Below are positions 1 to 44,849 of a stretch of DNA of 44,849 bases, one piece after another. Under the pieces are notes generated by a model. That model did not search any database and was not told the DNA's origin. It saw only the letters and a list, made by a program, of their open reading frames with translations. The translations under genes and the position numbers were made by a program. The stretch lies in the IMG/VR virus record IMGVR_UViG_3300048915_000091. One strand, given 5' to 3'. Source of the stretch: a virus. How positions within the stretch are numbered: the first letter of the stretch is position 1; every line of letters starts with the position of its first letter.

Positions 1-127
1 CTCGCCTACTTCGAAGGATACGCCTTCGCTCACATCGCCGCTTTCGAAGAACGCGAACGCCTCGCGCGCAAGAAAGCCATTGCGATCGCACATCGCGACC
101 GCCGCAGCCATCGCCGCTAAGGGGAAG
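1..127. repeat. Terminal direct repeat, left copy (identical to 44723-44849)
   Basis: Compared by eye base for base: ctcgcctacttcgaagg...catcgccgctaaggggaag occurs at both window ends. Nt 1-120 are the 3-prime part of the small ORF that starts at 44708. Confidence 0.95.
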
Positions 128-131
128 TGAA

Positions 132-434
132 ATGGCAAAGCTAACCAAGAGCCGCGCACGCAAGCCGCTTTGCGAAGGTGAAGTTTCGTTTTCGAACAGC
201 GGAACCCAGGGCGGGCGCGAATACGGGCTTTCGATGGCAACGCGCAACGATGAAGGCGATATTCTCGCATACTTCAACGTCAAGCTTTCGTCTGCCGAAG
301 CCCTTCGCTTCGCTGGATTGATCGCAGGCGGCGAAACGCACGATCCGTTTGAAAGCGGTTATTTCGTCGTCGACAACCGCAAGCCCTGGGAAAAGCTTAG
401 GGCGCTTGCTGACAAGCTGGAAAGGGAAGCGTAA
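132..434 (+). CDS. Hypothetical protein (100 aa)
   Basis: Track ORF. The ATG follows the strong SD-like AAGGGGAAGTGAA. TAATG junction with the next ORF. No family recognised. Confidence 0.65.
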   Translation: MAKLTKSRARKPLCEGEVSFSNSGTQGGREYGLSMATRNDEGDILAYFNVKLSSAEALRFAGLIAGGETHDPFESGYFVVDNRKPWEKLRALADKLEREA

Positions 435-601
435 TGGACGACGCAATTAAGGACTTGTTAGCCCAAGCCGAACGCCTGTTAAGGCGAGCCGATAACGCGG
501 TTGAAAACGCCGCAACGCCAGCCGTACGACAGCGACGCCGCAAGCAACGCAACGCGATCAACGCGGCGTGTAACGCATTATTTCGCGCGACAAAGGCTTG
601 A
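434..601 (+). CDS. Hypothetical small basic protein (55 aa)
   Basis: Read by eye because it is below the track cutoff: MDDAIKDLLAQAERLLRRADNAVENAATPAVRQRRRKQRNAINAACNALFRATKA. The start overlaps the previous stop (TAATG). Confidence 0.35.
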   Translation: MDDAIKDLLAQAERLLRRADNAVENAATPAVRQRRRKQRNAINAACNALFRATKA

Positions 602-626
602 CGACCGATCGAATACGTCGTATTCG
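598..626 (+). promoter_or_regulatory. Sigma70-like promoter TTGACG-N17-TATTCG
   Basis: TTGACG at 598-603, a 17-nt spacer ending CGTCG, and TATTCG at 621-626. Nearly identical to the elements at 4686 and 6084. Confidence 0.55.
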
Positions 627-632
627 TCGTAC

Positions 633-809
633 ATGAACCGCGCCGCTTTCATCGCTGAAACCGTCCTAAGCCTGGGGCTGAACATCGCTTTGCGGCGTTT
701 GGGCGGAAACCCCTGGATGATATGGGGATTACTCGCGTTGAATGAGTTGCGCGGCGCGGCAGTCGTCTATAGGTTCGGCGGCATCGCATGGCGAGCCGTT
801 CACGGCTGA
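633..809 (+). CDS. Small membrane protein (58 aa), possibly on a leaderless mRNA
   Basis: Internal ATG of track ORF 501..809. MNRAAFIAETVLSLGLNIALRRLGGNPWMIWGLLALNEL... has two hydrophobic segments. The ATG lies 7 nt after the -10 hexamer. Confidence 0.45.
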   Translation: MNRAAFIAETVLSLGLNIALRRLGGNPWMIWGLLALNELRGAAVVYRFGGIAWRAVHG

Positions 810-827
810 AGCGAAGGACCGGGCATA

Positions 828-998
828 ATGAACGAACGACGCATTCAACTTGACTGTTGCGACGACGGGCGGCTTTGCGTCTTTGTCGAAGAATTCAAGG
901 GCGGTAAATGGGAGCGCGTCGACAGTCTTCGCGGCGACATGGCGTTCTTAAACCGGCTTCTTTCAACCTATCGGATCGGCCCGCGTCGTGCGGTATAA
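828..998 (+). CDS. Hypothetical small protein (56 aa)
   Basis: Read by eye: MNERRIQLDCCDDGRLCVFVEEFKGGKWERVDSLRGDMAFLNRLLSTYRIGPRRAV. Weak AAGGA-like SD upstream. Confidence 0.3.
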   Translation: MNERRIQLDCCDDGRLCVFVEEFKGGKWERVDSLRGDMAFLNRLLSTYRIGPRRAV

Positions 999-1118
999 CC
1001 CGCGCAACCGCAACGAACTTCGTCGCGAACTGCCGAAGTCGTCGGGCGCTTGGTTCGATCGTCGCATACAAGAGCGAACGAAGCCGATCGGCTTCGAACC
1101 TGAACGTTGGGGGCAGAA

Positions 1119-1607
1119 ATGACGATCGCATATATCGACGACGCAAAGGACGACGAACCCGGCTTCGTGGCGGCTCGCTTGATCGCCCGGCTATGGCTGC
1201 CCGAACCGCGTTACACCCTGGGGACGCCTTCGGGCGGCGTAACGACCGTCGGCGAGCATGAACGCTTGTTCGATGTTGCGGAAGACTTCGGCGACGGTTA
1301 TTGCCATGAATGCGACGTACTCTTGGCAGATTGCCATTGCTTCGACGGCTTCGACTTTGGCGATTACGATCAAGACGCGCCGCAGCATGGTTATCATCGC
1401 GGTTCGGATGGAAATGTTATCGCCTTGTTCGGCAGTTTTCGCGATTGGCACGACAAGGGCGACGGGAATACGTCTCATTACCGCATTCTTTCCGACGCTT
1501 ACGACGCACGTTTGAAAGCGCATAGGGCCGAAGCCAAGTTCGCGTTGTATTCGTTCCTTATCGCCGTGTTCGGTTCGATCGCGCTTGTCGTCTTGACGGC
1601 GCATTGA
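1119..1607 (+). CDS. Hypothetical protein with C-terminal transmembrane anchor
   Basis: Track ORF 1107..1607. I prefer the ATG at 1119 after GGGGG. The C-terminus FALYSFLIAVFGSIALVVLTAH is hydrophobic. Confidence 0.55.
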   Translation: MTIAYIDDAKDDEPGFVAARLIARLWLPEPRYTLGTPSGGVTTVGEHERLFDVAEDFGDGYCHECDVLLADCHCFDGFDFGDYDQDAPQHGYHRGSDGNVIALFGSFRDWHDKGDGNTSHYRILSDAYDARLKAHRAEAKFALYSFLIAVFGSIALVVLTAH

Positions 1608-1640
1608 TCTTCGGCCATAGGGCGACGACAACGAAGGGGA

Positions 1641-2003
1641 ATGCGAATGCCACGGAAGAAGACAGGCGACGCCGCGTCGAAGATCGCCGCCCGCGTGCTG
1701 GCAACCGACAAGCCGGTTCACGCTCACACCAGCGCCCTGACAATCGCGATCCAGCAATGTGGGCTCCCTCTCTCGCCGCGTGCGATCGACAGCTTCGTTG
1801 ACGCCGTGGCGGACGCCCTGGCACCAATGGTCGACGACCTGAAGACGCTTGCCGCGTCGGTGTTGGCGCAGGACGAAACCTCCATTCGTAACGCCGTGCA
1901 TGATGAAATGGCTTCGAAGCTTGAAGCGCATTTGACGCCGCGTTGTACGTGCGGCGAAAGCAAAGGCTTTTGCCCCGTACATGAAGGCGGATCAATCAAC
2001 TAA
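1641..2003 (+). CDS. Hypothetical protein (120 aa)
   Basis: Track ORF. AAGGGGA SD immediately upstream. Confidence 0.55.
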   Translation: MRMPRKKTGDAASKIAARVLATDKPVHAHTSALTIAIQQCGLPLSPRAIDSFVDAVADALAPMVDDLKTLAASVLAQDETSIRNAVHDEMASKLEAHLTPRCTCGESKGFCPVHEGGSIN

Positions 2004-2008
2004 CGCGC

Positions 2009-2026
2009 AAAGGAACCGGGCAAATG
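2009..2026 (+). promoter_or_regulatory. Start-associated sequence AAAGGAACCGGGCAAATG
   Basis: One of five near-identical SD-plus-spacer-plus-ATG blocks. The others are at 3387, 4731, 5571 and 7646. Confidence 0.6.
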
Positions 2027-2353
2027 AAAAAGGCACTATTTTACGCCCTTCGTCGGGCTTTGTATTCGCCGGTAATCGCAGTCACGACGTACAAACCGTC
2101 GGGCCGCTGGCACGGTCGACGCTGCGATTACAACGAAGTAACGCACGGCATATCGTCGGACCTATGCGGACTTTTTGCGACGCAAGAGCAAGCCGAAGCT
2201 TGCCGCGCGCATGTTCGCGAACTTGAAGCCGAATACGATAAAAAGATAAAGGTTCATCGCGACGCAATATCAATCTTGAACCGCGATCAACGTCGCGATA
2301 TCGAAGCGTATATTAAGCACGCGACCGAAGAAGCGGCAAAGGTGCCCGCGTGA
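2024..2353 (+). CDS. Hypothetical protein (109 aa)
   Basis: Track ORF preceded by the conserved start-associated sequence. GTGA junction to the next ORF. Confidence 0.65.
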   Translation: MKKALFYALRRALYSPVIAVTTYKPSGRWHGRRCDYNEVTHGISSDLCGLFATQEQAEACRAHVRELEAEYDKKIKVHRDAISILNRDQRRDIEAYIKHATEEAAKVPA

Positions 2354-2661
2354 ACTTCGCCGAAGCCCGATCCGAAGCCGTACAAGGCGCCTGGATACGC
2401 CACGACGGCATGGCCGAAGGTTCGTACATTTCGTACAACTTCGCCGGGCTGCGCATCAACTTTCCGCATTCGTCGTCCGGCTGGACGCCAACCGACGCCG
2501 ACCTTGCGGCAGATTGGACGATTTGCGGTCCGATGGAAGCGCCGAAGCCTAGGCCCGATCCTTGGCGGAATAAGAAGGGTTATTGCAACAATTGCGGCCA
2601 TTTGCTTTGCGAATGCGATCCGCCGAAACCGCAACGCGACAAATGGGGGCGCGCATTGTGA
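2350..2661 (+). CDS. Hypothetical Cys-containing protein (103 aa)
   Basis: Track ORF. GTG start overlaps the upstream stop (GTGA). C-terminal CNNCGHLLCEC. Confidence 0.5.
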   Translation: MNFAEARSEAVQGAWIRHDGMAEGSYISYNFAGLRINFPHSSSGWTPTDADLAADWTICGPMEAPKPRPDPWRNKKGYCNNCGHLLCECDPPKPQRDKWGRAL

Positions 2662-2831
2662 AACCTTGGCTTGCGAGTTGGATCATTCAACAGGGGCTTG
2701 CGATCGGCGGTATTGCCGCGATCCTTTTCGGCTATTCGACAGCGGGCTTGATTATGCTTGTTGCCGCTTTGGTATTGGATGGCGTTCGGCTTATGATCCT
2801 GGGGGCGCCGCGTCATGATGCTGCCGACTAA
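2658..2831 (+). CDS. Small membrane protein (57 aa)
   Basis: In-frame GTG within track ORF 2583..2831 that overlaps the previous stop (GTGA). VKPWLASWIIQQGLAIGGIAAILFGYSTAGLIMLVAALVL has two hydrophobic helices. Confidence 0.45.
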   Translation: MKPWLASWIIQQGLAIGGIAAILFGYSTAGLIMLVAALVLDGVRLMILGAPRHDAAD

Positions 2832-3024
2832 GGGCGAACTGGACAAGGTTGCGGCGTTGATCGGCGGCGAGGGTACGACCTTCGACGCGCTCCCGCCTGA
2901 AAACCGCGTTCAGGTTATGACGCTCGCGATTGCTGCGAAACACAACGACCTGTTGAACGATATCGATAGTTCGCTTTCGCATGTCGGCAGTTGGTTCGAA
3001 CAATCCAAGATATATTGGCCGTGA
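2815..3024 (+). CDS. Hypothetical protein (69 aa)
   Basis: Track ORF. Short overlap with the upstream ORF. Confidence 0.45.
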   Translation: MMLPTKGELDKVAALIGGEGTTFDALPPENRVQVMTLAIAAKHNDLLNDIDSSLSHVGSWFEQSKIYWP

Positions 3025-3245
3025 CAACGCTTCGCTATACGACGAACGGCAAACAGCTTTTGCTTGACGGTTTGCACCTTGCCGACGTGCGATCGGAACG
3101 CGAGGCGGGCTTGCTTGCGGTTATCCTGAACAGTCGCGAACGTGACCTTGCGCCGGGCCAACGCTTCCCGCATGATGCCCACGGGCAGCGGGGGCAATCG
3201 CCATGTACGAAGACGCCGGATGTACGGGAAAAACCCGATACGTAA
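3021..3245 (+). CDS. Hypothetical protein (74 aa), uncertain
   Basis: GTG at 3021 overlaps the previous stop (GTGA) inside track ORF 2991..3245. It overlaps the better-supported next gene by 43 nt. Confidence 0.3.
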   Translation: MTTLRYTTNGKQLLLDGLHLADVRSEREAGLLAVILNSRERDLAPGQRFPHDAHGQRGQSPCTKTPDVREKPDT

Positions 3246-3388
3246 GCCCAGGCGAAGCGTATAATCGCGTCGTACTCGCCCAACGCAAGCCGCATAAGAA
3301 GCACAAGCGAAATAATCGCGGGCACCTGAAAGTTTACCGTTGCGTTTTCTGTAAAATGTGGCACGTCGGATCGTCCTTTGAGCCATGA
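3203..3388 (+). CDS. Small zinc-ribbon-like protein (61 aa)
   Basis: GGGGG SD 8 nt upstream. The GCTGKTRY...YRCVFCKMWHVG pattern resembles a widespread small phage Cys/His protein (C..RY....C-x2-C-x-WH). Confidence 0.55.
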   Translation: MYEDAGCTGKTRYVSPGEAYNRVVLAQRKPHKKHKRNNRGHLKVYRCVFCKMWHVGSSFEP

Positions 3389-3404
3389 AGGAAACCGGGC
3401 AATG
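3387..3404 (+). promoter_or_regulatory. Start-associated sequence GAAGGAAACCGGGCAATG
   Basis: Member of the conserved SD-spacer-ATG family. Confidence 0.6.
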
Positions 3405-3671
3405 GTTAAGCACGACTTGAAGACGCAACCGCAGTTTTGGGAAGCATTGGTTAACGGTTCGCGACCGTTCGAAGTCCGCCGCAATGATCGGAAATTCTCG
3501 CCGGGCGACGTGCTGATATTGCGCGAATGGACGCCTGAATTCGGGTACACGGGCGAAGAAACTTGCCGCCAAGTGTCATACGTCCTTCGGCATGAAGACT
3601 TCCCCCAGGGCGTACCGATCGGCTTCGTCGTACTCGGCTTCGGCATTATGCAAAGGAGCGACGACGTATGA
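3402..3671 (+). CDS. DUF3850 / ASCH-like domain protein
   Basis: Internal ATG of track ORF 3378..3671, placed after the conserved start sequence. HDLKTQPQFWEALVNGSRPFEVRRNDRKFSPGDVLILREW matches the DUF3850 pattern (H.LK....F.....G.K.FE.R.NDR.F..GD.L.L.E). Confidence 0.7.
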   Translation: MVKHDLKTQPQFWEALVNGSRPFEVRRNDRKFSPGDVLILREWTPEFGYTGEETCRQVSYVLRHEDFPQGVPIGFVVLGFGIMQRSDDV

Positions 3672-3838
3672 CAACGCCGGAAATGCGGGCGCTTATCAAA
3701 GCCGCCGAAGAACTTCGCCAAGATTTGCTAATGCGAGGCGAACACGAAAAAGATGGAACGATTGTCGTGAACGCTTCGCATGGGCGATGGATGCGCTTTT
3801 GCGAGGCTTTGCGCGAAGCAAAGGTTAAGCACGGATGA
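3668..3838 (+). CDS. Hypothetical small protein (56 aa)
   Basis: Read by eye: MTTPEMRALIKAAEELRQDLLMRGEHEKDGTIVVNASHGRWMRFCEALREAKVKHG. ATGA overlaps at both ends. Confidence 0.45.
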   Translation: MTTPEMRALIKAAEELRQDLLMRGEHEKDGTIVVNASHGRWMRFCEALREAKVKHG

Positions 3839-4353
3839 CGCCCGACACACTCGCCAAAAGCGGAACCGAACATTCGCAGCAACGCGCGCTTTTCGCTTGG
3901 GCGAATATGGCACAACGCTTCGGCTTCGCTGCCGCTTGGGATGACTTGTCGTACACGGTTGCGAAACACGCTGAAACGACATACGGGCGACCGGGTTGGG
4001 CAATCCCTCGCGTTGTTATCTTGGCCCGTCTTCACGCAATCCCGAACGGGGGCTATCGCGACAAGATCACGGCTGGCAAGCTGAAGGCCGAAGGCGTCAA
4101 GCAAGGCGTGCCCGACGTGTTCCTTCCGCTGCCCTGCCCGTCGACGATCGGCGGTCACACTCGCTATTGTGGGCTGTACGTCGAAATGAAGCGGCCCAAG
4201 ACCGGAACGCAACGCAAAGGCACGACCAGCGCCGAACAGGATGATTGGATTGCTTACCTTCGGCAAGCCGGATACGCCGTTGGCGTCGTCTTCGATTGGC
4301 GCGAGGCAGCTAGAACAATCGAACAGTATATTCGCGAAGCGGGGGCCGCATGA
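3835..4353 (+). CDS. VRR-NUC domain nuclease (PD-(D/E)XK fold)
   Basis: Track ORF. SQQRALFAW..., IPNGGYRDKITAGKLKAEGVKQGVPDVFL, CGLYVEMKRP and SAEQDDWIAYLRQAGYAV follow the VRR-NUC motif order (PNGG, GvPD, E.K, Q..W). Confidence 0.8.
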   Translation: MTPDTLAKSGTEHSQQRALFAWANMAQRFGFAAAWDDLSYTVAKHAETTYGRPGWAIPRVVILARLHAIPNGGYRDKITAGKLKAEGVKQGVPDVFLPLPCPSTIGGHTRYCGLYVEMKRPKTGTQRKGTTSAEQDDWIAYLRQAGYAVGVVFDWREAARTIEQYIREAGAA

Positions 4354-4613
4354 ACCTTCAGAAATTCCCGCCGCAACAGCGCAGCGCACTGTTTTACGTA
4401 CGACAACATCAAACCGCCGAATACGGCGTAATTGTGCGAGCCGTAACCGCACGCGCTTTAATCGATCGCGGATACGCCGTCGAAGCTGAACGTCGCGGCT
4501 TTGCTCGCCGGGAAGGCGTATGCATTCGATTGACAGAAACCGGGCTTGACGTTTGCCGCATGGTCGAAGGCGAAATTGCCTTGCCCCAGGCTGCGAAGCG
4601 TGCCACAAGCTAG
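4350..4613 (+). CDS. Hypothetical protein (87 aa), possibly winged-helix
   Basis: Track ORF. ATGA overlap with the VRR-NUC gene. Followed by a terminator. Confidence 0.5.
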   Translation: MNLQKFPPQQRSALFYVRQHQTAEYGVIVRAVTARALIDRGYAVEAERRGFARREGVCIRLTETGLDVCRMVEGEIALPQAAKRATS

Positions 4614-4646
4614 GCGCCTTTCAGGCATCCTCTCCCAAACTTCTCG

Positions 4647-4681
4647 CCCCGCTTGGCTTCGGCCCGGCGGGGTTTCTTTTT
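4647..4681 (+). terminator. Rho-independent terminator
   Basis: CCCCGCTTGGCTTCGGCCCGGCGGGG stem-loop followed by TTTCTTTTT. Confidence 0.8.
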
Positions 4682-4685
4682 GCGC

Positions 4686-4714
4686 TTGACAGGGGTTCGG
4701 ATACGACGTATTCG
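4686..4714 (+). promoter_or_regulatory. Sigma70-like promoter TTGACA-N17-TATTCG
   Basis: TTGACA at 4686-4691, a 17-nt spacer ending GACG, and TATTCG at 4709-4714. Same architecture as the elements at 598 and 6084. Confidence 0.6.
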
Positions 4715-4730
4715 ACGAACAACATTAACG

Positions 4731-4748
4731 AAGGGAACCGGGCAAATG
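4731..4748 (+). promoter_or_regulatory. Start-associated sequence AAGGGAACCGGGCAAATG
   Basis: Member of the conserved SD-spacer-ATG family. Confidence 0.6.
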
Positions 4749-5027
4749 ACTGACGAAGAATGGGCGATGGTCCAAAAAACTCCCGAATACGCTGCCGCTA
4801 GGCAATCACATGCGGAACTTACTTTGAAGCTTAGCCGAAAACTTATTAATAAACATGTTCGCATTGAACAAGCAATGTGCGAAAGGCATGAGCGCGAACA
4901 TAAGATAAGGCGGCAAAAGCGCGACGAAGAACGCAAAAAGCTTGACGAATTGCTTTTCGAAAAGGAAAACGAATCGCTTCGCAAAGTTTACGCAAAATAC
5001 GGTCTGAAGGAAGGGCGCGAACAATGA
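4746..5027 (+). CDS. Hypothetical Lys/Glu-rich coiled-coil protein (93 aa)
   Basis: Internal ATG of track ORF 4653..5027, located after the terminator, promoter and start sequence. Confidence 0.6.
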   Translation: MTDEEWAMVQKTPEYAAARQSHAELTLKLSRKLINKHVRIEQAMCERHEREHKIRRQKRDEERKKLDELLFEKENESLRKVYAKYGLKEGREQ

Positions 5028-5275
5028 CGCTTCGCGAATTGATCCACGGGGCGCCGACGCCGCCGAACCCGCCGCAATACGTCGCATGGTATCGCGACGG
5101 CTGGCAAGGTTCGATCCAGTACCTTGCCGCCGAAGTTGAACCGGGCGAATGGGCAACGACTTCGAAGATCGCCCTCGCGCATCGCTTCGACACGCGCGAG
5201 GAAGCCGACGCGGCAACGCCCGACGGGATACTTCGACGCGGCGTCCTTCAGGTACGCGGCAGCCGCGACAGTTGA
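5024..5275 (+). CDS. Hypothetical protein (83 aa)
   Basis: Track ORF. ATGA overlap upstream. A hairpin (5283-5308) lies downstream. Confidence 0.5.
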   Translation: MTLRELIHGAPTPPNPPQYVAWYRDGWQGSIQYLAAEVEPGEWATTSKIALAHRFDTREEADAATPDGILRRGVLQVRGSRDS

Positions 5276-5327
5276 ACCAATGCGAAGGCGGGCTTAGGCT
5301 CGCCTTCGTCGCATAGGGGGACGGCGA

Positions 5328-5489
5328 ATGTACCGATCGAACAAGCGCAGCAAACCAGCCCAGGGCTTCCCGCATTACGCCCAATGTGGGCAGATTGCCG
5401 AAGGCGACGAATATGTTTGCCGGGGATGCTTCATGCGTTGGGATCGGGGCGAGGAACGTCCGCCGTGCCCTAAGTCAACGCCTCGTTAG
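5328..5489 (+). CDS. Small Cys-rich protein (53 aa)
   Basis: Read by eye after an AGGGGGA SD: MYRSNKRSKPAQGFPHYAQCGQIAEGDEYVCRGCFMRWDRGEERPPCPKSTPR. Confidence 0.4.
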   Translation: MYRSNKRSKPAQGFPHYAQCGQIAEGDEYVCRGCFMRWDRGEERPPCPKSTPR

Positions 5490-5570
5490 CGTTAAATCTG
5501 TGGAAAACTTGACAGGAACCAATTTGCTCGCCAAAGCTTCAAGTGACGACGGGGGATGATTCGCAACCCG

Positions 5571-5589
5571 AAAGGATACCGGGCAAATG
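5571..5589 (+). promoter_or_regulatory. Start-associated sequence AAAGGATACCGGGCAAATG
   Basis: Member of the conserved SD-spacer-ATG family. Confidence 0.55.
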
Positions 5590-6027
5590 GGAATGATGGA
5601 CAGCAGCGAAGCGTTTCTTCGGGCGTTTGAAAGCGCCGATTGCGAAACACTCGAAAGCCATATCCGCGAATGGTTCGCACGGCCCTATCGCACGCCTGAA
5701 AACTCAATTGACGTTGCCGCGTGTATGCATACCGCAATGATCGCGGCGTTCATCGATCGCGAAACGGAATGCCGGTCGCATTGGCGCGACGCCGAAGCCG
5801 AACGTTGGAGGCAAGCGCGGCAGAACTTTGACGCGGGAATGCGCGGCTTCCTTGAAGCCGTCGGCAAGTCGCCGAAGCCTGAACCGTACCACGGCGAGGC
5901 AAGCGAACAACCTGCGAACCGCAAGCCTGCGATCGGTTCCGGCTGGCGTATCCCCGAACCCGTGAAGCGCGGGCGCGGTCGACCGCGTAAGACGCCTTCG
6001 GCTTGGGGCAGCCAAGCGCGGGCATAA
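5587..6027 (+). CDS. Hypothetical protein with C-terminal AT-hook (KRGRGRPRK)
   Basis: Track ORF. GRGRPRK is the AT-hook core. Preceded by the start-associated sequence and followed by a terminator. Confidence 0.6.
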   Translation: MGMMDSSEAFLRAFESADCETLESHIREWFARPYRTPENSIDVAACMHTAMIAAFIDRETECRSHWRDAEAERWRQARQNFDAGMRGFLEAVGKSPKPEPYHGEASEQPANRKPAIGSGWRIPEPVKRGRGRPRKTPSAWGSQARA

Positions 6028-6050
6028 CGCGCAAGGGATCGTCAAACTTT

Positions 6051-6080
6051 GAAGGGCGCTTTCGGGCGTCCTTCTTTTTG
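6051..6080 (+). terminator. Rho-independent terminator
   Basis: GAAGGGCGCTTTCGGGCGTCCTTC hairpin followed by TTTTTG. Confidence 0.8.
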
Positions 6081-6083
6081 TGC

Positions 6084-6112
6084 TTGACGAACGTTCGTAA
6101 TCGTCGTATTCG
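6084..6112 (+). promoter_or_regulatory. Sigma70-like promoter TTGACG-N17-TATTCG
   Basis: TTGACG at 6084-6089, a 17-nt spacer ending CGTCG, and TATTCG at 6107-6112. Confidence 0.6.
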
Positions 6113-6143
6113 TTGAACATTGAAACGAAGGAAGGACGAAAAC

Positions 6144-6299
6144 ATGAAAAAGAGCATTTCCCTTGAACTCGGCGAACTCGCTTACATTGCCGACGTATTG
6201 GACGGTCGCCACTCTGCGAATTTTTGGGCGGACGCGAGCCGCGTTGCATTGGTCGACAAACTTCGCGCTGCGATCGCCGAACGCTTGAAGGGGAATTGA
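6144..6299 (+). CDS. Hypothetical small protein (51 aa)
   Basis: Read by eye after GAAGGAAGGACGAAAAC: MKKSISLELGELAYIADVLDGRHSANFWADASRVALVDKLRAAIAERLKGN. Confidence 0.45.
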   Translation: MKKSISLELGELAYIADVLDGRHSANFWADASRVALVDKLRAAIAERLKGN

Positions 6300-6300
6300 A

Positions 6301-6480
6301 ATGTCGACAATTTACCTTGTCGTCGAAAACGATTGGGAAAGCAACGTCGTGTTAGAAGCTTGGACAACAGAAGCGAAAGCCAACGAAAGCGCCGAAGCTT
6401 TAATGAAGGCTCGAAAATCTAAACCCGGCCCGCATTCTGTTTGGTCAATTGACGTTGAAGAAGTGGAGTTGAAACAATGA
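6301..6480 (+). CDS. Hypothetical small protein (59 aa)
   Basis: Read by eye: MSTIYLVVENDWESNVVLEAWTTEAKANESAEALMKARKSKPGPHSVWSIDVEEVELKQ. GGGGAA SD upstream. ATGA overlap with the next ORF. Confidence 0.5.
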   Translation: MSTIYLVVENDWESNVVLEAWTTEAKANESAEALMKARKSKPGPHSVWSIDVEEVELKQ

Positions 6481-6728
6481 GCGAAGAACGCCGTTGCGAT
6501 AAGTGCGATCGTCTTATTTACCAATGGGGCGCGCATGACGGATTTAACTGCGAAGCTTGGCCCGAAATGGGAATCGGGCAAACGTCGGTTGCATACAAGG
6601 GCTTCGAAGTCGTTCGGTTTAATGGGCGTTGGGCGTATTCGGTCCATGGTCGGGATGAATGGGTTTACGTCGCTTCGCCGGTCGACGCTTTTGCGGAAAT
6701 CGACAGCTTGCACGATCGCAAGGCTTGA
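6477..6728 (+). CDS. Hypothetical protein (83 aa)
   Basis: Track ORF. ATGA overlap upstream and a terminator downstream. Confidence 0.55.
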   Translation: MSEERRCDKCDRLIYQWGAHDGFNCEAWPEMGIGQTSVAYKGFEVVRFNGRWAYSVHGRDEWVYVASPVDAFAEIDSLHDRKA

Positions 6729-6738
6729 CTGCCCAAGG

Positions 6739-6769
6739 GGAGCGCGGCAAACGTCGCGTTCCTCTTTTT
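6739..6769 (+). terminator. Rho-independent terminator
   Basis: GGAGCGCG-GCAAACGT-CGCGTTCC hairpin followed by TCTTTTTG. Confidence 0.7.
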
Positions 6770-6792
6770 GCATAGGGCAGGGGCAAAACAGC

Positions 6793-7461
6793 ATGAACAG
6801 AATTACCGCCGAAGGCTTCGACTATCAGGGCGAAGCCGATAAAACGTGTTCGATCGAATGGGGCGCGCACAAGGTCAATCGCGCGGACTTCCTTGCGCAG
6901 CTTCGGGTTTTCGCCGTAACCGCGCAAATCCTGAACCTTTATAAGAAGCTTCTCTTTCGCGGCAAGCTGCCTGAAGACGTTGGATTGCTTCAGCCGTCGA
7001 ATGCGGCGAGCCTTTTGGACTTCATTCCCGACGCCGACGTTGATCTTGTCCATGGGATCGTCGGCATTGCGACCGAAGCGGGCGAAGCCGTCGAAATCCT
7101 TATTGCGATGATCGAAGGCACGCCGCCCGATCGCGTCAACGCCGTTGAAGAAGCGGGCGATCTTCGTTGGTATATCAACCGCGTGCTTCGTTGGGCGAAC
7201 GTTACCGACGAAGAATGCGAGCGCGCGAACATCGCCAAGCTTCACGGGCGCGGCTTCGCCTTCGGCTTCAATGCCCAGGCGGATAGCAACCGCGACCTTC
7301 AGGCCGAACGCGCGATCTTGGAAAGCGCGACGCTGCCCGGCATTGTCGAACCGCGTACGTCCGATATGGCCGATATGTGCGACGCGGAACGCGCGGGCTA
7401 TCGCGACCCCATGCTTCGGCTTCCGTCGGGCGTGTACGGCGATGAACCCGGCAATGGGTAA
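6793..7461 (+). CDS. mazG: MazG-like nucleoside triphosphate pyrophosphohydrolase
   Basis: Internal ATG of track ORF 6535..7461, after the terminator. HGIVGIATEAGEAVEIL...NAVEEAGDLRWYINRVL fits the all-alpha MazG EEXX(E/D) motifs (EAGE ... EE.GD..WY). Confidence 0.75.
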   Translation: MNRITAEGFDYQGEADKTCSIEWGAHKVNRADFLAQLRVFAVTAQILNLYKKLLFRGKLPEDVGLLQPSNAASLLDFIPDADVDLVHGIVGIATEAGEAVEILIAMIEGTPPDRVNAVEEAGDLRWYINRVLRWANVTDEECERANIAKLHGRGFAFGFNAQADSNRDLQAERAILESATLPGIVEPRTSDMADMCDAERAGYRDPMLRLPSGVYGDEPGNG

Positions 7462-7645
7462 GCTTCGGCGCATTATGGACGCCTTGCGGCTGCGCAGGGC
7501 GTCCAAGGGGGTCAGCGCGCCCGAACAGGCCCCCAAGCCGCCCCAGGCGCCGCCTTGCACCGCTCGCGCGCCCGACGGGGGCGTTCGGCGTCGGTACATG
7601 AAACAAGCCGATTGATCGTCGTCGCCGAATGCGGTAAGCATTTGT

Positions 7646-7664
7646 AAAGGAAACCGGGCAAATG
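7646..7664 (+). promoter_or_regulatory. Start-associated sequence AAAGGAAACCGGGCAAATG
   Basis: Member of the conserved SD-spacer-ATG family. Confidence 0.6.
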
Positions 7665-7991
7665 ATCGAAGACGACGACCTAAAGCGCACGATCGGCGCC
7701 GTCATGCACGACGGCAATTTGTGGGCATTCCTGCCCGACGGCTCGATTGTCCAGGCGGCAGGCGACGGGGCCGATCCCCGATACCGCAACCTTCGGAACG
7801 CTTCGCTTGTCATGTACCACACCCTAAGCAATGCCGAAGGTTGGATTGAAAAGCTGATTACATGGCTTGAAGCGGCAGGCGCCGAAGATGCGGTGGACGG
7901 AACGTTGAAGATGCAAGCTGCAATCAGCGTAACCCGTCGCATCGCTCGCGAAGGCTTGGAAACTTTAGCTGTGGATAAAAAAGACGATTGA
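7662..7991 (+). CDS. Hypothetical protein (109 aa)
   Basis: Track ORF preceded by the start-associated sequence. Confidence 0.6.
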   Translation: MIEDDDLKRTIGAVMHDGNLWAFLPDGSIVQAAGDGADPRYRNLRNASLVMYHTLSNAEGWIEKLITWLEAAGAEDAVDGTLKMQAAISVTRRIAREGLETLAVDKKDD

Positions 7992-8016
7992 CATTCGCCG
8001 TAACCGTCGCTTATGT
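7988..8016 (+). promoter_or_regulatory. Sigma70-like promoter TTGACA-N17-TTATGT
   Basis: TTGACA at 7988-7993, a 17-nt spacer ending CCGTCGC, and TTATGT at 8011-8016. Upstream of the 8072 gene. Confidence 0.45.
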
Positions 8017-8071
8017 CGGTTTCGGCTTAACCGGGCACGGTTGCCCACAACAGCAAACGAAGGAAAGTCAA

Positions 8072-8629
8072 ATGGCAAAAATTTCGAAGGCAAATTTGAC
8101 GCTTCTCGCGTCGATCGTCGCCGCCATGCAGATTGAAGCGACCCCGTATGCAATGCTTACGGAAGCCGAGATTGCCGGGCTGGCGAGGGAGGGACTTGTC
8201 GAAACCAATGCCGAAATTCGCGACGGTGAAAAGGTCGCGGTTCGTGCAACCGACAAGGGGATTACCGTGAACAACGAAAACACCGCTTCGACCGATACTG
8301 CCGCCCATGCTGCCGCCCCCGTCGCCATGCCGTCGACCTTCGTTACCGGATCGGGCTTCGTTCCGTCGCAGTCGCGCGGCGGTCGCGGTCGCAGTCTGTA
8401 CGACTTCGACAGCCTTGCCGTCGGCGGCTTTATCTTCGTTCCGGCGACCGAAGCCAAGCCGAACCCGGCGAAGTCGCTCGCTTCGACCGTTTCCAGCGCG
8501 ACGAAGCGCAGCAAGCCGAAGAAGTTCGGCGTCCAGTCGGTCGAAGCTGGCAAGGTGTACGGCGAATTCACCGCTCCCGCGAACGGCGCCGTGATCTATC
8601 GCGCTGCCGACGAAGCCGCTGCCGCCTAA
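8072..8629 (+). CDS. Hypothetical protein (185 aa) in its own transcription unit
   Basis: Internal ATG of track ORF 7988..8629, after GAAGGAAAGTCAA. This is the same strong initiation region as the head and SSB genes. Own promoter and a strong terminator. Confidence 0.7.
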   Translation: MAKISKANLTLLASIVAAMQIEATPYAMLTEAEIAGLAREGLVETNAEIRDGEKVAVRATDKGITVNNENTASTDTAAHAAAPVAMPSTFVTGSGFVPSQSRGGRGRSLYDFDSLAVGGFIFVPATEAKPNPAKSLASTVSSATKRSKPKKFGVQSVEAGKVYGEFTAPANGAVIYRAADEAAAA

Positions 8630-8654
8630 CCAACGGCTCGCCGAAAAAATAGGG

Positions 8655-8691
8655 AACCCCCGGCGGTTTTAACCGTTGGGGGTTTCTTTTT
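8655..8691 (+). terminator. Rho-independent terminator (A-tract upstream, possibly bidirectional)
   Basis: AACCCCCGGCGG-TTTTAA-CCGTTGGGGGTT 12-bp stem followed by TCTTTTTG. Confidence 0.85.
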
Positions 8692-8738
8692 GCCTGCCGT
8701 TTTGACATACCTTGCCAAACAGGGCGGCGGGGCGCGTT

Positions 8739-8954
8739 ATGGATAGTTCGGGTTCGACTTTTTCAACCGATTTCGCAAGAGAAGCGGCGTTCGGAACTCC
8801 CGTCGTTGCGGCGGCAGCTTGGACAATGAACGACGTTTTAATATACGTTTCGATTGCGTACGTACTTCTTCAAACGGCCTATCTTCTTTGGAAATGGTCG
8901 GGCGAATACAAGGCGCGCAAGGCTGCGAAAGCGGGCGGCAATGCAACGGCCTGA
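8739..8954 (+). CDS. Pinholin-like holin (71 aa)
   Basis: Internal ATG of track ORF 8712..8954. It has a weak Ala/Gly-rich TMD (AAFGTPVVAAAAWTM), a strong TMD (VLIYVSIAYVLLQTAYLLW) and a basic tail. It lies immediately upstream of the SAR endolysin and overlaps it. Confidence 0.6.
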   Translation: MDSSGSTFSTDFAREAAFGTPVVAAAAWTMNDVLIYVSIAYVLLQTAYLLWKWSGEYKARKAAKAGGNATA

Positions 8955-9558
8955 ACTTCCGCCGTCGGGCAAAGCAACGCTTGTCGGGATCGTCGGAACC
9001 GCCGTTGCGCTCGCGCTTGGCATGGCCATTCCGGCAAACGAAAGCGGTCGCAGCGTTCGCGCCGAAGTCACAACCGACGGGCACCTTCAGCTAACCCATT
9101 TAAGCGGCAAGCAATACCTTCGCGCGTACCTTGACGTTGTGAATGTCGCAACGGCTTGCGATGGTTTGACGCGATATCAAGGTAAGCCGATCAAGGTCGG
9201 CGATCGGTTTACCGAAGCGCAATGCGTATCGATGCTTGAAGCCGAGTTGACCGAAACCGCGCGCGGCGTCATGGCGTGTTCGCCGGGGCTGGCGCTATCT
9301 TCGAACTTGACAAGCGAAACCATGCGGCAGGGGCCGCGCTTCGCTGCCGTATCGCTCGCGTACAACGTCGGCGTTCCGACCTATTGCAAGTCGACCGCTC
9401 GCGCTCGCTTCAACGCCGGGGCTTATCCCCAGGGCTGCGAAGCGGTCACTTGGTACAATCGCGCGGGCGGCGTAGTTAGCAAGGGATTAAGCGCGCGGCG
9501 CGCTCGCGAAGCGAATGTATGCCGCAATGGGCTAGGGGTTTTGTATGGTCGACCTTAA
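8941..9558 (+). CDS. SAR endolysin (lysozyme, GH24-like)
   Basis: Internal ATG of track ORF 8854..9558. N-terminal Gly/Ala-rich signal-anchor ATLVGIVGTAVALALGMAIPA. AYLDVVNVATACDG...FAAVSLAYNVG...GLSARRAREANVC follows the phage T4/lambda-R-type lysozyme pattern. Confidence 0.75.
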   Translation: MQRPELPPSGKATLVGIVGTAVALALGMAIPANESGRSVRAEVTTDGHLQLTHLSGKQYLRAYLDVVNVATACDGLTRYQGKPIKVGDRFTEAQCVSMLEAELTETARGVMACSPGLALSSNLTSETMRQGPRFAAVSLAYNVGVPTYCKSTARARFNAGAYPQGCEAVTWYNRAGGVVSKGLSARRAREANVCRNGLGVLYGRP

Positions 9559-9649
9559 CACGATTTACCGTTGCCTTTTCGCGGTAATTGGCATCGGCGT
9601 TGCTATCGTCGGCGGCATGGCCGAAGGGTTGATAAAATGGCATATGTAA
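9545..9649 (+). CDS. Tiny membrane peptide (34 aa), speculative
   Basis: Read by eye: MVDLNTIYRCLFAVIGIGVAIVGGMAEGLIKWHM. It overlaps the endolysin end and the i-spanin start. Confidence 0.25.
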   Translation: MVDLNTIYRCLFAVIGIGVAIVGGMAEGLIKWHM

Positions 9650-10026
9650 AGCTTGCGCTGAAGTTCGGCCCTTACGTCGTAATCGCCGCTTTGATCGCGC
9701 TTGTCCTTTGGTATCGCGGCGACATGGCCAAGGCGAACGGCGATAAGCACGCATTGGCCGTCGAACTTCAAAGCGCAATTGACGCGAACAAGGAAGCGCA
9801 AAAGACGGTGGACGCCGTTCGTGCGCAACGTGTTGACAACGACGCAATCGCCGAAGCGGTCGCAAACAAGCTAGAAACCAACCGGGCGTTATTCGATCGG
9901 CGCACGGTCCTATTGAGGGAAGCGCGCAATGATCCGCAAGTTCGCAGTTGGGCTGATACTCCCGTTCCTGGCAGCGTGCGGGCCGCGCTTGCCGCCCCCG
10001 GTGAAGTACGCCAGCCGCCCCGCTGA
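9637..10026 (+). CDS. i-spanin (Rz-like)
   Basis: Internal ATG of track ORF 9571..10026. N-terminal TMD FGPYVVIAALIALVLW followed by a coiled-coil-like periplasmic domain. The o-spanin gene overlaps its 3-prime end. Confidence 0.7.
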   Translation: MAYVKLALKFGPYVVIAALIALVLWYRGDMAKANGDKHALAVELQSAIDANKEAQKTVDAVRAQRVDNDAIAEAVANKLETNRALFDRRTVLLREARNDPQVRSWADTPVPGSVRAALAAPGEVRQPPR

Positions 10027-10207
10027 TTTGCCCGACGCGGCCCTTGTGGCGCCGTGCGACACGTCCGACCGCGATGTACCGACCAACGGCGATCTAGCGG
10101 ACGAATTGAACCGCACGCGGCGGCAGCGCAACGATTGTGCGACCAATGTCGACGGGCTTAGGCAATGGCGAGCCGACGCGCTGAAGCGGTCCGAAGTCGA
10201 CAAGTGA
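9929..10207 (+). CDS. o-spanin (Rz1-like lipoprotein)
   Basis: Track ORF. Signal peptide with lipobox LAAC (MIRKFAVGLILPFLAACG) and a Pro-rich mature part. It starts in the +1 frame inside the i-spanin gene. Confidence 0.75.
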   Translation: MIRKFAVGLILPFLAACGPRLPPPVKYASRPADLPDAALVAPCDTSDRDVPTNGDLADELNRTRRQRNDCATNVDGLRQWRADALKRSEVDK

Positions 10208-10208
10208 A

Positions 10209-10376
10209 ATGGAATACGCAAGCACGATCGAAGCCGCTTTTCGGCTTGATCCTGAAAAGCCCGGCACCGTCCGGCTTTTGCGCGAAATCTTGTCCGCCGT
10301 TTGCGCAATCCCAATGCCAGACGAAAAGCCGCCCATTGTGGGCAACAGGCTAGACCTTCGTAAAAGTATCGGTTAA
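10209..10376 (+). CDS. Hypothetical small protein (55 aa)
   Basis: Read by eye: MEYASTIEAAFRLDPEKPGTVRLLREILSAVCAIPMPDEKPPIVGNRLDLRKSIG. Confidence 0.3.
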   Translation: MEYASTIEAAFRLDPEKPGTVRLLREILSAVCAIPMPDEKPPIVGNRLDLRKSIG

Positions 10377-10386
10377 CGTCGCCTTT

Positions 10387-10917
10387 ATGTCATGGGAACG
10401 CGTACCTCCGCCGATCTTTGAAGGCGAAGACGAATTGCAGTTGAAGCTGCAATTCGCCGGGATTGTTGCGCGTAATCCGAATGCCAAGCTAACCGCCGGA
10501 TATACCGTCTTTCCAGGGCAAGACAATTACGGGCGAGCGATGCAAGCCCAGGCTTGGCTTTCCGATCCGATCGTTCAGGAAGAAATCGCCCGCATTCGCG
10601 ATGGCGACCCGAAGTCGTTCGTACCTGAACAAGACGCCAAGGTTGAACAAGTCGCTTGGGAAATCGCTGAAGACAGACAGATTGAACCGAAGGATCGTAT
10701 CGCAGCTTTGAAGCTGATTGCCGACGTTCGAGGCATGATCCAAAAGGGCGGAACAAACGTAACGATCGCGCAAGACAACCGCGTTGTTCACGTATTGCGC
10801 GTACCGGCTCGCGACGTAACGCCCGAAGACGACGCCGACTTTGATCAGCGTTTTTACGCACAACAAACCGCACTAATCGCTAATGCCAAATCCAGCCGCC
10901 CCGCCGCTGCGGGATAA
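10387..10917 (+). CDS. terS: Terminase small subunit
   Basis: Track ORF directly upstream of TerL and overlapping it. KDRIAALKLIADVRGMI is typical of small terminase C-terminal regions. Confidence 0.65.
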   Translation: MSWERVPPPIFEGEDELQLKLQFAGIVARNPNAKLTAGYTVFPGQDNYGRAMQAQAWLSDPIVQEEIARIRDGDPKSFVPEQDAKVEQVAWEIAEDRQIEPKDRIAALKLIADVRGMIQKGGTNVTIAQDNRVVHVLRVPARDVTPEDDADFDQRFYAQQTALIANAKSSRPAAAG

Positions 10918-12529
10918 ATGGGGCACGCCCGTTAAGGCAGCAATCGCAGCCGTTGCCTTGGGCGCGAGCGCGTCGGCTGCCGCAATGGACGCGGCGCCCC
11001 CAGGCGTGACATACGAAGACGGTTGGGCGTTTCTTCCTGGCACAAGCCAAGAATACGCATTTCGCACGAATGCGAACCATATCCTTTATCACGGCACGCG
11101 CGGCCCTGGCAAAACCGATTGCCAGCTTGCGCGCTTCGCTTCGAACGTCGGGCGCGGTTACGGTTCGTACTGGCGAGGGGTTATCTTCGATCGCAAGTAT
11201 AAGAACCTAGATGATCTTATCATTAAGTCGAAACGTATCTTCAAAAAGATATTCGGCGATCGTTGTAAGTTCCTTGAAAGCAAGGGCGATTACAAGTGGG
11301 TTTGGGATACCGGCGAAGAACTCATGTTTCGCCAGTTCCTGAAGGCGGACGATTATTGGAACTATCACGGGCAAGAATTCCCGTTCATCGGCTGGAACGA
11401 ACTTTGTAAGTATCCGAATTCCAACGCTTACGATTCGATGATGAGTTGCAACCGTTCGTCTTGGACGCAAGAGAAAGACGGCGTTTACGATCATCAACGG
11501 CGATGCTGGAATTTGCCACCGATCCCGCTTGAAGTCTTTTCGACGACGAACCCTTACGGGCCGGGGCACAATTGGGTTAAGGCGAAGTTTATTGACGTTG
11601 CGCCGGTCGGGCGCGTGTTCATTACCGAAGTCAAGGTATTCGATCCGCGTACGAAGCAAGATATCGTCGTTAGACGAAAACAAGTTGCGATATTCGGTTC
11701 GTACAAGGAAAACCCTTATCTTGATCCGCTATACGTCGCCGAACTCGAAAGCATAACCGACGAAAACAAGCGAGCGGCTTGGCTTGAAGGCGATTGGGAT
11801 ATTGTCGCGGGCGGCGCGATAGACGACGTTTGGCGCAAGCATATCCACATCCTGCCCAGGTTCGCCATTCCCGAAAGCTGGCGCGTCGACCGGGCGCTTG
11901 ATTGGGGTTCATCGCATCCTTGTTCCATCGGATGGTTCGCCGAAGCAAACGGCGAGGAAGCGACGATTGAATACGATAACGGCACGTCGGTTCCTTTCTG
12001 CCCGCCGCCCGGTACGCTTATTCAGATTGGCGAGTTGTACCTAACTGAAAAACTCGGCTCTAATGTGGGCTTGCGGTTGTCGGCGCCTTCGGTTGCTGAA
12101 CGTATTCGCGAATACGAAATTAAGCTGTTAGCTGAAGGTTGGATTGAAGAACAGCCTTGGCCCGGTCCTGCCGACAACCAAATACGCGACGTACGCGAAG
12201 CCGACGTTGACACGATCGAAAAGAAGTTCAGCGACAACGGCGTACGTTGGGAGCGTTCCGACAAATCCCCAGGTTCGCGAAAGAACGGCCTTCAGCTTAT
12301 CCGCGATCGGCTTGAAGCTGCGATGAAAGGCAAGGAAGAAGCCCGGTTGTATTTTATGGACAATTGCCGGGCAACAATCGCGACTTTGCCCACACTTCCG
12401 CGCGACGAAGACGATCCCGACGACGTTGACACAGAAGCCGAAGATCATGCATATGACATGATACGATATCGCGTCCTGAAGGGCGCTAACCGCCTCGCGA
12501 AGAAGCTTAAGGCCCATTGGCCGGGCTAG
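10883..12529 (+). CDS. terL: Terminase large subunit
   Basis: Track ORF of 548 aa. Walker A HGTRGPGKT, an ATPase-then-nuclease layout and an acidic C-terminus. An alternative start is the ATG at 10985. Confidence 0.9.
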   Translation: MPNPAAPPLRDKWGTPVKAAIAAVALGASASAAAMDAAPPGVTYEDGWAFLPGTSQEYAFRTNANHILYHGTRGPGKTDCQLARFASNVGRGYGSYWRGVIFDRKYKNLDDLIIKSKRIFKKIFGDRCKFLESKGDYKWVWDTGEELMFRQFLKADDYWNYHGQEFPFIGWNELCKYPNSNAYDSMMSCNRSSWTQEKDGVYDHQRRCWNLPPIPLEVFSTTNPYGPGHNWVKAKFIDVAPVGRVFITEVKVFDPRTKQDIVVRRKQVAIFGSYKENPYLDPLYVAELESITDENKRAAWLEGDWDIVAGGAIDDVWRKHIHILPRFAIPESWRVDRALDWGSSHPCSIGWFAEANGEEATIEYDNGTSVPFCPPPGTLIQIGELYLTEKLGSNVGLRLSAPSVAERIREYEIKLLAEGWIEEQPWPGPADNQIRDVREADVDTIEKKFSDNGVRWERSDKSPGSRKNGLQLIRDRLEAAMKGKEEARLYFMDNCRATIATLPTLPRDEDDPDDVDTEAEDHAYDMIRYRVLKGANRLAKKLKAHWPG

Positions 12530-12552
12530 GCGAGCAATCAGGGGTTAACCGA

Positions 12553-14070
12553 ATGCCGAACGTCGTTTTCGTCCATCCCTTGGTTCGCACTTTGCTGCCG
12601 TCGTACGATCTAATTCGCGATTGCTTGGCAGGCGAGTTGACCGTTAAGAAGCGTCGCGAAAAGTATTTGCCGAAGCCTAATGCGGAAGACACTAGCGACG
12701 CAAACGGGAAGCGTTATAACGGATACCTAACGCGCGCCGTATTCTATAACGTTGCGCAGCGAACCCTTGCCGGACTTGTCGGGCAAGTCTTTCTTCGCGA
12801 TCCGACCGTTACCCTTCCGACGCAACTTAGCGTGCTGGAAACCGACGCAACTGGAAGCGGCATTTCGCTTGACCAGCTTGCCCAGGCAGCGACCGGCTTC
12901 GGTATTAGCCACGGGCGTTGCGGCTTGTACGTCGATTATCCGGCGGTCGACCTTGTGACAACCGACGAAGCCTTGGGCGAAGTTCCCGCGTTCACCGTCG
13001 CCGATCTTGAAACCGGCGACATTCGCCCGACGATCAAGCTTGTCGCGCCCTGGGATTGCCTTAACTGGCGCCTGAAGCGGCGAGGGGCAAAGCTTGTCTT
13101 GTCGCTTGTCGTCTTCCGCGAAGATGCGATTATCGAAGACGACGGATTTGAAACAAAGGTTAAGGATCAATGGCGCGTCCTTCGCCTTGACGAAAACGAC
13201 GAATACGTAATCGAAGTTTATCGCAATAAGAACGGCATTGCGCCCGACGAACGGTACGAACCGCGCGATAACCAAGGCAACCGGCTAAAAGACGTTCCGT
13301 TCAGCTTTATCGGCGCGGTCAACAACGATCCGACGCCGGGGCCGATGCCCATGTACGATCTTTGCAGCGTCAATATCGCGCATTATCGTAATTCCGCCGA
13401 TTACGAAGAAGCTGTTTACATGCTTGGGCAACCAACCGCATGGTTCAGTGGCTTGACCGAAGAATGGGTTAAGAACGTAATGGGAGGCACGATCGCGCTT
13501 GGCTCGCGTTCGATTATTCCGCTTCCCGCGTCGTCGTCCGCCGGTTTGCTTCAAGTGCAGCCCAACACTATGGCGAAAGAAGCCATGGATCAAAAGGAAG
13601 CGCAAATGCTCGCGCTTGGCGCGAAGCTTGTCGAAGGCTCGCAAGTTCAGCGTACGGCAACCGAAGCGAACATTGATAACGTTTCGGAAACGTCGGTTTT
13701 GTCGTCGGTTGCAAAGAACGTCGGCGAAGCGTTCGAATGGGCGCTTGGATGGGCCGCAACGTTCGTCGGCGCCGACACAACGACGATCGATTACGATTTG
13801 AACACGGAATTCGATCTAGTTAATCTAACGCCCGAAGAACGTAAGCAATTGCTTGTCGAATGGCAGGCAGGCGGAATTGTCATGGAAGAATACCGCGACA
13901 ACCTTCGCCGGGCTGGCATCGCCTCGCTTGACGACGCGGCGTTTAAGACGAAATCGGCAGCCGAAGAAGCCGATCGCATGGCACAAGCGGTCGAACAAGC
14001 TGCCGCGCTCGCCGCCCCTGGGGGCAATCCGAACAAGACCGATACGCCAGCGACCGGCAACGGTAACTAA
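12553..14070 (+). CDS. Portal protein
   Basis: Internal ATG of track ORF 12517..14070, after AGGGG. About 505 aa, directly after TerL and before a MuF-like gene. N-terminal SYDLIRDCLAGE...YNGYLTRAVFYNV pattern seen in portal families. Confidence 0.8.
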   Translation: MPNVVFVHPLVRTLLPSYDLIRDCLAGELTVKKRREKYLPKPNAEDTSDANGKRYNGYLTRAVFYNVAQRTLAGLVGQVFLRDPTVTLPTQLSVLETDATGSGISLDQLAQAATGFGISHGRCGLYVDYPAVDLVTTDEALGEVPAFTVADLETGDIRPTIKLVAPWDCLNWRLKRRGAKLVLSLVVFREDAIIEDDGFETKVKDQWRVLRLDENDEYVIEVYRNKNGIAPDERYEPRDNQGNRLKDVPFSFIGAVNNDPTPGPMPMYDLCSVNIAHYRNSADYEEAVYMLGQPTAWFSGLTEEWVKNVMGGTIALGSRSIIPLPASSSAGLLQVQPNTMAKEAMDQKEAQMLALGAKLVEGSQVQRTATEANIDNVSETSVLSSVAKNVGEAFEWALGWAATFVGADTTTIDYDLNTEFDLVNLTPEERKQLLVEWQAGGIVMEEYRDNLRRAGIASLDDAAFKTKSAAEEADRMAQAVEQAAALAAPGGNPNKTDTPATGNGN

Positions 14071-14276
14071 TGGGAAAAGCCGAACAAGACGCTTTGAAAT
14101 GGCTTCGCGAACGCGGCGGCGATTGCGCTGTTGCCAAGTCGAAGGCAGGCGGACGCTTCTTCCTGGCGCAAGGCGAAACCGGACCGTTCACATGCGGAAC
14201 CGTTAAAAAGCTTGTCGAAGCGGGTATTGCCGAATTTTACAACGGCAAACAAAGATTGCGATTGGTTTATGGCTGA
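14070..14276 (+). CDS. Hypothetical protein (68 aa)
   Basis: Track ORF. TAATG junction with the portal gene. Confidence 0.45.
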   Translation: MGKAEQDALKWLRERGGDCAVAKSKAGGRFFLAQGETGPFTCGTVKKLVEAGIAEFYNGKQRLRLVYG

Positions 14277-15204
14277 TTTATTCGATATTGTCGTTCGGCG
14301 ACAAATCTACATCGAAGGGCTTAAGCACGCCAAGACCGGCGAATTTGCCGTTATGCTGGCGAAGCTGAGAAGCGAACTCTATAACCGCCTTTCGACCTTT
14401 CAGTACGACGAACTAGGCGACGCGACGAAGGGCGCGCTTAAGGCGTTGATTGCCGATCTTCGCAAGATCGCATCTGATATCTTCGATCCGTATTTGAAGT
14501 CGCTTATCGCATGGCTTGAACGCTTTTGCACGGTCGACGAAGACTTGCTTGCGAAACTGTTCGCGCCTTTCGCGCCGAAGCCGATCGAACGCCCCAATCA
14601 CGATACATTGTGGGCATATATCGTCAATCAACCGCTCGCCGCAACGGGCACCCTGGCATTGCCGTTTTTGACCGCGCAACTTCCGTTGTTGTTCGTCAAG
14701 CTTGAACGTACGACGTTTCAGGCATACGCTAATCGTTCGACGAAAAGCGATTTGATAAAAGCGATCGTCGGTACGCCAAAAGCGGTTAAGCAAGACGGGC
14801 TTATTCGCCAGCTTCAAAACGCCTCGGATGCTGCAAGCGCAACGATCATTCAACACGTTTCAAGCCAAGTCGCGCTAAAGCTAGGTTTGAAGATAACCGA
14901 CGAATACGAATGGGTTTCGGTCCTAGATAGTCACACGACCGAAATTTGCCGATCGCGAAACGGCAACCGCTATAAGTACGGAAAGGGGCCGCTTCCGCCA
15001 GCGCATGTCAATTGTCGGTCGACGACAGTTCCCGTCTTCGCGGATAGCCCGTCTTCGCCGGAAAGCTTTTATGATTGGATCAAGAAACAATCGGACGAAT
15101 TCGTTAGCGACGCCCTAGACGGGCGAAGGGGTTCGATCTATGAACGATCGGCCCCGTTGACGCTTGACGAATACGCGGCAAAGGCGCCTCTAATCGGGCA
15201 ATAA
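14269..15204 (+). CDS. Head morphogenesis protein (Mu F / SPP1 gp7-like)
   Basis: Internal ATG of track ORF 14131..15204. VLDSHTTEICRSRNGNRY...PPAHVNCRSTTVP matches the Phage_Mu_F signature (LD.rT..iC....G..y......PP.H.nCRs). Confidence 0.8.
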   Translation: MADLFDIVVRRQIYIEGLKHAKTGEFAVMLAKLRSELYNRLSTFQYDELGDATKGALKALIADLRKIASDIFDPYLKSLIAWLERFCTVDEDLLAKLFAPFAPKPIERPNHDTLWAYIVNQPLAATGTLALPFLTAQLPLLFVKLERTTFQAYANRSTKSDLIKAIVGTPKAVKQDGLIRQLQNASDAASATIIQHVSSQVALKLGLKITDEYEWVSVLDSHTTEICRSRNGNRYKYGKGPLPPAHVNCRSTTVPVFADSPSSPESFYDWIKKQSDEFVSDALDGRRGSIYERSAPLTLDEYAAKAPLIGQ

Positions 15205-15220
15205 GGAAGGACGAAACAAA

Positions 15221-15904
15221 ATGGCATTGAAGTTTAAAATCAGCAAGAGCATTTACGACGCCCTTTCGGACGACGTAAAGAAGGAATACGTCGCGGGCGA
15301 AGGTGACGGCGAATACGTCCTAGACGTAACCGATCTTCCGAAGGGCGAAGACCCTGCCCCGATCAAACGGGCTCTTGAAAACGAACGCAATGCCCACAAG
15401 GAAACGAAGACGAAGCTTGGCGAGGCGACTGCCAAGATCGAAAGCTTTCCCGACGTTGAAGCGCTGAAGACGCAACACGCTGCCGAAAGCGGCAAGCTTA
15501 AGCAGTTTGCCGACAAGACGCTTCGCGATAGCGTCGCCAGTTCGATCGCGGGCAAGATTTCAACCGTGCCGTCGTTGCTCGCGCCGAAGATCGCGGAACG
15601 CATTTCGGTCGACATGTCTGGCGACGAACCGAAGACGGTTTTCCTTGGAAAAGACGGCAAGCCGGATACGTCGTTGACTGTGGAAAAAATTAGCGAAGAA
15701 TTTGTTGCAAACCCGGATTACAAGGGTATTATTATCGCATCGAAGGCTTCGGGCGGCGGTGCCCCTGGCAAGCCTTTGGTCAAGCCCTTGGGCGGCGGTG
15801 CCCCGCAAGGCGAACAAGGCAAACCGTTCAATGCCGCGAAGGCAAAGCCGACTGAACTAGTCGCTCACCTTCAGGCAAAGAAGGCAGCCGAAGCGCAAGA
15901 ATAA
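15221..15904 (+). CDS. Scaffolding protein (putative)
   Basis: Track ORF. Charged, helix-rich 227 aa immediately upstream of the capsid gene. Strong SD AAGGAAGGA. Confidence 0.65.
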   Translation: MALKFKISKSIYDALSDDVKKEYVAGEGDGEYVLDVTDLPKGEDPAPIKRALENERNAHKETKTKLGEATAKIESFPDVEALKTQHAAESGKLKQFADKTLRDSVASSIAGKISTVPSLLAPKIAERISVDMSGDEPKTVFLGKDGKPDTSLTVEKISEEFVANPDYKGIIIASKASGGGAPGKPLVKPLGGGAPQGEQGKPFNAAKAKPTELVAHLQAKKAAEAQE

Positions 15905-15955
15905 GCGCGGTTCGTCCGATTTCGGGGAATACGCGCAAGCAAGGGAATTTTTCAA

Positions 15956-16918
15956 ATGGCTCTTTCCGATCTCGCCGTATTCTCCGAATACGTCTATTCG
16001 TCGCTTTCCGAAGTCATCGCACAGCAGGTTGAACTTTTCAACAACGCTTCGGACGGCGCAATTGTTCTTCGTTCCGGCGCTCACCAGGGCGATTATTCGG
16101 ACGTTGCGCTTTGGGCGAAGATTTCCGGCCTTGTTCGGCGCCGTAACGCCTACGGTTCCGGTACGCAGGCTGCGAAGGACCTTCAGCACCTGATTGATAC
16201 GATGGTGAAGGTTGCCGCCGGTACGCCGCCGGTCAACATTCCGCCTTCCATGTTCTCTTGGATTCAGCAGAACCAGGAAGAAGGCGGCGCCGTCATCGGG
16301 CAGCAGCTTGCGGGCGATATGCTTGGCGATATGCTGAACACTTCGATCATGGCCTATGTCGCTGCGCTTGCCGGCGAAACCGATGTTACGCACGACTATT
16401 CGGCAACTGGCGTTGCGGACCTGAAGGTTCTCAACAACGGTGCCGCCAAGTTCGGCGACCGTGCGAACGATCTTCGCGCCTGGGTTCTTCATTCGAAGTC
16501 AATGTTCGATATCTTCGGCGCCGCCTTGACGAACACTGAAATTCTGTTCAATTTCGGCAACGTCAACGTTCGGCAGGACGGTTTTGGACGCCCGTTCGTC
16601 GTGACTGACAGCCCTGCGCTGGTCAATACCACGCCGAACCCCGACGTTTATCGCACCCTTGGCCTTGTCACTGGCGCGATTATCGTCGAACAGAACGGCG
16701 ACTTCGACGATAACATTCAGACTTCGAACGGCGACGAAAACATTCAGCGCACGTATCAGGCCGAATGGACCTATAACCTGGGGATCAAGGGCTATTCCTG
16801 GGACAAGACTTCGGGCGGCAAGTCGCCGAACGACGCGGCGCTTGCGACCGCGAACAATTGGGATCGTTACGCCACGTCGCACAAGGATACGGCGGGCGTT
16901 ATCATTCTCACGCAGTAA
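15956..16918 (+). CDS. Major capsid protein (putative)
   Basis: Track ORF of 320 aa. Positioned after the scaffold, with a strong SD and followed by a terminator/attenuator hairpin. Confidence 0.75.
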   Translation: MALSDLAVFSEYVYSSLSEVIAQQVELFNNASDGAIVLRSGAHQGDYSDVALWAKISGLVRRRNAYGSGTQAAKDLQHLIDTMVKVAAGTPPVNIPPSMFSWIQQNQEEGGAVIGQQLAGDMLGDMLNTSIMAYVAALAGETDVTHDYSATGVADLKVLNNGAAKFGDRANDLRAWVLHSKSMFDIFGAALTNTEILFNFGNVNVRQDGFGRPFVVTDSPALVNTTPNPDVYRTLGLVTGAIIVEQNGDFDDNIQTSNGDENIQRTYQAEWTYNLGIKGYSWDKTSGGKSPNDAALATANNWDRYATSHKDTAGVIILTQ

Positions 16919-16931
16919 TCGCCAAACGGTT

Positions 16932-16957
16932 GGGGCGGGCTTCGGTCCGCCCCTTTC
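16932..16957 (+). terminator. Terminator/attenuator after the capsid gene
   Basis: GGGGCGGGC-TTCG-GTCCGCCCC hairpin followed by the weak U-tract TTTCG. Confidence 0.6.
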
Positions 16958-17011
16958 GTCGCATTCGTATTTGGCGAGCGCGACGAAAGGCAAACCGGGA
17001 AAGTCGAAACA

Positions 17012-17419
17012 ATGGCAAAGAAGAAAATCAAGGTTCTTTATTTCATCGCAGGTTCGGCGTCGACCGCCGAAGACGATGCCGCGATTGAAAAGTACGATGC
17101 CCGGCATAACGTTTGCTATCGCAATGCGGAAATGATCGGGGACCGCGACGCCATTGAAGACTTCGATATTGTCGCTGGCGCCGTGCCGCCGCGCTATGCT
17201 GAAGCCGCCGAAGAAAAAGGCCCGTTCGTCGAACCCTCTCGCCCGACTGTACCGGCTGCCAGCGCGCCCCAGGGCAGCCCCGTGGCGCCCCCGGCGAGCG
17301 ATGCGGGCACCGGGGAAGGCGAAGGCGCTGGCGAGCCCCAGGACGCCGGAAACGCCGCCAAGCCCAAGGCCCCGGCGCCCAAGCCTGAAGCCGCGAAGGG
17401 CTGGAAGCCCAACGCCTAA
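17012..17419 (+). CDS. Head-associated protein with Pro/Ala-rich tail (decoration-like)
   Basis: Track ORF. The N-terminal about 65 aa are paralogous to the next gene. The C-terminal half is low-complexity P/A/G/E. Confidence 0.6.
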   Translation: MAKKKIKVLYFIAGSASTAEDDAAIEKYDARHNVCYRNAEMIGDRDAIEDFDIVAGAVPPRYAEAAEEKGPFVEPSRPTVPAASAPQGSPVAPPASDAGTGEGEGAGEPQDAGNAAKPKAPAPKPEAAKGWKPNA

Positions 17420-17434
17420 ACGAAGGGAAGTCAA

Positions 17435-17992
17435 ATGGCCCGTAAAGTTCTCTATTTCACGGCAGGCATGGAAGCGACGGCAGACGAAGCTGCCGAAATC
17501 GCCGCTATCGTCGGCAACGTGCAAATTCGCAACGCGCTTGTACCGGCGACGTACGGCGAGGGGCGACTTGAACCCGCCGACGCGCTTGCCGGTGCGATCC
17601 CTGCCGCATACCTTACCGCTTCCGGTGGAACCGCCGTCGATACGGCGCTTTATCCCGACGGCGACGTAACGCCGAACAACACTGTCGGCATTGCCGCGCT
17701 GAAGGTTTTCAACCTTGGCGGCAATATCACCGCGAATGGTGGAACGCGGCAGATGGTCGCGGTCAAGGCGGTTTACGATCCCGAAACCGGCGGCGTTGTC
17801 CTTACCGACGTAACCACGGCTTGCGCTTGGACTTCGGCAACGACCGGCAAGGGCACCGTCGGCGCGTCGACCGGCATTGTTACCGGCGCCAATGGCGGCG
17901 CGGGTACGTCGGTTATTACCGCGTCGTACGATTGGGACGGCGCTGGCAGCGAAACGCCGTTGACCGCAACCGCAACCGCGACGTTCGCATAA
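17435..17992 (+). CDS. Head-associated protein with Ig-like (Big_2-like) C-terminal domain
   Basis: Track ORF. N-terminus is paralogous to 17012..17419. C-terminal GGTRQMVAVKAVYDPETGGVVLTDVTTACAWTSATTGKGTVGASTGIVTGANGGAGTSVITASY resembles bacterial Ig-like domains. Confidence 0.6.
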   Translation: MARKVLYFTAGMEATADEAAEIAAIVGNVQIRNALVPATYGEGRLEPADALAGAIPAAYLTASGGTAVDTALYPDGDVTPNNTVGIAALKVFNLGGNITANGGTRQMVAVKAVYDPETGGVVLTDVTTACAWTSATTGKGTVGASTGIVTGANGGAGTSVITASYDWDGAGSETPLTATATATFA

Positions 17993-18011
17993 GCTTGACG
18001 GGGGACGCCGC

Positions 18012-18503
18012 GTGCCGCTGACTATCGAAGACGGAACGAACGTTGCAGATGCTAACAGCTATGTGACGCGAGCCGAAATCATCGCATATGCAGCGGCGCG
18101 CGGCGTAACTATTGCCGACGATGCCGGAACCGACGTGCTTGCCATCAAGGCGATGGACTTTATCGAAAGCCGTCGCTTTAACGGCGAGCGCGTCAACGGG
18201 CTTGAACAGCCTTTAGAATGGCCGCGCAAGTACGTAATCATCGGCGAAGAAGAACTTCCGACGGATACGATACCGAAGGCAATTAAGAAGGCCGAAAGCG
18301 AAGCCGTTCTTTTGCTTTCCCAGGGCATCGAACTAATGCCCAATCGGAATACCGACGCTTACGTTAAAAGCGAAAAAGTAGGACCGATCGAAACGGAATA
18401 CTTCGGCGCCCCGAACGTCGTACCGACAACGCCGACGCTTGACGCGATCTTGCGGCCTTATGTTGTGGGCATCGGGTTCGGCATCAACGTTATTCGCGGC
18501 TAA
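18012..18503 (+). CDS. Head-tail connector (gp6 / DnaT-like adaptor family)
   Basis: Track ORF with a GTG start. N-terminal ADANSYVTRAEIIAYAAARG is typical of head-tail adaptor proteins. Confidence 0.65.
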   Translation: MPLTIEDGTNVADANSYVTRAEIIAYAAARGVTIADDAGTDVLAIKAMDFIESRRFNGERVNGLEQPLEWPRKYVIIGEEELPTDTIPKAIKKAESEAVLLLSQGIELMPNRNTDAYVKSEKVGPIETEYFGAPNVVPTTPTLDAILRPYVVGIGFGINVIRG

Positions 18504-18889
18504 TGGGCTATTCAGGCGCCATCGCGACCGCGCTTCGGCTTATCGCTGCCAAGGGCGGCGCTTGTGTGTGGCGCAAGCCTGGGGCTCACGATAGCGGCGC
18601 CGAAGATTGGCGCGACGTTCGCAGCGGTTCGCCGGACGATCACGACGTAAAAATTGCATGGTTTCGACCGCGCGACTTGGGATACGGTCGAACAGAATTT
18701 TTGCGTTCGATACCTGATACCGAAATTGCCGAAGGTTTCGAAGTCGGCCTTATGGCAGGCGGAACGGATTTCGAGCCTGAATTAACCGACGTTGTTGTTC
18801 GCAATAGCGTTCCTTCGGAAATAGGCTATCTTGACCGCCTCGCGCCGGACGGTACGCCGGTTGTTTGGTTCGTTTGGGTTAAAATCTAA
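18503..18889 (+). CDS. Head closure / neck protein (putative)
   Basis: Track ORF. TAATG junctions on both sides. Assigned by position in the connector block. Confidence 0.5.
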   Translation: MGYSGAIATALRLIAAKGGACVWRKPGAHDSGAEDWRDVRSGSPDDHDVKIAWFRPRDLGYGRTEFLRSIPDTEIAEGFEVGLMAGGTDFEPELTDVVVRNSVPSEIGYLDRLAPDGTPVVWFVWVKI

Positions 18890-19386
18890 TGCCGATCGCA
18901 AACCCCTTGCAAGCACGCGATGAAATGTTCGGCCTGTTTAATACAGGTTGGGCAATCGCTGATTTGGCCGATCCGAAACCGCCTATTCGTTGGCAAGGGT
19001 TCGAAAAAGGCGCCGTTCCCGAAACTGATTTTGTTCGCGTTTCTATTCAGAATGCGAAGCAAGTTCAAGGCGGCTTCCTTTCGTACGAAGACCCCGGCCC
19101 AAGCAAGATTTGCTATGACGCTTCCGGCCTTGTCTTCGTTCAAGTCTTTGCCTTGCGCAGCAAGGCGGACAGCTATCGCTTAGGCGAGCGCATGGCGATC
19201 GAAGCCCGCAACATTTTTCGGGGAATTCAAACGCCCAATGGTGTATGGTTTCGGAATTGCCGCTATGAAGAACTAGCGCCCGAAGAAAAATTTTATCGCT
19301 GGAAAGTTACCGCCGAATTCGAATATACGGAAAACGCCAGCGCGAACACGATCCAGGCGCCCGAAGCGACCAATTGGCAGGCGTAA
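18889..19386 (+). CDS. Tail terminator / tail completion protein (putative)
   Basis: Track ORF. It is the last gene before the tail tube gene. Confidence 0.5.
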   Translation: MPIANPLQARDEMFGLFNTGWAIADLADPKPPIRWQGFEKGAVPETDFVRVSIQNAKQVQGGFLSYEDPGPSKICYDASGLVFVQVFALRSKADSYRLGERMAIEARNIFRGIQTPNGVWFRNCRYEELAPEEKFYRWKVTAEFEYTENASANTIQAPEATNWQA

Positions 19387-19405
19387 ACTAATAGGAGCCG
19401 GTTAA

Positions 19406-20917
19406 ATGACGGTTGAAAAGCAAGACAGCAACAACGTTGGACTGTTCATCGCACGCGAAGAAAGCAATCGCGTTCTTCCCGGCTCGCCGGAATGGGCAAC
19501 GCGCGAACCGAATTCGTTCAACGATATGGGCGGCGAATATACGCTTCTCGCGCGTCGACCGTTCAACCCTTCGCGGCAGCGTCTGAAAGGCGGCATTGTC
19601 GACCTTGACGCAAACGGCGGTTGGAACGAAGACGTTACGCTAGGCAACATGCTGCCCACAATCGAAGCGTTTTGCTTCGCAGCGGCCCGCAAGAAGGGGC
19701 ATTCGATCAACGTCGCGGCTGTTGCCGCAACCGACGACTTCACCGTTGACAGTTCGGCGGATTTCCTCGCCGGATCGTTGATCTTTGCCGAAGGCTTCGA
19801 CAACACCGCGAACAACGGCCTTCACGTTTGCAACGGCATTACCGACGGTACGCACGTTTCGACTTCTTCGGCGCTTGCCGACGAAGGCGCAGCGGCTGCG
19901 CAGACTGTAACCGTTGTCGGCTATCAGTTCCCGGCGGCGGACGTTGTTGCATCGATCGTCGGCGGAACTTACGTCCTTACTTCTTCGACGATCAATCCGA
20001 CGACCTTCGGCCTTATCCCCGGGGAATGGGTTTTCGTCGGCGGCGATGCTGGCGCAAACCAGTTCAACGACACGGCGGGCCAGTACGGGTACGCTCGCGT
20101 CAAGTCGGTTTCGTCGACTGCGATCGTTTTCGACAAGACGACTTTTGCCGCTGCCGCAGATACTGGCGTCGGTACGACGCTTCGTATCTTCTTCGGCACC
20201 GTCATTCGCAACGAAGACGATCCCGACTTGATCGTAAAATATACCCATACGATCGAACGCACGCTTGGCCGCGACGCCGACGGGCGGCAGTCCGAATATA
20301 TTGACGGGTTCGTTTTTAACGAACTCACTTGGACTTCGCCGCTTACCGACAAGGTTAGCGTTGACGTGACCGGCATTGGCGCAAGCTATCATACGCGCAC
20401 CGGCGCCGACGGGCCGCTTTCGGCGGCTTCTGGGACGATCCTGCCCGCCCCTGGCGAAGACCCGATTAACACGTCGAAGAATGTTTATCGCATTCGCATG
20501 GCCAAGGTTGATCCGGCAACGCTCAATCCGACTTCGCTGTTCGCCCGCATTACCGAATGGAAGGGCACGATTAAGAACAACGTTTCGGCTGCGAAGGCAC
20601 AAGGCACGCTAGGCGCTTTCGATACGACCGCTGGCGTTTTCGAAGTCGACATTGAAGCGAGCGCGTATTTCGCGACTGTTTCGCCGATGACTTCGATCGA
20701 AGAAAACGACGACGTTACGTTCGACGCGATTTACGCGGCGAGGAACAAGGCTATCGTTGCAGACTTCCCGCTTATCGCCCTGGGTGGCGGTCGGCTGAAG
20801 GTCGACATGGATAAGCCGATTATGGTTCCGCTGAAGAACAGCGCAGCCGAAAGCGTCTTTGGCCATACCGTCCTTTTCAACTTCTTTCCGTATGTGCCTA
20901 GTGTGGGCAACGCCTAA
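19406..20917 (+). CDS. Major tail tube protein (large, 503 aa)
   Basis: Track ORF. It immediately precedes the G/GT chaperone pair, as in siphoviruses. Strong SD AGGAG and a strong terminator follow the pattern of a highly expressed gene. Confidence 0.7.
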   Translation: MTVEKQDSNNVGLFIAREESNRVLPGSPEWATREPNSFNDMGGEYTLLARRPFNPSRQRLKGGIVDLDANGGWNEDVTLGNMLPTIEAFCFAAARKKGHSINVAAVAATDDFTVDSSADFLAGSLIFAEGFDNTANNGLHVCNGITDGTHVSTSSALADEGAAAAQTVTVVGYQFPAADVVASIVGGTYVLTSSTINPTTFGLIPGEWVFVGGDAGANQFNDTAGQYGYARVKSVSSTAIVFDKTTFAAAADTGVGTTLRIFFGTVIRNEDDPDLIVKYTHTIERTLGRDADGRQSEYIDGFVFNELTWTSPLTDKVSVDVTGIGASYHTRTGADGPLSAASGTILPAPGEDPINTSKNVYRIRMAKVDPATLNPTSLFARITEWKGTIKNNVSAAKAQGTLGAFDTTAGVFEVDIEASAYFATVSPMTSIEENDDVTFDAIYAARNKAIVADFPLIALGGGRLKVDMDKPIMVPLKNSAAESVFGHTVLFNFFPYVPSVGNA

Positions 20918-20953
20918 TCGGCATTGCTTCGCATTCGATACAGGGTTAGGGAT

Positions 20954-20987
20954 AAGGGGCAGGCTTCGGCTTGCCCCTTTTTTCTTT
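20954..20987 (+). terminator. Rho-independent terminator after the tail tube gene
   Basis: AAGGGGCAGGC-TTCG-GCTTGCCCCTT hairpin followed by TTTTCTTT. Confidence 0.85.
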
Positions 20988-21000
20988 GGAAGGACAAATA

Positions 21001-21456
21001 ATGGGACTTCGTAACACTTTCAAGACGAATTCGACGAAGGAAACCGAAGGCGTCGAAATCCCCGTTGCCGTCAACGATCACAACGGCAAGCCGATTACAA
21101 TTCGTGTTTCGCGTATGTCGCGTTCGAACAAGCGTTATACCAAGGCGCTTGAAGAAGCGACCCGCCCGCATAGCGCGGCAATCGCTAACGAAACACTCGA
21201 TAACGAACTCGGCGCAAAGCTTCTTCAGGAAGTCTTCGTTGATACCGTTCTTCTCGGCTGGTCGAACCTTCCGAAGTCGGAATTGACCGGCAACAACGAA
21301 GACACTTCGAATCTTCCGTTCACTCGCGAAAACGCGCTGAAGCTGTTCGAAGAAATGCCGGACCTGTACGACAATTGGGAAGCCCATGCCAAGCGCGCGG
21401 CGAACTTCCGCGATAGCGAACGGGAAGACAACGCGGGAAACTCGCAAAAGCCCTAA
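21001..21456 (+). CDS. Tail assembly chaperone (gpG-like)
   Basis: Internal ATG of track ORF 20971..21456, after GGAAGGA. It sits between the tail tube and tape measure genes and has an acidic C-terminus. It contains the slippery heptamer. Confidence 0.75.
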   Translation: MGLRNTFKTNSTKETEGVEIPVAVNDHNGKPITIRVSRMSRSNKRYTKALEEATRPHSAAIANETLDNELGAKLLQEVFVDTVLLGWSNLPKSELTGNNEDTSNLPFTRENALKLFEEMPDLYDNWEAHAKRAANFRDSEREDNAGNSQKP

Positions 21457-21794
21457 TTCACGCCGTTAAGTGGCCTGAAGATAGGGCGTTACGCGAACGG
21501 CAGGAATGCGCTAGGTTCAACGAACCGTTACCGTTGGACCTAGCAAATCCCCCAAGGCTAAGGCTAGGGCTTGCACTTTATTTTAACGCTTGGTTCGAAC
21601 TTGATTTTGAAAGGGACGCGAGCGAATACGAAGCTATAAAACGTTCGTCTTGTTTCGCTTACGCCCAAGATTACGAATTCGACGAATGGCAGCGTGAAGA
21701 CCTTTGGTATTACGTTTGTCGCATGGATCGCGAATATTTGAAATATCGAAGGTCAATCGCACCTAAGGCGGAAAACAATGGCAACGTTGGCTGA
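21001..21794 (+). CDS. Tail assembly chaperone frameshift product (gpGT-like), -1 shift at 21435-21441
   Basis: The -1 frame is open from 21417 to 21794 (verified codon by codon) and overlaps the end of the G frame. G_GGA_AAC lies in the correct phase. Confidence 0.7.
21435..21441 (+). promoter_or_regulatory. -1 programmed ribosomal frameshift slippery heptamer G GGA AAC
   Basis: X_XXY_YYZ is in the zero frame of the chaperone gene (codons GCG GGA AAC), 13 nt before its stop. Confidence 0.7.
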
Positions 21795-22224
21795 TCTAGC
21801 GAAACGAACCCGCAAGATTGACAAGGAATTGCCGGACCGTGTTTCGGCGCTTACCGTTGCAGTTACGCTAGAACTTGTCGAAGACTTGGCCGCGATCGAA
21901 ACGCCTGTTGACACGTCCCAAGCGTTGTCTAACTGGCAAGCCTCTTTCGGGTTCCGTCCTGACAGCTTCCTGCCGCCATACGTCGAAGGCGAAGGAGGTT
22001 CGTCGCGAACGCAAAGCGCCGAAGCAACGTTGAACATTGCCGAATATTCCCTTGAAGGTCGAAAACTTGGACAGGTTATTTACTTGTCGAACAATGCCCC
22101 TTATATTGTCGACTTGAACAACGGTTCTTCAAAACAAGCGCCTTCTGGTTGGGTTCAAACTTCGATAATTAATGCGAAGAAGTTCGCTCAAACGCTTAAA
22201 GGCACATTGTTAAAAGGCTTGTGA
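21778..22224 (+). CDS. HK97 gp10-like tail/neck component
   Basis: Track ORF. ETPVDTSQALSNWQ resembles the gp10-family PvDTG.L..S motif. Unusual position between GT and the tape measure gene. Confidence 0.5.
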   Translation: MATLADLAKRTRKIDKELPDRVSALTVAVTLELVEDLAAIETPVDTSQALSNWQASFGFRPDSFLPPYVEGEGGSSRTQSAEATLNIAEYSLEGRKLGQVIYLSNNAPYIVDLNNGSSKQAPSGWVQTSIINAKKFAQTLKGTLLKGL

Positions 22225-22225
22225 T

Positions 22226-24952
22226 ATGGCGGACGATCGAATTGATATTGAAATCAACGATAAGATCGACGCTAACATTTCGAAGAAGCTTCGGGATATT
22301 GCGACCGGCGCCGACGCTGGCGAAAGTTCCGTTAAGAAGCTGAAAGACGCTCTTGCGACGGTTACGGATACGCCAACGAAGAAGCTTAAGGACGCGACCG
22401 ATAACGCGACAAGTTCGCTTAACAAAGAATTGACCGCGCAAACCAAGGTCAAAGCTGCCCACGATACAACGACGGTTTCGATCGATAAGGAAGTTGCGGC
22501 GCAACAGCGGTTGTCCAAGGTTATCGACGAAACAATTGCCCGGTACAATGCCCAGGCAGCCGCAGCGAGCCGTTCAGGGCCGATCGCAGGCCCGACGGGA
22601 TCGAAGGCCCTGGCAGCCGCGCAAACCGCTGGCATGGCGTCCGGCTTGACGCCTGGGGAGCAAGCGGCGGCGCTCACGGCGAGCAATGCAGCGGCGGCGA
22701 ACTTCAAGGGCTTTCTAGGTTCCGGCGGGGCCGAAAAGGTCGAACAGGAAGCGAAGTCGGTCGCAAGCCTTGGCGCGTCGGCAAAGCTGAATTCAACGGC
22801 GATCCGCGAATTGTTCGTACTCGCACGCGAAGGCGGACGCGGCGACTTTACGCGCATGGCCGGTTCCGTAACCGTCCTGGCGGGCGCCCTTGGCATTCTT
22901 GAAACCGTCATGTTGCCTGTTGCGATCACGCTTGGCGTTGTCGCTGGCGCAATGAAGCTGTTTCAATTGTCAATTGCAAGCGAAGCCAATCCGCAGCTTC
23001 AGGCGTACGCTAACACGCTTGGTTTGACGCATAAGGAAATGCGCAAGCTTGGCGATGAAACGCTAGGCGCAAACGGCAAGCTTAAGGAATTCAACACCGT
23101 TCAACTTCAGTTCGCCGACGTATGGCACGGACTTATGAAGACGGTTTCTGATTACACGGGCGTAAAGGACGCTCTTGGCAATCTGAAAAAGAATACTTTG
23201 TCAGTGCTAGACGACCTTGTTAAAGGTGCGGTAAACGCGACCGCTGGTATTTACGCGGCATTTGTGGGCACTTACGAAGTTATTCGCAAAGGCTGGTCGA
23301 ACCTTCCAGGGTTATTCGAAGTCTTCTTTATCGCGTGCGCTAACGAAGCGATAAAAGACCTTGAAACGATCGCGAATATGTCAATTAGCGTGCTGAACGG
23401 CATTGCCCAAGGCATTAACAAGGTTTTCGGATCGAATATTGCGCAGATTGCCGATGTGCATATTCCGCGCCTGAAAGCTGCAACAGGATCGTCGGCGGAA
23501 GATATCGGAAATACGTACAATGCCGCCTTTAACAGGGCCAAAGCTGGAATGACCGGCTTTTATAACGATTGGAAAAAGAACAGCATTCAGGCTGCGAAGG
23601 ATCGGCTTCGCGAGGAAGCGAACGCGGTAATCAACAACCGCAATCCGAAGAAGCCTAGCAACGCCGATCCCAAGACGAAAGCGGATTACCTTAACGACGA
23701 AAACAAGAAGCTTGACGACGAACTTAACCGTATGCACATGTTGAAGGATGCGCGCGAAGAACAGCAACGGCTTGACCAAATCGAAGAAGAATTCTTGAAG
23801 CGTCGTATGCCGTTGAATGCCCAGGAAATCCAAAGCTTCGCGGCGAAGATACACGCGATCCAAGAATACAAGTACGTTCAAGCCGAAATGGACAAGATAT
23901 ATACCGCTGTGATCGGGCCGCAGCGCGATTTCAACGCGTCCGTTGCAGCCGCAAACGAATTGCTAACCAAGGGCGCGATAAGCCTTGACGATTACAACAA
24001 GCAACTTGTTCTCGCTGGTCGCAAGCTTGCCGAAGCGAAAGACCCGTTGTTTCAGTTGAAAGAGGCGATGAACACCGCCGAAGCGGCAACCCACAATTAC
24101 GGCGATCAGGTCCAGAAGGCAAATTATTACGAACAAATTCGCCAAGCGATGCTGAAGGACGGCGTTGTTCTTTCGATGAATTACGTTGCAGGCGTAAACA
24201 GCGAAGTCGACGCGCTTATGCGTCGCAACGCCGCTTTGCAGCAATCGCAATTCGTCCAATCGCAAGTCGGTTCCGTTGTAAATCCAATACTTGAAGATCA
24301 AAAAATGCGAGACAGCAAAGCCGCTGTTTACGCTGAAATTGATCGGCTTCGTAAAATGGATGTGCTGAACGAAGAACAAGCGCAGCGAGCGAAGCTTGCC
24401 TTTCAAATCAAGGCGGACGAACAGCGTCTTGGGGCAGCATCGGACTTCTTCGGCGCACTTGCCGACGTTACGAAAGGCGGCAATGGCGCAATCGGCGCGA
24501 TCAACAAGGCGGCGGCAATCGCGCAAGCGACTATCGACGGCTTCGTTGCGACGCAAAAGGCGCTTGCATCGGCTCCGCCGCCCTGGAACTTCGTCGCGGC
24601 TGCCGCCGTCGCGCTCAAAACGGGCATGATGGTTGCAAAGATCGCGTCAACCAATGTGGGCAGCTATCAGAACGGCGGCGCCTTCATTGTCGACGGCAGA
24701 GCGGGCGTTGATCGCAACAATATCAATATGAACGTTTCGCGCGGCGAGCGCGTGACGATCGAAACCCCTGCGCAACAGCGGGCGAGCGATAAGAACGGGG
24801 GCGGAACGAACGTTTCGGTTAACCCGAAGATCGTCAACCTTTTTGACGAAAAGTCTTTCGTCGGCGCAATGGATAGCGAAGACGGCGAAGAAGTGATTAT
24901 GAACGTAATCGCCCGTCGTAAATCGGACGTTAAGCAAATGATGGGCGGATAA
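22226..24952 (+). CDS. Tape measure protein
   Basis: Track ORF of 908 aa. Ala/Gly-rich with a hydrophobic central segment and long coiled-coil regions. Positioned after G/GT. Confidence 0.9.
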   Translation: MADDRIDIEINDKIDANISKKLRDIATGADAGESSVKKLKDALATVTDTPTKKLKDATDNATSSLNKELTAQTKVKAAHDTTTVSIDKEVAAQQRLSKVIDETIARYNAQAAAASRSGPIAGPTGSKALAAAQTAGMASGLTPGEQAAALTASNAAAANFKGFLGSGGAEKVEQEAKSVASLGASAKLNSTAIRELFVLAREGGRGDFTRMAGSVTVLAGALGILETVMLPVAITLGVVAGAMKLFQLSIASEANPQLQAYANTLGLTHKEMRKLGDETLGANGKLKEFNTVQLQFADVWHGLMKTVSDYTGVKDALGNLKKNTLSVLDDLVKGAVNATAGIYAAFVGTYEVIRKGWSNLPGLFEVFFIACANEAIKDLETIANMSISVLNGIAQGINKVFGSNIAQIADVHIPRLKAATGSSAEDIGNTYNAAFNRAKAGMTGFYNDWKKNSIQAAKDRLREEANAVINNRNPKKPSNADPKTKADYLNDENKKLDDELNRMHMLKDAREEQQRLDQIEEEFLKRRMPLNAQEIQSFAAKIHAIQEYKYVQAEMDKIYTAVIGPQRDFNASVAAANELLTKGAISLDDYNKQLVLAGRKLAEAKDPLFQLKEAMNTAEAATHNYGDQVQKANYYEQIRQAMLKDGVVLSMNYVAGVNSEVDALMRRNAALQQSQFVQSQVGSVVNPILEDQKMRDSKAAVYAEIDRLRKMDVLNEEQAQRAKLAFQIKADEQRLGAASDFFGALADVTKGGNGAIGAINKAAAIAQATIDGFVATQKALASAPPPWNFVAAAAVALKTGMMVAKIASTNVGSYQNGGAFIVDGRAGVDRNNINMNVSRGERVTIETPAQQRASDKNGGGTNVSVNPKIVNLFDEKSFVGAMDSEDGEEVIMNVIARRKSDVKQMMGG

Positions 24953-24953
24953 C

Positions 24954-26123
24954 ATGTCGTTTGATATCCTATTGCAAAATCCCGAAACGGAAATAACGGA
25001 ACGTTGGGTTCATTCCAGCGAAACGCTAACGGCTGACAACGGGAAAGAGCAACGGATATCGCTCGCGAGTTTGCCTAAACGATCTTGGTCGGGATCGTTT
25101 TTCTTCAACGATCAAGGGGAAATTCGTCGGCACGTCGCGACTATGTTTCATAAGTTTTCAACTTCGTTCAATTGGCCGCTATGGACCGAACAAACGAAGC
25201 TGAAGGCTGCCGTTGCGATCGGGGCCAATGCCCTGGTTTGCAATACTACGCGGTCGGACCTTCGCGAAGGCGCGCTTGCGATTTTGCTTGAAGGGACGAA
25301 ATACGAAGTCGTAACCGTAAACGCGATAACGTCCGACGGTTTTACGATCGTTGGCACGCTTGCAAACGCCTTCAGTGAACGTGCGCGAGTTTGCCCAATA
25401 GTTCCCGTCTATTCGGCGAGCAATGCGGCCATAATCCGCAAAACTTCGAATGATTATGCCCAGGTCAATTTTTCGTTTTACGAATACGGCTTTCAAGACC
25501 CTTTCCTTACAGAAGCTGCGACGCAAACACTCGAAATGTTCGCCGGTTATCCCGTGTTGAACAAGCGCGCTTTCGGCACTGATTTTCAGGAAACTTTGAT
25601 TACCGGACTTGAAGCGACCGATTACGGCGGGCAGCCGTCGTTGCGCTCGCGTTGGGATAATTCGCAATTTGGCAGGGCGCTTTCGTTCCTCTGCAATCGA
25701 ACTTTCAATCCCGACGATTGGGCATGGTGGAAGACGTTCGCCGACTATTGTCGGGGATCAACGAACCCGTTCTTCATGCCCACATTCAGGCCCGACTTTG
25801 AAATCCATACGGCTGCCGTCGGCGGGGGATCAACGATCGTCATCGCCGACACGGCGTACAGCACCGTTTTTCAGGGCAAGGAAGCCTTCAGCACGATCGC
25901 CATTACCAAACCCGACGGCACGCAACACTTTGCGACCGTGACGGGAGTTACAACCGCCCTGGGGCGCGATACGCTCACCTTTTCCCCGGCTCTGCCCGCT
26001 GGCACTTGGACGGGGCAAACTCTCGGCTTGCTCTTGAAGTGTCGCATTGCCGACGATACAGTTTCGATCTTGCATAGCGCGTCGCATTCGGTTGTGACGA
26101 TCAACCTTCGGACGGTCGACTAA
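24954..26123 (+). CDS. Distal tail protein (GTA gp12 / DUF2460-like)
   Basis: Track ORF directly after the tape measure gene. The N-terminal ...TADNGKEQRISLASLPKRSWSGSF pattern resembles the DUF2460 family. Confidence 0.6.
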   Translation: MSFDILLQNPETEITERWVHSSETLTADNGKEQRISLASLPKRSWSGSFFFNDQGEIRRHVATMFHKFSTSFNWPLWTEQTKLKAAVAIGANALVCNTTRSDLREGALAILLEGTKYEVVTVNAITSDGFTIVGTLANAFSERARVCPIVPVYSASNAAIIRKTSNDYAQVNFSFYEYGFQDPFLTEAATQTLEMFAGYPVLNKRAFGTDFQETLITGLEATDYGGQPSLRSRWDNSQFGRALSFLCNRTFNPDDWAWWKTFADYCRGSTNPFFMPTFRPDFEIHTAAVGGGSTIVIADTAYSTVFQGKEAFSTIAITKPDGTQHFATVTGVTTALGRDTLTFSPALPAGTWTGQTLGLLLKCRIADDTVSILHSASHSVVTINLRTVD

Positions 26124-27406
26124 TGCCAACTTACGAAGACAGCGAAGTTTCGAAGCATGGCGGAAAGCCAATCGAACTTTATCGCTTCGTCGGCACGTAC
26201 CAAAACTTCTATTACACGTCGGGGCAGCGCGTCGTAAACTTTCAAGCGCCGGACGAAGACGCACCGAACGATTATCTTCCGCTTGCGCTAAAGCGTTCCG
26301 CGTTCACGTCGACAACAACCGACGACAGCGACGGCGCCGAAATCACCGTTGATCTTCCGGTTTCAACCGATCTTGTTGCGATATACGGATTTCAAATCTC
26401 GCCGCCTGAACTTGTGTTGACGATCTTTCGCGGCCATACGGCGGGCGAATTCGTTCAAGCTTGGAAAGGCGATGTTGATAACGTATCCGTCGTACGCGGA
26501 ACCGCAACAATTCGCGTTCCTTCGAAACTCGCTTCAGCCTTAAGCGCCGACTTCCCGAACGTCTATTATCAAACGCCGTGCAATCACACCTTGTACGACC
26601 CGCGTTGCGGTATCGACTTTGAAGCTTGGTCGGAAACTGCCGAAATTGCAGCAATTGACGGCAAGTCGATTACGCTGGACACGCTGCCGCCTGAACTTGA
26701 CGGCAACTTGATCGGCGGCGACGCAATCCTTACGTCGGGTGAACGCCGAATGATCGTCGCACAAGTCGACGAAGTTATTACCGTAAACTATCCCTTCGCA
26801 GGGGCTGAAGTCGGCGGTTCGATCGTTGTTGCAGCGGGCTGCGATCTTGCTTGGGCGGGAGATTGCCTTACCCGCTTCGACAACACGAAGCGGCACGGCG
26901 GCTATCCGTTCATTCCGCCGAAGAATATCTTCGCCGATGGCATCGAACCGGGCAAAGACGTTGCAGACGAAGCTTGTTTGCCTGCGATCTTTGACGGCGT
27001 TTATGCGACGCTTTCGATTGAAATTACGGAACCTGGAGATTGGTCGGCGGTTGGCGCCCATCCTTCTTCGGGCTTCAATTTTCCAAACCATTACGCAAAT
27101 CCCGGCGGCGTTCATCTTGATTACATTAACAACGTTTTTCCTTATACGATAGACGAAACAAATTCGCCTGATCCTTACGATTATTTGGACGGGCAAGTGC
27201 TTGTGACAGCAACGCGGGCCGGTAGTACATTTTTGTTTGAATTTCATTATCCGATAAACGAAATTGTGCCTCTAGGTTCTACTTGGGATTACCAATTGAT
27301 AATGGGGCTTTCAAGCGCGCCTAGATACAAATTGCGCTTTACAATGATCGACGGGCGTTCCTATTCGCAGGACGACGTTATTGTTGAAGCAACTTGGACG
27401 CTCTGA
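26123..27406 (+). CDS. Tail hub protein (DUF2163 + BR0599-like) with extra C-terminal domain
   Basis: Track ORF. PIELYRF...YYTSG, YQTPCNHTLYDPRCG and RHGGYPFIP are characteristic of the DUF2163/BR0599 (GTA gp13-like) family. About 155 extra C-terminal aa. Confidence 0.7.
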   Translation: MPTYEDSEVSKHGGKPIELYRFVGTYQNFYYTSGQRVVNFQAPDEDAPNDYLPLALKRSAFTSTTTDDSDGAEITVDLPVSTDLVAIYGFQISPPELVLTIFRGHTAGEFVQAWKGDVDNVSVVRGTATIRVPSKLASALSADFPNVYYQTPCNHTLYDPRCGIDFEAWSETAEIAAIDGKSITLDTLPPELDGNLIGGDAILTSGERRMIVAQVDEVITVNYPFAGAEVGGSIVVAAGCDLAWAGDCLTRFDNTKRHGGYPFIPPKNIFADGIEPGKDVADEACLPAIFDGVYATLSIEITEPGDWSAVGAHPSSGFNFPNHYANPGGVHLDYINNVFPYTIDETNSPDPYDYLDGQVLVTATRAGSTFLFEFHYPINEIVPLGSTWDYQLIMGLSSAPRYKLRFTMIDGRSYSQDDVIVEATWTL

Positions 27407-27409
27407 AAT

Positions 27410-29887
27410 ATGTTCTTCTTCCTCGCCTTTTTCGCGATAGGGTTCATCTTGACGGCGTTTCTCGCGCCGAAGATGAAGGTCGAAAACGCTAAAGCCGCAG
27501 GGCTTGACGAATTCAAGTTTCCGCGATCGGAAGAAGGTTCGCCGGTCGGGCGCTTTTACGGAACGCTAAAGCTTCTTTCGCCGAATACGATCGCGATTAC
27601 GGGCTATCGTGCGGTTCCGATCAAAAAGAAGGTCAAGACGGGGCTTTTCAGTTCGAAAACGATCATTACCGGATATAGATACTATCTCACGGTTGATCTT
27701 GCTTGGGCGCTTGGACCGGGCGTCGTTTACCGCAAAATGTGGTTCGGCAATAATCTAGTGTGGGCAGGCTGCTTATACGACAGCACCTGCCTTAACGTAA
27801 TCCCTATCAATCTTCCTGAATTATACGGCGGTTCGGACGACGGCAATCGCGGCGGTATATTCGGCGATGTTGCAATGTATTGCGGCGACTTCGATCAAGA
27901 TCGCGACGAATATCTAGTTGCAAATATGGACCCGAACGTTCCGGCGTACGTCGGCGTCGCGCACATGGTATTCCGCGATTTTTGGTGGGGCAACTCGCCT
28001 TCGATCGATACCGTCGCCGTTGAAGGCGCTTACTTCGTCAACAGCCTAGGGGTTTCAGCCGGGCGCCATATCATGCCCAACGGCCTTGATATGAACCCGG
28101 TTTGCGTACTGTACGATATTCTTTGCGAGGATTGGGGAAATCTCGGTTATGATCCGGCTCGCATTAACGTTACCCAATGGCGCGAAATTGCGATTAAAAT
28201 CTTCGACGAAAACAATGGCATATCGATTTCGATTGCAAGCGCGACCGAAGCAAAGGACGCCGTGAAAACAATATTGCGGCAAATCAATGCGGTTGTTTAC
28301 GAAGATCAATCGACAGGGCTTGCTAATCTGAAGCTTCTTCGCAACGATTATACGATTGCAGAATTGCCGGTTATTGGCCCCGATCAAGTTATCGAAGTTC
28401 GCAAGTTCACTAAAAAGCTTTGGGCTGAAACGAACAACGTTGTTCGCGTCAAATATACCGATCGTGAAGGCGGCTACGCACAAGGCAAGCTTGCAACCGC
28501 AAAAGACAGTTCGCTTCTCCGCTTTCAAGGCAAGCAGCGCCCTCTCGAAATTAATATGCCAGGTATCTTCGTTTCGGACCTTGCCAACGCTATCGCAGCG
28601 CGCGAGTTGTCAAACCTGAACATTCCGCTTTATTCGGCTGAACTCACGTTGAACCGCGAAGCCGTTACGCTTCGCCCCGGCGACGCTTTCGTTTTCCATT
28701 GGCCGGAATACGGCTTTGAACAAATAGTTATGCGCGCCAAGCGTCCGAACTTCGGAACGCTTGAAAGCGGCTCGATTTCGATAAGCGCAGTTCAGGACGA
28801 ATTTTCGCTAGACACTACAGTCGTTAGCGCGCCGCCGATTTCAGGCTATGTTCCGACAACGCTTGCGCCGGTTGACGTTTCGACCTTCTATATTTTCGAA
28901 CTTCCCGCGTTCCTTGATTATAAATCAAGCTTGGGAACGCGCGTCGGCTATACTCGCTTCGCTTCATTCGTGCTTGCGCCTTCGTCGTACACCCTTGGTT
29001 ATAACGCATACATTGAAGAAACGCCCGACGACGTTGAAGTTTTGTCGTTGGCGCCTTACACGCCTAGCGCCAAGCTTGCGGCGCCGCTTGGGCGCTTTGA
29101 CGGCTTTGCGACAGGCATTGCCGACGCGATCACGATCAAGGAAGTTTCGGACGTTGGCGCGCTGGCCCTAGGGGATAGTGAGCGCCAAGGCGGCGGTTTG
29201 ATCGTCATCGGTAACGAAATTCTTTCGTATTCGTCGTCGACCGATAACGGGGACGATACATATGATTTGAACGATGTTCGCCGGGCGATGATCGATACCG
29301 GATGGTTTGCCCACAATACCGACGATCGCGTTTGGTTCTTCAACGGGGCTGAAGGCTTCTTTGAAAGCGACACGCTAACCGGCGATATAGCGAGCGTCTA
29401 TTTCATCGATCGGACTGCCACGGGCCGCAGCGCCGTTGCCGATGCCACGGTGACGCCAGAAACGGCCTTGGGAAGGGTAGAACGGGTTATCGCGCCCGAT
29501 TGGGCAACTGCCGACGGGGACCGTACCCCTTGGCGGATTTTCGACCCTGGGGACGTGGTTTCGATCGATGCCCGCGCCCGCTCGCGCTTGGACCTTACCG
29601 AACTATGGTTTGAAGACGACGCGGCGTCGACGGCTGAAGCTGGCACGACTTACCGCATATCGTTCGAAGTCGAAGACGTGACGACGGTTGTTGCCGACGA
29701 TGAAGCTTTGCCGTATAGCTTGACGATAACGGAAGATATGGGCGGTTACTGCATTATTCACATCGAAGCCAAAAAAGGCGGCTTGTATTCGATCGCATCA
29801 ACCCCGATGCCGATTTTCGTAAATAGCGCGGCTTTGATCGTAGATAGTGAAATAGTTCGCATCGATGGCGAAAGGATCGATTTCTAA
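27410..29887 (+). CDS. Host specificity / central tail tip protein (gpJ / GTA gp15-like)
   Basis: Track ORF of 825 aa, after the hub protein. N-terminal TM-like FFFLAFFAIGFILTAF. Confidence 0.75.
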   Translation: MFFFLAFFAIGFILTAFLAPKMKVENAKAAGLDEFKFPRSEEGSPVGRFYGTLKLLSPNTIAITGYRAVPIKKKVKTGLFSSKTIITGYRYYLTVDLAWALGPGVVYRKMWFGNNLVWAGCLYDSTCLNVIPINLPELYGGSDDGNRGGIFGDVAMYCGDFDQDRDEYLVANMDPNVPAYVGVAHMVFRDFWWGNSPSIDTVAVEGAYFVNSLGVSAGRHIMPNGLDMNPVCVLYDILCEDWGNLGYDPARINVTQWREIAIKIFDENNGISISIASATEAKDAVKTILRQINAVVYEDQSTGLANLKLLRNDYTIAELPVIGPDQVIEVRKFTKKLWAETNNVVRVKYTDREGGYAQGKLATAKDSSLLRFQGKQRPLEINMPGIFVSDLANAIAARELSNLNIPLYSAELTLNREAVTLRPGDAFVFHWPEYGFEQIVMRAKRPNFGTLESGSISISAVQDEFSLDTTVVSAPPISGYVPTTLAPVDVSTFYIFELPAFLDYKSSLGTRVGYTRFASFVLAPSSYTLGYNAYIEETPDDVEVLSLAPYTPSAKLAAPLGRFDGFATGIADAITIKEVSDVGALALGDSERQGGGLIVIGNEILSYSSSTDNGDDTYDLNDVRRAMIDTGWFAHNTDDRVWFFNGAEGFFESDTLTGDIASVYFIDRTATGRSAVADATVTPETALGRVERVIAPDWATADGDRTPWRIFDPGDVVSIDARARSRLDLTELWFEDDAASTAEAGTTYRISFEVEDVTTVVADDEALPYSLTITEDMGGYCIIHIEAKKGGLYSIASTPMPIFVNSAALIVDSEIVRIDGERIDF

Positions 29888-31548
29888 TGACCGAACTTAC
29901 AACCGCAACCGCCCTTGATATTCTTGAAGACGGTGATCTTATCGCAGTTCGCAAGGCGGGCGCGTCGGGCGTTAAGAAGGGAACCGCAAGCCAACTTCGC
30001 GACTATATCCTTTCAAACCTGAAATGGAAAAACCCTGTTCGCGCCAAGACGACGGCGGCACTCGCTGCAAACACTTACTCTAACGGTGCAAGCGGCGTAG
30101 GCGCAACGCTAACCGGAAATGCGAACGGCGCGCTTGCCGCGCAAGACGGCGTAACGCTGGTTGCAAACGATCGCTTGCTTGTCGCGGACGAAGGAACCGG
30201 ATCGCACAACGGCATTTACACCGTAACCCAAGTTGGCGACGGTTCACACCCTTACATCCTAACGCGTGCTGCCGATGCCGATCAAGCGAGCGAACTTGTT
30301 AGCGCCGCCGTGAAGGTTAGCGAAGGCTCTACCCAGGCGGATAACGAATATTCATGCACGACGGATGGACCGTTGACGATCGGCACAACCGCGCTTGTAT
30401 GGGGCGTCCTGTCTAGCGGCGGAAGCTTGGCCAGCACGACCGAACAGCTTGCCGGAACCGACGCTTCGAAAAGGTCGACGCCTGACAGCGTTGCTGCATT
30501 GTGGGAAAAAGGCGCCGACGTTGCCAGTTCAGGCACGCTTACCGTAGGCGAAGGCGGTTATTTTCACATCACCGGCACGACGGCGATTACGGCGCTCGCG
30601 TTGTCGGTCGATAAGGCCGGGCGCAAGGTTTGGCTGAAGTTCGACGGCGCTTTGACGCTAACGCATAATGCGACAAGCTTGATCCTTCCGACGGGAGCGA
30701 ACATCGCGACGGCGGCGGGGGATATTGCGGGCTTCGTATCCGAAGGTTCGGGCAATTTCCGTTGTTTCGTTTATCAGCGGGCGGACGGCACGGCCTTGGC
30801 TTCGTCCGGTGGAGGCGGTTCCGCGCTTACAGTTAAGGACGAAGGCACAGACCTTGACACGGCGGTTACGTCTTTCGACTTTGTTGGCGCTGGCGTCACT
30901 ACCACAAATTCGGGCCATGCGGTTACTGTAACTATTCCGGGCGGCGGTGGAACTGCTTGGGACTTCTCGCCTCCCGCTGCAAGTTATTTTACTCTACAGT
31001 CAAGTGATGCAACACAGCTAACGTTAACCGATGATGCAGACGTAGGCCTATTGATTGACCCCGGCGCGCTAAGTTCGAATTGTGTTAGAATGGCGCGCAA
31101 ATCTCTAACGACTAAAGCGTCCGCGTGGGATTTAAAAGCCAAGATAAAAGGCGTCACTACGACAGACTCATACTCCGATTACGGGATTATGGTCCGTGAC
31201 AGTATTGGCGGAAAATATTATCGATTGGCAGTGGCAAGTAATGCTCCGCTAGGAGTTTCGCATTTTTCCGGGTACAATACATTCGTCGGGACTGACTACG
31301 GCACGGGAACGTTGCAACTAACAGGTATCCCGTTACAATGGTTTCGGATTGCCTTCGACGGAACCAATCTTGTGTTTTATACTTCTGCTGAAGGCAAGCT
31401 ATGGACTTCGTTGTGTTCGGTAACTTATGCTAGTTATCTTGGAGTACAGCCGGACCAAGTTATGCTATATGCGAGTTACCTGCGCACTACTGGACAAAAA
31501 TTGGTAATGTCGTGCCCTTACTGGTCGCTGACAGGGCCTGGCGTGTAA
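29887..31548 (+). CDS. Tail fibre / receptor-binding protein
   Basis: Track ORF of 553 aa and the last gene of the tail operon. Gly/Thr/Ala-rich shaft. The C-terminal about 200 aa is compositionally distinct and LamG/ConA-like (WFRIAFDGTNLVFYTSAEGKLW). Confidence 0.7.
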   Translation: MTELTTATALDILEDGDLIAVRKAGASGVKKGTASQLRDYILSNLKWKNPVRAKTTAALAANTYSNGASGVGATLTGNANGALAAQDGVTLVANDRLLVADEGTGSHNGIYTVTQVGDGSHPYILTRAADADQASELVSAAVKVSEGSTQADNEYSCTTDGPLTIGTTALVWGVLSSGGSLASTTEQLAGTDASKRSTPDSVAALWEKGADVASSGTLTVGEGGYFHITGTTAITALALSVDKAGRKVWLKFDGALTLTHNATSLILPTGANIATAAGDIAGFVSEGSGNFRCFVYQRADGTALASSGGGGSALTVKDEGTDLDTAVTSFDFVGAGVTTTNSGHAVTVTIPGGGGTAWDFSPPAASYFTLQSSDATQLTLTDDADVGLLIDPGALSSNCVRMARKSLTTKASAWDLKAKIKGVTTTDSYSDYGIMVRDSIGGKYYRLAVASNAPLGVSHFSGYNTFVGTDYGTGTLQLTGIPLQWFRIAFDGTNLVFYTSAEGKLWTSLCSVTYASYLGVQPDQVMLYASYLRTTGQKLVMSCPYWSLTGPGV

Positions 31549-31575
31549 AATTCGACAATTGCGAAGCAAAGCAGG

Positions 31576-33537
31576 TTAGAAAAGCCCGCCTTGTTTCGTC
31601 GAACCGAAATACCCTAGATCGCCAAGCATTCCGAAAGCCCGATCGATGTAGTATTCATATGCGATATCGGTCGGGCATTCGTCGGGCAGTTCCATAAGAG
31701 GGCAAGCGCCTTCAGAATTCGGAACCTTGTTGCCGGTTGCGATATAGTTGATTACGCCTTGCACGCCTTGCGCATAGTACCAACGAATTGTTTTGCCTAG
31801 AAAATAGCCGTCTTTATGCGCGCCGCCTCGCACGTTGCGAACGACGACAAAGCGGCGGATATCCTGGCACGCGCGAACCGTCTTTTCGATCGGCGTTCCC
31901 TTCGACAAGAAAGCCTGCACCGCGTCCGAACATATTAACGCTTCGGGGTTTTTCGACATTGCGGAATTTTGGGCCGAACCGCGTTCGGAATACGCGCCCT
32001 TTGCCTTCGTCGAACCGTCTTCCTTGATCGCGATATAATTGTTCACGTCGCGCGAGTAAACGGCGGCGTAACGCGTTTCTTCAGTCTGAAGCGACGTTAT
32101 GCGCTCCCATTCGGCGATAACAGCGCCTAACATATTGCCCATGCGCTTAGGGCACTTGATAATAACGCCGTCGGTATTAGCCGACACGATCGGAATTCCT
32201 GCCGCTTCGATCATTTCGATTAGCTTTAGGATAACAAGCTGGCCCGTTATCGTAACCTGAATTAGAAGATCGGGCGAGAAGATTGACGAATAGAACGACC
32301 CTAGCTTGCCGAAGATGCCGTTAATCGCGATCTTCAATCCTGCCTCTAGCTTGTCCTTCAGCTTCTTCAGTTCCATTCGACGAAGAACAAGCCCGTCGCG
32401 GAAGATTTCAATAAACAGCTTGCCGATATGCTTCGGAAAGAAACCCGAATTGATTATAAGCCAAGGGTAAAACGATACAACGTCGCGGTCGATTAGATCG
32501 GTTTCGTCATCGGCTTTGTGAACTGCCGTCTTCTCGCTGGAATGAAGCCCTCCCATGCCCATTTTATAGACGCAAGAGCCAATCCGTATCGACAGCTTGG
32601 ACAGGGCTTCAGGCATGACCGGGGCGCCGCTGCCGTCCAGCCTAAAGGGGACGGCCTGGACAATCCGCAAGGCTTCCTGAAGCTGTGGATTGTCAAACGA
32701 CAGATATTCCGGCGGCTGATAGAAGAATTCGTAATCGTCCGGCAAATCCGGCTTCTTCGGCGAGAAGCCGCGCGCTTCGCGTATCTTCGCGTTAATGAAC
32801 GCTTCGCCCACCTGGGCATCGGATTTCGAACGGATATCCTGATTGATTTCGGCGCCCAACCGCTCGCGCAATTCGACATGCGGCTTTAGCCCGTATGTGG
32901 GGTGCGAGTATAAAAGTTCGGTATTATCAAGATCGTTGAAACAATAATCTCGCGTATCAATCACGTCTTGCGGCGACAAATCCGAATGCGGATCGATCGG
33001 CAATTCCTGCATTCGCTTGCAATGAAGCCGGGCAGCATAAAGCTTCAACGAACCTTCAAGCGGTGCGACTTCGATCAAGTCGATATGATTGTACGGCGCC
33101 CGCCAATTCGCCTTGCGTTCGTCGCGAATGATTATGTCGTCGCTAAGTTCCTTCAGTTCGTACAGCGTCGCACCTTTGCAAGCCGCTTCGATCATCGGGA
33201 TATCGTACGAAATCGAGTTAAACCCGATAATCTTGAACCAATGCAACGCCCTATGCAGTTCGGTTCGCATCCATTCGGGAAGCGGACCTTCGCCGCAGTG
33301 TTCGACGTAAAAATATTCTCCGGTTCCAATGTTCTTAAAGGCGCAAAGGAAGTAGTTTCGATAACATTCAACGTCGAAAACGACTTCGGTTCCGACAGAA
33401 TAATTCCACGGCGAAACGCTGAACTTGCGCAAAACCGGCGAGTACGACAGGCGCTTTAGAACGCCGTCGTATCGCTTGGCTTTGCGCTTCGTCGGAAGCG
33501 GCGCGTAATCGTCTAACGTTGAATTGTCAAAGAACAT
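31576..33537 (-). CDS. DNA polymerase with 3-5 exonuclease, family-B-like motifs
   Basis: Track ORF of 653 aa. Exo motifs are FDVECY, GFNSISYDIPMI and YCFNDLDNT. Pol motifs are DVVSFYPWLI (DxxSLYPS-like), KIAINGIFGKLG (KxxxNSxYG-like) and SANTDGV (DTD-like). The C-terminus is KQGGLF. Confidence 0.85.
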   Translation of the reverse strand: MFFDNSTLDDYAPLPTKRKAKRYDGVLKRLSYSPVLRKFSVSPWNYSVGTEVVFDVECYRNYFLCAFKNIGTGEYFYVEHCGEGPLPEWMRTELHRALHWFKIIGFNSISYDIPMIEAACKGATLYELKELSDDIIIRDERKANWRAPYNHIDLIEVAPLEGSLKLYAARLHCKRMQELPIDPHSDLSPQDVIDTRDYCFNDLDNTELLYSHPTYGLKPHVELRERLGAEINQDIRSKSDAQVGEAFINAKIREARGFSPKKPDLPDDYEFFYQPPEYLSFDNPQLQEALRIVQAVPFRLDGSGAPVMPEALSKLSIRIGSCVYKMGMGGLHSSEKTAVHKADDETDLIDRDVVSFYPWLIINSGFFPKHIGKLFIEIFRDGLVLRRMELKKLKDKLEAGLKIAINGIFGKLGSFYSSIFSPDLLIQVTITGQLVILKLIEMIEAAGIPIVSANTDGVIIKCPKRMGNMLGAVIAEWERITSLQTEETRYAAVYSRDVNNYIAIKEDGSTKAKGAYSERGSAQNSAMSKNPEALICSDAVQAFLSKGTPIEKTVRACQDIRRFVVVRNVRGGAHKDGYFLGKTIRWYYAQGVQGVINYIATGNKVPNSEGACPLMELPDECPTDIAYEYYIDRAFGMLGDLGYFGSTKQGGLF

Positions 33538-33546
33538 AACGAAGCC

Positions 33547-34815
33547 TTAGAACGGCACGTCGTCATCGTCAATATCAACGAAGCCGGGGACCGTGCCCAC
33601 GATAGCCGCCCAAGGGTTCGCCGGATCGCCCGCCGGGGCTTCAGCGGTCGACGGTTCGGGAACGCCCCAGGTGCCCGCCTGAACGCCGCTGCGCAGGGAT
33701 GCGAAGGCTTCGCCGACTTGCTCCCCCGTCGCGCCTTCGGGCAGCGTCCAAGCCGCCACGACGGCAGGCGGTTCCGGGGCAGGCTCGCGCGCTTCGGCCC
33801 GCGCCTTCATAATGCAGCCGCGAAGGCTTCCGGTTTCGTCGAAGAAAAACGCGCGATCGTCATTCGACGTGTAATCAAGTTGGGCGCAAACGGGTTCGAT
33901 TGATCGGAACAGCTTCGCCGTGAACGAATGCCCTTTTTGCAAACCCGGAACGTCAAACGTCGCGCCGTAAACCGGGCTTCCGAAGTCTTGGTACTTGTCG
34001 TACGTCGACTTAACCTTTTCGTCGTGGAAGTGGATAAGCCCGTCTTTGCTGAAGCTTTCCACGGCCTTGACGGCTTCGAACAATCCTTCTGGCACCGGGG
34101 CCGGATAAGCGGGATAATTGAAAAGGTGCGAAGTTTCCGGCCATTTGTCGCCGTACTGTTGCGTTTTATACCAAGAGCCGTCTTCGAAATAGAACGTAAC
34201 CGACTTGTTCGAGAAGCCGAAGCCTTCAAGCTTCTTTCCGCAACCCGCCACGGCTGCCGCGAACGTCTTTGGGATCACAAGCCCCGGCGGAAGGTCAATG
34301 CCGTGCCAATATTCGAAGATTACCTTACCGTTCGTCGAAGTCATCGAATTAGCTTGAAGCAACACCGACACTTCAACAACGCGCTCGCCTTCGTTGTCGA
34401 TAAGCGGCAACAGCCGGGCGAACCCGTCCTTCAGCCGATCGTCAATCGCAGCGCACCGGGGATCGGGCATCGCCTGGGGGATTTGATCGCCCGCAAGGCA
34501 AGGAACCGTCGCGCGAATACGATCGCCTTTGACTAGCAGCGTACCGTTTTCGTTTTCGGTTAGCGCGAGCGTCGAACCGGCCCGGTTCAAGGCGTCGATA
34601 AAGCGCCCGATATGTGGGCAAAGGGCAAGTTCTTCTTCGACGCTATGCCCGGCGGAAAATACGCCGTCGGTTGCGGTTATCATCTTGCCAGCTAGGCGAG
34701 CGTGCGCCTTGTACGCTTCTTCGCCGTCTTTGTACGCGGGCGCAATGAAGTTCAACGCTTCGGCGAGTTTCGACGCCGCTTCGGATTTTGCCTTGCGGCT
34801 TGGACGCTTTGCCAT
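33547..34815 (-). CDS. DnaN-like sliding clamp fused to an SSB-type linker and acidic tip
   Basis: Track ORF of 422 aa. MITATDGVFSAG, LLVKGDRIRATVPCLAGDQIP, TSTNGKVIFEYW, LVIPKTFAAAV and WYKTQQYGDKWPETSHLF parallel E. coli DnaN segments. The C-terminus is ...VDIDDDDVPF. Confidence 0.6.
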   Translation of the reverse strand: MAKRPSRKAKSEAASKLAEALNFIAPAYKDGEEAYKAHARLAGKMITATDGVFSAGHSVEEELALCPHIGRFIDALNRAGSTLALTENENGTLLVKGDRIRATVPCLAGDQIPQAMPDPRCAAIDDRLKDGFARLLPLIDNEGERVVEVSVLLQANSMTSTNGKVIFEYWHGIDLPPGLVIPKTFAAAVAGCGKKLEGFGFSNKSVTFYFEDGSWYKTQQYGDKWPETSHLFNYPAYPAPVPEGLFEAVKAVESFSKDGLIHFHDEKVKSTYDKYQDFGSPVYGATFDVPGLQKGHSFTAKLFRSIEPVCAQLDYTSNDDRAFFFDETGSLRGCIMKARAEAREPAPEPPAVVAAWTLPEGATGEQVGEAFASLRSGVQAGTWGVPEPSTAEAPAGDPANPWAAIVGTVPGFVDIDDDDVPF

Positions 34816-34816
34816 T

Positions 34817-35023
34817 TCAATTGCCCTTTCGCTGTACGGCGACGGCCCAAGTTCCGCGAAGCGTTTCGGGAACGTCCCCGCGAAACTCGAATTTCAACGT
34901 AACCGCTTCAACGTCGTACCCGTCGGGAACATTAGCGTCGGCGTCGGCATACATTGACATTCCTTCAAGAATGTTTCGCCCGAAATTCTCGCAAAAGTCG
35001 CGATCAACTTCAATCTTTGCCAT
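34817..35023 (-). CDS. Hypothetical protein (68 aa)
   Basis: Track ORF. GAAAGG SD. Its stop and the clamp ATG are 1 nt apart (TGAAATG). Confidence 0.45.
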   Translation of the reverse strand: MAKIEVDRDFCENFGRNILEGMSMYADADANVPDGYDVEAVTLKFEFRGDVPETLRGTWAVAVQRKGN

Positions 35024-35026
35024 TGT

Positions 35027-35239
35027 TCAGCCTTTCAGTTCGAAACATTCGCAACCGTATGCGATAACTCGCGCGGGCGGTCGCTGCCCGTTCAGTCGGC
35101 AGGCTTCCGACGGTTCGTCGAAGTTCCTGCAAAGGACGCAAGTTCGCGCCGTCTTGATTACATATCCGGCAAGACATTCGGCCATATAGCGCGAAAGGTC
35201 CGCTATCCCTTCAGGGCTGCGATTGCGCCAATCGGTCAA
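35027..35239 (-). CDS. Small Cys4 protein (70 aa)
   Basis: Track ORF. TTG start overlaps the helicase stop (TTGA). CVLCRNF-x8-CRLNG-x10-GCECF has the same spacing as the C-terminus of the nuclease at 36984..37886. Confidence 0.5.
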   Translation of the reverse strand: MTDWRNRSPEGIADLSRYMAECLAGYVIKTARTCVLCRNFDEPSEACRLNGQRPPARVIAYGCECFELKG

Positions 35240-36987
35240 AATTCATATCCTAACACTTGGGGATTTTTAGTGTTCAACCAAACCCGAATGCGGCGAGGCG
35301 TGCGAAGGTATCCGGCATTTGCGAGAATTTCGGCGTTGCTTTCCGGCGGTTCGACGGGCGCCCGTTGGCGAAACCAATCGCGACCCTTCTTCCTGGGGAA
35401 GCCGTCACCTTCGACCGTAATCCATTCGTAAAAGGTCCGAAGATCGGCGGTAAAGTACGAAACCTTAATTGACGCTCTGCCGGACGAACGCGACGTATGC
35501 GGCGAATACACGACGCGTAAAACGTCGAAGTATTCGACAACCGGCAAATCGGACCTAAGAAGTTCTTCGTTGCTGGAAGTGCCGTCGATATTCGGCCCTT
35601 CGTATTGAATGTCGAATGTTTCCCCACAAACAACGCATTCTTTGGCTGTAGTGTGAGCGTAGGCCCCGCAACCGGCTTGCTTGTCTATCATCTTGCCGAC
35701 TGAACAAATCTTAACAGGCGCATCGCCCGGCTTGCCGTTGCCTTTCGGTTTCGGGATTACCGGATCATTGATCGGCCCCAGGCGGCGCGTATTGCCAGCG
35801 AAGTCCAACACTAAGCAATGATGCTTAATGAATTCGAAACCGGGGATATACTGTTGCGGGTTCGTATAGTCGTACGGGCGCGTTCCTCGCCCTAGCATCT
35901 GAACCCATAGCCCGGTTGACATAGTTGGCCGAAGCATGGCGATTAGATCAATCGGGGGATGATCGAAGCCCGTCGTAAGAATGTCTTTGTTGACAATACA
36001 ACGCAACTCGCCGCGCTTGAACGCCGCAATAATTTCGTCGCGCTGCCCCTGGGGCATCTTTGAATGAACCGCAGCCGCCGGAACGCCGAAGGTCGACCGC
36101 AGCATTTCCGCGATGTGTTCGGCGTGTTCAATGCCGCTCGCGAAGATAAGCCAAGATCGCCGCTGCATTCCCTGTTGAACGACTTCGCAAAGGGCTTCGT
36201 ACGTAATGTCGTCTTTGTCGACGGCAGCTTGCAATGCGCCTTCGATAAAATCGCCAGTCGACGACATGCCGACGCCCGATACGTCAAGTTCGGTCGCCGT
36301 TTTCTTCGGGAAGATCGGGCAAAGGTAACCTTCGGCAATAAGGCGCGAGAAACCTTGAATATCGCAAAGGTTGTACGCAATGTCGGTAAATATCGGCCCG
36401 TTCGTTAAAAGCCCCATGCCTAGACGATAGATTGTCGCACTAAGTCCAATGATCTTCAGATAAGGATTGATCGCCTTTAGCTGAAGGATGAAGTCGCCGT
36501 AAGAACTATCCGCCGAAGGTCCAACTAGGTGCGCTTCGTCGATAATCATTAGATCGCGAAAGCCGAAGATCGAACGCCCGTCTTCGTCGACGCCGCGAAC
36601 CATCGATTTAACGCCGCCGAAGATGATCGGTTGTATGAAGTCCTTTTGCTTTAGCCCGGCGGAATAGATACCAAGCGGCGCATTCGGCCAAACCCTTTGA
36701 AGTTGCTTCGCGTTTTGTTCGATCAACTCTTTGACGTGAGTTGACATGATAACCCGCGTTTGGGGAAACACGTCGTACACTCGCCGAAGAAACTTCGCGA
36801 TAACGAACGACTTACCTGTTCCCGTCGGCAGGGCGATAAGCGGGTTCGCTTCGATCGGGCGCCCTTCGAAGTCGGTTCCGCCGTGTTCGTCGAAGTACCG
36901 AAAAAGCGTATCAACCGCTTCCTCTTGATACCATCGATCAAGCGACGGCCCGCCGTTGTGCCCGATTGTCGCGAACGGCGCGTTCAT
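35236..36987 (-). CDS. Superfamily 2 DEAD/DEAH-box helicase
   Basis: Track ORF 35236..37065. I prefer the ATG at 36987, which forms an ATGA overlap with the nuclease stop. The alternative is 37002. Motif I is LPTGTGKS, motif II is IIDEAHLVG and motif VI is QMLGRGTR. Confidence 0.85.
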   Translation of the reverse strand: MNAPFATIGHNGGPSLDRWYQEEAVDTLFRYFDEHGGTDFEGRPIEANPLIALPTGTGKSFVIAKFLRRVYDVFPQTRVIMSTHVKELIEQNAKQLQRVWPNAPLGIYSAGLKQKDFIQPIIFGGVKSMVRGVDEDGRSIFGFRDLMIIDEAHLVGPSADSSYGDFILQLKAINPYLKIIGLSATIYRLGMGLLTNGPIFTDIAYNLCDIQGFSRLIAEGYLCPIFPKKTATELDVSGVGMSSTGDFIEGALQAAVDKDDITYEALCEVVQQGMQRRSWLIFASGIEHAEHIAEMLRSTFGVPAAAVHSKMPQGQRDEIIAAFKRGELRCIVNKDILTTGFDHPPIDLIAMLRPTMSTGLWVQMLGRGTRPYDYTNPQQYIPGFEFIKHHCLVLDFAGNTRRLGPINDPVIPKPKGNGKPGDAPVKICSVGKMIDKQAGCGAYAHTTAKECVVCGETFDIQYEGPNIDGTSSNEELLRSDLPVVEYFDVLRVVYSPHTSRSSGRASIKVSYFTADLRTFYEWITVEGDGFPRKKGRDWFRQRAPVEPPESNAEILANAGYLRTPRRIRVWLNTKNPQVLGYEF

Positions 36988-37886
36988 ACAATCCGGCGCC
37001 ATTGTGGGCAGCCCTGGGGGACTAACTCGCGCTGAATGATGCCGTCGAAGATGCGACAATGCCACTCGCCCCCGTCGACGGGCGAAGCGTGTTCACAGCT
37101 TCGGCAATTGACTTCGGGCGCGGCCCCGTGATGGCATATCGGCGAATAGTGGCAAAGCTTGCATTCGCCGAACGCGGCGCTTTGCGCGATCTTCGCGGGC
37201 GGGATTTGGCTGAAGATCACGCGGCCCGCCTTTTCGTACAAGCGAACGCCGTGGTTGAAATCAAGTTGAATGATTTCGAAATAAAGTTCGTCGGTTTCCT
37301 TATTGACGGCACAATACAGCCCGTACGGCAAAGCGTACGCCTGCCCGTACGACGACATTTGCGAGAAATGCACCGGCTTCGACTTGCGCATACCTTCAGC
37401 CTTAGCCGTGTTGCGCGTCAATACTGGCCATTTCGAAGTGATCGGCCCTGCAAGCTTGGCGAATGACTTTTCGTTATGCGTTTTGAATTCGACAAGCAAC
37501 GGCCCCGGCAAGCCATAGCGCACGGGAGCAATTGCGATGCCGTCAAGGGAACCGCCATAATGCCCCATATGTCCGCTGATTTTGTATTGTTTGCCGTCGG
37601 CGTCGAACTCGAAAACTTCAAAGCCAATCCGACGAAGCCGCTTAATAAATTTCGGTTCTTCGTAATGACCGCGCTTAAACAGCCGGTGCTTTCGCCCGTC
37701 GTGCTTTTCCTGCCGAAGCCAACGAAAGCCCGCCCAAAGCTGCATTTCGCAAGGCTTGCCGATTTCGGAACCGCCAAGATGCCAGCGCGGCCCTTCTTCG
37801 TATTCGGCAACGCTATCGGCTTCGACTTCCGCGCTTATAGTCGCGGCGAGCCTTTCGCGTTCCGTTTGAAACGACAAGTCGAACAC
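36984..37886 (-). CDS. Cas4-like PD-(D/E)XK nuclease with Fe-S cysteines and an extra zinc ribbon
   Basis: I use the in-frame GTG at 37886, placed after AAAGGGGA, instead of the track start at 38399, which would run through the SSB gene. Motifs are GSLDG...LVEFKT (D..E.K), an N-terminal C, and CKLCHYSPIC (C-x2-C-x5-C). Confidence 0.75.
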   Translation of the reverse strand: MFDLSFQTERERLAATISAEVEADSVAEYEEGPRWHLGGSEIGKPCEMQLWAGFRWLRQEKHDGRKHRLFKRGHYEEPKFIKRLRRIGFEVFEFDADGKQYKISGHMGHYGGSLDGIAIAPVRYGLPGPLLVEFKTHNEKSFAKLAGPITSKWPVLTRNTAKAEGMRKSKPVHFSQMSSYGQAYALPYGLYCAVNKETDELYFEIIQLDFNHGVRLYEKAGRVIFSQIPPAKIAQSAAFGECKLCHYSPICHHGAAPEVNCRSCEHASPVDGGEWHCRIFDGIIQRELVPQGCPQWRRIV

Positions 37887-37971
37887 GTCAAATCCCCTTT
37901 GTCGGACTGTGCCAGTAAGGCGAACGGCAGTCGTACCCGTTCGATTACGTCGGGGGACGCCCGGCACGGCC

Positions 37972-38001
37972 CGACAAAGGGCAGGGACCGAAGCCCCTGC
38001 C
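37972..38001 (-). terminator. Hairpin/attenuator after the SSB gene
   Basis: On the minus strand, GGCAGGGGCTTCGGTCCCTGCC is followed by CTTTGTC. The U-tract is weak. Confidence 0.45.
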
Positions 38002-38010
38002 GATTGACGC

Positions 38011-38727
38011 TTAACGCTGGCCCCAACCGGGCGCCCCGCCGCCGGAACCCTGCGACCAAGCCTGTTGACCATTGCCGCCCGCTGCCGCGCCGCCGCCCTG
38101 GGCACCGGCCCCGCCGCCTTGCGCGCCCCAACCGCCGCCGGTTGTCTGCCCGCCCTGGGGCTGTTGTCCCGGCTGGCCCTGCGCAGCACCGGCGCCCGGC
38201 TGGAAACCGCCGCCCGGCTGACCCTGGGGCTGCTGGCCCTGGGGATTGCCGCTTGCGCCGCCAAAGCCTGCCGAACCGCCGCCAAAGCCGCCGCCCTGCT
38301 GCGCACCGGCACCGGCCTTGTTCGGTTCGTTGCCGTTGATATCGTAAAGCTTGCCGATCTTTGTACGGTTGGCGTTGCGTTCGTCGGGATCGGGGGCAAT
38401 GTCGACGACGAACGGCTTCCCGTGCAGTTCTTCGGTTGCCTGGAAGCGGAAGACGCCGATTACGTGACAATACGCCGAAAGCTGCCCGTTAGCGATACGA
38501 ACCGTGTCGGGGTTCTTGTTGTGAAGGTTCAGGCGGTCGATATGCTGAACGCCCTTCGCCGGACCATCGATCGCTTCAAGCGTAAGTGCGAGAAAACCGC
38601 CGGTTCCGTCCTTAGTCGGCTTCAGTTCGCTCCCCACAATAACGACGGGATGCTTGCCGACGGGCAGTTGCGAGCCGCCGCCGTACGACGGATCGATGCC
38701 GTTGCTATCAAACTGGAATGCAGGCAT
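38011..38727 (-). CDS. ssDNA-binding protein (DUF669-like) with about 100-aa Gly/Gln-rich tail
   Basis: Track ORF. Strong initiation region GAAAGGAAGTCAAATG. An OB-like N-terminal about 135 aa sits next to a Sak4-like ATPase, as in many phage recombination modules. Low-complexity GGGFGGG/QGQQPQG tail. Confidence 0.65.
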   Translation of the reverse strand: MPAFQFDSNGIDPSYGGGSQLPVGKHPVVIVGSELKPTKDGTGGFLALTLEAIDGPAKGVQHIDRLNLHNKNPDTVRIANGQLSAYCHVIGVFRFQATEELHGKPFVVDIAPDPDERNANRTKIGKLYDINGNEPNKAGAGAQQGGGFGGGSAGFGGASGNPQGQQPQGQPGGGFQPGAGAAQGQPGQQPQGGQTTGGGWGAQGGGAGAQGGGAAAGGNGQQAWSQGSGGGAPGWGQR

Positions 38728-38742
38728 TTGACTTCCTTTCGA

Positions 38743-39717
38743 TTATACGTCGCGATTGAAAAGATCGATTGCCCCGCCCGTCGCGACGTTTACGGCGTTG
38801 GCGATTTGGTTCCACGAATGCCCTGCGATCAAATTCGAAGGCGTACCCTGGGGAGCCGTTGGAAGCGGGATTTCGCCGGATATGCCGAAGCGGTTGCCTG
38901 CGACATACGACGGCTTGCGAACAACGCCCGCAACTCGCCCTTGGTTCATTGAAGTAGCCTGTTGAATTTGATCGCCCTTCGTAATGAACATTGGTTCATG
39001 AACAAACGCGATCATATCCGCCCATTGCGTCAACATTTCGCGTTTGCCGTAGTTCTTATTATTCTTCGGCGAATGCAAGAGCAAATCCCAAGCGTCATAT
39101 TCGCCGAACGCGGGATCGATCGCCTTCGACGCAAAAACATGCGCGGTGAAGATTACGTTAATGCCGCCGTAAAACGCTAGTTCGTCAAGTGCGGTCAACA
39201 GCTTGCCGAACTGTTCGTTCGCATAGCCGTACGCCTTGCCGTATCCTCCTAGCGCGCTTTCCATTGTAACGCCCTTGGGATTGCCCGGCTTGTAATCCTT
39301 GTCGCTCGCAATCGTCTTTTCGTGAATGCGCTGTTCGGTCGCCGTGGCGCTATCGAGTACGATCGATCGGAAGGGGAATTGCCCCGCCTGGGCACGGCGC
39401 TTGATATCGTCGACCGTCGCAAGCAATTCGTCGAACGTTTCGATTTGCTTCGTCTTCGGAACGACGATTGATCCATATCCCATTTCAAGAGGGATCAACA
39501 GGGCGCTCGGCGCCCCGCAAGCGAGCGTTGTCTTGCCGATCTTTTCAACGCCCGACACGACGATACGTGCGCCGACTTGCCGCGTTACGCTTTCGATCGT
39601 GTCAAGCGCGCTCTTGCCCGGCGCCTGGGGAGCGAAGCCGCCGAACGCTGCCGCGTTGTTTGTGGGCTGCCCGAAACCGGGATTGTTCGCGCCTAGGGCG
39701 TCGGCAAAAGCGTTCAT
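38743..39717 (-). CDS. Sak4-like RecA-fold AAA ATPase
   Basis: Track ORF 38743..39762. I prefer the ATG at 39717 (TAATG junction). Walker A is SGVEKIGKTT and Walker B-like is SIVLDSAT. Confidence 0.75.
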   Translation of the reverse strand: MNAFADALGANNPGFGQPTNNAAAFGGFAPQAPGKSALDTIESVTRQVGARIVVSGVEKIGKTTLACGAPSALLIPLEMGYGSIVVPKTKQIETFDELLATVDDIKRRAQAGQFPFRSIVLDSATATEQRIHEKTIASDKDYKPGNPKGVTMESALGGYGKAYGYANEQFGKLLTALDELAFYGGINVIFTAHVFASKAIDPAFGEYDAWDLLLHSPKNNKNYGKREMLTQWADMIAFVHEPMFITKGDQIQQATSMNQGRVAGVVRKPSYVAGNRFGISGEIPLPTAPQGTPSNLIAGHSWNQIANAVNVATGGAIDLFNRDV

Positions 39718-39959
39718 TAGTTCATTGCCTTTCGTGCAGCGGTGCAAGCTTCGCAGTTGCAACCTTCCTTCGGCGTCGGCTTTCCGAACAACAAATCGAA
39801 TAAATCGCCGCCTTCAAGATCGTCAAGCGAAACGATCACAACGCGCGGCGGTTTCGAACTTTCAATTTCGGCTAGTTCGTCGACGATAGGCTTTGCCTTC
39901 GCGTCGTATTCTTCCTGCAACGCGCGCAATTGCTCTTTCAGTTCCGTTTCACGGTCCAT
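39717..39959 (-). CDS. Hypothetical coiled-coil protein (80 aa)
   Basis: Internal ATG of track ORF 39717..40133, preceded by AAAGGAACCGGCACT, a variant of the start-associated sequence. MDRETELKEQLRALQEEYDAKAKP... Confidence 0.5.
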   Translation of the reverse strand: MDRETELKEQLRALQEEYDAKAKPIVDELAEIESSKPPRVVIVSLDDLEGGDLFDLLFGKPTPKEGCNCEACTAARKAMN

Positions 39960-40056
39960 AGTGCCGGTTCCTTTCAGGAAGTGCCGGGGCAGGTACGTTG
40001 CCCTTTTTGAATGCCCGTACCCTGCCCCGGCGCCCGTGGTGCGACCCGTCGGGCTA

Positions 40057-40680
40057 TCAGCGAAGCGCCGCCTTCGGTTCCTTGATTTCCAGCGACGGCG
40101 AACCGGGCGTAATTTCGAGGATTTCGTCGACAAGCTTCTTCACGGCGCTATGCGTTGGAAGCGAAGCGTCAAGCTTATTATATTCGGACTTGCTGAAGTC
40201 CGCCTTCCAAACGATAATACGTTCGACAAGGAACTTGCCTTCGTTGCCCAAGGCTTCGCACTTGTCTTCGACGGCTTCGATTGCTTCAACGTCGCCGCGA
40301 AGCTTATAGTTCAGCTTATGGCCAAGCTTCAGCATATAGCCGCCGCCTAGATCGTGATTGTTAACGCCTTCCTTCGGCGTCGGGAAGACGTACGCGCCGA
40401 CCGCCTTGCGAATTTCCATTTCGGAATTCTTGGCAGCTTCAAGCGTCGCTTTGGCGGCTTCCCAACGCTTCAAGAGCATATCGCGAGCGACTTCATTGAA
40501 CGGTGCGCCTTCGACAGCGCCGACGATAGTGCAACCTTCCGCGTGTTCGCAACACGAATTCGCAGGTTCGTTAAACGGCGTTTCGATCCGAAGAAAAGCA
40601 ACGTTGTTGCAGTTCGGCGCATCGCACATTGCGACCGACGGCGCCGACGGTTCGGCGGTTGCAGGGGTTCCCCATGCCAT
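40057..40680 (-). CDS. Hypothetical protein (207 aa), first gene of the leftward replication operon
   Basis: Track ORF. AAAGGAATTCAAATC upstream. Cys-rich N-terminus followed by a helical region. Family not recognised. Confidence 0.6.
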   Translation of the reverse strand: MAWGTPATAEPSAPSVAMCDAPNCNNVAFLRIETPFNEPANSCCEHAEGCTIVGAVEGAPFNEVARDMLLKRWEAAKATLEAAKNSEMEIRKAVGAYVFPTPKEGVNNHDLGGGYMLKLGHKLNYKLRGDVEAIEAVEDKCEALGNEGKFLVERIIVWKADFSKSEYNKLDASLPTHSAVKKLVDEILEITPGSPSLEIKEPKAALR

Positions 40681-40839
40681 GATTTGAATTCCTTTGCCCG
40701 GTTACGACTGTTGCGATCGATTAGGCGTCGACCGCCTGCCCTATGTGCCCCTGCCGTTATCCCCTGTCAACGATATTTTGCGGCTTGTGCAAAAAATTAT
40801 TCCCGGTACGGTGCGCGCAAACTAGCTGAAGGGCATTCA

Positions 40840-41049
40840 ATGACAACCCCTAGCGATAGCGTGCCGCTGCTAGAGCGGACGCTTTATCTTGTGAACAACG
40901 CGCCCCGATCGATCACGTTCGCCGAAATGGCGAGGCAAATCGACGTTTCGCCTTCATGGGTAAGCGCGTTCGCAAAAGACCTTATTCCCGACCCTGGCGT
41001 TCGGAAGGTTCAAGCGTTGCATGATTACCTTTCAGGGCTGCAAATCTAA
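40840..41049 (+). CDS. Small helix-turn-helix DNA-binding protein (69 aa)
   Basis: Internal ATG of track ORF 40354..41049. SITFAEMARQIDVSPSWVSAFAKD is a plausible HTH. TAATG junction with the primase gene. Confidence 0.55.
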   Translation: MTTPSDSVPLLERTLYLVNNAPRSITFAEMARQIDVSPSWVSAFAKDLIPDPGVRKVQALHDYLSGLQI

Positions 41050-43421
41050 TGGCGTTCGATGCAATCCCTTCCGAAATGCGCTTTTACCGCCAATGGATCG
41101 TGTGGCGGCTGGAAGATCAAGGCGGGCCGAAACCGACGAAGGTTCCGTACTCACCTATCGTCGCTGGCGCTAAGGCTGCCGTCGACAAGGCGTCGACCTG
41201 GGGCACGTTTGAAGACGCCTTGCGCGCGTTCGATAGCGGCGCCTTTAGCGGTATCGGCTTCGTCCTTACCGACGATGATCCTTACGTTTTTATCGACCTT
41301 GACGACCCCAAGGGCGACGACGAAATCTTTCAACGTCAACAGCGCATCTTTCACGAAATCCAATCGTACGCCGAACGCTCGCCATCGGGCACCGGCTTGC
41401 ACATCATTGGCAAGGGCAGCATTCCGCGCGGTCGCAAGCGGGCGCAAATCGAAATCTATTCAAACCTTCGCTTCATGACCATGACCGGCGACGTTTATCG
41501 CGACGCGCCGATTATCGAATGCCAAGATGCGGCAATGTTGCTTTGGCATCAAATGGGCGGACCGGCTTCGATCCACCAATACGGCGGCAACGCCGAACAG
41601 AAAGAAGACGACGCAAGCGTTATCGGTAAGGCGCTGTCTGCCCTGAACGGCGACAAGTTCCGCGCGCTGTACGAAGGCGATTGGGAAAGCCTTTACGCCT
41701 CGCAATCTGAAGCCGATTTCGCGCTTGTCGATATCGTCGCGTTTTATACGCAAAACCGCGATCAAATCGCACGCATCTTCCGCGCGTCGAAGCTTGGCGA
41801 GCGCGACAAAGCGAAGCGCGACGATTACGTTTCGTACATGGTGAACAAGTCGTTCGATCGGCAGTTGCCCGAAATCGATATCGAAGGGCTAAAGGTCCAG
41901 TTCGACGACCTTTTGCAGCCGGAAGAACAGATTGAATTGCCGGGGTTCCTGAACGGTAACGGGGCGGTGGAAGGACCAACCGCCCCGACCGATGCGGAAC
42001 CGGGCAGGACCGCGCTTCAGGCGACGCCACAAGTCGCACAAGGCCCTGAAGGCGTCAACCCGTCCGACATAATTTTACCCCCAGGCTTGCTAGGGGAAGT
42101 CGCGAACTTCATTTACGAAGCCGCGCCGCGTCCAGTGCGTGAAATTGCCCTAGTCGGCGCGATCGGCCTTGTTGCCGGTATTGTGGGCAAGGCGTTCAAC
42201 ATATCAGCAACCGGCCTGAATATGTACGTCCTTTGCCTCGCCCCAACGGGCACGGGTAAAGAAGCCATCAACGCGGGCGTATCGAAGTTGATTAGCGCGT
42301 GTCTGCCGACGTGCCCCGTAATTGCCGATTTCGTCGGACCGGGCGAAACACGATCGGACGCGGCGCTTATCAAATGGCTCGCCCGTCAACCTTGCGTGTT
42401 CAGCGTACAAGGCGAATGGGGAATGCGTCTAAAACAGATGGCAAGCCCGTTCGCGAACTCGAACGAAATCGGCGTTAAGAAGGTCGTAATGGACCTGTTT
42501 AACAAGTCCGGTCACGGCAACATCCTAAACCCGATGGCGTATTCGGATAAGGATAAGAACACGCCGCCGATCGCCGCCCCTTCATTTACCCTAATCGGCG
42601 AAAGCACGCCCGAAAAGTTTTACGAAGCCCTTGACGAAGGCATGATTGCCGACGGCTTCCTTCCTCGCTTCCTAACGATCGAATATCAGGGCAAGCGGCC
42701 CGCTATGTCCAAAAGCGCGGCATATGCGAAACCGTCGTTCGCCCTAATCGATATGGTCACCGAACTAACCGCGCACGTCAAACAGGTTATGTCATCGGGC
42801 GGCGTCGTTCAGGTGCGAGCCGATCCATACGCCGAAAAGCTGCTAGACGACTTCGACAAGTTTGCAGATGCCCACATTAACGACGGTCAAGCAAACGAAG
42901 TCGTTCGGCATATGTGGAACCGTGCGCACGTCAAGGCGCTGAAGCTTGCCGCCCTGGTCGCCGTTGGCCAGTACCCGTACGATCCCTGCATTGATATCGA
43001 CGCGGCCCGTTGGGCTTGCGATCTTGTCGCTCGCGATATCGTGTCTGTCATCAACCGCTTTCAAACCGGCGACATTGGCGCTGGCGTCATGGGCACGACC
43101 GAAGCGAAGCAAGTCGCGGATATGGTTCGCGCAATCTCGCGTTGGGCGAAGGACGAAACCGGGCAGGAAGCGGCTAAGTACGGCATACCGGGCAATATGC
43201 ACGCGGCAGGCGTATTCCCGTTGTCGGCGCTAACGCAAAGGCTCTTTCAGCTTGCGTCGTATCGCAACGATAAGGTCGGCGCGACAAATGCGATCAAGCG
43301 CGCATTGCAGCATTTGTTAGATGCCGATGATCTTCGCGAGTTGCCGCGTAAGCAAATGCAAGACACATTCGGAACCGCCGCACGCGCATTCGTAATATCG
43401 AAACCGCAGAATTTTGTATAG
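41049..43421 (+). CDS. Primase-polymerase (AEP) fused to PriCT-like and DUF3987-type helicase/NTPase domains
   Basis: Track ORF of 790 aa. AEP motifs are FIDLDDP and SPSGTGLHI. QSEADFALVDIVAFYT is PriCT-like. Walker A is APTGTGKEA. Confidence 0.85.
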   Translation: MAFDAIPSEMRFYRQWIVWRLEDQGGPKPTKVPYSPIVAGAKAAVDKASTWGTFEDALRAFDSGAFSGIGFVLTDDDPYVFIDLDDPKGDDEIFQRQQRIFHEIQSYAERSPSGTGLHIIGKGSIPRGRKRAQIEIYSNLRFMTMTGDVYRDAPIIECQDAAMLLWHQMGGPASIHQYGGNAEQKEDDASVIGKALSALNGDKFRALYEGDWESLYASQSEADFALVDIVAFYTQNRDQIARIFRASKLGERDKAKRDDYVSYMVNKSFDRQLPEIDIEGLKVQFDDLLQPEEQIELPGFLNGNGAVEGPTAPTDAEPGRTALQATPQVAQGPEGVNPSDIILPPGLLGEVANFIYEAAPRPVREIALVGAIGLVAGIVGKAFNISATGLNMYVLCLAPTGTGKEAINAGVSKLISACLPTCPVIADFVGPGETRSDAALIKWLARQPCVFSVQGEWGMRLKQMASPFANSNEIGVKKVVMDLFNKSGHGNILNPMAYSDKDKNTPPIAAPSFTLIGESTPEKFYEALDEGMIADGFLPRFLTIEYQGKRPAMSKSAAYAKPSFALIDMVTELTAHVKQVMSSGGVVQVRADPYAEKLLDDFDKFADAHINDGQANEVVRHMWNRAHVKALKLAALVAVGQYPYDPCIDIDAARWACDLVARDIVSVINRFQTGDIGAGVMGTTEAKQVADMVRAISRWAKDETGQEAAKYGIPGNMHAAGVFPLSALTQRLFQLASYRNDKVGATNAIKRALQHLLDADDLRELPRKQMQDTFGTAARAFVISKPQNFV

Positions 43422-43640
43422 TATTGTAGGGCGTTTATAGGCTGAAAGCCGCAGAAATCCGCCAATTTGTATGTTTTGTAGGTTGTATGGCCATTGTGTG
43501 ATTGGAGACCATCCCATGCCCGGCCTGATAGTGAATTTCCTCTACCCCTTATATACAAACATACAAAATATACAAAATGGCAGATTTCCAAGGGTTTAGC
43601 TATACAATGATCCATACAATACAATACAAAGGAACCGCCG
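43400..43640. repeat. AT-rich iteron block: TTGTA(T/G) x5 on the left, ATACAA x7 on the right (candidate origin)
   Basis: TTGTA at 43414, 43424, 43467, 43476 and 43483, plus TTGTG at 43494. ATACAA at 43553, 43561, 43570, 43602, 43614, 43619 and 43624. The duplicated unit GAAA(C/G)CCGCAGAA is at 43400 and 43444. Confidence 0.6.
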
Positions 43641-43694
43641 AAGGGCTAAACGAACGATCGATCGTATATCCGATAAAAATTTTGTCGATTTCGC

Positions 43695-43723
43695 TTGACA
43701 GGTACGACGAATGCGATTAGACA
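43695..43723 (+). promoter_or_regulatory. Sigma70-like promoter TTGACA-N17-TAGACA
   Basis: TTGACA at 43695-43700, a 17-nt spacer and TAGACA at 43718-43723. Upstream of the 43752 gene. Confidence 0.4.
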
Positions 43724-43751
43724 GGGGTTATCAAGACCGAAAGGACGACCG

Positions 43752-43970
43752 ATGTTGGAACCATGGTATATCAAACACGATCGCAAGGTTATCGCGAATA
43801 TGCGCCGCGTTATCGAAGGCAAGGGCGACAACGAAACCGTTCGTTACTTGGGCGATCAACTTCCGGTTCTTGTTTCGGAAGTGAAGCGCCGGATTGTCGA
43901 GCGCGAAGCGCGTATTGAAGCCGATATTGCCAAGTTCAACGAAGTCGGCGGCGATTACGACAAGATGTAA
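43752..43970 (+). CDS. Hypothetical protein (72 aa)
   Basis: Internal ATG of track ORF 43695..43970, after an AAAGGA SD. Confidence 0.5.
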   Translation: MLEPWYIKHDRKVIANMRRVIEGKGDNETVRYLGDQLPVLVSEVKRRIVEREARIEADIAKFNEVGGDYDKM

Positions 43971-43994
43971 TGTGGGCACAAGGAAGCAATATCG

Positions 43995-44546
43995 ATGCAA
44001 GGTGCGAAGGTTGTTCCGATTGATAAGGCGACAGCCGATCGATTGATTGTCGCTAGGCATTATAGCAAGCGCGCTTCGATCTTTTGGAAAGGCTTCGCGC
44101 TTGTGTTCGACGGGCGCGTTTATGGCGTTGTCGTGTACGGGCAGCCTTCTCCGCCTATTCAAAAGCATTCGTTTAAAGATCGCGATTTTCGCTTGTACGA
44201 ATTGTCGCGCCTTGTCATTCAAACAACGAAGCGCAACGCGGCGAGTTACCTTGTCGCGCAAAGTTTGAAGATGCTCGAACAGCCTTGCGCGGTTGTGTCG
44301 TATGCCGATAGCGAACACGGGCACGCGGGCATTGTCTATCAAGCGACGAATTGGATTTACACCGGCGCGACGAAATCGCACGATCATGCCTATCTTGTCG
44401 ACGGCAAGCGCGTTCATCCGATTTCGCTTCGTGACAAAGGGATAACCGATCCGAAGCGATGGGCGAAAGAAAACGGGATCAAGACGTTACCCCCCCTGCG
44501 ACAAACATCGTTATTTCTTCATTTGCGGCAATCGTCGGCAGCGTAA
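43995..44546 (+). CDS. Mom-like GNAT-fold DNA modification protein (as read; probably continues to 44655 after a +1 shift at C7 run 44490-44496)
   Basis: Track ORF. ARHYSKR, ELSRLV, VVSYADSEHGHAGIVYQATNWIYTG match my recollection of the family annotated as Mom-type adenine-modifying enzymes. The +1 frame gives DKHRYFFICGNRRQRKDMLAKLTYPIVAEYPK... Confidence 0.55.
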   Translation: MQGAKVVPIDKATADRLIVARHYSKRASIFWKGFALVFDGRVYGVVVYGQPSPPIQKHSFKDRDFRLYELSRLVIQTTKRNAASYLVAQSLKMLEQPCAVVSYADSEHGHAGIVYQATNWIYTGATKSHDHAYLVDGKRVHPISLRDKGITDPKRWAKENGIKTLPPLRQTSLFLHLRQSSAA

Positions 44547-44651
44547 GGACATGCTTGCAAAGCTGACATATCCGATCGTTGCGGAATATCCCAAGCTTCC
44601 GAAATCGATGTATGAAAACGGCGATTTCGTCGAAATCTTGCACGAAACCGC

Positions 44652-44680
44652 TTGACAGCGAAACGCAATCGTCGTAACCG
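44652..44680 (+). promoter_or_regulatory. Sigma70-like promoter TTGACA-N17-TAACCG
   Basis: TTGACA at 44652-44657, a 17-nt spacer ending ATCGTCG and TAACCG at 44675-44680. Confidence 0.4.
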
Positions 44681-44707
44681 TTGGATATCAAGACGGAAGG
44701 AACGAAG

Positions 44708-44842
44708 ATGCCTTATTCGGAACTCGCCTACTTCGAAGGATACGCCTTCGCTCACATCGCCGCTTTCGAAGAACGCGAACGCCTCGCGCGCAAGAAAGCC
44801 ATTGCGATCGCACATCGCGACCGCCGCAGCCATCGCCGCTAA
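44708..44842 (+). CDS. Hypothetical small protein (44 aa) spanning the repeat
   Basis: Read by eye after GGAAGGAACGAAG: MPYSELAYFEGYAFAHIAAFEERERLARKKAIAIAHRDRRSHRR. Its last 120 nt are duplicated at window positions 1-120. Confidence 0.45.
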   Translation: MPYSELAYFEGYAFAHIAAFEERERLARKKAIAIAHRDRRSHRR

Positions 44843-44849
44843 GGGGAAG
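44723..44849. repeat. Terminal direct repeat, right copy (identical to 1-127)
   Basis: Exact match to the first 127 nt of the window. Confidence 0.95.

Follow-up and report, generated by a model that had tools for sequence, protein, structure and literature searches.

The 44.8-kb window analysed here (the whole stretch of viral DNA) raises the question of why a phage protein that looks like a sliding clamp should end like a bacterial single-strand DNA-binding protein (SSB). The open reading frame concerned (positions 33547-34815, minus strand) encodes 422 residues and ends ...GTVPGFVDIDDDDVPF, and it was the only one in the window with an SSB-Ct-like end. Bacterial SSB ends DFDDDIPF, a terminus that docks many partners including the chi subunit of the clamp loader, and in beta the C-terminus is on the surface used to bind polymerases and the loader. 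A preliminary description had read the protein, segment by segment, as following the DnaN pattern, and had proposed that the phage moved the SSB interaction hub onto its clamp.

The clamp assignment came from family and fold. The protein matched PHROG 947 ('DNA polymerase processivity factor') with an E-value of 1.4e-53 over residues 14-339, corresponding to profile positions 9-364 of 368, and PHROG 947 homologues are labelled replicative clamp in 303 phage records. Pfam gave zero matches at E<=0.1, DNA_pol3_beta domains included, and a profile of the clamp family searched against PDB sequences matched solely H. pylori DnaN (E-value 0.012). The AlphaFold2 model had a mean pLDDT of 87, exceeding 90 over approximately residues 11-340, and its top Foldseek matches in the PDB were all DnaN (E-values 1.9e-19 to 1e-17), with a TM-score of 0.72 on the target and ~370 aligned columns that took in all three domains, at an identity to cellular DnaN of about 12-14%. 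The comparison of an AlphaFold model with DnaN, which had been suggested as a check, thus recovered the three-domain fold, and the model confirms that the 422-residue protein is a bacterial beta-type clamp whose homology to DnaN is visible by fold without a curated sequence model. Residues 1-337 (33805-34815, minus strand) form the core, a three-domain ring subunit delimited by pLDDT and Foldseek. Its computed pI is 5.8, an acidic value of the kind usual for ring-type, loader-dependent clamps (criterion of PMC3201878).

The remaining 85 residues (338-422; 33550-33804, minus strand) form an acidic Ala/Pro-rich tail, rich in A, P, V, G and E, with 14 acidic and 3 basic residues and a pLDDT mostly of 44-67. 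The exception is a predicted helix, GEQVGEAFASLRSG (residues 364-377; 33685-33726, minus strand), which lies in a 10-residue block with a pLDDT of 88 and whose motif also occurs in the closest relatives (P0002, P0003, P0006, P0007 and P0017). A second short helix was modelled at residues 401-406, at a Trp-containing linker motif, (D)PANPWAAIVGT (33592-33624, minus strand), which is the 'DPNAxAWA' motif of the clade and is conserved in tails P0001-P0022. The earlier reading of a disordered linker of ~70 residues was therefore nearly but not wholly right, since one helix is predicted within what is an 85-residue tail. The tail closes with DIDDDDVPF (residues 414-422; 33550-33576, minus strand) followed directly by the stop codon, giving the pattern [DE][DE][DE]-[IV]-P-F with a free carboxylate, as in an SSB-Ct-type docking tip. 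The possibility that the protein is itself an SSB was ruled out, as the tail sits on a clamp fold and an OB-fold core is absent.

A search for DnaN homologues with such an ending, also proposed at the outset, found many. The tip, in forms such as EDDIPF, DDDIPF or DDEIPF, was present in all 22 close clamp homologues (linkers of 47-105 residues), in 35 of the 73 clamp family members, and in 34 of 144 further 50%-identity cluster representatives counted from a family of 1841 clusters. Among all homologues sharing the tip, the linker varies in sequence and ranges from 18 to 105 residues. Judged from these sequences the clamp tip is not a chance ending and, being conserved, is very probably functional. 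The same architecture occurs in Pseudomonas phage 73 (deposited 2006), in many of its relatives and in Rhodobacter Titanviruses, where the tailed proteins are annotated simply as 'replicative clamp'. The initial statement that no such clamp had been described holds to the extent that we found no paper remarking on the tail, but the architecture is not rare; apparently it has stood in deposited genomes, uncommented, since phage 73.

Immediately beside the clamp gene is that of a divergent B-family DNA polymerase of 653 residues with an N-terminal 3'-5' exonuclease (31576-33537, minus strand; PHROG 1252, E-value 4e-182). Although Pfam DNA_pol_B scored sub-threshold (13.2 bits against a cut-off of 23), the family motifs could be found (ExoI FDVE, motif A DVVSFYP, motif B KIAINGIFG and motif C NTDG), and phmmer against the PDB matched the B-family palm of 1s5j (E-value 1e-5) as well as Pol alpha and E. 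coli Pol II. Ligands of the beta clamp carry QL(S/D)LF-like motifs, and E. coli Pol II itself ends QLGLF. The phage polymerase ends ...STKQGGLF, its last six residues (31579-31596, minus strand) forming a clamp-binding-type motif, and an [LMFI][FW] ending was shared by 39 of the 43 distinct C-termini among its homologues. Conservation of this motif is supported by these C-termini, and the B-family assignment and QGGLF ending already read from the sequence both held.

On the other side of the clamp gene, and on the same strand, come a 68-residue open reading frame with no family match (34817-35023) and a small 70-residue protein with four cysteines (CxxC..C..GC) and no tip (35027-35239; PHROG 23504, alignments and the complementary distribution described below). 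These are followed, still on the minus strand, by a tipless RadD-like SF2 helicase (35236-37065; Pfam ResIII/Helicase_C, PDB RadD 6jde with an E-value of 3.8e-50), a Cas4-domain exonuclease whose start codon is uncertain (36984-38030; PHROG 1990, E-value 6e-87), a DUF669 single-strand DNA-binding protein with a Gly/Gln tail (38011-38727; Pfam DUF669 E-value 9e-8, PHROG 6015 E-value 9e-53) and a Sak4-like AAA_24 ATPase, a candidate tip receptor (38743-39762; Pfam AAA_24 E-value 5e-27, PHROG 124). An AEP-type primase/helicase, the probable replicative primase-helicase, is encoded on the plus strand (41049-43421; PHROG 3022 E-value 1e-232, Pfam NrS1-1 pol HBD and DUF3987). As first noted, the DUF669 protein lacks an acidic tip, ending GWGQR, and none of 46 distinct C-termini of its relatives in the module had an xPF end. 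The claim that the phage encodes no clamp loader likewise stood, as none was detected among the window ORFs scanned; none was annotated in the relatives examined.

Comparison of related phages demonstrated that the tip is mobile and that its placements are complementary. Across 83 loci it was found on the clamp or on the small four-cysteine protein encoded just after the RadD-like helicase: the clamp alone carried it in 30, the small protein alone in 39, both in 2 and neither in 5 (Fisher p=1e-13 for complementary placement, uncorrected for phylogeny). In most related phages it is the orthologue of the window's small protein that bears the tip, in the form ...[DE]x[IV]PF. In the Queuovirinae the tip is on the helicase C-terminus, the helicases of JG054 and CAjan ending ...TDFDDDIPF and ...DPDYVPF, respectively, and that of coliphage 9g ending ...PDFDDDIPF, of which DFDDDIPF is identical to the last eight residues of E. 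coli SSB. In HK620 the tip is on the DUF669 SSB (PMC5928155). A neighbor-joining tree of clamp cores placed the clamp-tip clades in at least four to five separate positions nested among small-protein-tip clades, so the clamp looks to have acquired the tip on at least four or five occasions. In the window's clade the small protein has kept its four cysteines while its ends are divergent and tipless (ELKG in the window, KASN in L005, SGT in L006). Most likely, then, the tip of the window's lineage came from the small protein, which survives without it at 35027-35239, and not from an SSB. The proposal of a hub moved from SSB to clamp thus stands in that the clamp bears a conserved SSB-Ct-type tip; what changes is the likely source and the number of carriers, the clamp being, by this comparison, one among several interchangeable ones. 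The tip looks like a movable hook linking the phage replication machine to a partner. In Acinetobacter phage AB_SZL7, which has the same module, we found no tip anywhere in the genome, and the tip is therefore dispensable in at least one lineage.

What the hook might hold is best explained, at a probability that we put at about 45%, by a movable SSB-Ct peptide that tethers proteins with SSB-Ct pockets, probably host clients, to the phage replisome. Under this explanation the clamp would serve the phage B-family polymerase, bound through the QxxLF-type motif at the polymerase C-terminus, while its flexible acidic tail would present a copy of the SSB docking peptide, [DE]3-[IV]-P-F-COOH. The module comprises the Sak4-like ATPase, DUF669 SSB, Cas4 exonuclease, RadD-like helicase, an optional small four-cysteine protein, clamp, PolB and AEP primase-helicase. 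Within it the peptide, which is carried by helicase, small protein or clamp and never by the module's own SSB, would behave as an element of the replisome as a whole. The phage ssDNA would be coated by an SSB without the bacterial hub peptide, and the peptide would therefore be placed on another component of the fork, from which it could tether proteins with SSB-Ct pockets; in the window's lineage it would have passed to the clamp and been lost from the small protein. Binding of the tip to such pockets, and the identity of the receptor, are what we infer here, and host proteins that interact with SSB are the most likely clients. The bacterial SSB-Ct docks chi, PriA, RecQ, ExoI, RNase HI, DnaG, RadD and others (PMC10238739). 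Among these the leading single candidate is chi, a subunit of the host clamp loader, since loading of the clamp is the one replisome task for which genes are lacking throughout the group, although recruitment of the host loader is only one of several receptor hypotheses. The tip may lie on the helicase, and in BA3, RHEph05 and Me-ZS1 it is on the helicase-linked small protein with the clamp gene 7-8 kb distant; its position therefore does not imply a role in clamp loading. Chi is a proteobacterial protein, and against the tethering of host clients it counts that cyanophage Me-ZS1 retains a tip (GDIPF) and that the small-protein tips are no more than weakly acidic (EDKIPF, EYDIPF). The tiplessness of AB_SZL7 and the Sak4 precedent of HK620 also count against it.

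A narrower form of this explanation, which we consider doubtful but worth stating, is that loaderless proteobacterial siphoviruses capture the host DnaX complex via chi with a portable SSB C-terminal peptide. The group so defined is large, with a clamp and no loader, and includes Septimatrevirus, Titanvirus, Lokivirus, the Queuovirinae and the window's clade, the peptide having shifted repeatedly between helicase, small zinc adaptor and clamp. If this were true, a clamp-borne tip would make a self-addressed clamp that out-competes host beta for loading.

The receptor could instead be encoded by the phage. If it were the Sak4-like AAA_24 ATPase, engaged as the HK620 Sak4 is by NDYPPF, a tip on clamp, helicase or small protein would couple an ATPase of annealing or recombination-dependent replication to the fork. 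The HK620 precedent is direct: its DUF669 protein is an experimentally shown SSB, and Sak4 needs its last six residues, NDYPPF, to bind ssDNA coated with this SSB and to be stimulated in vitro and in vivo (PMC5928155). In the window, as in all relatives examined, the genes of the Sak4-like ATPase and the DUF669 protein are neighbours, and PPF-type tip variants exist (EEDDNFPPF in L028/L071, EEPPF in P0082 and ARPPF in P0080). We nevertheless think it unlikely, as the HK620 tail loads Sak4 onto SSB-coated ssDNA, a logic that is lost if the tail is on a clamp or helicase; moreover, the long-linker tips hold the exact bacterial consensus (DFDDDIPF, MDDDIPF) in very distant phages, unlike the drifted NDYPPF, and AB_SZL7 has kept Sak4 with the tip absent. 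Less probable still is that the receptor is the RadD-like helicase, with unwinding coupled to the clamp-polymerase by an activating peptide supplied in cis, as in the Queuovirinae, or in trans by the small protein or clamp. The homology of the phage helicase to RadD is clear; in E. coli RadD, SSB-Ct is bound with a Kd of ~5 uM and stimulates the ATPase ~3-fold (PMC10238739); translational coupling links the genes of small protein and helicase, and the two remain together where the clamp gene is distant; and the hydrophobic pocket positions are retained, with K or R at the R145 position in 71 of 72 family members. The pocket arginines R21 and R49, on the other hand, align to D59 and Q102 in the window helicase (R145 to K204) and to variable, mostly non-basic residues across 12 phage helicases, so that a RadD-type pocket (Arg21, Arg49, Arg145) is not found, while in the tip-bearing BA3 and RHEph05 the R145 position is Ile. 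A helicase tail binding the same helicase is possible, with no obvious gain.

The tails of T7 gp4 and gp2.5 dock on gp5, and by analogy the acidic tail and C-terminal aromatic might here bind the phage polymerase or primase-helicase, giving the polymerase a second, flexible link to the clamp or helicase. The T7 format, an acidic tail and terminal Phe on the helicase and another replisome protein (cited in PMC5686142), does match, and the tip carriers are the immediate partners of the polymerase. We find this improbable as well, given that T7 tails lack the I-P-F signature and the match to bacterial SSB-Ct here reaches 8 residues, that the polymerase already bears a conserved clamp-binding motif, and that no result points to a polymerase pocket. 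The least credible of the alternatives, to our minds, is a decoy, also put forward in the preliminary description as a second suggestion, in which abundant tip-bearing phage proteins titrate host repair and restart proteins from host SSB, shutting down host DNA transactions or evading defences. Identity with the host SSB-Ct speaks for a decoy, but the carriers of the tip are always replisome components from one operon, a free small peptide or unrelated early protein never being among them, and the complementary one-carrier pattern fits recruitment better than bulk titration.

Set beside known systems, the clamp resembles DnaN in its full-length three-domain fold and acidic core pI, as well as in having a partner polymerase that ends in a QxxLF-type motif and is encoded directly downstream; it differs in partnering a B-family phage polymerase without an encoded loader and in its 85-residue tail with an SSB-Ct tip, none having been reported on characterised clamps. 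Pseudomonas phage 73 appears in the 2011 catalogue of phage polIII-beta homologues (Kazlauskas and Venclovas). RadD is homologous to the module helicase, which in the Queuovirinae bears an SSB-Ct peptide itself, although the phage helicases do not conserve RadD's three-arginine SSB-Ct pocket. T7 gp4 helicase and gp2.5 SSB share with the present system an acidic tail with a terminal aromatic residue, an interchangeable docking element borne by more than one replisome protein, but the T7 tails, which bind the phage polymerase, have no I-P-F signature, and T7 has no sliding clamp. The HK620 system (Hutinet et al. 2018, PMC5928155) has the same DUF669 SSB and AAA_24 Sak4 families, adjacent in the window, and an SSB-Ct-like C-terminal hexapeptide that is functionally essential there; the HK620 carrier is the SSB, whereas here the DUF669 tail ends PWGQR and other replisome proteins carry the peptide. 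With the bacterial SSB tail (a disordered linker and MDFDDDIPF) the phage tails share a flexible Pro-rich acidic linker, the [DE]3-[IV]-P-F pattern and free carboxylate and, in some relatives, an exact match to DFDDDIPF; in the phages, however, a clamp, a helicase or a small Zn protein bears this tip in place of an OB-fold ssDNA-binding core, and on the clamp it would number two per ring as against four per SSB tetramer.

Two adjacent minus-strand genes occupy 31576-34815 of the window, one encoding a 422-residue clamp (33547-34815(-)) that ends ...VPGFVDIDDDDVPF and the other a 653-residue polymerase (31576-33537(-)) that ends ...STKQGGLF. They form the end of an operon-like minus-strand series of replication genes comprising a Sak4-like AAA_24 ATPase (38743-39762(-)), a 238-residue DUF669 SSB (38011-38727(-), matched in both Pfam and PHROG 6015), a Cas4-domain exonuclease (about 36984-38030(-)), an SF2 RadD-like helicase (35236-37065(-)), a small four-cysteine protein (35027-35239(-), PHROG 23504) and, between the latter gene and that of the clamp, a 68-residue ORF (34817-35023(-)). 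A primase/helicase is encoded outside this run (41049-43421(+)), and the remainder of the window is taken up by the structural and lysis module of a siphovirus. We also saw a Mom-like DNA modification protein (43995-44546(+); PHROG 1384, E 5e-35) and a MazG-like pyrophosphatase (6535-7461(+)). At 44.8 kb the window approximates a complete genome of its relatives, the nearest of which are metagenomic contigs. The interval between helicase and clamp holds 7-deazaguanine (queuosine-type) clusters in Queuovirinae relatives, and in Septimatrevirus and Lokivirus it encodes a separate conserved helical protein with the motif ...LLQRSIVGLAKYGVTTDNNPL... (in related loci L002:5505-5861, phage 73 gp028; L083:6697-6933, Shy; and L093:19526-19939, AB_SZL7). 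The 68-residue ORF of the window has the same position and is unrelated to it. Phage 73 gp028 was considered as a divergent small four-cysteine protein and rejected, having no cysteines and being unrelated.

The clamp had no match in Pfam, and a profile of its family gave only a borderline match to PDB sequences, so a fold search was required. Its residues 14-339 matched PHROG 947, "DNA polymerase processivity factor" (E 1.4e-53). An AlphaFold2 model built from 73 homologues had a mean pLDDT of 87 (>90 over about residues 11-340), and the top Foldseek matches to it in the PDB were all DnaN clamps (E 1.9e-19 to 1e-17), aligned over about 370 columns with a TM-score of 0.72 (target) and 12-14% identity, the extent of a full three-domain subunit. 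By its modelled fold the protein is a beta clamp, and by profile it belongs to the known phage family PHROG 947; the curated Pfam sequence test misses it. The clamp core is acidic (computed pI 5.8), a property that Kazlauskas and Venclovas linked to ring clamps requiring a loader (PMC3201878); their survey had already placed the homologue from phage 73 among the relatives of polIII-beta, with its tail unmentioned. One homologue (L055:7276-9261) was called at 661 residues, about twice the normal length, and may represent an N-terminal fusion or a wrong start.

The tail (residues 338-422) is rich in Ala, Pro, Val, Gly and Glu, has 14 acidic and 3 basic residues, and was modelled with low confidence except for a helix at 364-377. 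Within the window's clade (P0001-P0022) the tails conserve a Pro run right after the core, a helix of the ATGEQVAEAFAGVQ type, GWG and DPNAxAWA motifs, and a terminal [DE]DD[IV]PF. The clamp is the sole reading frame of the window with an SSB-Ct-like terminal tip, and this tip satisfies the sequence definition of an SSB-Ct, the clamp itself not being an SSB; the comparison was with the bacterial (E. coli) consensus. We found such a tip in 35 of the 73 clamp homologues, on linkers of 18-105 residues, and in a further 34 of 144 representatives at 50% identity (the family has 1841 clusters at E<=1e-3). The tipped clamps include those of the cultured Pseudomonas phage 73 (gp027, ...NYEDDIPF) and Rhodobacter phage RcSpartan (...YFDPDDEIPF), so the architecture has been in GenBank for years, labelled only "replicative clamp". 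The preliminary description of a clamp with an SSB-style tail and acidic tip is thus borne out by sequence, by structural modelling and by conservation in the family.

Other features of the tails were also seen. The GWG and DPNAxAW motifs are common to the clamp tails of the window's clade (33592-33678(-) in the window) and the phage SSB tail, and several clamps that lack the IPF tip bear long, acidic tails with GWG-type ends such as SEGWGQADA, SQGWGQG and NANPGWG (these observations come from L014, L020, L023 and L029 and homologues P0037, P0077 and P0111). The sharing of GWG-type motifs by clamp and SSB tails may point to a second partner common to both. Some clamp tails are Cys-rich (P0172, P0071 and L013:2733-4055, ending ...CNGAGAIISPSGFIKCTECGGDGLQIPF, ...GCNCADCEIPF and ...CPACGNAGCEECIID) and may carry a zinc-ribbon element fused onto the clamp along with the tip.

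When all ORF ends in 82 related loci were scanned for the tip, loci with a tailless clamp were found to encode a small protein of 67-111 residues ending ...[DE]x[IV]PF (e.g., GCPSHEDEIPF, YENDDIPF, and, in Sphingomonas phage Lucius, WEDKIPF). Four cysteines of this small protein are invariant (CxxC...C...GC), and its gene lies immediately 3' of the helicase gene, where its start overlaps the helicase stop codon, an arrangement suggestive of translational coupling. The product of 35027-35239 in the window is its orthologue, ending ...GCECFELKG without a tip. Excluding seven loci with a truncated clamp or an upstream contig edge, the tip was on the small protein only in 39 loci, on the clamp only in 30 (the small protein being absent from 25 and present but tipless in 5), on both in 2 and on neither in 5 (Fisher p 1e-13, uncorrected for shared ancestry). 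Three of the five "neither" loci have clamps near-identical to tip-bearing ones, with altered ends (e.g., EEDDNFPPF and SDDISV). In a neighbor-joining tree of clamp cores the small-protein-tip state was scattered throughout, and clamp-tip clades were nested in at least 4-5 separate places (the window clade, the phage 73 clade, and loci L034, L078 and L053, with the RcSpartan type additional). From this pattern the tip looks to have moved repeatedly onto the clamp. In the window's lineage it most likely came from the neighbouring small protein, and the tipless small proteins of this clade have mutually unrelated C-terminal ends, as expected after a constraint is lifted. A tblastn search for the small protein matched only genera that also have the clamp; its AlphaFold2 model was poor (pLDDT 55, 5 sequences).

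Clamp and small protein are not the only carriers. In Queuovirinae the small protein is absent and the clamp tipless, and the RadD-like helicase has an extra tail of 50-70 residues ending in the tip: ...LPPDFDDDIPF in E. coli phage 9g (gp11), ...YTDFDDDIPF in P. aeruginosa phage JG054 (gp41) and ...EDPDYVPF in CAjan (gp48). The final eight residues of the 9g helicase are those of E. coli SSB, which ends MDFDDDIPF (PMC10238739). Vibrio phage BA3, Rhizobium phage RHEph05 and Microcystis phage Me-ZS1 have a tip-bearing small-protein gene 3' of the helicase gene, with the clamp gene 7-8 kb off, beyond a queuosine cluster, and the small protein of E. coli K-12 phage Shy ends ...HDFDIPF. The replication module thus has a conserved requirement for a peptide of the bacterial SSB-Ct type. 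Several fork proteins can carry it, usually one at a time and rarely two, but the module's own SSB does not. The preliminary description had proposed that the SSB interaction hub was moved onto the clamp; the hub peptide is real and looks functional, but it is no invention of the clamp, being a portable element at the level of the replisome. In the whole genome of Acinetobacter phage AB_SZL7 (L093/L097) the module is present and no ORF bears an SSB-Ct-like tip. The helix after Walker A in its helicase reads AVCEIM, compared with FIRRVF in its relative Shy; the RR pair is absent from the phages with a helicase tip as well, so the change fitted no pattern. The window helicase and its homologues share a conserved C-terminal PE[VI]L[GS][YA]E[FWY] and, after the core, a four-cysteine cluster resembling the RadD zinc ribbon.

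The phage SSB belongs to DUF669, a member of which, from HK620, is an SSB by experiment (PMC5928155). As had been described for the window, its Gly/Gln-rich tail lacks an acidic tip, and among 46 distinct DUF669 C-termini from the module's loci none had an acidic xPF end. The usual end is a Trp-containing basic motif (e.g., PWGQR, GWGAR, AWGQK, PPWAQ), with a Trp within the last seven residues in 44 of the 46 (window and L001-L096), and looks like a candidate for a second, phage-specific C-terminal docking tip. The Enc34 ORF6 SSB was rejected as a relative, being DUF2815. The polymerase has recognizable motifs (ExoI FDVE, motif A DVVSFYP, motif B KIAINGIFG, motif C NTDG) and a sub-threshold Pfam DNA_pol_B score, and its matches in the PDB to B-family palms included Sulfolobus PolB1 (E 1e-5), Pol alpha and E. 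coli Pol II. An [LMFI][FW] terminus was present in 39 of 43 distinct polymerase C-termini of related loci (e.g., TAALSFF, TASLFF, KQISFF, EQVDMFA, KQGGLF), regardless of whether the clamp has a tail, and fits a putative clamp-binding motif of the QL(S/D)LF kind. The Queuovirinae polymerases of CAjan, 9g and JG054 (L084/L085/L086) end ...LEDMGYA, ...LEKLAYAA and ...RAIGYSSKA without a QxxLF-type motif, so these enzymes must contact the clamp through another site or in another way.

We propose that the tip docks in SSB-Ct-type pockets and would thereby bring the owners of those pockets to the phage fork. That these are host SSB-Ct-binding proteins is the reading we favor, at slightly less than even odds (roughly 0.45). 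Long-linker tips keep the exact bacterial consensus though the clamps are only 22-25% identical, and a phage fork coated by a tipless phage SSB would otherwise be isolated from the host hub. In addition, clamp loading alone among replisome activities is encoded by no member, and chi, a subunit of the host's loader, is one of the classic clients of the SSB-Ct; whichever of helicase, adaptor and clamp bears the tip, the host loader would be brought to the fork. Recruitment of the loader through chi specifically, as first suggested for the window, is one candidate among several, against which stand the retention of the tip in the cyanophage Me-ZS1, its absence from the Acinetobacter phage, and a tip position that does not single out the clamp.

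The receptor could instead be a phage protein. Only for the Sak4-like ATPase is there a direct precedent from experiments on homologues: the DUF669 SSB of HK620 itself bears an NDYPPF end, and HK620 Sak4 needs this tail (PMC5928155). The RadD-like helicase is a further rival, as E. coli RadD binds the SSB-Ct and is stimulated by it (PMC10238739) and the phage enzyme is clearly homologous to RadD (E 3.8e-50); however, two of the three arginines of the RadD pocket are unconserved in phage helicases and two phages that bear a tip have Ile in place of the third, so the helicase could not be nominated on pocket conservation. By analogy with T7, an acidic Phe-terminated tail might dock on the polymerase, or the tip might be a decoy titrating host SSB clients.

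Host SSB-Ct-binding proteins remain our preferred clients. Ever since viral replicases were first surveyed, the loading onto DNA of phage clamps that have no loader of their own has awaited an answer (PMC3201878), and a conserved docking peptide of the host-SSB kind on clamp, helicase or small adaptor, with the phage's own SSB lacking it, gives a concrete, testable handle on links to the host or on internal wiring. Phages of E. coli K-12 (9g, CAjan, Shy) and P. aeruginosa phages that are therapy candidates (those grouped with phage 73) have this module too, so that SSB-Ct tools already available, such as pocket mutants of chi and PriA, competition with peptides and inhibitors of the SSB-Ct, can be applied to it directly. 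None of the open-access full texts searched described an SSB-Ct tip on a clamp, a helicase or an adaptor, which is not proof of absence; as far as we can tell, the mobility of the tip among carriers is a new observation. It would widen the concept of the SSB-Ct hub, making the peptide an address label that can be moved between proteins and no longer an attribute of SSB alone.

Follow-up and report, generated by a model that had tools for sequence, protein, structure and literature searches.

What is the function of the dense array of short repeats that follows the primase gene in this complete phage genome of 44.7 kb? In the window, i.e. the whole stretch of 44,849 nt that was analysed, the pentamer TTGTA or its complement TACAA occurs 12 times within 216 nt (43414-43629), against 0.34 copies expected from the genome-wide rate, and the next densest 250-nt segment holds 4 copies. 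TTGTA starts at 43414, 43424, 43467, 43476 and 43483, with a TTGTG at 43494, and TACAA starts at 43554, 43562, 43571, 43603, 43615, 43620 and 43625; all the plus-strand copies come first and all the minus-strand copies after them, giving two facing sets. The hexamer TTGTAT is present 27 times in the whole window (10.5 ± 3.4 expected), a number reached by none of 100 shuffles, and 10 of these copies fall in the array, three on the plus strand (43414, 43467 and 43483) and seven on the minus strand (43553, 43561, 43570, 43602, 43614, 43619 and 43624). A signature detector applied to the whole genome found this place only, and shuffled sequences gave nothing. The repeat cluster is real and unique in the genome, and the preliminary description, in which five TTGTA and one TTGTG faced seven ATACAA (three of the latter head to tail) at a density beyond chance, was correct on these points. 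The repeat unit is 8-9 bp long and can be written TA-T-NNN-A, here T-ACA-A (read as TTGTA on the left arm), with about six copies per arm. Downstream of the primase ORF there are 12-13 such sites in total, beginning on the stop codon (43414-43421); since the ORF ends at 43421, its final codons and stop are shared with the first repeat, in agreement with the location right after the primase gene given earlier. The same description placed the array near a switch of transcription direction, which is loose, as the divergent switch lies at about 40.7 kb, 2.7 kb upstream.

At window sizes of 100, 240 and 500 nt alike, no part of the genome has a lower GC content than the array segment, as had been claimed, and its centre (43499-43552) is GC-richer than either arm (50% vs 41% on the left and 29% on the right), also as claimed. 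The longer unit said to be duplicated in the left arm was found in two parts: AAACCGCAGAA at 43401 has its second copy, AAGCCGCAGAA, at 43446, and GTATTGTAGG at 43421 has its second copy, GTTTTGTAGG, at 43473. In addition, ATGGCCAT was found at 43487-43494. Taken together, the two arms are an inverted repeat, extended but imperfect, which takes in sequence outside the repeats as well, with 43445-43484 matching 43558-43597 (80%) and 43413-43431 matching 43612-43630 (89%). Allowing up to one mismatch, no DnaA box was found in 43300-43800 and no IHF consensus site in the window array. A scan of the whole window for tRNA and tmRNA genes found none, an Rfam scan of the whole window gave no match at the gathering score, and a promoter/terminator consensus scan of 43000-44849 gave fewer matches than in shuffles and is hence uninformative. 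GC skew, suggested earlier as a check on the position of an origin, has a local minimum at 43067 and a maximum at 31584; since it follows gene orientation, and is thus confounded by transcription direction, it decides nothing and is not used as evidence here. The features of the region are listed below.

Table. Features of the repeat array and of the genes around it (positions in the window)
Feature	Position	Strand	Remarks
HTH gene, 69 aa	40840..41049	+	stop overlaps primase ATG (TAATG)
Primase-helicase gene, 790 aa	41049..43421	+	Pfam PF22763, PF13148
Codons of helix 725-735 (SALTQRLFQLA)	43221..43253	+	with T729, F733, Q734
Left outer repeats: TTGTAT (43414), TTGTAG (43424)	43414..43429	+	first overlaps primase stop codon
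Left spacer element GCTGAAAGCCGCAGAAATCCGCCAA	43441..43465	+	mirror partner of right spacer; kept whatever the repeat type
Left inner repeats: TTGTAT (43467), TTGTAG (43476), TTGTAT (43483), degenerate TTGTGT (43494)	43467..43499	+	
Centre, 54 nt, 50% GC	43499..43552	.	GTGTG at left edge; from composition and alignment
Right inner triple: ATACAA x3	43553..43575	-	spacing 8 + 9 nt, within unit TA-T-NNN-A
Right spacer element ATGGCAGATTTCCAAGGGTTTAGC	43577..43600	-	counterpart of relatives' conserved WWWWCARNNRCTTAGS element
Right outer repeats: ATACAA (43602), then overlapping head to tail (43614, 43619, 43624)	43602..43629	-	
Promoter-like GCTTGACA box	43693-43700	+	right boundary of non-coding region
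First downstream gene, 72 aa	43752..43970	+	without family match

Three parts make up the primase-helicase: a prim-pol of the NrS-1 type that includes a helix bundle, an AAA+ helicase of the DUF3987/MCM-like kind and, at about residues 700-790, a C-terminal domain predicted to be winged-helix-like. Its sequence matches in the PDB are PriRep5 of SaPI5 (7OLA, E 8e-30, residues 6-257) and the NrS-1 primase, and in Foldseek its AF2 model (pLDDT 80) matched NrS-1 prim-pol (1e-13) and MCM/ORC AAA+ proteins (1e-5 to 1e-4). The model of the C-terminal domain (pLDDT 86.7) has the topology S1-H-H-S2-S3; its top Foldseek neighbours are all winged helices, with a best E-value of 0.12, which is a weak match, and a PDB sequence and profile search with this domain returned no significant match. 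The winged-helix assignment, which comes from the model, is accordingly a weak one. We propose that the primase-helicase is the initiator. The HTH gene ahead of it encodes a protein with a PHROG match to transcriptional repressors (E 6e-6) and is kept upstream of the primase in 97 loci. In a related primase, P0001, which is 94% identical, the helix of the C-terminal domain is divergent; its sequence, SAISKALMQRA, would go with a motif other than TTGTA under the rule given below.

To interpret the array, about 130 related loci were compared (at most 80 per collection, of about 800 homologous loci). Downstream of the orthologous gene, the array architecture was present in at least 49 of 108 distinct loci and in none of 133 shuffled controls, its carriers including Sphingomonas phage Birtae and Pseudomonas phage 73; in the whole genome of the latter, the array is the sole match of the detector. 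In about half of the positive loci it lies one or two genes further downstream, always intergenic and ahead of small genes. No array was found directly after the primase stop in phage 73 or RcTitan, and that of phage 73 sits one gene beyond the primase. RcTitan has a short TTCGAAAT cluster. A nucleotide search of phage records matched only the primase gene (about 67% identity) and never the array.

We found that the three central bases of the repeat vary by lineage and have changed together in every copy of both arms. At least 10 motif variants were seen, with cores such as TACAA, TTAGA, TTAAA, TACTA, TTATA, TCCTA and TTCTA, whereas the geometry is constant across motifs: an inner triple spaced by 8 and 9 nt, a fourth copy at +54 and a spacer element at +14. 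The inner triple, the best conserved part of the architecture, occurs with this spacing and a lineage-specific core in 29 listed loci, and the spacings +8, +9 and +54 are common to loci L001, L002, L013 and L015 and the window, in which 54 nt separate the last right outer copy from the third inner one, as is the case in relatives. In relatives, the left outer place holds 2-3 copies of the lineage's own motif, and several of them have the outer copies of the right arm in flipped orientation. On the left, an alignment of relatives keeps GAAA.CCGCAGAAA.CCGCCA in the spacer element, and more distant relatives have GCTAAGTGAYTGAAAA in its place; on the right, 20 of the 29 loci have the element at a fixed distance of +14, counted from the third inner repeat. 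The WWWWCARNNRCTTAGS element of the relatives resembles the IHF consensus, with 8-9 of 9 positions fitted in 16 of the 29 loci (background 95th percentile, 7), whereas the right spacer of the window fits 7 of 9 positions only, by our own count. The centre contains G- or C-runs in relatives, and GGTCCG in most of the close ones according to the alignment.

These comparisons bear on two other functions. It might be the long hairpin that matters, as a structured RNA, a terminator or RNase III site, or a DNA stem-loop of the pRN1 kind, the repeats counting only as paired arms. The window does fold far better than its shuffles (RNA z = -5.9 on the plus and -4.7 on the minus strand; single-stranded DNA z = -6.5), and the origin of pRN1 is itself a 100-nt stem-loop downstream of a prim-pol-helicase gene. 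Over 31 relatives, however, z has a median of -1.6, with only 8 values below -3 and several of zero or higher, so that the long hairpin was rejected as a conserved feature; pairing also leaves unexplained why the same pentamer occurs 5-7 times per arm and why outer right copies are flipped in several relatives. With neither an Rfam nor a tRNA match, the non-coding RNA alternative raised earlier was not borne out, and we regard a functional hairpin as very unlikely. A packaging site had been raised too; it would be a pac or cos site with the small terminase as its binder. The small subunits of terminases recognise short-repeat arrays, at times inverted and with a bend site, as at cosB of lambda, and Birtae-type genomes have been reported as terminally redundant and without defined ends, both of which count in its favour. 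However, the terminase genes (TerS, 10387..10917; TerL, 10883..12529) lie about 11.7 kb downstream of the array on the circular map, and in all relatives the array comes after the primase gene and co-varies with the primase (see below), which makes packaging a most improbable function.

The lineage-specific motifs allow the protein that reads them to be sought. In an unbiased scan of all 790 primase columns in 21 loci, motif position 4 (A, G or T) was separated by column 729 alone, and motif positions 2-3 (AC vs TA) only by columns 733, 734 and 613; random partitions had a mean of 0.04 separating columns, a comparison that overstates the significance since these controls do not preserve phylogeny. 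The same four columns also head the mutual-information ranking in a set of 30 loci. The best-scoring columns are i, i+4 and i+5 on one predicted helix, and each maps to a different motif base; in the model of the C-terminal domain, residues 729, 733 and 734 sit on the helix preceding the long one that would be the canonical recognition helix. The motif classes interleave with similarity of the primase core (residues 1-650) to that of the window: L170 (82% identity) has TTAGA, L171 (79%) TACAA, L001 (70%) TTAGA and L173 (68%) TACAA. For L173, the helix was used to predict the motif before its DNA was inspected, and the DNA bore the prediction out. Five other loci (L157, L074, L023, L110 and L119) and phage 73, with arrays 0.6-1.6 kb from the gene, fitted the rule afterwards, and the relation between residues and bases holds where a gene separates primase and array. 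Exceptions are Birtae, which has TTAGA with S729 instead of N, and L175 and L087, which have TTATA with Y or S instead of Q.

As far as the comparison goes, origin specificity would therefore be set by the C-terminal domain, with whose residues 729, 733 and 734 the repeat bases co-vary best, and not by the prim-pol N-domain or the HTH protein, which had been named as candidate binders. We tentatively suggest, as a possibility that we do not yet favour, that these three residues on one helix recognise the three variable bases by a readable code. In such a code, i) residue 729 would read position 4, with T for A, N for G, Q for T and S permissive, and ii) residues 733 and 734 would read positions 2-3, with F or L plus Q for AC, and a small residue plus A or S for TA. 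If true, origin specificity would be predictable from protein sequence and could be re-engineered, the many private initiator-origin pairs would act as replication-incompatibility barriers between co-infecting relatives, none of which could use the initiator of another, and the code would be a so far unrecognised way in which this phage family, with therapeutic phages of Pseudomonas among its members, diversifies.

Another phage or host protein, e.g. a small HTH or AT-hook protein, could instead bind the array, with the co-variation of the primase a by-product of linkage and shared ancestry. Co-variation was run for the primase and the HTH protein only, the shuffling controls ignore phylogeny, and in the window the codons of the C-terminal domain are less than 200 nt from the array. 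In most genomes the array is in physical linkage with these codons, and exchange of the module could contribute to the association. Over 43213-43312, which includes the helix codons, the window is nearer to L171 than to L170, but this does not hold for 43313-43408, which lies in between; recombination of one block is unsupported as the only source of the co-variation, no contiguous recombination block having been seen. This, the persistence of the rule with a gene in between, and the placement of the best columns on one helix of a domain of DNA-binding type, one motif base each, make another binder quite unlikely. The HTH protein in particular, whose binding to the array had been offered as an alternative, was rejected as the repeat binder because it fails to track the motif: the HTH regions of L170 and L171 are near-identical, yet their repeats differ (TTCTAA vs TTGTAT). 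The HTH gene is a small regulator gene of the replication operon and not the factor of repeat specificity.

Since it is the comparison with relatives that decides the interpretation, the best-supported reading of the array is that of an iteron origin. The preliminary description had proposed an iteron-type origin tied to the prim-pol/helicase, and after comparison with about 130 loci we consider it probable that 43414-43629 is such an origin, on each arm of which the self-loading primase-helicase would assemble, as in SaPI Rep/ori, P4 alpha and pRN1. We infer the following steps from binding to origin activity: 1) The winged-helix-like C-terminal domain of the prim-pol/MCM-like helicase encoded upstream would bind the repeat sites. 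2) The variable base triplet would be read by residues 729, 733 and 734, which share one face of the helix 725-735. 3) An oligomer, presumably hexameric, would form on each of the arms, in mirror orientation, with the centre as the proposed place between the two initiator assemblies. 4) The spacer elements, one per arm and IHF-like in relatives, may introduce a bend that brings outer and inner sites to a single ring. 5) Melting would occur in the AT-rich arms or in the centre, the prim-pol would prime, and two forks would depart in opposite directions. Points against an origin include the following: the centre has 50% GC and is not AT-rich, unlike the SaPI ori, and the IHF-like element is degenerate in the window.

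The C-terminal domain could also bind the array to regulate transcription, making it an operator and not an origin; as such it might terminate or attenuate read-through of the primase operon, or control the box at 43693 driving the downstream early genes. The array indeed lies between the end of a gene and this promoter-like box, in the relatives in which it is placed further on it precedes small genes, and co-variation reveals the specificity of binding, not its consequence. However, about 12 sites over 216 bp in two mirror sets with bend-like elements go far beyond the needs of an operator, the layout matches that of known helicase-loading origins, the array is the AT-richest DNA of the genome, and the predicted binder is a primase-helicase whose operon is already headed by a separate repressor-like HTH gene. 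An operator thus appears unlikely.

The closest likeness of the proposed origin is to the staphylococcal pathogenicity islands. SaPI origins have 6-12 penta- or hexanucleotide iterons in two opposite sets directly downstream of rep, and these are bound by the C-terminal winged helix of Rep, a self-loading hexameric helicase whose specificity differs between elements (PMC9371898). The window matches in the number of iterons, their place downstream of the initiator ORF and the two opposing sets, and in PriRep5 of SaPI5 a primase homologous to that of the window protein is likewise fused to a helicase. In contrast to SaPI, which has an AT-rich region between the sets, the centre in the window has 50% GC, with G/C runs in relatives; a conserved spacer element divides each phage arm; no sequence match to 7OLA was found for the helicase and the C-terminal domain of the window protein; and the putative origin belongs to a lytic siphophage, not to a satellite.

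Other systems share part of the layout. The primase of P4 is of the Toprim type and not an AEP, and P4 needs two separated repeat regions, ori and crr; in both respects it is unlike the window, which encodes an AEP. SV40 large T antigen and papillomavirus E1 bind inverted pentamer or hexamer sites, on which two SF3 helicase hexamers assemble head to head, but these are proteins of eukaryotic viruses, without a primase domain and with an origin-binding domain of another fold, N-terminal to the helicase. In classical iteron plasmids (RepA, pi, TrfA), the iterons are 17-22 bp long and directly repeated, DnaA boxes and an AT-rich unwinding element flank them, and it is the host DnaB that is loaded. 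As in the window, the repeated initiator sites adjoin the initiator gene; bending proteins of the host often take part, whereas the units in the window are 8-9 bp long and form mirror sets, no DnaA box is present, and the initiator has its own helicase. P4 alpha has been described, in part in PMC4234260, as a primase joined to an SF3 helicase and, at the C-terminus, to an origin-binding winged-helix domain whose sites are short repeats in both orientations, and by this description its one-polypeptide layout resembles that of the window protein. The pRN1 origin lies downstream of orf904 and contains a long inverted repeat, for which a two-ring assembly model was presented; according to the authors it has no iterons and requires an intact stem-loop (PMC4234260). 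The same paper notes stem-loops 3' of the replication genes of Bordetella phages BIP-1 and BPP-1 (PMC4234260). The operon order of pRN1, a small repressor gene followed by a gene for prim-pol, SF3-type helicase and winged helix, is also seen here, the winged helix as a prediction, and the HTH-primase arrangement recurs in 97 loci; in the phage family the repeats, not the hairpin, are conserved.

These data provide a candidate origin and initiator domain for a large family of siphophages of about 43-46 kb, including Septimatrevirus (Pseudomonas phage 73, Kakheti25), Vexovirus birtae and many metagenomic relatives. No prior description of an origin for Septimatrevirus or Birtae phages was found in the searchable literature, whose coverage excludes subscription journals. 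Most likely, a layout already known from the staphylococcal islands is present here across a large phage family, with lineage-specific site sequences. The SaPI/P4/pRN1 strategy, in which a self-loading primase-helicase reads short facing repeats by its own gene, would then extend to lytic proteobacterial phages. The family also offers a natural specificity series, with at least 10 motif variants on one fixed geometry and three protein positions, useful for studying specificity change in winged helices, for building orthogonal replicons and for predicting cross-replication of co-infecting phages. In deposited genomes the element is unannotated and can now be marked, e.g. at 36685-36930 in phage 73 and at about 33690-33890 in Birtae.

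The first 127 nt of the window (bases 1–127) are identical to the last 127 (44723–44849), an overlap produced by circular assembly, so that the phage genome is complete, at 44,722 bp. Its + strand genes run from about 40.8 kb across the window end to 31.5 kb, and the array lies in the 330-nt gap between the primase stop codon and the next gene (see table). The repeats noticed in the preliminary description were confirmed: the pentamer core occurs at 12 sites within 216 nt, with 0.34 expected, and the runner-up 250-nt window has 4 sites. TTGTAT is present in 27 copies in the window (10.5 expected), 10 of which fall within 43414–43629, first three + strand copies and then seven - strand copies. 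The segment is also, as had been stated, the AT-richest, with the lowest GC content genome-wide at the 100-, 240- and 500-nt scales; the arms have 41% and 29% GC and the 54-nt centre has 50%.

Features of the window in and around the repeat array
Feature	Position	Strand	Remarks
Terminase small subunit, large subunit and portal genes	10387–14070		
Minus-strand block	31576–40680	-	DNA polymerase, processivity factor, SF2 helicase, Cas4-like exonuclease, AAA_24 protein
HTH protein gene (69 aa)	40840..41049		Stop overlaps primase start; conserved in 97 loci
Primase gene (790 aa)	41049..43421	+	
Repeat array	43414–43629	left arm +, right arm -	
GTG(T/A)G / GGTCCG region	43494–43552		Alignment columns about 165–195
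Promoter-like GCTTGACA boxes	43693, 44650, 4684	+	
Next gene after the array	43752..43970		
Mom-family protein gene	43995–44546	+	Pfam PF25680, E 3e-28

About 170 loci with primase homologues, drawn from IMG/VR, metagenomes, assemblies and phage records, were compared, and many of them have the same layout straight after the orthologous primase stop codon. The left half consists, in order, of 2–3 motif copies, a conserved spacer element and 2–3 further copies; the centre, of 55–110 nt, is rich in G- or C-runs; the right half begins with three reverse-complement copies at 8- and 9-nt spacing, continues with the spacer element in mirror image (+14 from the third copy in 20 of 29 loci) and has additional copies about 54 nt past the third copy. 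A signature detector (an exact pentamer triple with 7–10-nt spacing plus at least 3 inverted copies within 330 nt) matched the window only at the array and the whole Pseudomonas phage 73 genome only at 36850. Of 108 distinct loci, 49 gave a match no further than 1.8 kb past the primase stop, whereas 133 block-shuffled controls gave none. One or two small genes, such as gp037 of phage 73 or an AlpA-like gene of Variovorax phage VCLv21, separate primase and array in about half of the positive loci. The array of phage 73 (NC_007806; GTATAA / TTATAC, 36685–36930) shares this architecture, is unannotated and is located between gp037 and gp038, some 0.95 kb past the primase stop. In VCLv21 (4050–4290), the inserted gene that parts the primase stop from the array start is of the AlpA/Xis-like HTH type, indicating that this junction tolerates gene insertion. 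Directly after the primase stop of Rhodobacter phage RcTitan (5255–5310), no full array was found, only TTCGAAAT-like repeats in a short cluster. Two of the loci, L143 and L144, are on the same 91-kb contig (JGI24146J20443_1000093), with two copies of the primase gene about 45.7 kb from each other; this contig is apparently a concatemer assembled from a single phage genome.

Complementarity of the window's arms extends past the repeats (40 nt at 80%, 19 nt at 89%), and single strands of the array therefore fold far better than shuffled sequences (z = -5.9 and -4.7 for the + and - strands, respectively). The array might act as a hairpin or structured RNA, and its fold as single-stranded DNA is strong (z = -6.5), but the fold is not conserved in relatives (median z of -1.6 over 31, several being 0 or higher), and in several of them the outermost right copies are flipped. 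Scans of the window detected neither a tRNA nor an Rfam family, and the non-coding RNA suggested in the preliminary description is disfavoured on both counts. A packaging site, also raised there, fits poorly with terminase genes located about 11.7 kb away and with an array found 3' of the primase gene everywhere.

While the geometry is constant, the motif sequence varies. The core is TACAA in the window, L171, L173 and L011; TTAGA in L170, L001, L013 and Birtae; TTAAA in L174, L012 and L090; TACTA in L176, L003, L006 and L157; TTATA in a large group including phage 73; TCCTA in L015; and TTCTA in L002, with other cores also present among the relatives. Alignment of close relatives defines the unit as TA-T-NNN-A, with invariant flanks and three middle bases that change jointly in every copy of both arms. 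Such concerted change points to recognition by a sequence-specific protein that has drifted in specificity from one lineage to another.

Two candidates for this protein were compared with the motif, the 69-aa HTH protein and the C-terminal domain of the primase. The former, a possible binder according to the preliminary description, was rejected as the specificity factor, since its HTH region is almost identical in L170 and L171 despite their different motifs. In the primase, ranking by identity to the window protein over residues 1–650 leaves the motif classes interleaved (82% TTAGA, 79% TACAA, 70% TTAGA, 68% TACAA, 65% TTATA, 65% TTAAA, 62% TACAA, 61% TACTA), yet the helix at 725–735 sorts by motif: T..(L)FQ with TACAA (4/4), S..(V/C)LQ with TACTA (4/4), T..L(M/A)A with TTAAA (3/3), N..L(M/V)A with TTAGA (3/4) and Q..L(V/A/I)(A/S) with most TTATA members. 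When all 790 columns were scanned for disjoint residue sets between motif classes, column 729 alone passed for motif position 4 (A/G/T; positions as read on the right arm), and columns 613, 733 and 734 passed for positions 2–3 (AC vs TA). Random partitions of the same size, which ignore phylogeny, gave a mean of 0.04 passing columns, and none in 1000 three-way trials. Mutual information over 30 loci with register-aligned motifs, seven of them added later, ranked column 729 first for position 4 (1.16 bits; runner-up 0.91), columns 734 and 733 joint first for position 2, columns 733 and 734 first and third for position 3, and columns 733 and 729 first and fourth for the whole motif. Residues 729, 733 and 734 (i, i+4, i+5) lie on one helix face.

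For the phage encoding the homologous primase P0009, TTGTA was predicted from the helix alone before the DNA was read, and the DNA agrees. The rule also fits L157, L074, L023, L110, L119 and phage 73, whose arrays do not adjoin the primase gene. Exceptions are Birtae (TTAGA with S729), L175 (TTATA with Y729) and L087 (TTATA with S729). The degenerate array of L172 (12376–12640) mixes TTAGA-, TTAAA- and TTATA-type copies, and its primase has S729, suggesting that Ser at this position may not discriminate at motif position 4. By sliding nucleotide identity, the window is nearer to L171 than to L170 at 43213–43312, which contains the helix codons, but not in the following 100 nt ahead of the array; hence a single swapped block does not explain the association. 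Taken from co-variation, these patterns make it very probable that the primase C-terminal domain binds the sites. The P0001 primase (JGI contig of 44,422 nt) is 94% identical, yet differs in the helix of this domain (SAISKALMQRASFRTD vs SALTQRLFQLASYRND), and a different repeat is predicted in this very close relative.

In the primase, an NrS-1-type prim-pol helix-bundle domain is combined with a DUF3987 helicase region. Over its N-terminal 257 residues, it matches SaPI5 PriRep5 (7OLA, E 8e-30) and the NrS-1 primase-polymerase; in a full-length AF2 model (pLDDT 80), the N-terminal part matches NrS-1 prim-pol (E 1e-13), and AAA+ modules of MCM and ORC/Cdc6 are matched by the central part (E 1e-5 to 1e-4). 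Modelled alone (pLDDT 86.7), the C-terminal domain has a strand, a helix at 725–733, a long helix at 742–758 and a strand-helix-strand wing. Almost all of its best 50 structural neighbours in the PDB are winged-helix proteins, including MarR, Fur, cullin WHB, the MCM6 C-terminal domain, F93 and RTP, although none is significant (lowest E-value 0.12), and a profile search of PDB sequences gave no match; a winged-helix fold class is thus likely for the modelled domain, but not proven. The co-varying helix differs from the expected recognition helix of a canonical winged helix.

SaPI origins contain 6–12 penta- or hexanucleotide iterons directly 3' of rep, divided equally by an AT-rich centre, at least 2 per side pointing in opposite directions; the iterons are read by a winged helix in the C-terminal domain of Rep, a self-loading helicase (PMC9371898). 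The array shares every sequence-level feature of these origins except the AT-rich centre. The minimal replicon of pRN1 comprises a repressor gene, a prim-pol/SF3 helicase/winged-helix gene and a stem-loop just 3', and its authors noted a similar stem-loop 3' of Bordetella phage replication genes (PMC4234260). The operon layout of the window phage is alike, but here the repeats and not the stem are conserved. We consider that the array is probably a replication origin, as proposed in the preliminary description, a proposal now sharpened by motif co-variation that points to the primase-helicase C-terminal domain as the likely binder. It would be of the already known kind used by self-loading primase-helicases, here with fixed geometry and lineage-specific repeats. 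Classical plasmid-type DnaA iterons were rejected, as no DnaA box within one mismatch occurs at 43300–43800, and an operator is not favoured because of the array's size, its mirror symmetry and the kind of protein that would bind it. In the openly accessible literature, no earlier description of such an origin in Septimatrevirus or Vexovirus was found.

The right-arm spacer element of the relatives reads WWWWCARNNRCTTAGS, e.g. ATTTTCAATGACTTAGC, and 16 of 29 loci agree with the IHF consensus WATCAANNNNTTR at 8–9 of 9 positions, the 95th percentile of the background being 7 positions. The window element is degenerate (ATTTCCAAGGGTTTAG, 7/9 by manual count), and the window array has no IHF site within one mismatch, so that a host bending protein at this element can be proposed only with low confidence; a conserved factor of the phage itself is as plausible.

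The priming site of the NrS-1 and pRN1 prim-pols is 5'-GTG-3' (PMC8718748). In the window and in L170–L175, the last repeat of the left arm is immediately followed by GTG(T/A)G. Of 10 close relatives, 7 share a conserved GGTCCG motif in the centre, where the window has GCCCGG. Each of the three GCTTGACA boxes in the table is followed by a CGTCGTA-like stretch and lies ahead of small early genes, and similar boxes occur 3' of the arrays in relatives. They are probably early promoters of the phage; their excess (6 vs 2 expected) is only marginal. The Mom-family gene, two genes downstream of the array, suggests that the DNA of the phage genome may be modified.

Follow-up and report, generated by a model that had tools for sequence, protein, structure and literature searches.

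Sequence and allele comparison of a Mom-family phage gene with a one-base difference in a cytosine run point to a probable natural loss-of-function frameshift

Bacterial DNA-modification genes are well known to switch through homopolymers. Simple-sequence repeats make such genes phase-variable in the phasevarions built on mod genes of Haemophilus, Neisseria, and Helicobacter, and poly-G/C contingency loci occur in Campylobacter. Classical contingency tracts usually span eight or more bases. Homopolymer frameshifts in phage genes are exemplified by the A-runs of T4 rII, which are Streisinger slippage hot spots. In E. coli, CC[C/U]-[C/U] sequences are intrinsically prone to +1 frameshifting, which reaches up to about 1% at codon 2 and is far lower at internal positions (PMC4519876).

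The Mom protein of phage Mu is a DNA aminoacyltransferase that depends on tRNA and forms N6-carbamoylmethyl-adenine (6-NcmdA); it is now reported to use Gly-tRNAGly, beyond any role as an acetyl-CoA-type GNAT protein, and an HTH-like insertion has been described in it as well (PMC13219725). In Mu, mom is accessory, dispensable, and toxic (PMC7261163). Residues shown to matter for Mu Mom activity carry two sets of numbers in the literature, H58, Y59, R111, S124, D149, and Y159 in one report (PMC13219725) corresponding to H48, Y49, R101, S114, D139, and Y149 in the other (PMC7261163). The former numbering is used below.

The locus described here lies in a stretch of 44,849 nucleotides, IMG/VR virus record IMGVR_UViG_3300048915_000091, hereafter the window. 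On its plus strand, direct translation gives a Mom-family open reading frame of 183 residues at 43995..44546, in which the motifs HYSKR (residues 22-26), ELSRL (69-73), and SYADSEHGHAGIVYQATNWIYTG (102-124) are found. The homopolymer CCCCCCC occupies plus-strand positions 44490..44496 by direct reading of the sequence and holds one base more than the in-frame, six-cytosine form (C6), whose codons at the tract, TTA CCC CCC TGC, encode L-P-P-C. Past the seven-cytosine run (C7), the 0-frame reads LRQTSLFLHLRQSSAA and stops; the C7 product thus consists of 167 family residues followed by this 16-residue out-of-frame tail. Between 44446 and 44655 the +1 frame is open; it reads ...PPCDKHRYFFICGNRRQRKDMLAKLTYPIVAEYPKLPKSMYENGDFVEILHETA up to its stop codon. 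Its translated continuation from TGC to the stop codon, at 44497..44655 on the plus strand, supplies 52 conserved C-terminal residues that make up the beta-strand KHRYFFICG, a helix at residues 180-189, the YPK motif, and a tail. The C6-repaired protein has 219 residues. An earlier note on this DNA had reported the motifs, the frame ending at 44546, the C7 run, and the +1 frame ending at 44655, and these statements are all correct.

Assignment of the 43995-44546 reading frame to the Mom family, a GNAT-fold family described in Pfam model PF25680, is clear from several searches. The truncated product matches positions 4-165 of the 202-position profile with 99.3 bits, against a curated cut-off of 27.1 bits, and the C6-repaired protein matches positions 4-201 with 111.5 bits (E 5.6e-32), so that repair carries the match on from profile position 165 to 201. 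PHROG 1384, "Mom-like DNA modification protein", is matched as well (E 4e-42), the truncated form scoring 122 bits and the repaired form 145; no NCBIfam model matched. Comparison with Mu Mom itself returns 30% identity (E 4e-12) and an hhalign probability of 97.5%. The Mom-type GNAT identity that the earlier note had proposed is borne out by these results and by the structural match to PDB entry 8BV8 given below.

A total of 1505 homologues was found, and among the 120 matches listed the other 119 are 206-280 residues long and cover the C-terminus. The best relative of this Mom subfamily from a cultured phage has only 38% identity. Homologues read through the site of the run and continue past the position where the C7 frame stops, which upholds the earlier suggestion that the gene is interrupted at the run and that the +1 frame restores its C-terminus. 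The condition named in the earlier note for refuting the extension, homologues stopping with the annotated frame, does not hold. Eleven C-terminal residues (K170, H171, R172, Y173, F174, Y192, Y198, P199, K200, Y206, and G209) are invariant among 35 aligned homologues, and all eleven are encoded in the +1 frame only. The in-frame gene is probably the ancestral and normal state, as the listed homologues are full-length and the gene is intact in all 80 of the related IMG/VR loci.

An AlphaFold2 (AF2) model, with a mean pLDDT of 89.8 and ten-residue block means of 88-98 over residues 161-190, predicts a GNAT fold with an HTH-like insertion ahead of the last core strand. In this model, strand 121-127 is followed by the insertion (strands 132-135 and 138-140, helices 142-147 and 153-159, strand 163-165), and then by strand 169-177 and helix 180-189. 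The top Foldseek hits are the two Mu Mom chains 8bv8_B and 8bv8_A (PDB 8BV8), with E of 5e-11 and TM scores of 0.64-0.69; generic GNAT proteins come next at E of about 1e-4. Both strand 169-177 and helix 180-189 lie entirely past the shift point.

The likeness to Mu Mom extends to the GNAT core with its HTH-like insertion before the last strand and to the RY...YPK motif at the C-terminus, where the aligned YPK forms the very end of Mu Mom (QYRYIRF...QPYPK). The Mu activity residues H58, Y59, R111, S124, D149, and Y159 correspond here to H22, Y23, R72, S84, D105, and Y115, invariant in the 35 homologues. Unlike Mu Mom, in which R151 is essential, the protein has E107 at the aligned position, a Glu at least 90% conserved in the subfamily; Mu W181 aligns with R139, and Mu W48 with a non-aromatic position. 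Because R151, W181, and W48 are not conserved, substrate, specificity, or chemistry may differ from those of Mu Mom, to judge from the alignment; family membership is unaffected. Both phages are tailed, and mom is an accessory gene in each. The genome here, unlike that of Mu, resembles that of a lytic siphovirus encoding a DNA polymerase and a primase rather than a transposable phage, it lacks a Com-like zinc-finger gene upstream of mom, and its mom gene is frameshifted.

All six of the activity residues, H22, Y23, R72, S84, D105, and Y115, lie 5' of the frameshift, and the C7 product retains them together with the HTH-like insertion. Missing from it are KHRYFFICG, which is the final core beta-strand of the GNAT sheet, the next helix, and the invariant YPK motif. 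The Mom C-terminal strand and YPK are encoded in a single frame with the rest of the protein in the C6 allele, protein P0121, and not in the C7 window. With a core strand, the helix that follows it, and YPK removed, the C7 product is probably inactive or misfolded, as judged from the model and the alignment.

Gene callers report on C7 contigs an additional 34-residue open reading frame, MLAKLTYPIVAEYPK..., at 44551..44655 on the plus strand, which also appears in the list of reading frames of the window. It is a by-product of the split gene; its protein, P0122, falls in the same 90% cluster and on the same JGI contigs. The idea that this orphan complements the truncated protein was dropped because the orphan does not contain the KHRYFF strand. 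A putative Shine-Dalgarno-like AAGGAAG is seen at 43980..43986 on the plus strand, 8 nt 5' of the mom ATG at 43995. Upstream, a co-oriented 72-residue reading frame of unassigned function (43752..43970, plus strand) ends 24 nt 5' of mom, and the two probably share one transcript. Gene callers predict it on every related contig; it has no PHROG match, and none of 82 relatives has a homologue of it adjoining mom. We considered it as a Com-like regulator and rejected this; the product has no cysteines, and so is not a Com-like zinc finger, has no family match, and is not conserved beside mom.

Apart from the C7 tract, no homopolymer in the window reaches seven bases and no G/C run in the genome reaches six; C5 runs number eleven in the genome and G5 runs twenty-one. 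The strings CCCCCC and GGGGGG together have two matches in the genome, which overlap, against 12.9 +/- 4.1 in shuffled sequences. At the homologous site, the 80 IMG/VR relatives, in all of which mom is intact in a single frame, and the two nearest homologues (82 in all) have a C-run of at most five bases; the two nearest relatives read CCC CCA and CCC CCT. This marks the tract as specific to the lineage, not as a site conserved for recoding or switching. CCC makes up 22% of proline codons in a genome with about 32 Pro-Pro pairs, so one CCC-CCC pair is expected rather than improbable. Around the tract, the RNA fold of the 104 nt downstream is no better than that of shuffled sequences (z = -0.09), no strong Shine-Dalgarno-like or GGAGG-like element stands immediately 5', and the next 0-frame codon, CTG in the A site, accounts for 13.5% of leucine codons and is not rare.

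Both alleles are real and occur in public assemblies. The exact C6 product, P0121 (219 residues), was found from SRR6185369 and ERZ27256655, and the C6 sample agrees between Logan and ENA assemblies. The C7 protein identical to that of the window, P0002, is found on at least ten public contigs, including Logan assemblies of SRR35925505, SRR35925510, SRR35925514, and SRR35925515 and JGI assemblies 3300048913 and 3300048914; the recurrence of C7 in two JGI assemblies and at least four further sequencing runs shows that it is a genuine allele rather than a slip of assembly. Among assemblies, C7 is seen more often than C6. The sample accessions appear in none of the papers searched. By locus, C6 occurs at L006, L089, and L090 and C7 at L001-L005 and L091. 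Apart from the one-base indel, the C6 locus L089 differs from the window by one substitution over 16.4 kb, and the C6 locus L090 by none over 9.7 kb. The two alleles were never assembled together from any one sample. Exact-protein look-ups found no products of C4, C5, C8, C9, or C10 alleles. The allele survey rests on such look-ups because scans of IMG/VR and of the JGI metagenome collection with an exact pattern that let the number of Cs in the tract vary returned nothing.

Two C7 loci, L003 and L091, are mosaics, the same as the window through mom and diverging only downstream. The occurrence of C7 in three genotypes was considered as proof of recurrent switching and rejected, since L003 and L091 differ only in their downstream mosaic segments; being identical to the window through mom, they can share C7 by descent.

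The reading we favor, with a probability of about 0.6, is that the window holds a natural loss-of-function frameshift allele, made by slippage, of a non-essential Mom-family anti-restriction gene. An ordinary natural knock-out is more likely than a programmed switch because an otherwise identical phage elsewhere has the gene unbroken. The ancestral in-frame gene would have carried CCC CCC (Pro-Pro), with C6 probably derived from the C5 of the nearest relatives through a synonymous change, and replication slippage would have added one C. Translation of the C7 form would leave the family frame after residue 167 and stop 16 codons on. As mom is an accessory anti-restriction gene, C7 phages would be viable, and their DNA is predicted to lack Mom-type adenine modification. 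Some full-length protein, at most about 1%, might leak through by spontaneous +1 slippage of tRNA-Pro on CCC_C or by RNA-polymerase slippage. Like the T4 rII hot spots, the locus shows one base added in the longest such run of the genome, a non-essential gene probably knocked out by it, and the ancestral or revertant allele on an identical background; unlike them, the event is known from environmental assemblies rather than from laboratory crosses. On this view the tract would be a hot spot for mutation and would not have evolved as a switch. A natural loss-of-function allele, the simplest reading and the best fit, was absent from the three explanations offered in the earlier note, namely a sequencing error, a phase-variable tract, and a programmed +1 slip.

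A systematic error of sequencing or assembly as the source of the extra C, in a phage that is really C6 everywhere, is highly improbable. Homopolymers are classic sites of indel errors, and all C7 contigs may come from one project (SRR359255xx, IMG 33000489xx), which would permit a library or platform bias. Against this, C7 recurs in at least four separate runs and with two or more assemblers, among them Logan and the JGI pipeline, the C6 sample is consistent across Logan and ENA assemblies, and the 127-bp overlap between the ends of the window is a sign of short-read de Bruijn assembly, a type of data in which seven-base runs are read reliably. Programmed recoding, in which C7 is the functional form and +1 ribosomal frameshifting on CCC_CCC_C or transcriptional slippage supplies a low level of full-length Mom and so limits a toxic dose, we regard as very unlikely. 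The CCC-C motif within it is a shift-prone one (PMC4519876), shared with sites of spontaneous or programmed +1 frameshifting on CCC_C, and a +1 slip of tRNA-Pro at either CCC, or an mRNA one C short, would yield the exact 219-residue C6 protein; that C7 is the commoner allele also fits. The locus departs from such sites, those of the prfB type included, in that its A-site codon is neither a stop nor rare, a Shine-Dalgarno-like stimulator is lacking upstream and a structure downstream, and there is no phylogenetic conservation, the tract being absent from all 82 relatives with the 80 IMG/VR loci each in a single frame. The same phage also exists with the in-frame C6 allele, G/C runs of seven are poor sites of transcriptional slippage in comparison with A/T runs of nine or more, and the background rate of ribosomal slippage is far lower at internal positions than at codon 2. 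The programmed slip suggested earlier is thus unsupported.

A reversible ON/OFF contingency switch, with the population holding both C6 and C7 genotypes of a costly or toxic DNA-modification enzyme, is a less remote prospect, if still a doubtful one. Modified DNA would resist classical restriction at the price of cost or toxicity and of being a target for modification-dependent defences, and the unmodified genotype would be cheaper or would resist those defences. The locus resembles bacterial phasevarions in having a homopolymer within the reading frame of a DNA modifier, where a difference of one base toggles between a full-length protein (C6, in frame, 219 residues) and a truncated one (C7, out of frame, 183 residues). 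The ON and OFF forms stand on DNA with 0-1 substitutions per 10-16 kb, the OFF allele is common to three mosaic genotypes and shows no further decay, and the tract is the sole long G/C homopolymer of a genome depleted of such runs. In Mu, the corresponding gene is both toxic and dispensable (PMC7261163). Only two lengths are seen at this locus, and it differs from phasevarions in that its tract, at 6-7 bases, is shorter than usual, lacks conservation among 82 relatives (runs of C5 or less, none of those genes being frameshifted), and belongs to a phage rather than to the host. The CCC-CCC codon pair needs no special cause. Moreover, the two alleles come from separate samples and a single mutation explains both without homoplasy. 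The phase variation proposed earlier is borne out only in part, in that C6 and C7 alleles exist on near-identical DNA. That the locus is a true contingency locus in a lytic phage, hedging between modified and unmodified DNA as a phage counterpart of phasevarions, is slightly more doubtful again.

Two observations sit uneasily with a plain knock-out. The sole G/C run of six or more bases in a run-avoiding genome falls inside a toxic, dispensable DNA-modification gene, a kind that in bacteria is phase-variable. In addition, C7 has persisted through at least two recombination events with no secondary lesion, and a near-identical C6 background exists, a combination that fits a switch as well as a recent knock-out.

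No close DNA relative was found among 50,697 cultured phages. Matches at the DNA level are to Sphingomonas phages, at 71-76% identity and in the terminase and capsid genes only, and to Rhodobacter phage, at 78-81% plus a 39-bp match at 97%; from these the host is presumably an alphaproteobacterium. Relatives in bacterial genomes reach at most 40% identity, and so indicate no prophage and give no clue to the host. No tRNA genes or Rfam families were found in the window.

As it stands, the result is mainly a point of annotation and interpretation. The mom gene of the window is best recorded as a frameshifted allele, or pseudogene, of a 219-residue Mom-family protein, and modified DNA should not be assumed for the C7 genotype. 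Should reads show mixed tract lengths, the locus would be an example of a phage whose anti-restriction is phase-variable, and would be truly interesting for work on phage defence. The subfamily to which the gene belongs is large and uncultured, comprises more than 1500 metagenomic proteins, and carries Glu at the position of the essential R151 of Mu; the C6 and C7 alleles on near-identical genomes provide a clean natural pair for testing its function.

The mom gene of the window occupies 43995-44546 on the plus strand, starting at an ATG with AAGGAAG ahead of it and running for 183 codons, and the motifs HYSKR, ELSRL and SYADSEHGHAGIVYQATNWIYTG all fall within its translation. Seven consecutive C residues are read at 44490-44496 on the same strand. 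Beyond this run, the annotated frame supplies sixteen featureless codons and then a stop; in the +1 frame, 44446-44655 is open and translates to ...PPCDKHRYFFICGNRRQRKDMLAKLTYPIVAEYPKLPKSMYENGDFVEILHETA. The earlier note described the gene, the run and the +1 frame in this way, and the sequence agrees. No other homopolymer in the window reaches seven bases, and no other G or C run in the genome reaches six; C5/G5 runs number 32. CCCCCC or GGGGGG occurs at the mom tract only, vs. 12.9 +/- 4.1 occurrences expected from dinucleotide-preserving shuffles. G/C homopolymers are strongly depleted across the whole window.

Profile searches with both versions of the protein matched PF25680, the Pfam model for Mom. 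The 183-residue product covers model positions 4-165 of 202, and the 219-residue protein obtained by deleting one C (P0121) covers positions 4-201, with a score of 111.5 bits (E 5.6e-32). PHROG 1384, "Mom-like DNA modification protein", treats the truncated and repaired forms in the same way. The repaired protein shows 30% identity to phage Mu Mom (E 4e-12), in an alignment that extends to Mu's last residues, QYRYIRF...QPYPK, and profile comparison upholds the relationship with 97.5% probability. Its AlphaFold2 model (mean pLDDT 89.8) has as top PDB match the Mu Mom crystal structure, 8BV8 (E 5e-11, TM 0.64-0.69), which outranks ordinary GNAT acetyltransferases. Residues H22, Y23, R72, S84, D105 and Y115 are invariant and align with residues that matter in Mu Mom, which are H58, Y59, R111, S124, D149 and Y159 as numbered by Silva et al. 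2026 (PMC13219725) and H48, Y49, R101, S114, D139 and Y149 as numbered by Karambelkar et al. 2020 (PMC7261163). These results confirm the Mom-like, GNAT-fold identity proposed in the earlier note.

In an alignment of 35 homologues with 62-74% identity, K170, H171, R172, Y173, F174, Y192, Y198, P199, K200, Y206 and G209 are invariant, and all 11 of these C-terminal residues lie beyond the frameshift. The model places a strand at residues 169-177 (KHRYFFICG) and a helix at 180-189, both after an insertion at about 132-165, with pLDDT of 88-98 as 10-residue block means over residues 161-190. Standard GNAT topology makes the modelled strand at residues 169-177 the last core strand of the central sheet (see also PMC13219725, Fig. 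4 legend). Judged against model and alignment, the C7 product retains the catalytic residues along with the insertion, whose HTH-like counterpart in Mu Mom (residues ~175-209) is reported to be essential (PMC13219725), but is without the core strand, the helix and the YPK motif; we infer that its activity is lost. The suggestion that the +1 frame restores a conserved C-terminus is borne out.

The exact 183-residue product is called on at least ten public contigs. C7 appears in Logan assemblies of four runs (SRR35925505, SRR35925510, SRR35925514 and SRR35925515) and in JGI assemblies 3300048913 and 3300048914, and all of these are 100% identical to the window across mom. Exact look-ups with the window protein built by deletion of one C found the 219-residue C6 product in SRR6185369 (Logan) and ERZ27256655 (ENA); indel aside, these C6 loci show 0 substitutions in 9.7 kb and 1 substitution in 16.4 kb relative to the window, and one C6 contig (L089) is 100% identical to it downstream of mom. 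Exact look-ups for C4, C5, C8, C9 and C10 products found none. Both alleles are thus real: the same phage exists with an intact mom gene, and the interruption is a one-base insertion allele with an intact counterpart in nature. That the extra C comes from sequencing or assembly, one of the options offered in the earlier note, is very improbable given its recurrence in four Logan runs and two JGI assemblies.

Among the 120 homologues listed of 1505, all except the window's own are 206-280 residues long, so that none ends at the annotated stop. All 80 IMG/VR loci encode mom in a single frame, and the longest C run at their homologous Pro-Pro or Lys-Pro site is 2-5 bases; the two nearest relatives have CCC CCA and CCC CCT. 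C6 is therefore specific to the lineage of the window's phage. A synonymous change would have converted C5 to C6, and one further slippage step C6 to C7. Since CCC makes up 22% of Pro codons, finding CCC-CCC once in about 32 Pro-Pro pairs is no surprise.

We regard ordinary slippage, giving a loss-of-function polymorphism in an accessory anti-restriction gene, as the probable explanation (roughly 0.6). Programmed +1 recoding on CCC-C, by which C7 would yield full-length Mom, is very improbable: relatives are single-frame with C runs of five or fewer, the 104 nt downstream are no better folded than shuffles (z = -0.09), CTG, the 0-frame codon that follows, is not a rare one, and no SD-like element lies just upstream of the tract. 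The CCC-C motif is shift-prone by nature: at codon 2 in E. coli it can frameshift at a rate of up to ~1%, vs. a background below 0.003% (PMC4519876). C7 could therefore conceivably leak a little full-length protein, although this is unlikely as a designed feature. A reversible C6/C7 contingency switch would suit a tract that stands alone in a genome poor in G/C runs, a C7 allele without secondary decay, and a type of gene that is dispensable, and toxic in Mu (PMC7261163). One C6-to-C7 event nevertheless explains all alleles, and C6 and C7 were never seen in one sample, making such a switch unlikely.

C7 occurs in three genotypes: that of the window and two others (L091 and L003) that are 100% identical to it through the primase-mom region and diverge only downstream, L091 from window 3536-3672 onward, starting with a substitution cluster at 3536-3658, and L003 beyond its locus position ~2671, which corresponds to window 128. 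C7 can thus be shared by descent with downstream recombination, and the allele distribution does not demonstrably indicate switching. The C6/C7 pair on near-identical DNA lends partial support to the phase-variable tract proposed earlier. Co-occurring strains are mosaics, with abrupt switches to 87-94% identity or to other small genes, a pattern showing that related phages have recently recombined in the early or small-gene region.

Window 44723-44849 is identical to window 1-127 over 127 bp, and related contigs cross the junction. The genome is thus complete and circularly permuted, 44,722 bp in length, which places mom mid-operon and not at one end of the genome. One arm carries the genes for terminase, portal, major head protein, tape measure and tail proteins; on the other lie those for DNA polymerase, helicase, a Cas4-type exonuclease, SSB, a Sak4-like annealing protein and primase. 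The scanned ORFs included no integrase. A MazG-like pyrophosphatase (PHROG 229) is encoded as an accessory gene at 6535-7461 on the plus strand. A distant resemblance at the DNA level to phages of Sphingomonas and Rhodobacter makes an alphaproteobacterial host likely. Upstream of mom come the primase gene, an AT-rich, repeat-laden gap of 328 bp and an unconserved 72-residue gene. ATACAAW heptamers number 14 in the genome, vs. 5.6 +/- 2.2 expected, and nine of them fall in this gap, two on the minus strand at left and seven on the plus strand at right. The gap also contains long imperfect inverted repeats, such as a pair of 40-nt arms (43445-43484 and 43558-43597) with 80% complementarity. From its iteron-like appearance, the repeat region at 43413-43630, which precedes the mom operon, may be an origin of replication or an array of regulator-binding sites. 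In the C6 contig L089, small genes that follow mom encode a DUF3850 protein and a weak VRR_NUC match (14129-14398 and 14562-15080). In a 71%-identical relative from Logan ERR12084921 (L094, positions 414-4170), mom lies beside genes with Pfam matches to Lar_restr_allev (restriction alleviation), Sequestin and dCMP/cytidine deaminase, suggesting an island for anti-defence and nucleotide modification.

Metagenomes hold a large Mom subfamily of 1505 proteins, many 60-74% identical. Its best match in 50,697 cultured phage genomes, from Microbacterium phage WaterT, reaches only 38% identity, and that in 185,579 species genomes 40%; by these searches it is an essentially uncultured clade. Mu Mom reportedly attaches glycine, donated by Gly-tRNAGly, to the N6 position of adenine in dsDNA, after which the adduct undergoes a rearrangement (PMC13219725). 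The essential R151 of Mu Mom corresponds here to E107 (window 44313-44315), a Glu at least 90% conserved in the subfamily alignment within the motif SYAD-x-E-x-GH-x-G, and Mu W181 and W48 are likewise not conserved. Fold and family are firm; chemistry identical to that of Mu Mom is not, and the subfamily may make different contacts or a different adduct.
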